Source: a bacterium | Lineage (GTDB): Bacteria > Bacillota_I > Bacilli_A > RFN20 > DUOZ01 | DNA length: 43,823 nucleotides | Assembly (NCBI GenBank): GCA_012838555.1 | Contig: DUOZ01000002.1 | Coordinates: forward strand, 1-43,823 | Direction of reading: 5' to 3' | Shown here: positions 1 through 43,823 of the stretch, in pieces | How the letters are laid out: every line of letters begins with the position of its first letter | How positions within the stretch are numbered: position 1 is the first letter of the stretch | Notes under the pieces: model-generated | The model's database searches: none | What the model was told of the DNA's origin: nothing | Seen by the model: the letters and a program-made list of their open reading frames with translations, nothing else | Position numbers and translations under genes: made by a program

Positions 1-2163
1 AATAATAAATATTTACTCATCAATGATAGTAATTCTAATAAGTTCTTTGGTTTAATTTATCCTAAGATTAAAGATGGAATTAAAATTGAAAATGAAGAAG
101 AATTATCTAAATTAAATAAAATAAAAGATTTGAAAATAAAGGTTTATTTAGATATAAAAGACGGTATTTTATATCTAGATTACAAATTCTTTTATGGTGA
201 TTTAACCAAAGAAGAAGCCCTTGTTAATAATGAATTTATTAATGAAGAAGTTGAAGATAACTTCATTGATTTTATTTATGAACTAGGTTTTGATAAAGAA
301 AATTTAACTATTGAAAACGATGAATTAATCTATGATTTTTTAACAAATCAAATTGAAAACTTAAAACAATATGCTGAAGTTTATATAAGTGAATCAATCA
401 AAAATATCAATATACGTCAAATGAAACAACCAAGTGTTGGTGTTAGGTTTGATAATAATCTTTTAGAAGTATCTTTTGATAATTTAGATTTTGATGTAAA
501 AGAACTTGAAAAGGTATTAAGAACTTATCAATTAAAGCGTAAATTTTATCGTTTAAAAGACGGTTCTGTTATAGTCCTAAAAAACGAATACATGGATTTA
601 TTAAATGAAACCTATGAAGCTTTAAATGTTAAAGCTAACCAATTATCAGATATAAATTATGTTGAATCTTATAAAGCGATGAAGTTTTCAAATATTCTTG
701 AACATATCGATGAAGATGTTAACTTAAAGGAATTTATAGATAGTTTAGTGAATTATGAAAAAGCAGATTACCCATTAGATGAACATTTTAATCAAGTTCT
801 TCGTTCATATCAAAAAATCGGATATAAGTGGTTAGTGAATCTAACTAAGTATCGCCTTGGAGGTATTTTAGCTGATGAAATGGGATTGGGTAAAACAATT
901 CAAATTATCGCTTTGTTAGAAAATGATCAAGAAGATATGCCTTCATTAATCGTGACACCTGCATCATTAATTTATAACTGGGAATATGAGTTTAAACAAT
1001 TCTCGCCTTCAAGTAATGTTTTAGTTATAGATGGTAATGTTAGCGAACGAAAAGAAGCAATAAAAAATATAAATGGGAAACAATTTATTATTACTTCTTA
1101 TGATTATTTAAAACGTGATATTGAGTATTATAATAATTTACAATTTAGGTTTTGTATTATAGATGAAGCTCAAAACATCAAAAATCAAACTACCAAAAAC
1201 GCTAAAAGCGTTAAATCAATTGATGCACAAGTAAGATTTGCCCTAACCGGTACACCAATTGAAAATGCCTTATCAGATCTTTGGTCAATCTTTGATTTCA
1301 TCTTACCCGGTTATTTTAGAACATATGAACGATTTAAAAGAGAATATGAAATCGATATTGTAAAAAATGATGATGAACATAAATTAAAGAAATTATCAAT
1401 GCAAATATCACCATTTATTTTAAGAAGAACAAAAAAAGAGGTATTAAGTGAGTTACCTCCGAAAGTTGAACAAGTAATATATGCTAAAATGGATGAAGAA
1501 CAAAAACGCATTTATCAAGCGATGTTATTAAATATAAAAAGGAAGATTATTAATCCAGAAACAAATAAATTTGAAGTATTAAGTTATTTAACTAGATTAA
1601 GACAAGTATGTTGTGACCCTAATTTAATTATTGATTCTTATATTGGAGAGAGTCCAAAACTAGAATTAACAGCATCTTTAGTAGAAGAATCAATAAATGC
1701 GGGTCATAAGATTTTAATTTTCTCACAATTTACATCAATGTTAGATTTAATCGCTCAAAAATTAGATTCTATTAAAATTCCGTATCTTACATTAATTGGT
1801 GAAACTCCAAAAAAGGAAAGATTAGATTTAGTTAACAAATTTAATAGTAGTGTGAAATTTAATGTCTTTTTAATCTCTTTAAAAGCTGGAGGTTTAGGAC
1901 TAAACTTAACGTCTGCTGATACAATTATTCACTATGACCCATGGTGGAATGTTAGTGCCGAAAACCAAGCTTCAGACCGCGCTCATCGAATCGGTCAAAC
2001 TAAAACTGTTCAAGTAATGAAACTAATCATGAAAGATTCAATCGAAGAAAAAATCATTAAACTGCAAGAATTAAAACAGCAATTAGTCGATAATGTCATT
2101 AATGATGAAGAAAAATTGATAAGTAAACTAACTTATGCAGAAATTTTATCTTTATTTGAATAA
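1..2163 (+). CDS. SNF2/RapA-family helicase, 5' end off-window
   Basis: Frame 1 has no stop in bases 1-129, so the ORF continues upstream and the TTG at 130 in the ORF track is not the real start. Helicase motifs DEMGLGKT (I), DEAQNIKN (II) and QASDRAHRIGQ (VI) are present. Confidence 0.9.
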   Translation, partial: NNKYLLINDSNSNKFFGLIYPKIKDGIKIENEEELSKLNKIKDLKIKVYLDIKDGILYLDYKFFYGDLTKEEALVNNEFINEEVEDNFIDFIYELGFDKENLTIENDELIYDFLTNQIENLKQYAEVYISESIKNINIRQMKQPSVGVRFDNNLLEVSFDNLDFDVKELEKVLRTYQLKRKFYRLKDGSVIVLKNEYMDLLNETYEALNVKANQLSDINYVESYKAMKFSNILEHIDEDVNLKEFIDSLVNYEKADYPLDEHFNQVLRSYQKIGYKWLVNLTKYRLGGILADEMGLGKTIQIIALLENDQEDMPSLIVTPASLIYNWEYEFKQFSPSSNVLVIDGNVSERKEAIKNINGKQFIITSYDYLKRDIEYYNNLQFRFCIIDEAQNIKNQTTKNAKSVKSIDAQVRFALTGTPIENALSDLWSIFDFILPGYFRTYERFKREYEIDIVKNDDEHKLKKLSMQISPFILRRTKKEVLSELPPKVEQVIYAKMDEEQKRIYQAMLLNIKRKIINPETNKFEVLSYLTRLRQVCCDPNLIIDSYIGESPKLELTASLVEESINAGHKILIFSQFTSMLDLIAQKLDSIKIPYLTLIGETPKKERLDLVNKFNSSVKFNVFLISLKAGGLGLNLTSADTIIHYDPWWNVSAENQASDRAHRIGQTKTVQVMKLIMKDSIEEKIIKLQELKQQLVDNVINDEEKLISKLTYAEILSLFE

Positions 2164-2174
2164 ACAAAAACAGA

Positions 2175-2651
2175 CTATTTTTTAGACTGTTCTCTTAGTT
2201 CTTTAAAATAGTCTGTTAATATTTGTCCACATTTTTCTTGTAAGATACCGCCAATAAATTCTACTTTATGGTTTAACCCTTTTAATTCAAAACCATTTAT
2301 ATTAGAAATGACCATTCCACCCTTTTTATCATAAGCACCAAAAACTATACGCTTAATCCTTGACCACACAATAGCACCGACACACATAAGACATGGTTCT
2401 AGTGTTACATATAAGGTGGTTTTATCTAAGTGCCAAGTATTAAGCTTTTTTGTTGCTTTTTTAATAACAATAATCTCAGCATGATCAATCGCACTTTTAT
2501 TTTTTTCTTTAAGATTATGACCTTTTGCTATAACATTGTTATTTTCATCAACTAAAATAGCGCCAACTGGTATTTCATCTTTTTCTCTAGCTTTAATAGC
2601 CTCTTTATATGCTAATTCCATGAATCTAATATCAATTTCTTGTTGATTCAT
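2175..2651 (-). CDS. tadA: tRNA-specific adenosine deaminase
   Basis: CMP/dCMP deaminase zinc motifs HAE and PCLMC. The start is moved to the ATG at 2651 (MNQQEIDIRF), which follows the SD AGGAGGG. The 12 upstream codons in the ORF track run into the SRP RNA. Confidence 0.9.
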   Translation of the reverse strand: MNQQEIDIRFMELAYKEAIKAREKDEIPVGAILVDENNNVIAKGHNLKEKNKSAIDHAEIIVIKKATKKLNTWHLDKTTLYVTLEPCLMCVGAIVWSRIKRIVFGAYDKKGGMVISNINGFELKGLNHKVEFIGGILQEKCGQILTDYFKELREQSKK

Positions 2652-2667
2652 AGTAGCCCTCCTAATA

Positions 2668-2756
2668 TAAAAAGTACCATCGCACATAACAGAGCAAACT
2701 TAAGGCTGCTACCTCCCGGTCCTGACCTGGTTCGTCGCCTGTTATCACGATGGCAT
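2668..2756 (-). ncRNA. ffs: Small (4.5S-type) signal recognition particle RNA
   Basis: The minus strand reads GCCATCGTGATAACAGGCGACGAACCAGGTCAGGACCGGGAGGTAGCAGCCTTAAGTTTGCTCTGTTATGTGCGATGGTAC. It contains the conserved domain IV core (CCAGGTCAGG..GNRA tetraloop GGGA..AGCAGCC). The closing helix pairs CCATCG/CGATGG and ATAACAG/CTGTTAT and is followed by a T-run. Ends are approximate. Confidence 0.85.
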
Positions 2757-2761
2757 TAATT

Positions 2762-2790
2762 AGTATACACTAATTTGAATATCCTATCAA
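2762..2790 (-). promoter_or_regulatory. Sigma-A-type promoter of ffs
   Basis: The minus strand reads TTGATA, a 17-nt spacer, then TATACT. This places the transcription start at about 2754-2755, the first base of the SRP closing helix. Confidence 0.7.
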
Positions 2791-3039
2791 GGTAATTTAT
2801 GTTAGAATAACTTATACGAAAAGTGAAAAGTTAAATTGCCACTTGAAATAGTAAATGCACGTTTCTACTTGATAAAAAATGCGTTTAGTCATTCAAGCCG
2901 TCAGAGATTTATAATATTAAATGACTTCATACTATTAATTAAAACTAATCATGGTTGTTTTTCTAATATTAACAACTTACCTATTCTTTTTTTGGCGAGT
3001 TATTGCCGAGTAAACAACTTATTTATTTATTATCAAGAT

Positions 3040-3957
3040 TTATTTAAATACTAAGGCATTTGCTAATTTAGCACCTAATCTTGCATTATTGTAAACTAGT
3101 TGTATATTTGACTCTAAACTTCTTCCTTCAGTAATATCTTTAATTTTAGACAGTAAGAATGGTGTTATTACTTTACCTTTAATCCCTTTTGAGTCGGCTT
3201 CTTTTAATGCTTCTTCAATTGCATGATTAATTACATTATAATCCATACTAAACTCTTCTGGGATTGGATTAGCAACGACTACTCCTCCATTAAGTACTAA
3301 ATCCCACTTGATTTTTATAGTCTTTGCTAATTCTTCTGTACTATCTACCCGATAATCAACTTTAAACCCACTTTTTTGAGTATAAAATGCTGGCATTTCA
3401 TCAGTTTGATAACCAATAACAGGTACTCCTTTAGTCTCTAAGTATTCTAATGTTAAACCAATATCTAATATGGATTTTACTCCAGCACAAATAACAGCAA
3501 CATTGGTCCTAGCTAATTCCTCTAAATCAGCAGAAATGTCAAAGGTCTCAGATGCACCACGATGAACTCCACCTATACCACCTGTGACAAAAACTTTAAT
3601 CTTGGCTAAATTAGCTAATATCATGGTTGTAGCAACAGTTGTTGCTCCATCGAGTCCTTTAGCAATAACTACCGGTAAATCTCTTCTACTTGTTTTTACT
3701 ACTTCTTTACTTTTACCTAAATAATCAATTTCTTCTTTAGTTAACCCAATTTTAACTCTACCTTTTAATATAGCGATAGTCGCAGGAACCGCACCATTTT
3801 CTATAATAATCTTTTCTACATTTAAAGCTGTCTCAACATTTTTAGGATAAGGCATGCCATGAGAAATAATAGTCGATTCTAAAGCTACAACAGGTTTTCC
3901 TTCTTCTATTGCTTTTTTTACACTTGGATTTATATCTATATATTGTTCAAACATCAT
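3040..3957 (-). CDS. psuG: Pseudouridine-5'-phosphate glycosidase
   Basis: Full-length resemblance to YeiN/PsuG, including VVALESTIISHGMPYP, GGIGGVHRG, FDISADL and NIQLVYNNA. Confidence 0.93.
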   Translation of the reverse strand: MMFEQYIDINPSVKKAIEEGKPVVALESTIISHGMPYPKNVETALNVEKIIIENGAVPATIAILKGRVKIGLTKEEIDYLGKSKEVVKTSRRDLPVVIAKGLDGATTVATTMILANLAKIKVFVTGGIGGVHRGASETFDISADLEELARTNVAVICAGVKSILDIGLTLEYLETKGVPVIGYQTDEMPAFYTQKSGFKVDYRVDSTEELAKTIKIKWDLVLNGGVVVANPIPEEFSMDYNVINHAIEEALKEADSKGIKGKVITPFLLSKIKDITEGRSLESNIQLVYNNARLGAKLANALVFK

Positions 3958-4011
3958 ATTACCCCCATTATTCTAATTAAAATAATAACAAATTATTTAA
4001 TATTTAACTAC

Positions 4012-4050
4012 AAAATAAAAAAGTAGATGAACTTATTAAATTCAACTACT
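4012..4050 (-). terminator. Intrinsic terminator overlapping the stop of the 4046-4681 ORF
   Basis: On the minus strand, hairpin AGTAGTTGAA/TTCATCTACT (10 bp, one mismatch) is followed by TTTTTTATTTT. Confidence 0.55.
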
Positions 4051-4681
4051 CTTCACCTTTTTTTAACAAAGTGTGGTAATAATATATCGGCAGCGCGCTC
4101 CAACCATGACATAAACTTCCTGCTCCATCAAAGTCTTCTTTTCCTTTGATTGTTTCCCAAAAAGTTGTCGCTCCTTTTTCTAACATATAAGCATAAGTCC
4201 TATCAATATCTTCTAAAATATAATTTCTATAATTAATAGATAGAAGAGGTCCAATACCTTCTAAGGTGAAATATTTGAAGATTAAAGCAAAGACCATAGA
4301 TGATAAAATTGTTGGAGCCATTATTAAGAATAAAATGGTTCGATGTCCTTTAACCTTCTTAAATAACAAATAGGAAAAGAAGATATAAAGCGGCATACAA
4401 ATTAATAATGAAACAAGATAAATAATAAGTGAATTCTTAATACTAATTTGTATAATATCGCCATCACTTGTTAATCTATTAATAAATTCTTTAAAGTTAT
4501 CAAAGCCTACAAATTGCATTGTTCCATCTTGATAGTTTTTAAAGGCGTTAAGAATGGAGTTAATGTTAACACCAACATAGAAGATTAAGAACAAAAGTAA
4601 TGGATAGGCTAAGAAACTCCAAACGAAGATATTTTTAGATACATGTGCTTTTTTAAAATAATTGGGTCTATCTTTTGCCAT
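4046..4681 (-). pseudogene. Chimeric ORF: N-terminal half of an ABC sugar permease fused to the C-terminal tail of a six-hairpin glycoside hydrolase (GH78-like)
   Basis: The first ~150 aa resemble an LplB/MalF-type permease N-terminus with TM helices but lack the EAA loop. The last ~60 aa (GATTFWE...GSLCHGWSALP) resemble the C-terminus of alpha-L-rhamnosidase-type enzymes. The junction lies near 4230-4260. Confidence 0.6.
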
Positions 4682-4695
4682 AATGCAAGACCTCC

Positions 4696-5433
4696 TTAAT
4701 CATTAAGGAAGCCAGCATTTTTAGCTTGATTAATAAATTGATTCCATTGAGATTCTGAGTAAAGTTTAACTGAACCTTCCCAAATCTTATTAAATGAATA
4801 TTCTCTAAATGCATGGATGGTTCTAGTAGGAATTCCATCAATCCTTGTTTTATATTTGAAATCTGTTCCTAAGTTAGAAGCAAAGGATAATGGTGAGATT
4901 AATTCACTAACTTGTGGGCGAACAACCACAATATTTTCTGTATCATTGATTAATTCAAATGCATTTCTAGTAAATTGAGTTAATTCTGCTAGTAATTCTT
5001 CTGACATTTCATAATCATAAGCTGTAGTAGCTCCTGTTACTCTTGTGAAATGAATTAAGTTTTCATCTTTTAATAAATACTTAACAAATTCTTTACTCAT
5101 TGCTAATCTTTCTTGATCTTTATCTTGTGGGACCAAGATTGTTCCAGATTCACCTGAAGCAAAGACTGTTTTATTAGCAGCAAAAGCTTGATTTTCTAAA
5201 GCTGGAAGTAATAAATAACGGAAATCTCTTTCACCATAGTTATAGCCAGCACCTAAGTTAGGATAAATAGTTCTTGCTTCGTATTCCCACCAAATACCAT
5301 CAACAAGCATAGCTGATTGTTTTGATGTTCCTGAACCTAGTAAGTATCCTGCATTACCAAGTAAAAAAGTCTTTTGAACGTCATGGTGGTTAACAGGAGA
5401 AATTGGAGCTGACGCTTTATATAGATATTCAAA
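4696..5433 (-). pseudogene. 5'-truncated extracellular solute-binding protein of a sugar ABC transporter
   Basis: The frame stays open upstream of the ORF-track ATG as far as the stop at 5434-5436. There is no start codon, signal peptide or lipobox. The sequence is SBP-like (..GNAGYLLGSGTSKQSAMLVDGIWWEYE..). Confidence 0.65.
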
Positions 5434-5436
5434 TTA

Positions 5437-5830
5437 TAGAGAAAATGCGTTTAATGATAAACCACGTAACTCAAGTTATTCAATAGATTTCAAATTAAAA
5501 ATTATTAAAGTAAAAGTATTAATGATTACAGTGCCGATAATTCTAGATTACTTTCTATTTTTTAAAAAATAACAATATAATCGGAATTTTCATATCCTTT
5601 TTTCTTAAAAATTTGAATGTCATATTTCTCTTTATATTTAGATAAAACTAAATCAGTATTGGGTACAATTGCTCTTGAAAAAAACAATGCAATATTGGAC
5701 TTTATTAATAAACTATCCACCGAAATTTTTAAAAGGAATGACACCAAATGAATTTAGGTACCATTCCCAATCAAATTTTAATTATTTTTAGATTAGCACT
5801 CTGTCTACTTGATAGGGATCAATTCAAAAT
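5437..5830 (+). mobile_element. Internally deleted IS3-family remnant (tentative)
   Basis: An OrfA-like fragment (PRNSSYSIDFKLKIIK) lies at about 5445-5510. An OrfB C-terminal-like fragment (KGMTPNEFRYHSQSNFNYF, stop at 5789-5791) follows, then an end-like sequence CTGTCTACTTGATAGGGATCAATTC. The frames are broken by stops. Confidence 0.35.
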
Positions 5831-5867
5831 CTTTGAGTGCTTTTCCTTTTAGAGTATAAAACTTATA

Positions 5868-7187
5868 TTACATTATTATTGGAGCAATCCTTCTTTTAAT
5901 TTGGTAACGATAATAGAGATTTACATATAAGTAAAATAAATATCTCATTGGAGACTTAATGAATCTTTTGTGAAAAATCGTTCTTTTTAAAATGTTTTTA
6001 ATGTTGTATATCTTATCATACATCTCCCAAAAGATTTCATTTATTTCATCTGTTGTCATATTTGGATGATTAATAACTGCTTTAGATGGACTAAAAGTAA
6101 ATATATCCTTCTCTACAATTCGATTTTCTTTCATGAATTTTTCGTAAAGGTCAGTTCCTACTATAGGAGTCATAATATAAAATTTCGGAGCAATAATCCT
6201 TGTTTTATTAATAAACTTAATAGTTTCTCTTAATGATTCTTTGGTGTCATTATCAATACCAACAATCATTTCTGAAGCAACATCAATCCCAGCATTATAA
6301 ATTTTTTCAATTAAATATTGATATTCATCTGGTTTACACCATTCTTTATTGATTGTTTTTAAACTATCCTTATTAATACTTTCTAGGCCAATACTTAAAG
6401 TAAAACAACCACTATCAGCTACTATCTTTAATAGTTCATCATCTCTTGCTATATCAATCGTACATTGGGTCATCCATTTCATATTAAGTTTTTTTATTTC
6501 TTTACAAAGTTCTTTCATATATTTTTTATCAGAAACAATATTATCATCAAGTAATAAAAATTTCTTAAACCCTAATGACTTAATATGTTTGATATCTCTT
6601 ATAACATCTTCTACATCTCTTCTTAAGTACTTATTACGGTACATACAATAAATCGTACAAAAACTACAACTATTAGGACATCCCCTACCTGCTTGAACTG
6701 GTAGGAAATCTCCTATTTTTTTATTTAAAATTAACTCAAATCGTGGTAGTGGTGTAGATAATTTCTTAATTGGTTTTTGATAGAAAGGTTTTAAATCATT
6801 ATTTTCAATATCTTTTAAAACATTATTCCATACTTCTTCACTATCACCGACTACTACAGCATCACAGAATTTTTTAGCAATTTCAGGGACTAAACTAACC
6901 ATTGGTCCACCCATAATTACAATTTTACCGCGTTTTCTAAATTCTTGAGCTATTTCACAACCCCTTTTGGCTGCATGTCCCATACCACCAATTCCAATAA
7001 CAGAAGCATCTGTATCAAATGGAATCTCTTCTATTGTTTCAATACAAATTTCAACTTCCCAATCTTTAGGTGTCATCGCCGCTAAAAGAGGATAAGCTAG
7101 TCCTACGAAATATAACCTTCCTTTTTTAACTAAATTACCAAAATCATCATAAACAGTAGGTTGAATAAAAAGTATTTTCTTTTTCAT
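5868..7187 (-). CDS. B12-binding-domain radical SAM protein (COG1032-like) with a basic/aromatic C-terminal tail
   Basis: N-terminal Rossmann-like B12-binding region (ILFIQP..VIGIGGMG..IVIMGGP). Radical SAM cluster motif CPNSCSFC. SD AGGGG precedes the ATG at 7187. Confidence 0.85.
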   Translation of the reverse strand: MKKKILFIQPTVYDDFGNLVKKGRLYFVGLAYPLLAAMTPKDWEVEICIETIEEIPFDTDASVIGIGGMGHAAKRGCEIAQEFRKRGKIVIMGGPMVSLVPEIAKKFCDAVVVGDSEEVWNNVLKDIENNDLKPFYQKPIKKLSTPLPRFELILNKKIGDFLPVQAGRGCPNSCSFCTIYCMYRNKYLRRDVEDVIRDIKHIKSLGFKKFLLLDDNIVSDKKYMKELCKEIKKLNMKWMTQCTIDIARDDELLKIVADSGCFTLSIGLESINKDSLKTINKEWCKPDEYQYLIEKIYNAGIDVASEMIVGIDNDTKESLRETIKFINKTRIIAPKFYIMTPIVGTDLYEKFMKENRIVEKDIFTFSPSKAVINHPNMTTDEINEIFWEMYDKIYNIKNILKRTIFHKRFIKSPMRYLFYLYVNLYYRYQIKRRIAPIIM

Positions 7188-7190
7188 TTA

Positions 7191-8573
7191 TTATCGCCCC
7201 TTAATTATTAACTTTAAATATTGTCTTAAAATATGCATCGCACCAAAAAAGACTCTCATATAAGTAATAAATCCATATCTTTTTATAATAAAGAAACTTG
7301 ATTTAAATGTAGCAACGGTTTTTAAATATGATCTTACAATATGATAATAGAATTTTCTAATTGATAGTTTTGATGGCTTTAGTACTAAATGAGCCATATC
7401 CCATAATTCATATTTTTCTCTTGGGATGATAAATTGATCTTGATAATAATCATAAATAATCGTTCCAGGCATTGGAGTAATTGGTTGAATATTAACCGCT
7501 GCAGGGAACTTAGACGAATTAAGATACTTAATTAAATTGTTAAAATCTTTTTTCTCCCAATCTAAACCAACAATAATACCACTATAACATTGAATTCCAT
7601 GCTTTTCTAAAATGCTTATAGCTTTAATATTCATTTCTACATTTGTCTTTTTTTGATAATTGTTTAATTCATCATCTTTAAATGATTCAATTCCAACAAA
7701 AATTGCTTGGACTCCGATTTCAGCAATTTTCTTAATAACATCATCATTATTTGCTATAAAATCAGCACGACCAAATAAAATGTAATTCTTTTTAATATTG
7801 TTCGTTTTAATTAAATCACAAAACTCTTCGACTCTATCTTTCTTTAATAAGAAATTATCATCAACTATAAAGATATTTTTTTCTTTAATATGTTTAATTT
7901 CATCGATCACATCATTTAAATCACGCTCAAAATACTTGTTTTGTGTTATTTTAGTACAAAAACAAAACTCACAATTATAAGGGCAACCAAATGAAGTTTT
8001 AATAGTCGCACATTTGGTATGATAGATATAATTATATTTCTTACGGTATTTTAATGTACTCTCTCTAGAAGGATGAGGATAATTGAAATTTGTATTAATA
8101 ACATATTCTTTAGTATTATCTTTCCAAATTCCTTTAATTAAATCTTTGTTTACTTCAACAGGGCGATTAATATTATCAAGTAGTTCTTTAAATGTATCTA
8201 AAGCATTGACTTTGATAATATAATCTATTTCTTTAACTTCAAAATCACTAGGTACTACCTCTGCATGAACCCCTCCGACTACAGTAACTATTTTAGAATT
8301 TATTTCTTTAACTTCTAAAGCATAATCTTTAACGACACCCACATGGGTAATATATGAGGTAAAACCAACGACATCTGGTTGATATTTTTTAATAAAATAT
8401 GATAATGGTTTTTTCTCTAAAATCATATCTAAAATGATAACATTGTGACCAAACTCTGTTAAATAAGAATAAAGATACTCTAATTCTAAAGGTTCACAAA
8501 TCATAAAACTTTGTAAACCAATTGAATCTTTATGTGGTTTTGGTCGTACAAGTAAAATTTTTATTTTAATCAC
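7191..8573 (-). CDS. B12-binding-domain radical SAM protein, second paralogous type
   Basis: N-terminal B12-binding-like region (KILLVRP..VVGFTS..VVGGVH). Radical SAM motif CPYNCEFC. The GTG start at 8573 directly abuts the upstream TAG at 8574-8576, so the start codon is uncertain. Confidence 0.82.
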   Translation of the reverse strand: MIKIKILLVRPKPHKDSIGLQSFMICEPLELEYLYSYLTEFGHNVIILDMILEKKPLSYFIKKYQPDVVGFTSYITHVGVVKDYALEVKEINSKIVTVVGGVHAEVVPSDFEVKEIDYIIKVNALDTFKELLDNINRPVEVNKDLIKGIWKDNTKEYVINTNFNYPHPSRESTLKYRKKYNYIYHTKCATIKTSFGCPYNCEFCFCTKITQNKYFERDLNDVIDEIKHIKEKNIFIVDDNFLLKKDRVEEFCDLIKTNNIKKNYILFGRADFIANNDDVIKKIAEIGVQAIFVGIESFKDDELNNYQKKTNVEMNIKAISILEKHGIQCYSGIIVGLDWEKKDFNNLIKYLNSSKFPAAVNIQPITPMPGTIIYDYYQDQFIIPREKYELWDMAHLVLKPSKLSIRKFYYHIVRSYLKTVATFKSSFFIIKRYGFITYMRVFFGAMHILRQYLKLIIKGR

Positions 8574-9647
8574 CTACAAATCTAATAAATAGACACAATA
8601 ATGGCGATCTTCTCTTACCGTATTAGATTTATTAAGTAAAGTTGAATCTTCATTATTATCAAAAACAAAGTTAGTAACACCACTTTCAAACTTTTTACTT
8701 GTAACCTTATAACATTCATTTAATAAACCATATGCTACTAAACTTCTTTGATAAGGTTCTAAAATACCAATAGCATTTATAATCATTTTATTAACTTTCC
8801 TACGTTTAAAGAAAAAATTAAATCCAAGTGATAACATGGTATTTTTCTTACCTCCAGGAATGATTTCGTTAAAATCAGGATGCCAGAATATAAATCCGAC
8901 TTCTTTTCCATCTTTTAAAGCAAAAATTAAGTTTTCCTTATCTAAAAACGGACCTAAATCTTTTAATAACTCATACATACATATTCCATCTCTAGGAAAA
9001 TATAGAGGTGTCTCTTTTAAAGTTTGATTACATAAGTTACCAAATAATATCATTTCATTCTTAAAATTCTTTTTGTCTAAATATCTAAATGTAAATTCTT
9101 TATTTACTTTTTCTAAAATCCGTTCATTAAATTTAATTTGATTGGTGTAATAAAAATATGTTGTTAAAGTAAGTTTTTTAAATTTATACTTATCAAAATA
9201 ATCAACATAATAAGATTTATGGTATAAACTATCGAAAGGAATTGGTTTATCAAAATTATCCATTAAGATTCCAACTCCATAACTAACATGACCATTTAAC
9301 CCTATAACAATTTTCTTTAAATCTAATTTATTAGCTTCCTTTATCGCAGTATTAATTAATGAATATACAGCTTTACTTACACCTTCTTTAGCTTCAAAGA
9401 ATCCAACTTGTAAAATTGGCAATTTATGATTATGAATTAATATACACTGGGCTAAAATCTCATTGTTTTCTTCAACATAAATAGGCTTTACATAACATTC
9501 TTTCGTAAAAGTATCTGATTGATTTAAAAATGTTTTAACAATACCTACCAAAGTGTCTTTAAAACATAAATCATTTTTATAAAGTTTATAAATAAAATCA
9601 ACATACTTTTTCTTTTGCTTAGAATCAACAACATTAACAACCTTCAT
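8574..9647 (-). CDS. Hypothetical protein, possibly a tandem GNAT-like fold
   Basis: Long ORF in the operon. The start is moved to the ATG at 9647 (MKVVNVV), which follows SD GAGGTG at 9654-9659. Its two halves have weak acyltransferase-like character and no canonical acetyl-CoA motif. The fold assignment is a guess. Confidence 0.6.
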   Translation of the reverse strand: MKVVNVVDSKQKKKYVDFIYKLYKNDLCFKDTLVGIVKTFLNQSDTFTKECYVKPIYVEENNEILAQCILIHNHKLPILQVGFFEAKEGVSKAVYSLINTAIKEANKLDLKKIVIGLNGHVSYGVGILMDNFDKPIPFDSLYHKSYYVDYFDKYKFKKLTLTTYFYYTNQIKFNERILEKVNKEFTFRYLDKKNFKNEMILFGNLCNQTLKETPLYFPRDGICMYELLKDLGPFLDKENLIFALKDGKEVGFIFWHPDFNEIIPGGKKNTMLSLGFNFFFKRRKVNKMIINAIGILEPYQRSLVAYGLLNECYKVTSKKFESGVTNFVFDNNEDSTLLNKSNTVREDRHYCVYLLDL

Positions 9648-9652
9648 ATCAA

Positions 9653-10648
9653 TCACCTCGATTTAAAAACATTAAATTTTGTTTTAATCGGTTTAAATTC
9701 AATAAAATGAGTAAAAATTCTAATTATTAAATTTAAAATAGGATTAGAGTGATGAACTAAAGCATATAAATCCACATATCTACCACCAAGTTTAAGTTTC
9801 GTATCATCTGCGGTTTGACCTAAATCCACTATCTCAAACTTATGGTCGATTGCATACTCAACCATTTTTAATAACATCGTGATATATAGGTCATATTGAG
9901 TATTATATTTATAATCAACTCCAATGAAACCAAAAACTAAAACCTTTTTATTCTCAATTAATTGAATAAAGGCAATTGGTTCACTTCCTTTATATGCAAC
10001 AATTATTTTAGCTTTGCATTTTTGGAAGAATTCTTTTGTTAATTTTTCTACTTGGAACTTAGAATTATTAAAAACATCTTCATATAACTTATATAAGCGA
10101 TCATCAAATAATTTGTTATCACTTAATATCTTAAATTCTAATTCGCTTGAAGATTTTAATGCCTTTTTATATCGATATCTGTAACTACTCCTTAAATCAC
10201 TCATATATTGTTCAAAACTATTCCATCTAATATCTAATAAGATATTTGAACACGTTAAGCCAAAAGCAAAATTCTTAAAATGAGGATTAGAATGAATATT
10301 TAAAATAAGTTTGCATCCTCTTATTTTTTTAATTGCCTTTTCTACCTGTTCTTTAGTTTTTTCTCCAATAATAATTCCTGCATTAGCAATAGATAAAGGA
10401 ACATAAATAAAGGTTGTATCGATTTTAAAATCAATTGGTGAAAACATACCAATATTATGTTTTTTCTTTTTAAAAGTCATAAAAACCGAATCAAATTTAT
10501 TTTCTTGATCTTTAAATAGATAATATTGTTGCTGACAAGGATTAACTTCTTCCATCAGTGTTAAAAATGACCTTTGCATTGCATAATTGTCTTTACAAAA
10601 TTCATCCCATTCTTCGGGTAATTCACTTGCTCTTTTATATACTTCCAT
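9653..10648 (-). CDS. FemABX/BioF2-like GNAT-family (Acetyltransf_6-like) protein
   Basis: The N-terminal LPEEWDEF...FLTL and C-terminal ..VDLGQTADDTKLKLGG pattern is typical of FemAB/CelD-like acyl- or aminoacyl-transferases. SD AAGAGGGA precedes the ATG at 10648. Confidence 0.65.
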   Translation of the reverse strand: MEVYKRASELPEEWDEFCKDNYAMQRSFLTLMEEVNPCQQQYYLFKDQENKFDSVFMTFKKKKHNIGMFSPIDFKIDTTFIYVPLSIANAGIIIGEKTKEQVEKAIKKIRGCKLILNIHSNPHFKNFAFGLTCSNILLDIRWNSFEQYMSDLRSSYRYRYKKALKSSSELEFKILSDNKLFDDRLYKLYEDVFNNSKFQVEKLTKEFFQKCKAKIIVAYKGSEPIAFIQLIENKKVLVFGFIGVDYKYNTQYDLYITMLLKMVEYAIDHKFEIVDLGQTADDTKLKLGGRYVDLYALVHHSNPILNLIIRIFTHFIEFKPIKTKFNVFKSR

Positions 10649-10778
10649 AATATCCCTCTTTAATTAATTCTAACATATTTAATAAATTATAAGTACACAA
10701 AATACATATAAATATTGAAACCAGTCTACCCATAATAAAACTTGAATAAATTATATATTATCTCTAATTTAATATAAA

Positions 10779-10811
10779 TACACATTATACACATAGTGTG
10801 TAATTTGTGTT
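10779..10811. promoter_or_regulatory. Nested dyad (candidate operator) in the divergent intergenic region
   Basis: The sequence is TACACA TTA TACACA TAG TGTGTA ATT TGTGT. The inner and outer half-sites are symmetric about the TAG at 10794-10796. Confidence 0.45.
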
Positions 10812-10825
10812 TATTCGTAATTTGG

Positions 10826-10854
10826 TTGAACTACCTTTAAAAATAAGATACAAT
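10826..10854 (+). promoter_or_regulatory. Sigma-A-type promoter of the TPR gene
   Basis: TTGAAC, a 17-nt spacer, then TACAAT, about 25 nt upstream of the ATG at 10879. Confidence 0.55.
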
Positions 10855-10878
10855 TATATCAAATATTGGAGGAATAAC

Positions 10879-12828
10879 ATGTTTGAAAAATACTTTGGTA
10901 GATATAAACAAGGACTAGAACTTTTAAGAAATGAAGAATATGAAAATGCCTATGAAGCCTTTTCTAATCTAATAAATAAAAATCCTAAAGATTATAAAGC
11001 AAGAGCTTATCGCGGTATTATTAGCGCGATCTTTTTAAACAAGAGCGATGAAGAAATATATCAAGACTTAAAACTAGGTATTAAAGCACCATATAATCTT
11101 TCATCGAGAATTTATTCATTATATTCTGATGTTTGTTTTAATGTTAAAAAATATGATGAGGCTGTAGAATATGCTCAAAAAGCAATTAATGCAGGCATTC
11201 CAAGTGATACTAATTATTTGTTATTAGCTAGATACTATATCTATGAAAAAAATGATAAAAAGTTAATAAATACAGCTTTAGAATACATTGATTATTTAAT
11301 GAATAAAATGCAAAATGATGAATTAATTATCTTAAAAGCACATGCTTATATCAAACTAGATAAATATGAGGAAGTTCAACCTCTGGTTGATAAACTTTTC
11401 TTTTCATCATCTAATGTTGATAATGCATATTTAATTCAAGCTGATGCTATTTTTTATAACCCAAATTCCTCAGATGAAGATTTAAAAAAAGCAATTAATT
11501 CATATCAAGAAGCAATAAATTTAATTAAAGATAATGAAATTAAAATTGACATCCTTTTAAAAATAAGTGAAATTCATAAACACATAGAATCATTTGAAGA
11601 TTTGATAAAGACATCAGAGTTAATATTTACTTATCAAGATAATCATCCTGTAGCTATTTTTAATAAAGCGATTGGACTAGCAGCTTTAGATCATATTGAT
11701 GATGCAATAAATCTATTAGAAGCTAACTTAGATACAACGCCACCACATCTAGAGTTATATTCTAATCGATTCTTAGCACTTTGGTATTATCAAAAAGTTA
11801 ATAGTGAAAATGATTTAAAAATGGCAGTTAAATATGCTGTTAAAGCAGCTAATCTAGAGTTAAATCACCTCAATTATGCGTTAATTATCGATTTATATGA
11901 GGCACTATATGATTTTGAAAATGTTGAAAAATACGCTGATATGTATATGAAACTTTTCTTTAAATATCCTTATGGATATTATATGAAAGGTTATAGTTTA
12001 TTCTTAAAAAGATATCCTTTTAAGAAATACATTAGATATTACAAAATGGCAGCTCAATTTGATAATACTTATCAAAAAGATTATTTATTATTGAATTATG
12101 AACGAACAAACAGAACTAAAAAAGCATTTAATAAAATAAAATCTGATTTCCATAATTTAATCATGCAAGGTTTAAAGGCTAATAAATACTGGGCTTATCG
12201 GTACGCTGCATTAGGTTATTTTTATGGTGAATATGGTTTTGATGTTAATATTGATGAAGCATATGTAGTGGTAAATCAATGTCTTGAACTTAATGATAAT
12301 TCTTGTGATTTTACATTAAAAGGAGCGATTTTATTAAAACAAAATCAACATTTTGATGAAGCTGGTAGGTTGTTTGAACATTCTCACAATGAGTTTATAA
12401 GTTATAAAACACCTTGTTCTTGTGGATCTACATTTTTAGCTAGGATGTATTTAGAAGGAATCCACTTTGATAAAGATGAACCCAAAGCTATGAAAATCAC
12501 TCTTGATTCATATAATAAAGCTAAAAAATATATGCATTCTAATTCTGCAATTTTATATGCATATTTTGCTCTTTTAAATAAAGAAAACTTTGATCTTAAT
12601 CTTGCTTTAGAAAATTTAAAAAATGTAGAAAATGAACTTTATTATAATAGTCCAGTTTTCTACATGTTAAAAGAAATTTATTTAAAATTAAACAACCATG
12701 AAAAAGCCAATTATTATTATAAAAGAATGGAAGAATCATTACTTTACGAAGGTAAGACAATAAAAGAAGAAATGCTAGAAAAGTTAAAATCAAATCATCT
12801 ATTCTTACCACCATTTAATAATTTCTAA
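10879..12828 (+). CDS. Cytoplasmic TPR/Sel1-like repeat protein
   Basis: The start is moved to the ATG at 10879 (MFEKYFGRY), which follows SD GGAGGA. Repeated TPR-like helical pairs run throughout, with a Sel1-like segment (LARMYLEGIHFDKDEPKA). There is no signal peptide. Confidence 0.8.
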   Translation: MFEKYFGRYKQGLELLRNEEYENAYEAFSNLINKNPKDYKARAYRGIISAIFLNKSDEEIYQDLKLGIKAPYNLSSRIYSLYSDVCFNVKKYDEAVEYAQKAINAGIPSDTNYLLLARYYIYEKNDKKLINTALEYIDYLMNKMQNDELIILKAHAYIKLDKYEEVQPLVDKLFFSSSNVDNAYLIQADAIFYNPNSSDEDLKKAINSYQEAINLIKDNEIKIDILLKISEIHKHIESFEDLIKTSELIFTYQDNHPVAIFNKAIGLAALDHIDDAINLLEANLDTTPPHLELYSNRFLALWYYQKVNSENDLKMAVKYAVKAANLELNHLNYALIIDLYEALYDFENVEKYADMYMKLFFKYPYGYYMKGYSLFLKRYPFKKYIRYYKMAAQFDNTYQKDYLLLNYERTNRTKKAFNKIKSDFHNLIMQGLKANKYWAYRYAALGYFYGEYGFDVNIDEAYVVVNQCLELNDNSCDFTLKGAILLKQNQHFDEAGRLFEHSHNEFISYKTPCSCGSTFLARMYLEGIHFDKDEPKAMKITLDSYNKAKKYMHSNSAILYAYFALLNKENFDLNLALENLKNVENELYYNSPVFYMLKEIYLKLNNHEKANYYYKRMEESLLYEGKTIKEEMLEKLKSNHLFLPPFNNF

Positions 12829-12832
12829 ATAC

Positions 12833-12870
12833 AAAAATGCTGATATTTTCTCTAAACATCAGCATTTTTT
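12833..12870. terminator. Bidirectional intrinsic terminator between the TPR gene and serS
   Basis: The AAAAATGCTGAT/ATCAGCATTTTT hairpin has an A-run on one side and a T-run on the other. Confidence 0.8.
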
Positions 12871-12874
12871 AATG

Positions 12875-14146
12875 TTATTTAATAATATCTGTTCCCATGT
12901 ATTTAACTAATGCTTCTGGTACAGTAACGGAACCATCTTCATTTTGATAGTTTTCTAAAATAGCAGCGACAGTTCTACCAACTGCTAAGCCTGAACCATT
13001 TAATGTATGAACAAATTCTGGCTTAGCTTTAGGATCTCTTCTAAACTTAATATTAGCTCTCCTAGCTTGGAAATCTTCAAAATTACTACAAGAAGATATT
13101 TCCTTATAACTATTGTAAGATGGTAGCCAAACTTCTAAATCATAGGTCATCGCTGAACTAAAACCAACATCACCAGTTGATAGTTTCATAACCCTATAAG
13201 GTAATTTTAAGATTTTTAAAATCTCTTCAGCATCATTAGTTAATTCTTCTAAGTTTTGATAAGAATCTTCAGGACGAGTAAATCTAACTAATTCAACTTT
13301 GTTAAATTGATGTTGACGAATAATACCTCTTGTATCTCTTCCTGCCGCTCCAGCTTCAGATCTAAAACATGGAGTATATGCAACATATTTAATTGGAAGT
13401 TCATCATTACTTAATATTTCATTAGCATGCAAATTAGTAACTGGTACTTCAGCCGTAGGTGCTAAATAATAATCAAATTCTCTTAACTTAAATAAGTCTT
13501 GTTCAAATTTTGGAAGTTGTCCTGTTCCAAAAAGAGAATTAGCATTAATCATGAATGGAGGTAAGATTTCTTTACATCCATGTTTTTCAGTATGAATATC
13601 TAGCATTAAGTTAATTACAGCTCGTTCGAGTCTAGCACCTAAACCTTTATAGACAGTAAATCTAGAACCTGTTATTTTACCTGCTCGTTCAAAGTCTAAA
13701 ATATCTAAATTAGTTCCGATTTCCCAATGAGGTAATACTTCAAAGTCAAATTTTCTAACTTCTCCCCAAGTTCTAATTAATTCATTAGCATCTTCATCTT
13801 TTCCAACTGGTAAACTTTCATTAGGTATATTAGGTGTTATTGCCATTAACTCATTGATTTTTCCTTCAATTTCTCTTACCTTATCATCTAAGACTTTAAT
13901 TTTTTCTCCAATATTAGCTACTTCTTCCATTATTGGGGCTACATCTAATCCTTGACGTTTATTAATACCAATTTCTTTTGATTTTTGGTTACGAAAGTTT
14001 TTTAATTCTTCAACTTCATTTAGAACCTTTCTTCTATCTTCATCAAGTTTAACTACGTCTCTTAAATAAGAAAAATCTCCATTTCTCGTACTTAATTTTT
14101 TAATGGCCTCTTCAACATTTTCTCTAATTAATCTAATATCTAACAT
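12875..14146 (-). CDS. serS: Seryl-tRNA synthetase
   Basis: N-terminal coiled-coil ([13 protein letters not shown]) and class II core motifs. The start is moved to the ATG at 14146, which follows SD AAGGAGGA. The 24-codon extension in the ORF track runs into the T-box terminator. Confidence 0.95.
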
Positions 14147-14159
14147 ATTAATCCTCCTT

Positions 14160-14376
14160 ATAAAAAAAGGAAACAGCCCCCAAAGGGACGGTTTCCCGTG
14201 TTGCCACCCTTTTTGCATACATCTTCAATGCATGCCACTCATTACTAATAACGGTTAGTTGCCGGGAATGTTCACATTCCTCTCATAAGCGGATTCAAGA
14301 TCGTTATCAATTGGTTTCCACCATCCACCAACTCTCTAGATGACACGTATCTTTACTACTCTTAATCACCGATTTA
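14160..14376 (-). promoter_or_regulatory. T-box riboswitch leader, serine-specific
   Basis: The minus strand has the T-box sequence AAAGGGTGGCAACACGGG at about 14195-14213. The terminator is GGAAACCGTCCCTTTGGGGGCTGTTTCC plus a T-run (14162-14196). The specifier-loop context is GAA-UCC-G, with UCC (Ser) at 14291-14293. AGAGA and GA-motif elements lie in stem I. Confidence 0.85.
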
Positions 14377-14381
14377 AATTG

Positions 14382-14410
14382 AATATACTATCAAAAATAA
14401 ATAAAGTCAA
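14382..14410 (-). promoter_or_regulatory. Sigma-A-type promoter of the serS leader
   Basis: The minus strand reads TTGACT, a 17-nt spacer, then TATATT. Confidence 0.7.
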
Positions 14411-14427
14411 TACTATTATAAGCAAAT

Positions 14428-14808
14428 TTACTTAATTGTTACTTGAAGTTTATCACTTTTAGGTGAAATTTCATCACCTTTCTTTGATGCAACCTCAATA
14501 ATGTATGTTCCTTGTTCAAAATCTCCAATAAATATACTATTAACAGGAGTTATATCAAATTCTTCATCATTAACATAAATAATGTATTCTTCAGCACTTT
14601 TAACCATTCCCCATTTAACAATTTGTCCATCTAATATAAGATGAGGAGAACTTAATGGAATTTCTTTTTTTGAATTAAGATTAACAATATAAGCGCTGAT
14701 TGTGATAATTAAAGTTAATAAAGTTGCTAGTCCAATAATACTAGTTAATATTCCTTTAGGAGAAATAATGAAGTTAAGAAGTTTACTAGATTCAATTTCT
14801 TGATTCAT
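14428..14808 (-). CDS. Small membrane-anchored protein with a beta-rich extracytoplasmic domain
   Basis: SD AGGAGGG precedes the start. One N-terminal TM helix (ILTSIIGLATLLTLIITISAYIV) is followed by about 80 aa of a strand-rich domain. I recognise no family. Confidence 0.7.
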   Translation of the reverse strand: MNQEIESSKLLNFIISPKGILTSIIGLATLLTLIITISAYIVNLNSKKEIPLSSPHLILDGQIVKWGMVKSAEEYIIYVNDEEFDITPVNSIFIGDFEQGTYIIEVASKKGDEISPKSDKLQVTIK

Positions 14809-14832
14809 CTTATCCCTCCTGGTAAACTTTAT

Positions 14833-15855
14833 TTATTTTTTTAATCTCTCATTATTTATTTTAATTGCTTCTTGATAAGTTTCAAGAAGTTTTTGTCCAA
14901 TAATCTTAAGATCTCTTTCTTTAGCAGTCTCTAATCCTTTTTCTCCAGTAGGTGGTAATTTATTTTCAACAACATCATGTAATAATCTAACAAAATCATC
15001 ATTGTTCTTACCTAAATAACAATTAACACCATCTACAAGCCAAGGATTGTAGACCGGGATATCTCTAACAACGATTGTCTGAGAACTAGCTAAAGCCTCT
15101 AAAATAACAATTCCTTCAGTTTCTTCATAAGAAGGGAAAAAGAATGCATCCGAACCACTAAATGCACCTTCAATAACATCACCACTGACATAGCCTGCCA
15201 TAATGACATTACTTGGTGGGTTAGTCACGGCTTTTCTTACCTCTCTAGGAATAGACGCTAATGAAGATTGACCAAACCAAATAAATTGATATTCGGGTAA
15301 TCTTTTTGCTACTTCCATAAAGTCAAGGATTCCTTTTCTTTTAATCCAAAGACCTACAGCAACAATTACCTTTTTACCTTCAGGAATGTTATATTTTTCT
15401 TTAAATATTTTTTCTTTTTCAACATCTTTTTTAAATCGAGTTAAATCAATTCCATTTGAAATGGCGACAATTTTATTTTTAATTCCATAACCTTCTAATA
15501 AGGATTTTGAATAAGGTGTAGGTGTTATAATCACATCACCTTTTTTATATAAACGTACAATCCATTTTTTAAACAAACCAGCGACTTGATTCGAGAATAT
15601 ATAGGAATTTTGAAAATCTTCTTTCGTTGAATGGGCATGATATACAACTGGTACTCCTTTTTTTCTTGCTTTATTAATGATTCGATTACTATTAAGCATA
15701 ACAGTATTAATATGCAATAAATCATAATCATCATTAGGATCAGTGGTAGTTTCAACACCAACCAATGATAATGCTTTTTGTTGATGCTTTAATGCTCGCC
15801 CAATACCAGATTTAGAAATGGCTTTGGCTAATTCAAAGTAAAGTAGAACCTTCAT
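14833..15855 (-). CDS. Family 4 glycosyltransferase (GT-B), glycolipid-synthase-like
   Basis: GT4 pattern with an E-x7-E motif (ETEGIVILE). The ATG at 15855 lies 1 nt after the gyrA stop, with SD AAGGAAGGA inside the end of gyrA. Confidence 0.85.
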   Translation of the reverse strand: MKVLLYFELAKAISKSGIGRALKHQQKALSLVGVETTTDPNDDYDLLHINTVMLNSNRIINKARKKGVPVVYHAHSTKEDFQNSYIFSNQVAGLFKKWIVRLYKKGDVIITPTPYSKSLLEGYGIKNKIVAISNGIDLTRFKKDVEKEKIFKEKYNIPEGKKVIVAVGLWIKRKGILDFMEVAKRLPEYQFIWFGQSSLASIPREVRKAVTNPPSNVIMAGYVSGDVIEGAFSGSDAFFFPSYEETEGIVILEALASSQTIVVRDIPVYNPWLVDGVNCYLGKNNDDFVRLLHDVVENKLPPTGEKGLETAKERDLKIIGQKLLETYQEAIKINNERLKK

Positions 15856-15856
15856 A

Positions 15857-18388
15857 CTATCCTTCCTTATCTATGTCTTTTTGCTCACTAGGAGTTTCTT
15901 CACTTGCTACTTCTGTTTCCTCTTCTTCGTGCTCTGCGACTTCAATAGATGCAATTTCTTGGCCATCATCAAGTCGAATCACCCTAACACCTTGAGTATT
16001 TCGACCTAAAATCGCAACTTGTGTTAATGGAATACGTAAGATAGTCCCTTTATCAGTAACAATGATTAAATCTTCATCGCCTTTAACCACTCTTAAAGCG
16101 ACTAAATCACCAACTCTTTCAGTAGCATTTAAGGTTAAGACACCTTTTCCACCACGATTAGTTAAACGGTATTCATCAATTTTAGTCATCTTACCATATC
16201 CGTTTGCACTAATAGATAAGACATAGTCACCTTCATAACTAGTCGCAGCTCCTACAACATATCCGCCTTGGACATCAATACCTCTAACACCCATAGCATT
16301 TCTCCCCATTGCTCGGACATCTTGTTCATTGAATCTAACTACTTTACCTAAACTAGATGCAATGATGATTTCATCATTTCCTCCAGTTACTTTAACGCCA
16401 AAGAGTTCATCATCTTCATTTAAAGTAATAGCAATCTTGCCATTTTGTCGAATATTTTCAAATTCCTTTGTACTTACTCTCTTAACTAAACCTTTTTTAG
16501 TTACAAATAATAAGAATAAATCATCATATTTATCTAAAGCTAACATAGCCATGACTTTTTCTTCTTTTTCAATGTTAAGTAAGTTAATTACAGGGATACC
16601 TTTATGTTGTCGACTATACTCAGGAATTTGATAGCCTCTCATTCGATAAACTTTACCAGCATTAGTAAAGAATAATATATCAATATGAGTAGTAGTAGTT
16701 AATAAATTTGATACAATATCATCTTCATGTGTAGACATCCCTCTAACACCTTTTCCACCACGGTTTTGGGTACGATAAGTGTCTAAATTAACACGTTTAA
16801 TATAACCATTCATAGTTAAAGAAATGACAATATCTTCTTTAGGAATTAAATCCTCATCTTCAATATCAAATTGCCCGATTAAGATTTCTGTTCTTCTTTC
16901 GTCACCATATCTAGCTTTAACATCTAGTAATTCTTTTTCCATGATTTCTACAACTTTTTCATGGCTTGCTAAAATTGATTCTAGCTCAGCGATTAAGGCA
17001 TCTAATTGCTTAATTTCTTCTTCAATTTTATCTCTTTCAAGACCTGTTAAGCGTTGTAATCTCATATCTAAAATCGCTTTTGCTTGTTTTTGTGATAAAT
17101 CATAGTTTTCCATTAAACGATTTGATGCTTCTTCATTATTACTACTTGTTTTAATTAATTCAATAATGTCATCAATGTTATTAATAGCAACAGATAAACC
17201 TTGTAAAATATGAATTCTATCTCTTGCTTTATCTAAATCAAATTGAGTTCTTCTTTTGATTATTTCAATTTGATGATCAACATAAAGACTAATCATTTCT
17301 TTAATTGATAAAATTTGAGGTACTCCATTATTTAAAGCAAGCATATTAATGCTAAAACGGCTTTGTAATGGAGTTAATTTATATAAATTATTTAAGATAA
17401 CTTCAGGAATAACATCTCTTTTTAATTCAATAACAACACGAATACCTTCACGATTTGATTCATCTCTAATATCGCTAATGCCTTCAATGGTCTTGTTTTT
17501 GACTAAATCGGCAATTTTTTCAACCATTGTAGCCTTATTTACTTGATAAGGAATTTCACTAACAATGATTCGATGTCTTCCATTACCCATTTCTTCAATT
17601 TCACATTTTGATCGAATAGTAACTGAACCATTACCTGTTTCATAAGCTTTTTTAATTCCTGATTTACCTAAAATTTGTGCACCTGTTGGAAAGTCAGGTC
17701 CTTGGATATAATCTGTCATTAAATCAATAATTGATAAATCTGGATCTTTTGCTAATGCTAAACAAGCATCAATTACTTCACATAAGTTATGTGGAGGTAT
17801 GTTAGTAGCCATACCTACAGCGATACCAGTAGTACCATTAACTAATAAATTAGGGAATTTAGCAGGTAATACAACCGGTTCAATTTCTTCTCCGTCATAG
17901 TTTGGCATGAAATCAACTGTATTTTTATTGATATCTTTAACCATTTCCATGGCAATTTTAGACATTCTTGCTTCAGTATAACGCATCGCAGCTGCCATAT
18001 CGCCGTCAATTGAACCAAAGTTACCATGACCATCAATTAAAGGATAACGAATATTAAAATCTTGAGCTAAACGTACCATTGCATCATAAACAGCACTATC
18101 ACCATGAGGGTGATATTTACCGATAACGTCACCAACAATACGAGCAGATTTCTTAAATGGCTTATCAGCATGCATACCTAAGTTATTCATTGCATAAATA
18201 ATACGTCTATGAACTGGTTTAAATCCGTCTCTAACATCTGGTAATGCTCTAGAGACGATAACTGACATTGAATAATCTAAAAAGGAGGTTCTAACTTCCT
18301 TAGCGATATCAATAGGAACTATACCTTTTGGAAGTTGCTCTTCTGTTTCATCTATTTCATCATATTGATTTAATTTCTCATTTTCCAT
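15857..18388 (-). CDS. gyrA: DNA gyrase subunit A
   Basis: Canonical GyrA sequence (AAAMRYTE with the active-site Tyr), beta-pinwheel C-terminal domain and acidic tail. Confidence 0.98.
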
Positions 18389-18400
18389 TTTTTAACCTCC

Positions 18401-20332
18401 TTAAATATCAAGATTCTTAACGAACTTCGCGTTCTTTAAGATAAATTCTTTTCTTGGTTCAACTTTTTCACCCATTAACATATCAAAATAAAGATCTGCT
18501 TCCATAGCATCCTCTAGCTTAACTTGAAGCATTGTTCTTCTTTCAGGGTCCATTGTTGTTTCCCATAATTGTTCAGGGTTCATTTCCCCAAGACCTTTAT
18601 ATCGTTGAATATTAGATGGTCTATCACCATATTCTTTTTTAAGCTCTTCAAGTTCTTCATCTGAATAAACATAATGAACATTACGGTTATAAGTCACCTT
18701 ATATAAAGGTGGTTGAGCAATATAAATATGACCTTGCTCGACAAGCGGACGCATATAACGATAGAAGAACGTTAATAATAGAGTTCTAATGTGGGCACCA
18801 TCAACGTCAGCGTCCGTCATGATTACGACTTTATGATATCTTAACTTAGAAATATCAAAAGTTGGACCAATTCCTGTACCTAAAGCGGTAATCATTGTTC
18901 CAATTTCTTGGTTTTCAAAAACACGTTCTGGACGAGCTTTTTCAACGTTAATGATTTTTCCTTTTAAAGGTAAAATTGCTTGGAATTCTCTATCTCTTCC
19001 CATTTTTGCTGATCCACCAGCTGATAAACCTTCCACGATGTACATTTCACAAATTGTTGCATCTTTTGAGGAACAATCAGCTAATTTACCAGGTAAAGAT
19101 GTGACTTCAAGTACACTTTTTCTTGTTAATTCCCTTGCCCTTTTAGCAGCGACACGCGCTTTTGCTGCTAGCATACATTTTTCAACGATAATCTTTCCTT
19201 GGTCAGGGTTTTCTAATAAGAAACGCTCAATTTGTTCACTTAGAATTTTATTAACAATCGGTCTAACTTCTGAGTTACCTAATTTAGTCTTTGTTTGACC
19301 TTCATATTGAGGATTAGGATGTTTTACTGAAATAATCGCAGTTAAACCTTCTCTAACATCATCACTATTTAACGCTTCATCGTTATCTTTCAAAATTTTG
19401 GCTTTACGACCATAATTGTTGATTACTTTAGTTATAGCATAACGGAATCCTTCTTCATGAGTTCCACCCTCGTGGGTGTTAATGTTATTACAGAAAGAAT
19501 AAATTCCAGGTAAATAACCATCGTTATACTGAGCGGCAAATTCAACCATAATATCATCTTGACTACCTTCAACATAAATAATTTCGTCATGAATAGGTTG
19601 TTTGTTTTGGTTAATAAAAGCAACATATTCTTTTAAACCACCATTGTAGATGAAAGTATCCTTTTGTGTTGGATTTTCTCTCTCATCAATAAGAGTTAAT
19701 CTTAACCCTTTGTTAAGGAACGCTAATTGACGAATTCGATCTCTCATAACTTCATAACTAAATGTAGTTGTTTCTTTAAAAATTGTTTCATCAGGTTTGA
19801 ATCTAACTTTAGTTCCCGTTTCACTAGGATCGATATTTCCAATTACCTTTAATGGTTGAGTAACCTTTCCACCATCTTCAAAGGCTATATAATAAACTTC
19901 TCCATCACGTCGAACCCACACTTCTAATTTTTTTGATAAAGCATTAACAACCGAGGCACCAACACCATGAAGACCACCTGAAACCTTATATCCTCCGCCT
20001 TCACCAAATTTACCACCAGCATGAAGTACAGTATAAACCGTTTCAACCGTTGATTTTCCTGTTTTTTGGTGAATACCTACTGGAATACCTCTTCCATTGT
20101 CAGATACTATAATTTCATTGTCTTTAGTGATTGTAATTTCAATGTGAGTACAAAAACCTGCTAAAGCTTCATCAATCGCGTTATCAACTATTTCCCAAAC
20201 TAATTGATGCAAGCCTCTTGATGCAGTTGTACCAATATACATACCAGGACGTTTTCTTACAGCTTCTAATCCTTCTAGAACCTGAATATTACTTTCATCA
20301 TATTTACTATTAAACTTAATGTCATCAGACAT
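18401..20332 (-). CDS. gyrB: DNA gyrase subunit B
   Basis: GHKL ATPase, Toprim (EGLSAGG, DADVDG) and the PLKGKILNVEKA-type motif. Confidence 0.98.
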
Positions 20333-20337
20333 AATTA

Positions 20338-21432
20338 CTACTTCCTTTCTATATCAACTACCGAACCTTGTTCAATTAGGTAGTAAGTCGCATCTAAGAT
20401 ATTTATAAAACCTTCAATATCAGTCACATTCGCTGTTGTAATAAATACTTGCATGTCTTGACTTAATGAAGACAAGAGTCTTTTACGTTTGTTTTCATCT
20501 AAATCAGACATCATATCATCAAAAATAATAATCGGTTTTTCTCCGCTTCTTCTTTCTACTACCTTAACTAGAGATAGTTTTAAAGCAATCGCTGCTAATC
20601 TTTGTTGGCCTTGAGATCCAAACACTTGGATATCTTCACCATTAATTTTAACTTGAACATCATCAAGATGAACGCCAATTTGAGTCACTTGTTTTAAGAT
20701 ATCTTTTTCAAAGTTTTTCTCATACTTTTCATAAATATCTTTCACTGAATTAACATTAGAAAAACTCGTTTGATAATTAACATCTAATTTAAAATTATCA
20801 TCAGATAATTGTTTAAAAGTTTTACTTAATTCTTCATTTAGTTTACTAATAAACTCTTTTCGTTTGTTAATAATTAAAAAAGATTCTTCTGCTATTGCTT
20901 TCGTTAGAACTTTTAAATAAAGTTCATCAATTTTTTTTTGTTTTAAAAATTCATTTCGTTCTTTAAGTAATTTTTGATACTTGTTTAAAGAATAACAATA
21001 ACTAGGTGAGATCTTACTTAATTCACTATCAATAAAATACCGTCTTTGTGATATATCTTTGAACATCCAAACATCATTGCTAGTAAAGCAGATGGTATTT
21101 AAGATTCCAATAAAATCACTATTGCGTTCTACCTCATTCCCGTTGATAAACTTATTCTTCTCTTTAGAGGTCAATCTACAACCTAATAAGGTTTTTCTAC
21201 CGAAAGCCTCGATATTAGCCTCTATTTCGAAAAAAAGCGCGTTCTTATTAATTAAAACGCTGTCTTTATGCATACGGAATGATTTAAGTGTGGATAAGTA
21301 AGCAATTGCTTCAACTAAATTAGTTTTACCTTGTCCATTGTTACCATAAATTACATTGATTTTTTCATTAAGGTCTAGGTCTAAATTAAGATAATTTCGA
21401 TAGTTAGTTAGTCTCAGGGAGTTGATTTTCAT
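20338..21432 (-). CDS. recF: DNA replication and repair protein RecF
   Basis: Walker [10 protein letters not shown] and signature SQGQQR. The start is moved to the ATG at 21432 ([14 protein letters not shown]). It overlaps the 3' end of yaaA. Confidence 0.93.
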
Positions 21433-21655
21433 CCACTTGCACCTCATAAACTACCTTATTAAATTCAACCTTATCACCGTGGTATAATTTTTTCCCGCGT
21501 CTAGTATCAACATCACCATTTATTAAAATTTGGTTTGACGCAAGAAAACTTTTAGCATCACTTCCTCGATCAATAATTCCTACTAATTTTAGGAATTGTC
21601 CGAGCTTAATATATGGGGGTTTGACGATAATGATTTTAGTCTCATTTTTCATCAT
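21404..21655 (-). CDS. yaaA: S4-domain RNA-binding protein YaaA
   Basis: Small S4-like protein in the conserved position between dnaN and recF. Confidence 0.85.
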   Translation of the reverse strand: MMKNETKIIIVKPPYIKLGQFLKLVGIIDRGSDAKSFLASNQILINGDVDTRRGKKLYHGDKVEFNKVVYEVQVDENQLPETN

Positions 21656-21694
21656 TTTTCTCCCCTTTCTTTTATATATATTCTTTACTATAAT

Positions 21695-21723
21695 ATTATA
21701 TCACAGAATAAGTCATATTTAAA
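21695..21723 (-). promoter_or_regulatory. Extended -10 promoter upstream of yaaA-recF-gyrBA
   Basis: The minus strand reads TTTAAA, a 17-nt spacer, then TGATATAAT. Confidence 0.5.
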
Positions 21724-21725
21724 GC

Positions 21726-21753
21726 AAATTAAAAGACCATCCGAGGATGATCT
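21726..21753 (-). terminator. Intrinsic terminator after dnaN
   Basis: On the minus strand, hairpin AGATCATCC-TC-GGATGGTCT (one G-U pair) is followed by TTTTAATTT. Confidence 0.65.
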
Positions 21754-21765
21754 TTTGCTTATTTT

Positions 21766-22893
21766 TTAGTAAGTTCTAACAGGTAATAATAGTTGAATAT
21801 TTGAATCGTCTTCATTGTTTTTAATAACAAATGGTTTCATATCTCCATTAAATAAAATGGTGACATTTTCAGTTCCGATTGCTCTTATAGCTTCAATTGC
21901 ATATTTAGCTGTGAACGAAATATCGAGCCGTGGTCCTTCGTAAGTAAAGGAATCGATTGTTTCTACTACTGAACCAATTTCTTGGCTCTTAGAAGAGATT
22001 TCAGCCCTTTCTGGAGTTAATGACAACTTAACGATATTGTTTCTATCAATTGATAGTAATGAAGCACGATCTATTGCAGAGATTAATACTCCTGCTAAAG
22101 TATCAAACTTTGATTCAAAAGTAGATGGAATTAATCTTGAAGTATCTGGATAAGGACTGTTATGAACTTTACTTGAAATAATCGTTCCATTTAAGTTAAA
22201 GATAACTTTACGATCACTAATATGAAGTTCAACCATACTTTCATTATCAATTAATCTTTCTACTTCAGTTAAATTTTTAGCAGGTATAGTAACGTTAAAT
22301 TCAACATTTTGTTGTAACTCAATTACTTTAGTAGCTAAACGATATGAGTCAGTTGATGTAAAATGTAATTTTTTATTTTCCGCTTTAATATTAACACCGG
22401 TTAAAATAGGTCTTGTTTCTTTATCACTAGCTGCAAAAGCAGTTTGAGATATCGCAGTTTTTAAATCATCTGAAGAAATTGTTAGAGTCACTCCTTCAGG
22501 ATTAAAATCAATATTTGGATAATCTTCCACTCTAAAGCCATTTAAATTGAAATTGGAGTTATTGTCAAATACCCTTATTAGGTTTGAGTCAATTAATTCA
22601 ATACCTACTCTTTCACTTTCAATTTTACGAATAATTTCGGTAATATATCTACCAGCAAGTAAGATTGAGCCTTCTTCAATTACATTAATGACATCTTCAT
22701 TGCCAATTGATTGTTTAATTGTAGTTGAGATAGTAATTTCACCATCTGAAGCTAATAAAGTTAATCCTTCCTTAGTTAAATCAAATTTGATACCTGATAA
22801 AGAAGGAAGTGGTGACTTTGGTGAAATGGCTCTTGATACGGTTGTTAAACCTTTTAGTAAATGTAAACGAGATATTCTCAAATTGAAACTCAT
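21766..22893 (-). CDS. dnaN: DNA polymerase III beta sliding clamp
   Basis: Typical length and position, with the conserved C-terminus ..QLLLPVRTY. Confidence 0.96.
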   Translation of the reverse strand: MSFNLRISRLHLLKGLTTVSRAISPKSPLPSLSGIKFDLTKEGLTLLASDGEITISTTIKQSIGNEDVINVIEEGSILLAGRYITEIIRKIESERVGIELIDSNLIRVFDNNSNFNLNGFRVEDYPNIDFNPEGVTLTISSDDLKTAISQTAFAASDKETRPILTGVNIKAENKKLHFTSTDSYRLATKVIELQQNVEFNVTIPAKNLTEVERLIDNESMVELHISDRKVIFNLNGTIISSKVHNSPYPDTSRLIPSTFESKFDTLAGVLISAIDRASLLSIDRNNIVKLSLTPERAEISSKSQEIGSVVETIDSFTYEGPRLDISFTAKYAIEAIRAIGTENVTILFNGDMKPFVIKNNEDDSNIQLLLPVRTY

Positions 22894-23047
22894 GACAATC
22901 TCTCCATTCTATTTCTTTATTTTTATTCTTTATTATTAATAATGATTATTATTAGGGGTGTGGAAATTGTGGATTAACCATAAATTTCCTACACCTAAAT
23001 TATATCATATTAGCCTTATTAAAAGTAGTATTTTTTTCATATTTTAT
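22894..23047. other. oriC part II (dnaA-dnaN intergenic): AT-rich unwinding region plus tandem DnaA boxes
   Basis: An AT-only stretch spans 22905-22954. It is followed by GGGG (22955-22958) and head-to-tail boxes TGTGGAAAT (22959-22967) and TGTGGATTA (22968-22976). Confidence 0.75.
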
Positions 23048-24424
23048 TTAATTTTTCAATGATTTTTTTAATTCCTCAACAGCCTTACGATATGTTTCAT
23101 CAGTTTTCAACAATTTGTCTACTTTATTGCACGAACTTATAACAGTTGAGTGATCTCGGTTTGAGAAGTTCCTTCCAATTTCCGTTAAAGAAATATTAAG
23201 TAAATTACGACAAAGATACATTGCAATATGTCTAGCAGTAGTTATATAGCTAGTTCTTATCTTACTTGTTAAGGCTTCGACTGAAATATTATAGTAAGAA
23301 GCAACAGTTCGTTTAATTTTATCAACTGTAAGTTCTTCTTTTTGACTAATTCCACTGTTTTTAAAGGCTGTTAAAGCCATTTTCATATCAATCTTTTTAT
23401 TAGGAGAATTAAAAGTAACAGAAAAGAATAAAATACGATTTAAAGCGCCTTCTAATTGTCTTACATCATTTGAGAAACTTTGAGCGATATAGTGTAAAAC
23501 CTCTTCTTCAATTGAGTTTTTATCGATACCTTGAAGTTCTAGACGTTTATGTAATATTGCTAAAGCAGTTTCAAATTCAGGTGAATCAATTCCAACACTT
23601 AAACCACTAACAAAACGACTAACTAGGCGTTCTTCTAGACCTTTTAGTTCATGTGGAGGTCTATCACTAGTTAAAACGATTTGTTTACGGTTATTTATTA
23701 AATAGTTAAATAAATGAAAGAATAATTCACTAGATTTATCTTTGTTAGCAAGGAATTGAATATCATCGATTAATAAGACGTCGATATTCTTAAATTCATC
23801 TTTGAAAACTTCAATTCCGTTATCATGAAACTTAGCACTTCTTACAAAACTTTCAACAAAGTCATTCGCCGAAATAAATAAAACTCTGATATTTCTTGGG
23901 TTTTTGACTTTTATATAATTACCAATCGCATTAAGTAAGTGCGTTTTACCCAGTCCTGTTTTACCATGAATAAACAAGGGATTAAAGAAATTACCAGGAT
24001 CCATGGCAGCTGCTAAACTTGCTGAGTGACACTCCCTATTACTAGGTCCAACAATAAAATTATCAAAAGTATAAATTGGATTTAAATTAGTAGAGAAGAA
24101 TGTCGACTTAAAAGGTGTTTCGGTAATTGTACTTAAGTCATTATTATGATTGTTTTTTAGAAGCGATTCTTCAACAATCCGGCACCTAAAATTACTTTCT
24201 GTCACCGCATTAATCTTTTCATTTATTGTATTTAGGTACTTACTATTTAAAACTTCACAAACAAATTTACCTGGGACAGAAATGATTATGGTATCGCCAT
24301 CAACGGTGTGTACTTTAGTGTTAGCAAAAAAAGTAGAAAAAATGTTGTTATCCTGGATTTCGTTTTCAATTCGGAGTAGGACGTTACTCCAAATCTCTGC
24401 CAGGCTATTAGTAGTATAGTTCAT
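23048..24424 (-). CDS. dnaA: Chromosomal replication initiator DnaA
   Basis: AAA+ Walker A GKTGLGKTH and domain IV (RDHSTV) DNA-binding signature. The N-terminus MNYTTNSLAEIWSNVL is typical. Confidence 0.98.
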   Translation of the reverse strand: MNYTTNSLAEIWSNVLLRIENEIQDNNIFSTFFANTKVHTVDGDTIIISVPGKFVCEVLNSKYLNTINEKINAVTESNFRCRIVEESLLKNNHNNDLSTITETPFKSTFFSTNLNPIYTFDNFIVGPSNRECHSASLAAAMDPGNFFNPLFIHGKTGLGKTHLLNAIGNYIKVKNPRNIRVLFISANDFVESFVRSAKFHDNGIEVFKDEFKNIDVLLIDDIQFLANKDKSSELFFHLFNYLINNRKQIVLTSDRPPHELKGLEERLVSRFVSGLSVGIDSPEFETALAILHKRLELQGIDKNSIEEEVLHYIAQSFSNDVRQLEGALNRILFFSVTFNSPNKKIDMKMALTAFKNSGISQKEELTVDKIKRTVASYYNISVEALTSKIRTSYITTARHIAMYLCRNLLNISLTEIGRNFSNRDHSTVISSCNKVDKLLKTDETYRKAVEELKKSLKN

Positions 24425-24489
24425 AATAGTCTCTCCCCACCATTACGATAATAATATATCACTAACAAAAGTACTTTTAAATATGAAAA

Positions 24490-24830
24490 TGTGGAAAACT
24501 TTTTTATAAACAGGTTTTCCACATATAAAATTCTTATATTTTTATGGGTTTTTTGAAGTTTTCCACAATATTTAAGATGTTGATAACATGTTAATAAACA
24601 TCGTTTTATACACATGTATGTTAATTGTGTTAAATATTTTAAACATTAGGTCGATATTATCAACACTGAAAAAACCTTTTAAATATTAACTTTTTTTAAT
24701 GTTTTCAACAAAAAATAAGTAGATTTCCACAACTTCTTTAAAATTTGTGGAAAAGTATAAAAAAAGGTTGATTTTAATTGATAAATCAACTCTTTTTGTG
24801 AAATTCTGCACAATTCGACATTTTTCAACA
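24490..24830. other. oriC part I: DnaA-box cluster upstream of dnaA
   Basis: TTTTCCACA or its complement occurs at 24490-24498, 24515-24523, 24559-24567 and 24746-24754. ATTTCCACA is at 24723-24731. One-mismatch variants are at 24578-24586, 24606-24614, 24657-24665, 24702-24710 and 24822-24830. Confidence 0.8.
24759..24797. terminator. Weak AT-rich hairpin, possible terminator of the parA operon
   Basis: The GTTGATTT/AAATCAAC 8-bp stem is flanked by an A-run and a T-run. It has only two GC pairs. Confidence 0.35.
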
Positions 24831-24852
24831 ATTCATGTTTTTGTTTAAAAAA

Positions 24853-24868
24853 GTTCACACGTGGAACA
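24853..24868. promoter_or_regulatory. Degenerate parS-like site
   Basis: The minus strand reads TGTTCCACGTGTGAAC. Its first 11 nt equal the Bacillus-type parS consensus TGTTNCACGTGAAACA, and the second arm is disrupted. It lies 2 nt beyond the stop of the 24871-25170 gene. Confidence 0.45.
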
Positions 24869-24870
24869 TT

Positions 24871-25170
24871 TTATTCTTTAAAAATTTCATCATATTTTTT
24901 AATGATATTTTTCTTTTTTTCCACATCTAAGGCAATTAGACGATTTAAATACTCATTAAAGCTAATTTGATTCATAAATGCTAACTTTTTAGCTTGATCA
25001 AATAAGTCAGGGTAAATTAAAAGATTAACCCTTTTTGATTTAATCGCTTCTTTAGGTGTTTCTTTAACGGGTTCTTTTATTTCTTTTTTTGGCTTTGTTT
25101 CATTATCAACACTTAAAAATCGAGAAGTAGCCATCGTACCAATATTAGAAAAATCTTTCTTATTGCTCAT
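24871..25170 (-). CDS. Small ParA-partner candidate with a C-terminal ribbon-helix-helix-like fold
   Basis: The start is moved to the ATG at 25170 (MSNKKDF), which follows SD GGAGGAG, 2 nt after the parA stop. The layout is a K/E/P-rich linker, then a strand (RVNLLIYP) and two helices (DLFDQAKKLAF / SFNEYLNRLIALD). This resembles ParG/omega/CopG-type proteins. Confidence 0.6.
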   Translation of the reverse strand: MSNKKDFSNIGTMATSRFLSVDNETKPKKEIKEPVKETPKEAIKSKRVNLLIYPDLFDQAKKLAFMNQISFNEYLNRLIALDVEKKKNIIKKYDEIFKE

Positions 25171-25171
25171 A

Positions 25172-25933
25172 TTAGTCTCCTCCAAGATATTCATCTACAA
25201 AACTTTGATAATCAACAACTGCATTATTAAGTGGTGCATAATCAAATAAATTAGTACTCTTTGTTTGAGCTTCTTTGATAACCACACTTTCTCTTATTTT
25301 ACTATCAAATACTTTTGTGTTTAATTTATTGCCAAATTCAATAATAGCATTATAAATTTCATTGTTTAAAACCGAACGATTATTCCATTTAGTGATTAAG
25401 AACCCAGCAATTTTTAGTTTTGAATTACAATATCTTTGAACAGTTCGGATTGTGTCGTTTAATTGTCCGATTCCTTGAAGTGAAAAGATATCAGTACCTA
25501 ATGGAACGATTACATCTTTCGATGCAGTAAATGCATTAATCGTTAATGTTGATAAACTAGGCGGACAATCTAAAATTACAAAATCATAATGATCTTCAAT
25601 TTCTTCTAAAGATTCTTTTAGCCGATATTCTTTACCTGTAAAGTTTAAATCTAAATCAGCCCCACTTAGTAAAATATTTGATGGAATAACATGGACATTA
25701 TCCCTACTGATTTGGATTGATTTATCAATTGGTACTTCTCTTTTTAAGACTTCATAAATCGTTGCCACATTACTAGTTCTTATTCCTTCAAAACAAAAAC
25801 TAAAATTAGCCTGAGGATCTAAATCAATCCCTAAAACACGATAACCTTTCTTCATTAATCCATACACTAAAGCATATGAAGTAGTCGTTTTACCTACCCC
25901 ACCTTTTTGATTAGCAATACTGATAACTTTCAT
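25172..25933 (-). CDS. parA: ParA/Soj-family ATPase
   Basis: Deviant Walker A KGGVGKTT. The start is moved to the ATG at 25933 (MKVISIANQKGG), which follows SD AGGGGGA. Confidence 0.93.
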   Translation of the reverse strand: MKVISIANQKGGVGKTTTSYALVYGLMKKGYRVLGIDLDPQANFSFCFEGIRTSNVATIYEVLKREVPIDKSIQISRDNVHVIPSNILLSGADLDLNFTGKEYRLKESLEEIEDHYDFVILDCPPSLSTLTINAFTASKDVIVPLGTDIFSLQGIGQLNDTIRTVQRYCNSKLKIAGFLITKWNNRSVLNNEIYNAIIEFGNKLNTKVFDSKIRESVVIKEAQTKSTNLFDYAPLNNAVVDYQSFVDEYLGGD

Positions 25934-25993
25934 CTTATTCCCCCTAATATACACACAATAAACATTTTGAACAATATATGTACTTCAAAATTA

Positions 25994-26022
25994 ATAATAA
26001 ACAACATGGAATTAATTGTCAA
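25994..26022 (-). promoter_or_regulatory. Sigma-A-type promoter of the parA operon
   Basis: The minus strand reads TTGACA, a 17-nt spacer, then TATTAT. Confidence 0.6.
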
Positions 26023-26097
26023 CAGGTGAATAAAACTATCAATCTAGATACATAATATTTAAGTAATAAAAATATATATCTAGAAAACGGTTTTTTG

Positions 26098-26126
26098 TTG
26101 ACTTATTAACTTAATGTCTATATAAT
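26098..26126 (+). promoter_or_regulatory. Consensus sigma-A promoter of rpmH
   Basis: TTGACT, a 17-nt spacer, then TATAAT. Confidence 0.8.
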
Positions 26127-26166
26127 TTATACGCGTATATTGTTTTTATCGTGGAGGTGTATATTT

Positions 26167-26301
26167 ATGAAAAGAACTTACCAGCCAAGCAAGAGAAAAC
26201 GTGTAAGAACACATGGATTCCGTGCTAGAATGGCTACACCAAATGGTCGTAAAGTTTTAGCAAGACGCCGTGCTAAAGGAAGAAAGGTACTTTCTGTTTA
26301 A
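26167..26301 (+). CDS. rpmH: 50S ribosomal protein L34
   Basis: Absent from the ORF track because it is only 44 aa. It translates to [51 protein letters not shown] is at 26153-26157. Confidence 0.97.
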
Positions 26302-26306
26302 CAAAA

Positions 26307-26346
26307 AACCACTAGAGTGAGCCAGAATCTTTCTAGTGGTTTTTTA
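26307..26346 (+). terminator. Intrinsic terminator after rpmH
   Basis: Hairpin AACCACTAGA/TCTAGTGGTT followed by TTTTT. Confidence 0.8.
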
Positions 26347-26358
26347 AAAATTTAAATT

Positions 26359-26703
26359 ATGAAAAAACAATATCGACTAAAACGTAATGAAGACTTCCAA
26401 AAAGTCATAAGTAAGAAAAGAAATCTGGCCAATGCTAGCTTTGCTGCTTATTTTTATCCAAATAATCTAGGTCATGCTAGAATCGGAATTAGCGTTAGTG
26501 TAAAATTAGGTAAAGCGGTAGTTAGAAATAAAATTAAACGTCAAGTTCGTATGATGGTTCTACAGGCCGTTGATTTATCTAAAAGTGCCGATTTCATCTT
26601 CATTGTAAGAAAAAGATACTTGAATAAAACATTTGAAGAAAATCTTAAAGCATTGCAAGAGTTAAGTGCTAAAATTATGTTTAAACTAGACAAAGAGGTG
26701 TAA
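26359..26703 (+). CDS. rnpA: Ribonuclease P protein component
   Basis: RLKRNEDFQKV and the RNR-motif region (VVRNKIKRQVR). Conserved position after rpmH. Confidence 0.93.
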   Translation: MKKQYRLKRNEDFQKVISKKRNLANASFAAYFYPNNLGHARIGISVSVKLGKAVVRNKIKRQVRMMVLQAVDLSKSADFIFIVRKRYLNKTFEENLKALQELSAKIMFKLDKEV

Positions 26704-26706
26704 CCA

Positions 26707-28026
26707 ATGAAAAGAATGAAAAAATATTTATTTATCTCCTTTATCTTTCTTGGACTTTTTATTCTATCATCATGTACAAGACATTTTTGTTCAGATGAAG
26801 ATAGATTAAAGATTATTGACGGTTTAACACAACAAACTTTCATTCAAGAACAAGCTGAAGCAAAAACATTAGAGTTAATGGAAAAAGAAGGGATTTCTAA
26901 TCCTACAAAGGAACATGAACTCTTTAATAAATATTATCTAGGAACTTCTGAAAGTGCTGCTGATATTAAAGCTAGAGCTGCTCTTGACATCAAAGAAATA
27001 TCAGAAGATCATCCTGATTTTGAAAGTATGTATGCTGTTGAATTTGAAAAACAATTAAATAAAATCAAAAGTGATGCTTTAGTTGGAAACAAAGAAGCTA
27101 AAAAAGAAGCTCAAGAATTAATGGGCGTACTTTATACAACAGCTTCTGAGTATTATTTTAGCCAAAACTATCCAAAAGCATGTATTGTTACTGAAGATAC
27201 TGTTGATCCAGTTAGTGGTGGATTAATTGAAGGAAAAACATGGTTTGAATCAATGAAATTTGGACCTATTGAATTCTTGTTTGTTTATCCAATTGCTTGG
27301 TTAATTATCTCAATTGCTAAATTATTCGGTAATACAGCTATTGCAGCAGTTGTTGGATTAGTTATTACAACAATTATTGTCCGTCTATTAACATTTGGAT
27401 TAACATTCAAATCAACTATCCAATCACAAAAATTGACATTAGTTCAACCAGAAATTCAAGAGTTACAACAAAAATATGGAAATAGTAATGATCCAAATAC
27501 GAAAAACATATATGCTGCCGAAATGATGAAGGTGTATAAGAAACATGGTATTAAAAACCCACTTGCACCATTACTTTCACCATTTGTAACATTGCCAATC
27601 TTTATTGCGATGTGGGGAGCAGTTAATGGTGTCTCATTACTTAGAACCGGTAATATTCTAGGATTAGAATTAGGAAGTCAATTATTCTCTAACCTAGGTA
27701 TTAATAATTTAGATAACTTTAATTTATTTGCTTGGATTATCTTATTATTCTTAATTGCTTCACAAGTTGTTTCAATGAAATTACCAGCTTGGTATAGTAA
27801 GAAAAAGAGACAAAATAATCCTAAGTTTAATAGCAAAGTTGATGAACAAAAATATAAAGCAATGCAATCATCAACAACTATGATGACTAATATGATGTTA
27901 ATCATGATTATCGGTATGGGTTTATTCTTACCTACAGCAATGTCTATTTATTGGATTTTTACTGCCTTAATGACAATTGTTCAACAAGTTGTAATTCAAA
28001 AATGGGTTTTAGGTAAAGAACAATAA
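26707..28026 (+). CDS. yidC: Membrane protein insertase YidC, lipoprotein form with a long N-terminal domain
   Basis: Lipobox LSSC at residues 20-23, an extracytoplasmic segment of about 170 aa, then the conserved YidC/Oxa1 core. Confidence 0.9.
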   Translation: MKRMKKYLFISFIFLGLFILSSCTRHFCSDEDRLKIIDGLTQQTFIQEQAEAKTLELMEKEGISNPTKEHELFNKYYLGTSESAADIKARAALDIKEISEDHPDFESMYAVEFEKQLNKIKSDALVGNKEAKKEAQELMGVLYTTASEYYFSQNYPKACIVTEDTVDPVSGGLIEGKTWFESMKFGPIEFLFVYPIAWLIISIAKLFGNTAIAAVVGLVITTIIVRLLTFGLTFKSTIQSQKLTLVQPEIQELQQKYGNSNDPNTKNIYAAEMMKVYKKHGIKNPLAPLLSPFVTLPIFIAMWGAVNGVSLLRTGNILGLELGSQLFSNLGINNLDNFNLFAWIILLFLIASQVVSMKLPAWYSKKKRQNNPKFNSKVDEQKYKAMQSSTTMMTNMMLIMIIGMGLFLPTAMSIYWIFTALMTIVQQVVIQKWVLGKEQ

Positions 28027-28050
28027 ATATTTTAGAAACGGGGTGTAAAA

Positions 28051-28653
28051 ATGAAGAATTTTGTTGGAAAACATCTAGATGATACTTTAGAAAAAGCTTC
28101 AATAGAACTTAATCTACCTAAGGAAAGTTTAAATTACTTCATCGTTGAAGAAAAGAAAACTTTATTTGGAAGAAAATTAGAAATTTGTGTTTATACACTA
28201 GCTGATGTAGTTGAATATGCAAGTCAATATTTAAAAAATGTTTTTGCTAATTATGGATTGGAAAGCGAAATCTTTGCTAGAATTGAAGATGGTATCATTC
28301 ATCTAGATATTAACACTCCACATAATGCCGTTTTAATTGGTAGAAATGGTAAAACTCTTCAAGCATTAAACGAATTAACAAAAAGCGTTGTCGGAGCATA
28401 TTTTAAACGCCGTTACCGAATTTTATTAGATATTAATAACTATAAAATTCAAAAGTATGAAAAAGTTGCTCGAATTGCTAAAAGGGTAGCAAGAGAAGTG
28501 CAAAGAAGTAAAATCTCAGCTAAACTTGATCCAATGAGTGCAGATGAACGTCGTATCGTTCACAATGCCCTAGCAGGAATGAAAAACATCAAGACTGAAT
28601 CCATTGGTCAAGGTCATAATCGTCAAGTTACTATCGTTTATGATGAGAATTAA
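28051..28653 (+). CDS. khpB: RNA-binding protein Jag/KhpB (Jag_N, KH and R3H domains)
   Basis: KH-like segment (IGRNGKTLQALN) and R3H motif (ERRIVHNAL). Conserved position after yidC. Confidence 0.9.
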   Translation: MKNFVGKHLDDTLEKASIELNLPKESLNYFIVEEKKTLFGRKLEICVYTLADVVEYASQYLKNVFANYGLESEIFARIEDGIIHLDINTPHNAVLIGRNGKTLQALNELTKSVVGAYFKRRYRILLDINNYKIQKYEKVARIAKRVAREVQRSKISAKLDPMSADERRIVHNALAGMKNIKTESIGQGHNRQVTIVYDEN

Positions 28654-28682
28654 GAAAATCTAAATCAAAAAATTAAGATTAA

Positions 28683-28717
28683 GCTTAGTTCTAATTTTAT
28701 TAGAATTAGGCTTTTTC
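28683..28717 (+). terminator. Intrinsic terminator after jag
   Basis: The 13-bp stem GCTTAGTTCTAAT/ATTAGAATTAGGC (two G-U pairs) is followed by TTTTT. Confidence 0.7.
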
Positions 28718-28832
28718 TTTAGGATAAATTTCATTTTAGTATCTTGTTTTAATAGGTATAATAAGATTAAATTAATTGTTATATTACATTATCTTATAGT
28801 ATACTTGTTATTAACTGAAAGAGGGGAATATT

Positions 28833-29540
28833 ATGGAATGGTTAAGTCAGATTTTTGACATCATCAACAACTTTTATAACAACTTAGTTCAATTTGGTAA
28901 TGACTTTATTAAAGTCTATAAAGACTGGGGACCACTTGCATGGATTTTTGCAGCATGGTTTGAATCAATTTTTCCTATTTTATTATTATCTGTTATTACT
29001 TGGGCTAATATTGAAGCCGCTCAATTAGCACTAGGTGACTTTTTTGGTTTTATCGTCGGATTTGGCTTAACTTATGCTGGAACAACTTTAGGTGCAATCA
29101 CAATGTTTTCCTTCTGGAGGTATGTAAGTGATAAAATTCGTTATTTCCGTAATAAGAAAAAAAAGAAACTTGAATCTGAAGAAGCTAAAGTAGTTCATGA
29201 ATCAAATCAAGGTGTAATAGGTTTATTTACAATATCAGCCTTACCTTTAGTACCTTCTTCAATTATTAATTTTACATATGCTTTTACAAGTATTAGAACT
29301 AGTGTTTTTATTAAAACAACAGCAGCATCAAAATTTATTATGATGTTATTAATGTCATTCTTTGCTGATAGTTTTTCTTATTTGTTTAGTGATTTAGTAA
29401 GGGCGGTTATTACTGCTATAGTAATTGGTATTATTTTCTTCTTACTAAATAGATATGAAAAGAATATTATTGAATTTGTTAAAAAATACGCTTATAAAAT
29501 TAAATATTTAAGAGAGTTAGATGAAAAAAGTCGTAATTAA
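28833..29540 (+). CDS. TVP38/TMEM64 (DedA/VTT-domain) family membrane protein
   Basis: Multi-pass membrane protein with a SNARE-associated/VTT-like pattern. SD AAAGAGGGGA precedes the start. Confidence 0.7.
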   Translation: MEWLSQIFDIINNFYNNLVQFGNDFIKVYKDWGPLAWIFAAWFESIFPILLLSVITWANIEAAQLALGDFFGFIVGFGLTYAGTTLGAITMFSFWRYVSDKIRYFRNKKKKKLESEEAKVVHESNQGVIGLFTISALPLVPSSIINFTYAFTSIRTSVFIKTTAASKFIMMLLMSFFADSFSYLFSDLVRAVITAIVIGIIFFLLNRYEKNIIEFVKKYAYKIKYLRELDEKSRN

Positions 29541-29555
29541 TAGAGGTGTTAAGAA

Positions 29556-30902
29556 GTGTTAGGAACAACAATTGCAGCTTTAGCTAGTGGTTATGGTGAA
29601 AGTGCACTTGCGATTATTAGAATCAGTGGTGAAGATAGTTTTAATTTGATTAATAAAGTTTTCACCAATAAATTTAAAGAAAATGAAGCTTGGAAAATGA
29701 AATATGGATTTTTAAAAGATCCTAAAACAAGTGATGTTATCGATGAAGTAATGTGTGTTTATTATGCTGCACCTAAATCATATACAGGTGAAGATATGGT
29801 GGAGATTTTTCTACATGGTGGAATTGTTATTATTGAAAAGGCTATGGCATTACTTTTAGCTAATGGAGCTAGACTAGCTCGAAATGGTGAATTTACTGAA
29901 CGCGCATATTTAAATGGCAGAATTGACTTAATCCAGGCTGAAGCCGTTAATGATATGATTCGTGCTTCTAGTGAAGAAGCCTTACAAGTTGCTCTTTCTT
30001 CTTTAAAAGGACAAGTTTCTCATGTTGTAAAAGATTTTAAAGAAGAAATTATTGATCTTTTATCACATATTGAAGTTAATATAGATTATCCTGAATATGA
30101 TGCTCAAGAAGAGTTAACACTTGAAGAGATTACACCTAGGATTAATAATTTAATTAAGGAAATAGAAAAGATTATTAATGATGCTAAAATTGGTAATATT
30201 ATCAAAGATGGAATCAAAACAGCAATCGTAGGTAAACCAAATGTTGGAAAATCAAGTTTATTAAATGCTTTAATTAAAGAAGATAAAGCAATTGTTACCC
30301 AAATACCTGGTACAACTAGAGATATCGTTGAAGGTAAGATTAACATTGATGGTATTATTTTGAACTTGCTTGATACAGCAGGCATTAGAATGAGTGACGA
30401 CGTTGTTGAAAAAATAGGTATTGAAAAAAGTATTAAAACTATTAAAGAAGCCCAGTTAGTTATTTTGGTTTTAGATGCTTCTAGACCTTTAGATGAAGAA
30501 GATAATTATTTATTAGATATCACGAAAAACACAAATCGAATAATCGTGTATAATAAAATTGACCAAGTTAATGATTTATCTACTTTTGAAGATAAGGTTG
30601 TAATAAGTGCTAAAAACAATCAATTAGATAATTTAATAAATAAAATAAAAGAACAAATAGGATTTAATCCTTCCGTTTATAAATATCGTCCGATATTATC
30701 TAATCAAAGGCATTTAATGTTAATGAACAAAGCTTATGATTATTTAAAAGAAGCTCATGAAGGCGCATTAAATGCATTACCTGTAGATTTAATTAGTGTT
30801 GATATTAAAAATGCTTTAGAAGCAGTGTTAGAACTTCTAGGTGAAGAGGTAAATATAGATATTTCACATGAGATATTTGCTAGATTTTGTGTAGGTAAGT
30901 AG
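29556..30902 (+). CDS. mnmE: tRNA modification GTPase MnmE
   Basis: G1 motif GKPNVGKSSLLN, DTAGIR and the C-terminal CVGK motif. GTG start. Confidence 0.95.
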   Translation: MLGTTIAALASGYGESALAIIRISGEDSFNLINKVFTNKFKENEAWKMKYGFLKDPKTSDVIDEVMCVYYAAPKSYTGEDMVEIFLHGGIVIIEKAMALLLANGARLARNGEFTERAYLNGRIDLIQAEAVNDMIRASSEEALQVALSSLKGQVSHVVKDFKEEIIDLLSHIEVNIDYPEYDAQEELTLEEITPRINNLIKEIEKIINDAKIGNIIKDGIKTAIVGKPNVGKSSLLNALIKEDKAIVTQIPGTTRDIVEGKINIDGIILNLLDTAGIRMSDDVVEKIGIEKSIKTIKEAQLVILVLDASRPLDEEDNYLLDITKNTNRIIVYNKIDQVNDLSTFEDKVVISAKNNQLDNLINKIKEQIGFNPSVYKYRPILSNQRHLMLMNKAYDYLKEAHEGALNALPVDLISVDIKNALEAVLELLGEEVNIDISHEIFARFCVGK

Positions 30903-30912
30903 GTGATTTAAG

Positions 30913-31677
30913 ATGTATTTTGATTCACATTGTCATTTAAATGATCCTTCATTATTAACTAATTTAGATGAAGTGATTAAAAGAGCTAAAGATAATGGTG
31001 TTACTTTAATGAATATAATTGGTTATGATTTATCTTCATCTAAGAAGGCAATTGAAATTGCTAATAAATATGAAGGAATTTATGCTACTGTTGGGATACA
31101 TCCTAATGATTTACACAAAATGAATAAAAATGATTTTGATGAAATTGAAAAATTATTAACAAAAGACAAGGTTATTGCAGTAGGTGAAATAGGGTTAGAT
31201 TACCATTATGAAGATACTTATAAAGATTTACAAAAAGAGTATTTAGTTAAGTTTTTACATTTAGCTAATAAGTATAAAAAACCGATTGTCATTCATGTTA
31301 GAGATGCATTAAATGATGCTTTAACAATTTTTAAAGAACATAAGAGTTTAATTATTGGTGGCGTTATGCATTGTTATAGTGGTAGTAAAGAAATGGCAAA
31401 AGAGTTCATTAAATTAGGTTTATATATAGGTGTTGATGGACCTGTTACTTTTTTAAATGCTCGCGTTATTAAAGAAGTTGTAAGTGATGTTCCATTAGAA
31501 TGGCTTTTAATTGAGACTGATTGTCCTTATTTAACTCCTCATCCATATCGAGGTAAAAGAAATGAGCCATCATACCTCCCTTTAATTGCTCAAAAAATCG
31601 CTGAACTTAAAAATCTAAGTGTTGAAGAAGTTGCTTTTACTACAACTAATAATGCTAAGAGGTTGTTTAATCTATGA
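30913..31677 (+). CDS. tatD: TatD-family metal-dependent DNase/hydrolase
   Basis: FDSHCHL and ETDCPYL motifs. The TGA stop overlaps the rnmV ATG (ATGA). Confidence 0.93.
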   Translation: MYFDSHCHLNDPSLLTNLDEVIKRAKDNGVTLMNIIGYDLSSSKKAIEIANKYEGIYATVGIHPNDLHKMNKNDFDEIEKLLTKDKVIAVGEIGLDYHYEDTYKDLQKEYLVKFLHLANKYKKPIVIHVRDALNDALTIFKEHKSLIIGGVMHCYSGSKEMAKEFIKLGLYIGVDGPVTFLNARVIKEVVSDVPLEWLLIETDCPYLTPHPYRGKRNEPSYLPLIAQKIAELKNLSVEEVAFTTTNNAKRLFNL

Positions 31678-32207
31678 AGCAAAAGATTAAAGAATTAATT
31701 GTTGTCGAAGGTACGACAGACGTTAATTTTTTACAATCATTTTTAGATGCTGATTTTGTTACTACTAGTGGAAGTGGGATAACACAAGAGACTATTGATT
31801 ATATAAAAGAGGCTTCGAAAACCCGAGGTGTTATTTTATTATTAGATCCTGATTATCCAGGAGAACAAACTAGAAAAAAAATTTCTAGTCAAGTTAGTAA
31901 TGTGAAACATGCTTTTATTAATCCTAAAAACGCTAAAAAGAATGGTAAACTAGGAGTAGCTGAATCTTCAAAAGAAGAAGTAATAAATGCTTTAGAAAAT
32001 ATTGCTACTTTTAACGAAGAACAAAAAACTTTATCTTGGGAAGAATTTTATGAACTAGGTTTAACTGGAAGAAGCGACTCTTTAAAAAGACGTTTATTAA
32101 TCGAAGAACACTTCCATTTAGGACATGGAAGTGCTAAAACCATTTTTAAAAGAATTAATGGTTTAGGTTTGACCTATGATGATTTAAAAAAAGTGGTAGG
32201 TGATTAA
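31674..32207 (+). CDS. rnmV: Ribonuclease M5
   Basis: Toprim motifs (VVEGTTD, LLDPDYPGE). Confidence 0.9.
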   Translation: MKQKIKELIVVEGTTDVNFLQSFLDADFVTTSGSGITQETIDYIKEASKTRGVILLLDPDYPGEQTRKKISSQVSNVKHAFINPKNAKKNGKLGVAESSKEEVINALENIATFNEEQKTLSWEEFYELGLTGRSDSLKRRLLIEEHFHLGHGSAKTIFKRINGLGLTYDDLKKVVGD

Positions 32208-33062
32208 ATGGATGTGATTGCCACATTAAAGAAAACAAGAGAAATAATGAATAAATATGGTATTAATGCCAAAAAGAAATTTGGTCAAAATTTTATTATT
32301 AATGAAGAAATTATTGATCGAATTGTCGATGTTTCTAATATTAATCATAATACCATTGTTATTGAAATCGGTCCGGGTCTAGGAGCGTTAACTCAGAAAT
32401 TATTAATGAAAGCTAAAAAGGTAATAGCTATTGAAATAGACTATACTTTGACAGATATTTTAAAAGAAGAATTAAAAGAGTTTAATAATTTGGAGATTAT
32501 TAATGAAGATGTTTTAAATGTAGATTTAAAAGCTTTAGTTAATAAGTATGATAAAGAAGATATTGTCCTTGTTTCTAATCTTCCTTATTATGTTACAAGT
32601 GATATTATGATTAAAATTTTTGAAGCTGATTTAAAAGGTGTTTCTTTAACTGTGATGATGCAAAAAGAAGTTGCAAGAAGAATTTTAAAAGGAGAAAATG
32701 AAAATTTACTTACTTTACTTTCTAAATATTACTTTGATGTTAAACTAGGATTTGAGGTTTCTAAAAATATCTTTCATCCTCGTCCAAATGTAGATTCAAC
32801 AATTTTAAGATATCTTCATAAACAAAATCGCCAACTAAATAAAGACCAAGAAATTATCTTAACAAATTTAATTAAAAACTTATATACGAAGAAAAGAAAA
32901 ACCCTTTTAAATAATTTAAAAGACTTATATGGTGAAGAGTTATCTATTTCTTTACTTGATGAATTAAATATTAATCAAAATGAACGAGTCGAGAAATTAA
33001 AACTAGAAGATTTTATTGCTTTAGTTAAAATCATTAGTCAATTTAGGCACCAAAATCACTAA
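32208..33062 (+). CDS. rsmA: 16S rRNA (adenine1518/1519-N6)-dimethyltransferase
   Basis: KKFGQNFI, SAM-binding motif EIGPGLGALT and NLPYY. Confidence 0.95.
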   Translation: MDVIATLKKTREIMNKYGINAKKKFGQNFIINEEIIDRIVDVSNINHNTIVIEIGPGLGALTQKLLMKAKKVIAIEIDYTLTDILKEELKEFNNLEIINEDVLNVDLKALVNKYDKEDIVLVSNLPYYVTSDIMIKIFEADLKGVSLTVMMQKEVARRILKGENENLLTLLSKYYFDVKLGFEVSKNIFHPRPNVDSTILRYLHKQNRQLNKDQEIILTNLIKNLYTKKRKTLLNNLKDLYGEELSISLLDELNINQNERVEKLKLEDFIALVKIISQFRHQNH

Positions 33063-33093
33063 ATCTCCTTATTATGTTATGGGAGGTTTTTTT

Positions 33094-33846
33094 ATGAGAG
33101 TTGGAGATCTAGTTACAAGAAGGAAATATAACCATGATATTGTTTTTAGGATAAGAGCAATTAAGGATAGGGTTGCCATTTTAGAAGGAGAAGTAATTAG
33201 ATTAAAAGCCGATGCACCACTTGATGATTTAGTTATTGCTTCTATTGTTGAAAAAGATGATAATATATTAGAAAATGAACTTTTTGTTAGGAATGATGAT
33301 AGTGCTTTGATTAAAGGTAGGGTCTTACATATTGATGGAGACCAGCGATATTTAAATAGGAGTTTAAAGATTTATTCTAAATATAACGTTCCAGTTGTAG
33401 GTTACTTTTTAGATGAAAAAGAAATGCCCAAGCAAATAACTAATTTACTTGTTCAACATAAACCAGATATTTTAGTTATTACAGGTCATGATTCTTATCG
33501 TAGTGTTAATAATCAGGAGGTTTATTTAAACTCTGATAATTTCATTTTAACGGTTAAGAATGCTAGAATTTATCAACCAGATAAAGACTCATTAGTTATT
33601 TTTGCTGGAGCATGTCAGTCATATTATGAAGGATTAATAGCTAGTGGTGCTAATTTTGCTTCATCACCAAAAAGATTAAATATTCATCTTCTTGATCCAG
33701 TTTATATTGCTATTCAAGTGGCAAATACTCATGTAGGTGAATATGTTAGTGTCGATAAAGTATTAAAGAATACTCAATCTCATGGTAAGGGGTTAGGTGG
33801 TATTGATACAAGAGGTGTCGCAAGAAGAATTTATATGGGAGTGTGA
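33094..33846 (+). CDS. yabG: Sporulation peptidase YabG
   Basis: The start is moved to the ATG at 33094, which follows SD GGGAGG. YabG-like sequence (GDLVTRRKYNHDIVFRI, ILVITGHD, FAGACQSY) sits in the B. subtilis-like position after ksgA. Confidence 0.85.
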   Translation: MRVGDLVTRRKYNHDIVFRIRAIKDRVAILEGEVIRLKADAPLDDLVIASIVEKDDNILENELFVRNDDSALIKGRVLHIDGDQRYLNRSLKIYSKYNVPVVGYFLDEKEMPKQITNLLVQHKPDILVITGHDSYRSVNNQEVYLNSDNFILTVKNARIYQPDKDSLVIFAGACQSYYEGLIASGANFASSPKRLNIHLLDPVYIAIQVANTHVGEYVSVDKVLKNTQSHGKGLGGIDTRGVARRIYMGV

Positions 33847-33851
33847 AAGTA

Positions 33852-34703
33852 ATGAAATTAAGATGTCATGCCAAAATTAATTTAGTATTAGATGTACTAA
33901 ATCGAAGAGAAGATAATTTTCATAATTTAGATTCAATTATGTTATTAGTATCTTTATATGATGAATTAGAAGTAAAATTAAATAAAAGTGGAGAAATAAA
34001 TATCACTACTTTTGGTATGAATCTTAAAAAAGAAGATAACTTAATATATAAATGTCTAAATTTGTTGAAAAATGAATATAATTTCACTGAAGGATTTGAT
34101 GTTTATCTTAATAAGAAAATTCCTCTTGAATCAGGGCTTGGTGGTGGCAGTAGTGATGCTGCAGGTGCTTTAAAGGCTGCTAATGAGTTATTAAAGTTAA
34201 ATTTATCATTAGATGAACTTGCTCTTAGAGGCTCCCAAGTTGGTTCAGATATTCCTTTTTTTATTTTTAATCAACACGCTCGAATTAAAAATAAAGGTGA
34301 AAAAGTTATTGCCCTTGAGGAAGTAAATATCAATCCTTATATTTTATTGGTCAAACCTAATTTTGGGGTATCAACAAAAGAAGCTTATCAAACTTTAAAT
34401 ATAAATGAATTAAAGCATTGCGATGTTGATAAAGTGGTAAAAGCTTTAAGTGATGGAGATTATCACTTAGTTTGTTCTTTATTATTTAATAGTTTAGAAG
34501 ATTCGTCTTTTAAATTAAATTCAAAATTAAAAGATATAAAAATGGAACTAATAGATTATGGATTTGATGGTGCTTTAATGAGTGGTAGTGGCTCAACGAT
34601 TTTTGCTTTAACAAATGATCAAGAATTAGCAGTTAATGGAATGGAGTATTTTAATAATAAATATGGGTTTGCCCAAGTCGTTCACATTTTAAAAGGAGTG
34701 TAA
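33852..34703 (+). CDS. ispE: 4-diphosphocytidyl-2-C-methyl-D-erythritol kinase
   Basis: AKINLVLDV and the GHMP kinase motif PLESGLGGGSSDAA. The start could be the GTG at 33843 or the ATG at 33852. Confidence 0.92.
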   Translation: MKLRCHAKINLVLDVLNRREDNFHNLDSIMLLVSLYDELEVKLNKSGEINITTFGMNLKKEDNLIYKCLNLLKNEYNFTEGFDVYLNKKIPLESGLGGGSSDAAGALKAANELLKLNLSLDELALRGSQVGSDIPFFIFNQHARIKNKGEKVIALEEVNINPYILLVKPNFGVSTKEAYQTLNINELKHCDVDKVVKALSDGDYHLVCSLLFNSLEDSSFKLNSKLKDIKMELIDYGFDGALMSGSGSTIFALTNDQELAVNGMEYFNNKYGFAQVVHILKGV

Positions 34704-34706
34704 TTA

Positions 34707-36074
34707 GTGAAGACTTATGCTTTGATTCTTGCTGCGGGAAAGAGCACGAGGATGAATACATCTAAATCTAAGATGCTTCAACCTATGCTTGATCGTGGTG
34801 TCATTGAATATGTTGTTAATAATGTTAAAAAGAGTATGATCAATGATATATATGTTGTAGTAGGCCATCAAAAAGAACAAATTATGGAGTTGTTAAAAGA
34901 TCAAGTTACCTTTATTGAACAAGTTAATCAAAAAGGGACAGCAGATGCACTTTTAAGTGCTTATGAAGAGTTAAAGGATAAACAAGGTAATTTGTTAGTA
35001 ACATGCGGAGATATGCCTTTAATTGATGAAAACATTATTCGTAGAGTAATTGACGAGCATATAAATAAAAAGGCAACAGCAACTTTATTAGTATCAAGAG
35101 TTTCTAATCCTAAAGGATTAGGTAGAATTGTTACTAAAAACGGAGTATTTGAAAGAATAGTTGAAGAAAGAGAAGCTTTAATAGAAGAAAAAAAGATTAA
35201 TATAGTTAATAGCGGCACTTACTGTTTTGATATAGAAGTGCTTTTTCAATTCTTAAGAAGATTAAAAAAGCGTAGTAGTGGTGAATTTTATTTAACTGAT
35301 ATTTTTGAATTAATGGTTAATGAAGGTAAAGTAGTTAATTTAATTTATGAAGAAGATGAAACATGTATGTATGGTATTAATGATTTTTATGAACTAAATC
35401 GGGCTTGTAATGCCTTAAAAAGAAAAATTAATACCAAACATTGTTTAAATGGAGTTAATATTCAAGATTTAGAAAGTACATATATTGGTATAGATGTCAT
35501 TATTAGTAGTGGATCAACAATATTACCTAATACTTACCTTTATGGTAAGACAATTATTAAAGAAGGGGCTGTGATTGGTCCGAATACACAAATAAATAAT
35601 AGTGTTATTGGTAAAAATAGTGTTGTTACTAACTCAGTAGTAGATAGTTGTACAATTGATGAAAATTGCTTAGTTGGACCCTTTGCTAACTTAAAAAATG
35701 GTAGTCATCTTCATGATAATGTTGTTATAGGTGACTTTGTTGAAGTTAAAAAGAGCGAAATTGGCCATAATACTAAGGCAAAGCATCATGCCTATATTGG
35801 TGATGCTAAAATAGGTAGAAAAGTTAATATAGGATGTGGAGTTATTTTTGCTAATTATGATGGGAAAAAGAAACATCTAACTTTAGTCAAAGATAATGTT
35901 TTTATTGGGTCAAATGTAACCTTAGTTGCTCCTTTAGAAATTAATGAAAATTCATATATTGCAGCTGGTTCAACCATAACCGATAATATACCTCAAAATA
36001 CTTTGGCTATTGCTAGACAAAGGCAAGTCAATAAACTAGAATATGTATGGAAGATGAAAGATAAGAATTCTTAG
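34707..36074 (+). CDS. glmU: Bifunctional UDP-N-acetylglucosamine pyrophosphorylase / GlcN-1-P acetyltransferase
   Basis: LILAAGKSTRM and the C-terminal left-handed beta-helix hexapeptide repeats. GTG start after SD AAAGGAG. Confidence 0.95.
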   Translation: MKTYALILAAGKSTRMNTSKSKMLQPMLDRGVIEYVVNNVKKSMINDIYVVVGHQKEQIMELLKDQVTFIEQVNQKGTADALLSAYEELKDKQGNLLVTCGDMPLIDENIIRRVIDEHINKKATATLLVSRVSNPKGLGRIVTKNGVFERIVEEREALIEEKKINIVNSGTYCFDIEVLFQFLRRLKKRSSGEFYLTDIFELMVNEGKVVNLIYEEDETCMYGINDFYELNRACNALKRKINTKHCLNGVNIQDLESTYIGIDVIISSGSTILPNTYLYGKTIIKEGAVIGPNTQINNSVIGKNSVVTNSVVDSCTIDENCLVGPFANLKNGSHLHDNVVIGDFVEVKKSEIGHNTKAKHHAYIGDAKIGRKVNIGCGVIFANYDGKKKHLTLVKDNVFIGSNVTLVAPLEINENSYIAAGSTITDNIPQNTLAIARQRQVNKLEYVWKMKDKNS

Positions 36075-36085
36075 GGGGGACTAAT

Positions 36086-37039
36086 ATGTTGGAAAGAGCA
36101 GCAATATTCGCACTAACATCTAACGTAGATATGGCACAAAAGGTTGTCGATTATTTGGGGGTACCATTAAGGGATTGCGCAGTTAGACATTTTAAAGACG
36201 GTGAAATCATCGTTGATATACCTGAATCAGTCAGAGGTAAAAATGTTTATGTTATTCAGTCAACTTGTAATCCAGCGACTGAAAAGTTAATGGAGTTATT
36301 AATCTTCGTTGATGCAATGAAAAGAGCATCAGCTAAATCAATTACCGTTATAACTCCTTATTATGGTTATTCTAGGCAAGACCGTAAAGCAAAAGCGAGA
36401 GAACCAATTACTGCTAGACTGGTGGCCGACATGCTAGAAGTAGCAGGAATTGATCGAATTGTGACTGTTGACTTACATGCACCACAAATTCAAGGTTTCT
36501 TTTCGGTACCAGCGGATGATTTATCGGCAATTCCTTTATTTGGAAGGTATTTATTACAAACATTAAAAAATAAAGATATTATTGTTGTATCACCAGACCA
36601 TGGTGGAGTAACTAGAGCAAGAAGGTTAGCCAACATATTACAAGCTCCGATTGCAATTATCGATAAAAGAAGACCAAAGCCTAATGTAGCTGAAATTATG
36701 AATATTATTGGTGATGTTTCTGGTAAAGTTGCAGTAATGATTGATGATATTACTGATACTGCAGGAACATTAATCGCCGGTGCAAGAGCAGTTTTAGATA
36801 ATGGCGCAGAAGAAGTCTTTGCTTGTGTAAGCCACGGCTTATTATCTTATCCTGCTAAAGACAATTTAGTAAAATCTTGTATAAAACAATTAATTATCAC
36901 CGATACAGTTCCTTTATCAAGTGAAAATTGTTGTGAGAAAATAAAAGTTGTTTCAATTGCTCCAATGATTGCTAAAGTTATTGAACATATTGAACTAGGT
37001 AAACCATTAAGTGTAGTTTACGATTTATTTAACAAGTAA
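36086..37039 (+). CDS. prs: Ribose-phosphate pyrophosphokinase
   Basis: YYGYSRQDRK and the PRPP-binding loop MIDDITDTAGT. Confidence 0.96.
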   Translation: MLERAAIFALTSNVDMAQKVVDYLGVPLRDCAVRHFKDGEIIVDIPESVRGKNVYVIQSTCNPATEKLMELLIFVDAMKRASAKSITVITPYYGYSRQDRKAKAREPITARLVADMLEVAGIDRIVTVDLHAPQIQGFFSVPADDLSAIPLFGRYLLQTLKNKDIIVVSPDHGGVTRARRLANILQAPIAIIDKRRPKPNVAEIMNIIGDVSGKVAVMIDDITDTAGTLIAGARAVLDNGAEEVFACVSHGLLSYPAKDNLVKSCIKQLIITDTVPLSSENCCEKIKVVSIAPMIAKVIEHIELGKPLSVVYDLFNK

Positions 37040-37045
37040 AGAATT

Positions 37046-37073
37046 ACGACACTGTAAAAAGTGTCGTTTTTTT
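37046..37073 (+). terminator. Intrinsic terminator after prs
   Basis: Hairpin ACGACACT/AGTGTCGT followed by TTTTTT. Confidence 0.8.
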
Positions 37074-37119
37074 GTGTTGATTCACCTCTTAATTTCATAG
37101 ACTTGAAAGAGGTGAGAGG

Positions 37120-38187
37120 ATGTTAATTAAGCTATTTTTAGTAGTTTTATTATTTTTTAATAATACACAACCTGTTTATAATAAACTTCAAATCTATGCC
37201 CAAAGTTATGTGGTAATGGATGGATATACGACTCAAGTTTTAGAAGGTAGAGCTATAGATTTACAAAGAAGTGTCGCCTCAATTTCAAAAATCATGACGG
37301 CGATGATTGCAATTGAAAAAGGTAATCTTAGTGATGAGGTCGTTATTAGTAAAGAAATCGAACAAGTTTATGGAAGTATGATTTATTGTAGTATTGGACA
37401 AGTTTATACACTTGAAGAACTTCTTTATGGATTGTTATTAAGAAGTGGTAATGATGCCGCTATGATGATTGCTAAACATGTCGGAGGGAGCATTGATAAT
37501 TTTGTAGAAATGATGAATGAAAAAGCTAGGGAATTAAGAATGGTTAACACGGTTTTTGTTAATCCAAGTGGGTTAGATGAAAAAGATGGTGGAAATCTTT
37601 CAACTGCATATGATATGGCTCTTTTAATGGCTTATGCTTCTAAGAACGATACTTTTAATAAGATTAGTGGTTCAACTACATTTAGAAGTAGATTAAAAGG
37701 TTTATGGGAGAATAAGAATCGTTTGTTAAAAATTTATAGTAAAACAATAAGTGGTAAGACTGGATATACAAGAAAGGCAAAAAGAACATTATCAACAGCA
37801 GCTAAAGACAATGATACACATTTAGTTATTGTAACTTTAAATTGTGGTGGTGATTTTGCTTTACATAAACAACTGTATGAACATTATTTTAATAAGTATG
37901 AAAGAAGAGTTTTAATTGAAAAAGGAGATCTTGAAGTAGAAGGCTACAAAATTCATGTTGATGAAGAAGTCTCCTATATGATGGAAAAAAATAAATGGAA
38001 AGATGCAAAATTATTACTTAATATTAATTTAGATGATAAAAGATGCTATGTATATTTGATTAAAAATGGTAATGATAAGGTATTATTGGATAGTTTTAAA
38101 TTTAGTAAAATAACAATTAAGGAAGACGACAATAATTGGTTTAATTCGTTTTTAAATTGGTTAAAAGAGGTGTTCTCTTTTGGCTAA
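37120..38187 (+). CDS. dacB: D-alanyl-D-alanine carboxypeptidase (S11), DacB-like
   Basis: SxxK (SISK), SGN and KTG motifs. It is followed by spmA-spmB, as in the B. subtilis dacB operon. Confidence 0.85.
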   Translation: MLIKLFLVVLLFFNNTQPVYNKLQIYAQSYVVMDGYTTQVLEGRAIDLQRSVASISKIMTAMIAIEKGNLSDEVVISKEIEQVYGSMIYCSIGQVYTLEELLYGLLLRSGNDAAMMIAKHVGGSIDNFVEMMNEKARELRMVNTVFVNPSGLDEKDGGNLSTAYDMALLMAYASKNDTFNKISGSTTFRSRLKGLWENKNRLLKIYSKTISGKTGYTRKAKRTLSTAAKDNDTHLVIVTLNCGGDFALHKQLYEHYFNKYERRVLIEKGDLEVEGYKIHVDEEVSYMMEKNKWKDAKLLLNINLDDKRCYVYLIKNGNDKVLLDSFKFSKITIKEDDNNWFNSFLNWLKEVFSFG

Positions 38188-38761
38188 AATTTGGACATTC
38201 ATCATCATTATTTCTATGTTGTATGGCTTAGTAACTTTTCGAAGTGAAGAGTTAACTAAAGCATTGCTTTCGATTCCTTTAGAAGCTTTACAAGTTAGTT
38301 TTACCATGGTAAGTGCTGCATGTTTTTGGAGTGGCTTTTTATATATTATGAAAGATAGTGGTTTAATAGATTTAATAGCTTTTTCATTACAACCAGTATT
38401 AAAGCTAATCTTTCCAAAATTAAAAGATAAAGAAGCATTAAATTATATATCAATTAATGTCGCAGCGAATCTTTTAGGTCTAGGTTCTGCTGCGACTCCA
38501 AGTGGTTTAATGGCGATGAGACGACTTTCAGAAATATCACCTAGAAAAAAAGATGTAGCTAGTGATGATATGGTTACTTTTCTAGTTTTAAATACTTCAG
38601 GATTAACCTTAATTCCAACAACAGTTATGGCTATAAGACAAAGTTTAGGTTCACAAAATCCTGCTGATTTTTTATTACTTGGTTTAATTGCAACATCTAT
38701 ATCTACCTTTTTGGGTTTAGTATTTGAAAGATTATTAAGGCAGGTAAAGCAATATGACTAA
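38180..38761 (+). CDS. spmA: Spore maturation protein A
   Basis: Nucleoside-recognition (Gate) membrane protein. The TTG start follows SD AAAGAGGTG and overlaps the end of dacB. Confidence 0.85.
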   Translation: MAKIWTFIIIISMLYGLVTFRSEELTKALLSIPLEALQVSFTMVSAACFWSGFLYIMKDSGLIDLIAFSLQPVLKLIFPKLKDKEALNYISINVAANLLGLGSAATPSGLMAMRRLSEISPRKKDVASDDMVTFLVLNTSGLTLIPTTVMAIRQSLGSQNPADFLLLGLIATSISTFLGLVFERLLRQVKQYD

Positions 38762-39266
38762 TTTTGTTTTACCTCTATTAATTGTTGTTTGTTTATTATT
38801 TGCTTTAATAAAGAAAATTAATCCTTTTGATTCCTTTATCAAGGGTGCTAAAGATGGATTAGGTTTGTTTACAAGTATTTTCCCCTCAATTTTAGGAATG
38901 TTTGTAGCTGTTACAATGTTAAAAGCATCAGGTTTAATTGAGGACTTTGGTAAATTACTAGGTTATTTAATTCCTAACGGAATGTATTTTGCTACATTGA
39001 CTCCAATGATGATATTTAGACCTTTATCAGGAAGTGCTTCAATTGGTGTATTATATAATGTTTGTTCTAGTAATGGACCTGATAGTTTACTTTGTAGAAC
39101 TGCTAGTATTATGCAAGCATCAACTGATACAACATTTTATATAATCACTTTATATTTTACATCAGTAAAAGTTACAAAATGGCGGCATTCTTTACAAGCG
39201 GGATTAATCTCTGATTTTATTGGAATGATAAGTGCGATAATCTTAGCGTTATTATTCTTTTCATAA
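38754..39266 (+). CDS. spmB: Spore maturation protein B
   Basis: Second Gate-domain membrane protein, overlapping spmA by 8 nt. Confidence 0.85.
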   Translation: MTNFVLPLLIVVCLLFALIKKINPFDSFIKGAKDGLGLFTSIFPSILGMFVAVTMLKASGLIEDFGKLLGYLIPNGMYFATLTPMMIFRPLSGSASIGVLYNVCSSNGPDSLLCRTASIMQASTDTTFYIITLYFTSVKVTKWRHSLQAGLISDFIGMISAIILALLFFS

Positions 39267-39304
39267 TGGTAAAAAAAGGGTAAAATTATATAAAGGTGAT
39301 AGAA

Positions 39305-40018
39305 ATGGAATGGTTACAAAAAGTTATTGCTAAAAGTGGCATTGCTTCAAGAAGAAAAGCCGAACAATTAATTAAAGAAGGTAGAGTTAAAGTTAATGGT
39401 GAGGTATGTACTAAGTTAGGTACAGCAGTTTCAAATAAAGATGTTATTATGGTTGATGGTAAAGTTATTAAACAAGAAACGAAAGTTTATATTGTGATTA
39501 ATAAACCTAGAAATTGTTTAACTACAACTTCAGATGATCGAGGAAGACCTATTATTTTAGATTATATTAAAAATGTTAAAGAACGAATCTATCCAGTAGG
39601 CCGACTTGATTTTGATACTACAGGAGTTGTTATTTTAACTAATGATGGTGATTTTGCTAATCTATTAATGCATCCATCAAATGAAATAAAGAAAACTTAT
39701 CGTGTTAGTATAAGTGGAGAAGTAAGTGAGGATAAACTTGATAGATTAAGAGCAGGTCTTAGAATAAGTAAAGAAGAATTTTCTCCAGCTTATGTTGAAT
39801 TTGTTAAATATAACCCTGAAAATGGTAAATCAACAGTTAATATAACAATTCATGAAGGAAGAAACCATCAAGTTAAAAGAATGTTTGAGGCTATAGGTTA
39901 TAAAGTAGTTAAACTTCATCGCGTAAGTATTGGTCATATAAGTGATAAAGGATTGAAATTTGGTCAATATCGAAAATTGACTAATGAAGAAATTGAAGCC
40001 TTCTATTATGAAGAATAA
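39305..40018 (+). CDS. rluB: 23S rRNA pseudouridine synthase, RsuA/RluB family
   Basis: N-terminal S4 domain (LQKVIAKSGIASRRKAEQLI) and catalytic motif GRLDFDTTG. The start is moved to the ATG at 39305, which follows SD AAAGGTGA. Confidence 0.9.
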   Translation: MEWLQKVIAKSGIASRRKAEQLIKEGRVKVNGEVCTKLGTAVSNKDVIMVDGKVIKQETKVYIVINKPRNCLTTTSDDRGRPIILDYIKNVKERIYPVGRLDFDTTGVVILTNDGDFANLLMHPSNEIKKTYRVSISGEVSEDKLDRLRAGLRISKEEFSPAYVEFVKYNPENGKSTVNITIHEGRNHQVKRMFEAIGYKVVKLHRVSIGHISDKGLKFGQYRKLTNEEIEAFYYEE

Positions 40019-40059
40019 TGAAATGTTATAATAAAAACACATTATAGGGAGTTGAGATT

Positions 40060-40575
40060 ATGAGCGAGAAGCATAATTTAAAAGAAAAAACGGTAGGGAG
40101 AACGATTTTAAGAATCTTCGGTCCGATTATTACCATTATTGGAATAGTTTTACTTGTAATTGCAATTAGTGATTTTTTTGCTGCGATGAATAGTCCTTTC
40201 GGTCATGGACCAAAAAAATTCCATTTGGGTTTTATTGGTATGCCTTTAATTTTTGTAGGACTTGTTATGACATCAGCAGGTTATATGGGAACCGTTGCCC
40301 GTTATCAAGCATCACAAGTGGCACCTGTAGCTAAAGATTATACGAATTATATGGTTGAAGGAACAAAAGAAAGTATCCATACAATTGCAAGTACAGTAGC
40401 AGGAGCATTTAAAGGAGAAACAAAGAGTTTTTGTCCTAATTGTGGAAATGATTTAAAACCAGATGATGCTTTCTGTGACAACTGCGGTAAACCACTAGCT
40501 AGTAAATGTAAACAATGTGGTGCTAGTAATGATATGGATGCAAAGTTTTGTTCAAAATGTGGAAACAGGATTTAA
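40060..40575 (+). CDS. Membrane protein with a C-terminal double zinc ribbon
   Basis: Two TM helices, then CPNCG..CDNCG..CKQCG..CSKCG. Confidence 0.75.
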   Translation: MSEKHNLKEKTVGRTILRIFGPIITIIGIVLLVIAISDFFAAMNSPFGHGPKKFHLGFIGMPLIFVGLVMTSAGYMGTVARYQASQVAPVAKDYTNYMVEGTKESIHTIASTVAGAFKGETKSFCPNCGNDLKPDDAFCDNCGKPLASKCKQCGASNDMDAKFCSKCGNRI

Positions 40576-40585
40576 CAATAAAATA

Positions 40586-40612
40586 AAAAACTGAACATCA
40601 ATTCAGTTTTTT
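40586..40612 (+). terminator. Intrinsic terminator after the zinc-ribbon gene
   Basis: Hairpin AAAAACTGAA/TTCAGTTTTT followed by a T-run. Confidence 0.7.
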
Positions 40613-40632
40613 ATATAACAAAAGGAGAAAGT

Positions 40633-41688
40633 ATGAAAATGAGTACAAAAATTACAATCATATTGTTAACCATTTTTACAATTTTATTCGGTCTTTCATT
40701 TTTTATTATTAAATCTGTATATGATTCTCAGTTCAAGCGAATAAATCGACCTGATCCAGCCTTAACAGGTGGAATCTTTGATTATAATGAAATTAAAGAA
40801 AGTTATCCAAGAGAAACAATCTCATTTAAATCGGGTGATAACAATCTTGCTGGTTATTTATATGGTTTAAATAATGATAAAGGTTTGATTGTGGTGGTAC
40901 ATGGTCTAGGCGGGGGAGCTGATGATTATCTAGCTCAAATAATGTATTTTGTTGATAGTGGATTTAAAGTTTTTGCTTATGATAGCACCGGTTGTTATGA
41001 TAGTGAAGGTGATTCAATTAAAGGATTTCCTCAAGCAGTTCTAGATTTACATCATGCTTTAAACTATATCGAGAATAGTGAAGAATTAAGTAACCTTGAT
41101 ATTTTACTATTTGGACATTCTTGGGGAGGTTATGCTGTTAGTCATGTTTTAAATTATGAACATGATATTACTGGAGTTGTAAGTATCGCAGGAGTTAATA
41201 ATCCCAATGACTTTATATCAAATAAAGCTGTAGATATGCTAGGAGGAATAGGATACTTATTTAAACCATTTACTAGTTTATATCAGAGTATTCTTTATGG
41301 TGAAGTCGCTTCATTTACCGCAGTAAATGGAATTAATAAAAGTAATGTGCCAGTTATGGTTATTCATGGTGAAGATGATGAAACAGTAAATTATAAAAGA
41401 GATTCTATTATTATACATCAAGAAAAAATCACTAATGAAAATGCCATCTTTGTAACAACAAGTGGTATTCATGGTGGTCATTCAAATTTATTTAAATCAG
41501 AAGATGCTTTAAATTATATTAATGAAGTTAATAAAGAATACAAGGATCTTTATTATCAATATAATGGTAAAATCCCTTATGATATCCATAAAGACTTTTA
41601 TGATAAATTAGATGATGAGCTTGTCTCTAAGTTAAATGATGATTTAATGTCTCAAATTGTTAATTTTTATAACAATTGCTTAAACTAA
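40633..41688 (+). CDS. Membrane-anchored alpha/beta hydrolase
   Basis: N-terminal TM helix, nucleophile elbow GHSWGG, and a later HGEDDE region typical of the fold. Confidence 0.8.
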   Translation: MKMSTKITIILLTIFTILFGLSFFIIKSVYDSQFKRINRPDPALTGGIFDYNEIKESYPRETISFKSGDNNLAGYLYGLNNDKGLIVVVHGLGGGADDYLAQIMYFVDSGFKVFAYDSTGCYDSEGDSIKGFPQAVLDLHHALNYIENSEELSNLDILLFGHSWGGYAVSHVLNYEHDITGVVSIAGVNNPNDFISNKAVDMLGGIGYLFKPFTSLYQSILYGEVASFTAVNGINKSNVPVMVIHGEDDETVNYKRDSIIIHQEKITNENAIFVTTSGIHGGHSNLFKSEDALNYINEVNKEYKDLYYQYNGKIPYDIHKDFYDKLDDELVSKLNDDLMSQIVNFYNNCLN

Positions 41689-41870
41689 AATATAACATTT
41701 CAGATATTTAAATGTAATATATCAGAGTTTAAAGCAGTAATTTTTAAATATTATAGTATTTAAATTTTATATAATTCTCTTTACCATCTTCAAAAGATAA
41801 ATATTCTACCCTTTCTTTTTCAATATGAACTGTTGTTAATTTATTCCGTATAAATTAAAATAAGCAAAAT

Positions 41871-41908
41871 AAAAAAACTCAATTAGAGAATATATCTAAT
41901 TGAGTTTT
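41871..41908. terminator. Bidirectional intrinsic terminator downstream of fba
   Basis: The 10-bp stem CTCAATTAGA/TCTAATTGAG has a 7-nt A-run on one side and TTTT on the other. Confidence 0.75.
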
Positions 41909-41931
41909 AATTTAATGTTATAAGATTAATC

Positions 41932-42867
41932 TTAAATCTTGTTTGAACTTCCTAAGACGTTACGGATTTTATGTCTAACAACTTCACGGATGTTATTTCT
42001 TGCAACTCCTAAGTATTGACGAGGGTCAAAATGTTCAGGATGTTCGTTAAAATGTTTTCTAATTGAAGCAGTCATTGCAAGTCTTAAGTCTGAGTCAATG
42101 TTAATTTTGCATACTGCCATTGAAGCAGCTTTACGTAACATTTCTTCAGGAATACCAATCGCATCTGGCATTTTTCCACCATTTTCGTTAACAATCTTAA
42201 CATATTCTTGCATAACTGATGATGCACCGTGAAGAACAATTGGGAAGTTAGGTAAACGTCTAGAAATTTCTTCTAAAATATCAAATCTAAGTTGAGGTTT
42301 TTGACCTGGTTTAAATTTAAAAGCTCCATGAGAAGTACCAATGGCAATAGCTAATGAGTCAACACCAGTACGTTTAACAAATTCTTCAACTTCATCAGGG
42401 TTTGTAAACATAGCATCTTCTTCACTAACATTAATAGCATCTTCAATACCTGCAAGTCTTCCAAGTTCGCCTTCAACTGTTACATTATGAGCATGAGCAT
42501 AATCAACAACTTTTTTAGTTAGAGCAATATTTTCTTCAAATGGAAGATGTGATCCATCGATCATAACTGAAGTAAATCCACCATCAATACAAGCCTTACA
42601 TAATTCAAAAGAATCACCGTGGTCTAAATGTAAAGCAATAGGAATATCAGTGTCTGCTAAAGCAGCTTCAACTAATTTAACTAAGTAAATGTGTTTAGCA
42701 TATTTTCTAGCTCCAGCTGATACTTGTAAAATAACAGGTGAATTTTCTAATTTAGCTGCTTCGGTGATAGCTTGAACGATTTCCATGTTATTTACATTAA
42801 ATGCACCGATAGCATATCCGCCTTCATAGGCTTTTTTAAACATTTCTTTAGTGTTTACTAATGGCAT
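41932..42867 (-). CDS. fba: Class II fructose-1,6-bisphosphate aldolase
   Basis: MPLVNTKEMFKKA..GAFNVNN, LHLDHG and GTSHGAFKF motifs. Confidence 0.95.
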   Translation of the reverse strand: MPLVNTKEMFKKAYEGGYAIGAFNVNNMEIVQAITEAAKLENSPVILQVSAGARKYAKHIYLVKLVEAALADTDIPIALHLDHGDSFELCKACIDGGFTSVMIDGSHLPFEENIALTKKVVDYAHAHNVTVEGELGRLAGIEDAINVSEEDAMFTNPDEVEEFVKRTGVDSLAIAIGTSHGAFKFKPGQKPQLRFDILEEISRRLPNFPIVLHGASSVMQEYVKIVNENGGKMPDAIGIPEEMLRKAASMAVCKINIDSDLRLAMTASIRKHFNEHPEHFDPRQYLGVARNNIREVVRHKIRNVLGSSNKI

Positions 42868-42902
42868 AATAATTATCCTCCTTTATTCTTATTTCGCCTT
42901 TT

Positions 42903-42911
42903 ATTATAACA
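42903..42911 (-). promoter_or_regulatory. Extended -10 element of the fba promoter
   Basis: The minus strand reads TGTTATAAT, about 35 nt upstream of the fba ATG. I saw no good -35. Confidence 0.45.
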
Positions 42912-42983
42912 CTGACACCAATATTTATAAAGAACAATTACTTTTATGATTTATAGAATTATTTATTATTTATTAAACTTTAA

Positions 42984-43075
42984 TTGCCAAACTAACTTCC
43001 ACACACAAACAGTCGCTTTTTAATATTATATGGAAGTTACCTTGGCAAACCTTACTATGGAATTTACTTTGGCAA
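42984..43075. repeat. Three copies of a 17-bp motif GGAAGTTAnnTTGGCAA (one inverted, two direct)
   Basis: TTGCCAAACTAACTTCC at 42984-43000 (inverted), GGAAGTTACCTTGGCAA at 43032-43048 and GGAATTTACTTTGGCAA at 43059-43075. All lie just upstream of the IS30-type transposase gene. Confidence 0.8.
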
Positions 43076-43139
43076 ATTATTTCTATTGTTTTATAATTTT
43101 TTTAGTGGGTGATGCTTAATTAAACTAGGAGGTGTAATT

Positions 43140-43823
43140 ATGTATTATAAATATAAGCATCTCACTATTAAGGATAGAGAAGATATCGAGACAATGCTTA
43201 AGGAAGGTTTATCATTTAGAAAAATTGCTCTTAATTTGAATGCTGACCCTACTACTATATCCAAAGAAATTAAAAGGAATAGAATGATTAGCGATATAGG
43301 TGCATTAGGTAGAATAAAGAACAGATGCATTCATCGTACATCGTGTCATATAATTGATCTCTGTGAGAATAAGACAATGAAAGAATGACGTTATAATCGC
43401 TGCTCCACTTGTCCTAGATGTAATTTAGTATGTCCTAATTACATTGAAGATAAGTGTTCAAGATTGAATAATCCTCCATATGTTTGTAACGGTTGTTCTT
43501 CTTTTTCTTCATGTGTATTAAAGAAATATTTATATGATGCTAAACATGCTCATAATCTTTACAAAAACAGACTTACTGAATCAAGAATGGGATTTCATCT
43601 TAATCTTGAAGAATTAATCCACATTGAATCTGTTATTAAACCATTAATCAATAAAGGTCAATCGCTTCATCATATTGTTATTAATAATAGAGATGAATTA
43701 ATGGTTTCTGAAAGAACTCTTTATAGGTTAATTGATAGCAACGAAATGGATATAAAAAATATTGATTTACCTCGTAAAGTGAGATACAAACCTAGAGCTA
43801 AATCCAAACAATTCGTTGTTGAT
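43140..43823 (+). mobile_element. IS30-family transposase gene, interrupted by an in-frame TGA and truncated by the window end
   Basis: The N-terminal HTH (LTIKDREDIETMLKEGLSFRKIALNLNADPTTISKEIKRN) is IS30-like. There is a TGA at 43386-43388, after which the same frame stays open to 43823 and encodes a Cys-rich segment and a second HTH-like region. Confidence 0.75.

Follow-up and report, generated by a model that had tools for sequence, protein, structure and literature searches.

A conserved cassette of two GNAT-fold transferases and radical SAM enzymes in anaerobic bacteria, and its possible product

Introduction

What could a bacterium make with two acyl- or aminoacyl-transferase-like proteins and two radical SAM enzymes that are encoded side by side? 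The question is raised by a gene cluster on the minus strand of a 43,823-nucleotide stretch of DNA (the window, meaning the whole stretch analysed), where four ORFs, A-B-C-D, occupy positions 5868-10648. We examined the gene layout, the sequences and predicted structures of the four proteins, and the occurrence of the cassette in other genomes, and weighed the pathways to which it might belong.

Gene organization

Gene A (9653..10648) encodes a 331-aa double-GNAT protein of the FemX/MprF-synthase type, and its stop codon lies at 9653-9655. Gene B (8574..9656) encodes a tandem-GNAT transferase. The longest ORF of B begins at GTG 9656 and gives 360 aa, while a start at ATG 9647 gives 357 aa. The alignment of homologues and the 357-aa length of the near-identical protein P0001 favour the start at ATG 9647, which the first-pass annotation had chosen. 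The stop of B at 8574-8576 abuts GTG 8573 of gene C (7191..8573), which encodes a 460-aa radical SAM enzyme. The stop of C at 7191-7193 is 3 nt from ATG 7187 of gene D (5868..7187), which encodes a 439-aa radical SAM enzyme. All four genes share the minus strand, each stop codon abutting the next start or lying 3-5 nt from it, and they form one translationally coupled operon; the coordinates, stops and starts agree with the earlier description.

The upstream intergenic region (10649..10813, minus strand) is common to gene A and a divergent TPR gene. It contains the ribosome-binding site of gene A, a Shine-Dalgarno sequence AAAGAGGG at about 10661-10654 ahead of the ATG at 10648, and candidate promoter hexamers. 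The sigma-70-like matches at 10813-10784 and 10778-10750 are no more frequent than those in shuffled sequence, and a search with Rfam gave no riboswitch in this region. Genes for a precursor peptide, a transporter or a regulator are missing from the cassette in the window, in agreement with the annotation, and A-D all lack transmembrane segments and flippase domains.

In the window, the cassette is flanked by psuG, gene fragments, an IS3-like remnant, the TPR gene, and serS with a T-box; psuG, serS, the fragments and the IS remnant had been recognized before. The GC content of the cassette is 26.2%, against 29.2% for the window, which places it in the lowest tenth among windows of the same size. 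The AT enrichment noted previously is thus real though mild.

The GNAT-fold proteins A and B

Protein A matched PF13480 (CelD/BioF2-like) with 35.9 bits (cut-off 22), and matched neither the FemAB Pfam family nor any NCBIfam family. Its AF2 model has a pLDDT of 95.1. The top Foldseek matches, with TM scores of about 0.6, were FemX, Sbb17/Sba18, L-PGS/MprF and FemA, and the closest were FemX bound to peptidyl-RNA conjugates and FemA; the synthase domains of L-PGS, A-PGS and MprF are among the structural neighbours. A therefore shares the double-GNAT architecture of the FemABX-type transferases (Weissella FemX, FemA, VlmA, DhpH/DhpK, PacB, Orf11/Sba18/Sbb17) and of the MprF synthase domain. Its fold neighbours FemX, Sbb17/Sba18 and MprF are all aminoacyl-tRNA-dependent. 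The conserved motifs of A are LRSxYRYRYKK, in a helix at residues 154-166, and GQTAxDxKLKLG with the invariant K284. They correspond to a basic helix that opens GNAT domain 2 and an invariant lysine near the end of that domain, the two features that a review of the FemX-type family describes for GNAT domain 2. However, A is only 9-14% identical to FemABX and MprF proteins and, unlike MprF, has no membrane or flippase domain. Moreover, none of the known FemABX-type members in that review is encoded alongside radical SAM enzymes. From its modelled fold, A is probably an aminoacyltransferase, and its use of aminoacyl-tRNA is predicted.

Protein B matched no Pfam or NCBIfam family. Its family comprises 349 representatives at E<=1e-30 among 1.84 billion. 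The AF2 model (pLDDT 95.9) was most similar in Foldseek to a glucosamine N-acetyltransferase, followed by a clavulanate tandem GNAT, MAB_4324, MshD, VipF and Eis. B shares the two-GNAT fold of MshD, the Clostridium acetobutylicum glucosamine N-acetyltransferase, the clavulanate tandem GNAT and Eis at TM scores of about 0.55-0.63, but its identity to known tandem GNATs is 7-12%. Its conserved motifs, GLNGHxSYGVG and FWHPDFN, differ from those of the known enzymes, which are acyl-CoA-dependent. The window protein has a degenerate CoA pyrophosphate-loop motif (QRSLVA), and one subclade carries a deletion of this motif, so that the acyl donor of B is uncertain. The model suggests that B is probably an N-acyl- or N-acetyltransferase. 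The structure comparisons uphold the earlier assignment of the first two proteins to acyl- or aminoacyl-transferase folds, A as FemX-type and B as a tandem GNAT.

The radical SAM proteins C and D

Both proteins contain the predicted CxxxCxxC clusters (CPYNCEFC in C and CPNSCSFC in D). C matched the B12-binding family PF02310 with 64.5 bits (cut-off 32.1) and the radical SAM family PF04055 with 67.9 bits. Its family profile matched OxsB across the B12 domain and the core, and CysS and TokK over the N-terminal B12-domain regions. By these matches C is clearly a class-B radical SAM enzyme, and it is probably a C-methyltransferase. Together with all the extra paralogues in other genomes, it resembles HpnR/HpnP and BchE/BchQ/BchR in having a B12-binding domain and a radical SAM core, and scores best against the HpnR and BchE models. 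Nevertheless, C reached 196.7 bits against the HpnR NCBIfam model and the set as a whole 113-197 bits, far under the cut-off of 650. None of the loci examined had hopanoid or chlorophyll genes close to the cassette, and the taxa that carry it are not expected to make either product.

D matched PF04055 with 74.8 bits, but PF02310 with just 20.9 bits, and its C-terminus gave a weak match to DUF4070 (PF13282, 23.1 bits). Its best NCBIfam matches were PhpK and HpnJ, at about 108-110 bits with cut-offs near 600. Among solved structures, its profile matched the core of AprD4 best (8e-16), and then QCMT (9CCB) and MiaB. AprD4 is a cobalamin-free radical SAM diol dehydratase that acts on an aminoglycoside. 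D thus has a radical SAM core closest to that of AprD4, followed by QCMT/MgmA. It shares with AprD4 a Rossmann-like domain at the N-terminus, whose use of cobalamin is uncertain. It differs from AprD4, HpnJ and QCMT in scoring far under the family cut-offs and in forming its own tightly conserved orthologue group. Conservation within the cassette is highest for D, at 52-81% identity across phyla and a mean column identity of 69%. Since its B12-domain score is under the Pfam threshold and its best solved relative is cobalamin-free, D may not use cobalamin. Of the two B12-binding, cobalamin-dependent enzymes proposed at first, therefore, C is secure and D is in doubt.

The basic, aromatic C-terminal tails of C and D had been taken as a sign of a membrane or envelope substrate. 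The tails are present and highly conserved in orthologues, and that of D overlaps the weak DUF4070 match. They are conserved motifs of the enzyme families with little bearing on membrane binding, and we do not retain that argument.

Distribution and modularity of the cassette

Among 185,579 GTDB species genomes, 377 (about 0.2% of species) encode a relative of B. Of 83 loci, 76 have A next to B and 71 carry radical SAM genes. At 56 loci the sequence extends 7.9 kb or more downstream of B, and 46 of these contain all four orthologues. Two lookups that started from D both landed in the same cassette. At least eight phyla, mostly of anaerobic bacteria, inherit the cassette as a block, which bears out the proposal that the four genes are conserved together. 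The B-A-C-D cassette was found in every context examined, and its flanks were unrelated. Because the flanks are unrelated in every lineage and the GC content is slightly low, the cassette looks accessory, as the idea of an accessory island had it.

The four-gene set is not obligatory, since D is absent from some extended cassettes and the loci of cable bacteria retain only B-A-rSAM-MT. There are one to five radical SAM genes per locus. What stays constant is the pair A and B, and around this core the radical SAM genes form a tailoring module that varies between loci. Gene fusions also tie the core together physically: P0350 is a natural fusion of B and A, and P0405 a fusion of a ferredoxin and B. 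The first-pass annotation overlooked both the invariant core and the modular radical SAM complement.

The extra radical SAM paralogues in extended cassettes are all HpnR/BchE-like. A class-I SAM methyltransferase is encoded in 29 loci, and a fatty-acyl-CoA-ligase-like AMP ligase in 10 loci, in most of which a carrier protein of 72-87 aa is encoded directly upstream of B. In Lachnospiraceae-type loci, the ligase and carrier genes both stand immediately upstream of B. EamA, ABC-2, MATE, MMPL or ABC exporters lie beside the cassette in some lineages; in A. noterae, an EamA exporter is 12 nt upstream of B. The exporters and the ligase/carrier pair occur in a minority of loci and are lineage-restricted. 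With three to five paralogous B12-type radical SAM genes and a class-I methyltransferase, the extended cassettes resemble the thienamycin (ThnK/L/P), bottromycin, polytheonamide and pactamycin clusters, suggesting multiple or iterative C-methylation. Unlike those clusters, they have no genes for building a scaffold (NRPS, PKS, precursor peptide or sugar genes), and the two GNAT-fold transferases are the sole constant partners.

Possible pathway and alternatives

Curated families, solved structures and reviewed pathways gave no match to the gene combination, which the first-pass annotation had likewise been unable to place in a characterised pathway; by these comparisons the cassette matches no characterised pathway, within a partial coverage of the literature that may miss a recent characterisation. 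The reading we prefer, to which we give an even chance, is a self-contained pathway, carried by a horizontally mobile cassette, that aminoacylates and acylates a common metabolite and C-methylates it by radical chemistry. The substrate would be a metabolite that the cell already has. A would move an amino acid from aminoacyl-tRNA onto an acceptor amine or hydroxyl, and B would next N-acylate or N-acetylate an amine from acyl-CoA or acyl-carrier protein. Such an order resembles that of MshC and MshD, in which an amino acid is added and then N-acetylated. C, as an HpnR-like and cobalamin-dependent enzyme, would methylate an unactivated carbon, and D would carry out a second radical step, which could be a methylation or else a rearrangement or dehydration of the AprD4/HpnJ kind. 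The product would be a C-methylated acyl/aminoacyl conjugate, a lipoamino-acid-like lipid or small molecule, exported in some lineages by whichever exporter adjoins the cassette. These steps are inferred at the level of folds, where sequence identity is 7-14% and TM scores are only about 0.6. The cassette probably yields a small molecule or lipid of a methylated acyl/aminoacyl type. That its product is a lipid or is acylated is plausible given the fatty-acyl-AMP ligase with its carrier protein, the adjacent exporters, and the HpnR-likeness of C and its paralogues.

A possible but rather doubtful alternative, the version favoured by the first-pass annotation, is membrane-lipid remodelling, in which A would aminoacylate a lipid head group like MprF, B would cap the amine, HpnR-like enzymes would methylate, and the product would stay in the membrane. 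The L-PGS, A-PGS and MprF synthase domains near A are consistent with this, as is HpnR as the closest relative of C and all paralogues. D contributes its weak HpnJ match and DUF4070-like C-terminus, DUF4070 having surfaced in a literature search mainly in hopanoid-biosynthesis papers. Some neighbours are also lipid-related (a START lipid-binding protein in Geothrix, MMPL in a Fibrobacterota MAG, the fatty-acyl ligase and carrier protein in Lachnospiraceae), but each is limited to one lineage. Furthermore, the HpnR, HpnJ and ladderane NCBIfam models all scored far below their cut-offs, A-D lack a membrane segment or flippase domain, the tails are family motifs rather than demonstrated membrane anchors, and EamA, MATE and ABC exporters suit a soluble product at least equally well.

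Modification of an envelope-polymer precursor (peptidoglycan stem peptide, teichoic acid or amino sugar) is unlikely. Here A would act in the manner of FemX on a precursor linked to a nucleotide or lipid, and B like its best match, the glucosamine N-acetyltransferase. D would modify an amino sugar, as an enzyme of the AprD4 or HpnJ kind; the substrate of HpnJ is a glucosaminyl hopanoid. The FemX-peptidyl-RNA and FemA matches of A, the aminoglycoside substrate of AprD4 and the weak HpnJ match fit this proposal, but all the resemblances are at the fold level only. The window encodes GlmU and a D-Ala-D-Ala carboxypeptidase, which are host peptidoglycan genes, and MurJ/MatE and VanW/PG-binding neighbours were seen in single loci each. 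Nonetheless, there was no glycosyltransferase or recurrent cell-wall neighbour among the loci examined, the cassette is unchanged in Gram-positive and Gram-negative phyla despite their different envelopes, and its presence in so few species argues against core envelope biosynthesis.

Even less probably, the enzymes modify a protein or ribosomal peptide encoded elsewhere, by aminoacyl-tRNA-dependent addition (as by L/F-transferase or PEARL-type enzymes), N-acetylation and radical SAM C-methylation (compare polytheonamide and MCR maturation). QCMT/MgmA, the second-best solved match of D, methylates a glutamine in MCR, and the strong conservation of D would be expected if it recognised a conserved macromolecule. 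C and D also give weak matches to ApyD and TIGR03975, which are models of RiPP C-methyltransferases, but with scores far below the cut-offs. Moreover, about 85 loci showed no conserved precursor peptide or other small ORF within the cassette or next to it, no recurrent neighbour among the loci examined was fit to be the target protein, and the cassette has no leader-binding (RRE) or protease component.

Inactivation or tailoring of an external compound, as in resistance or detoxification by aminoglycoside-type GNAT acetylation and radical SAM modification, is very improbable: B resembles Eis-type and amino-sugar acetyltransferases, D resembles AprD4, the distribution is patchy and HGT-like, and efflux pumps adjoin the cassette in some lineages, but known resistance determinants need far fewer than four to eight dedicated enzymes with several methylases among them, PADLOC gave nothing meaningful, and the sole PLSDB match is a 2.6-Mb record of chromosome-like appearance, so that the cassette was not seen on true plasmids.

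Organization of the cassette

Four minus-strand open reading frames fill positions 5868-10648, with the boundaries and tight junctions described in the first-pass annotation. Gene A (9653-10648, 331 aa) is followed by gene B (8574-9656, 360 aa from a GTG at 9656), gene C (7191-8573, 460 aa) and gene D (5868-7187, 439 aa). For gene B, a start at the ATG at 9647 is favoured, giving 357 aa, because the alignment of homologues starts there and the 99% identical protein P0001 is 357 aa long. This ATG lies 5 nt from the stop codon of A, the GTG of C abuts the stop codon of B, and 3 nt separate the stop codon of C from the ATG of D. A good Shine-Dalgarno sequence (AAAGAGGG) is found 5' of gene A.

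Conservation and distribution

A word-indexed search recovered 51 clusters of B relatives. At E<=1e-30 the family had 349 representatives among 1.84 billion, and relatives occurred in 377 of 185,579 GTDB species genomes. Many carriers are gut and rumen Clostridia, the gut members including Flavonifractor, Christensenellaceae, Lachnospiraceae and Butyrivibrio. Others belong to Actinomycetota, Acidobacteriota, Fibrobacterota, Gemmatimonadota, Geothrix, Spirochaetales, Calditrichales and Kiritimatiellia, or are Desulfopila and cable bacteria (Ca. Electrothrix). Cultured carriers include Acetoanaerobium noterae, A. pronyense, Flavonifractor sp. An100, Lachnospiraceae bacterium G41, Anaerovirgula multivorans and Desulfopila sp. 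IMCC35008.

In all contexts examined, B has A and a C-type enzyme as neighbours, and usually D as well; the flanking genes are unrelated. The two transferase genes adjoin each other in 76 of 83 non-redundant loci. Of the 56 loci in which 7.9 kb or more of sequence is available downstream of B, 46 have all four orthologues. Two lookups with previously unused D orthologues as queries both reached B-A-C-D. The proposed co-occurrence of the four genes across genomes was thus borne out. The usual order is B-A-C-D; the order A-B-C-D occurs in the window and in its closest relative, locus L005. Conservation was highest for D (52-81% identity across phyla, mean column identity 69%), followed by C (41-68%), and then by A and B (27-71%). 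The cassette moves between phyla.

Two fusion proteins suggest that A, B and the radical SAM enzymes act together, although each is a single example that might be a gene-calling artefact. In the metagenomic protein P0350 (718 aa), B (residues 1-358) is fused to A (residues 392-715), and in P0405 a 2x[4Fe-4S] ferredoxin domain stands in front of a B-type domain.

Genes A and B encode GNAT-fold proteins

The first-pass annotation had taken the first two open reading frames for transferases, and their predicted structures agree with this. The AlphaFold2 model of A (pLDDT 95.1) has two GNAT domains in one chain with a cleft between them. Its eleven best Foldseek matches (E 4e-12 to 5e-10) were chains of FemX, Sbb17/Sba18, L-PGS and FemA. 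Nearly all of the best matches, namely FemX with peptidyl-RNA, Sbb17/Sba18, the L-PGS/MprF synthase domains and FemA, are aminoacyl-tRNA-dependent enzymes. At the sequence level, A matched PF13480 (Acetyltransf_6) with 35.9 bits against a cut-off of 22, and it matched neither PF02388 (FemAB) in Pfam nor any NCBIfam model. PF04339 (FemAB_like) is present in a few distant relatives of A. The family profile found nothing among PDB sequences, and the relationship was recovered by fold search alone.

In FemX-type enzymes, according to a 2026 review, the helix of GNAT domain 2 that binds tRNA is positively charged, and a lysine near the end of this domain is conserved (K305 in FemX, K329 in DhpH). 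In A, a basic helix (residues 154-166) with the motif LRSxYRYRYKK (residues 152-162) opens GNAT domain 2, and R153 and R157 are invariant. Furthermore, the motif GQTAxDxKLKLG contains the invariant residues K284 and G288, with K284 near the end of GNAT domain 2. The helix and K284 may be equivalent to those of the FemX-type enzymes.

The model of B (pLDDT 95.9) shows a tandem GNAT fold. Its Foldseek matches include 5kgh, 2wpw, 7q3a, 1ozp and 6rft (E 1e-13 to 1e-8, TM 0.55-0.63), and the best ones are glucosamine N-acetyltransferase, the clavulanate tandem GNAT, MAB_4324, MshD, VipF and Eis. B had no match in Pfam or NCBIfam, its sequence profile found nothing useful in the PDB, and again only the fold search was successful. 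The CoA pyrophosphate loop (Q/R-x-x-G-x-G/A) appears as YQxxGxA in many members of the family and as YQRSLVA in the window protein, and in one subclade four residues are deleted there. Since the motif is conserved only in part, acyl-CoA is no more than a putative acyl donor of B.

Genes C and D encode radical SAM enzymes

The CxxxCxxC motifs quoted in the first-pass annotation, CPYNCEFC in C and CPNSCSFC in D, were both found. C also matched the B12-binding domain PF02310 with 64.5 bits (cut-off 32.1) and Radical_SAM with 67.9 bits. Its family profile aligned with OxsB over the B12 domain and the core, and with CysS and TokK over N-terminal B12-domain regions. On these sequence features, C is assigned as a class-B radical SAM enzyme. 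The best curated model was that of the hopanoid C-3 methylase HpnR, but at 196.7 bits C falls far short of its cut-off of 650.

The radical SAM core of D is clear, but the PF02310 match of this protein (20.9 bits) was under the cut-off of 32.1. Precomputed PF02310 matches are found in many D orthologues. In the PDB, the D profile matched AprD4 best (8e-16) and then QCMT/MgmA (9CCB), in both cases over the radical SAM core only; MiaB was also matched, by its N-terminal domain. D resembled several curated families but stayed far below their cut-offs (PhpK, 110.3 against 600; HpnJ, 107.7 against 577.6; AprD4, 63.7 against 500). AprD4 does not bind cobalamin, and thus an N-terminal domain of this kind need not do so. 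Of the two cobalamin-dependent steps suggested previously, the one assigned to C is supported by its B12 domain, while that of D is unproven.

Both proteins have the basic, aromatic C-terminal tails from which a membrane lipid or envelope-associated substrate had been suggested. These tails are strongly conserved motifs in the orthologues, and thus they look like parts of the enzyme fold and not like generic membrane anchors. The tail of D overlaps a weak DUF4070 match.

Modular extensions of the cassette

About half of the loci contain the minimal four genes. The others follow the arrangement B-A-rSAM'-MT-C-(rSAM'')-D-rSAM''', in which MT is a class-I SAM methyltransferase (29 loci) and the primed genes are additional radical SAM paralogues, all HpnR/BchE-like, bringing the radical SAM genes to 3-5. 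A complete extended cassette is found in A. noterae (L090; NZ_CP154629.1, 788000-808000), where an EamA gene is followed by B-A-rSAM'-MT-C-D-rSAM'''. In two Ca. Electrothrix loci (L065 and L080) only B-A-rSAM'-MT is present. D is absent from three Clostridia loci (L056, L059 and L086), and in L056 and L086 a CobW-type GTPase and an ABC ATPase are downstream in its place. The extended, D-less and cable-bacteria loci show that A and B form the invariant core, with the radical SAM and MT genes as tailoring modules. In L036 and L063 the C orthologue is in pieces, owing to a frameshift or an assembly error.

Some informative additions are restricted to particular lineages. Ten Lachnospiraceae-type loci encode a fatty-acyl-CoA-ligase-like AMP ligase, and in most of these a carrier protein of 72-87 aa is encoded directly upstream of B. 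Desulfopila sp. IMCC35008 and one Electrothrix MAG have a gene for a 130-aa pyruvoyl AdoMet_dc-type decarboxylase immediately upstream of B (L033, 7589-7981; L050, 41-433), overlapping B or 12 nt away from it, a hint that the pathway of this lineage is supplied with a decarboxylated amine or with decarboxylated SAM. Exporters are also found beside the cassette: the EamA gene of A. noterae is 12 nt upstream of B, and ABC-2, MATE/MurJ, MMPL or ABC transporters occur elsewhere. Among 218 flanking proteins classified with Pfam, the AMP-binding ligase (10) and various ABC components were the only ones to recur.

In four rumen Lachnospiraceae loci (L067, L070, L071 and L076), three tandem paralogues of 600-730 aa are located upstream of the block formed by ligase, carrier protein and cassette. 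Visual inspection suggests a zinc ribbon at their N-terminus, a TIR-like segment, and transmembrane helices at the C-terminus.

A possible pathway and its alternatives

The superfamilies of all four enzymes are known; their combination is uncharacterised, and its core is conserved. No function was assigned by an NCBIfam equivalog, by Pfam (for B), by a solved structure or by a PADLOC model. Of two reviews from 2026, the one on B12-dependent radical SAM enzymes mentions no GNATs or acetyltransferases, and the one on natural-product biosynthesis by aminoacyl-tRNA-dependent enzymes names no radical SAM partner. Such a pathway was absent from the literature we found, both reviews included, within a limited coverage. 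The statement that the cassette matches no characterised pathway has therefore held in profile, structure and literature comparisons. A cassette of this kind is no surprise of principle, as orphan radical SAM clusters are common. As a whole, the first-pass annotation was right in what it observed and is supported in part in how it interpreted this.

The cassette is self-contained, has no scaffold genes or precursor peptide, moves between phyla and, in some lineages, has variable adjacent exporters; together, these properties fit a pathway that makes a specialised product from a common metabolite of the cell. The operon structure, co-inheritance, folds and domain content are shown by the analysis, and the donors, acceptor, step order and product are inferred. 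A would add an amino acid, presumably taken from aminoacyl-tRNA. B would N-acylate with acyl-CoA, or with an acyl-carrier protein where the ligase and carrier protein occur. C would methylate an unactivated carbon, its paralogues adding more methyl groups, and D would carry out a second radical step of unspecified type. The product might then be a C-methylated N-acyl-aminoacyl conjugate (a lipoamino acid or else an aminoacylated lipid) of an undescribed class of anaerobe metabolites, a proposal that we regard as possible and somewhat doubtful.

Three other readings are kept as rivals. The cassette might make a membrane lipid: L-PGS/MprF synthase domains are among the fold matches of A, but the tails of C and D do not resemble membrane anchors. 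It might act on an envelope precursor: FemX is also among these matches, and the host makes peptidoglycan, as indicated by genes for GlmU and a D-Ala-D-Ala carboxypeptidase in the window; against this, Gram-positive and Gram-negative phyla with different envelopes carry the same cassette. A protein target might be encoded elsewhere; here the lack of a conserved small open reading frame in or beside the cassette speaks against the reading.

A RiPP cluster was rejected as the main reading, given the lack of a precursor-peptide gene. Among 18-110-aa open reading frames at about 85 loci, no conserved family was common across loci. The only family in more than a few loci was an acyl-carrier-like protein (about 10 Lachnospiraceae-type loci), and the other recurring ones were overlapping or antisense frames within single lineages, none of them in the window. 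A defence system was rejected after a negative PADLOC search, in which A and B had no match and only generic radical SAM matches (34-43 bits) to the candidate model PDC-M51A were seen; resistance or defence functions are unlikely.

If the conjugate reading is true, A founds a new clade of soluble aminoacyl-tRNA-dependent transferases, B is a tandem GNAT taking its acyl group from a carrier protein, and D is a new ultra-conserved radical SAM enzyme, possibly cobalamin-free, with a reaction new to the superfamily. This would be the first pathway directly coupling tRNA-dependent aminoacylation to class-B radical SAM chemistry. A compact, portable unit of 4-8 genes would then make a methylated acyl/aminoacyl compound, representing a new pathway type for aminoacyl-tRNA use outside translation and for cobalamin-dependent radical SAM chemistry, and a function would be assigned to an unannotated family that counts between several hundred and a few thousand proteins. 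The unusual conservation of D makes it an attractive target for enzymology, and with several cultured carriers the question of the product is directly testable, which is relevant to enzymology and to metabolite discovery in microbiomes or sediments.

Genomic surroundings

The cassette has a GC content of 26.2%, compared with 29.2% for the window. This mild deviation is compatible with acquired DNA and is no proof of acquisition. Plasmid or phage carriage was rejected: the sole PLSDB match is a 2.63-Mb A. noterae record that is labelled as a plasmid, is chromosome-like and is almost without annotation.

On one side, the cassette is flanked by a divergent TPR-repeat gene (10807-12828, plus strand, 673 aa) and then by serS (12875-14218). 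The TPR gene has a GC content of 25.5%, as low as that of the cassette, and it is conserved neither in L005 nor in any other locus. A T-box leader (14181-14378, minus strand; RF00230, 125 bits) lies upstream of serS. We judged that it belongs to the housekeeping synthetase and is unrelated to the cassette. Aminoacyl-tRNA synthetase and serine-biosynthesis neighbours are only isolated cases elsewhere, and thus the position of serS two genes from the cassette is treated as a coincidence. A riboswitch or T-box naming the amino acid or cofactor of the cassette was also sought and rejected. Rfam found none beside the cassette in the window, and no regulatory RNA in the 160-bp gap upstream of it; eight loci with long upstream gaps likewise had no riboswitch or T-box beside the cassette. 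A crude motif scan over all loci gave no information, being so insensitive that it missed the T-box of the window itself.

On the other side are psuG, two gene fragments and an IS3-like remnant. The two fragment-like open reading frames and the IS3-like stretch are at 4046-5310 (minus strand) and 5617-5791 (plus strand). In one fragment, a permease-like N-terminus runs into the final 50 residues of a rhamnosidase domain; the other resembles part of a solute-binding protein and has no Pfam match. In a short stretch beside them, two frames resemble the C-terminus of an IS3-type transposase (...LKGMTPNEFRYHSQ). The DNA immediately downstream of gene D is thus decayed.

The replication origin is within the window (21000-27000), where the cumulative GC skew has its minimum, at about 25-26 kb, and the genes diverge. 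Near this minimum are dnaA (23048-24424, minus strand) and gyrB/gyrA (15857-20332, minus strand). A small bacterial SRP RNA (2664-2761, minus strand; RF00169, 63.6 bits) adjoins a tadA-like deaminase gene.
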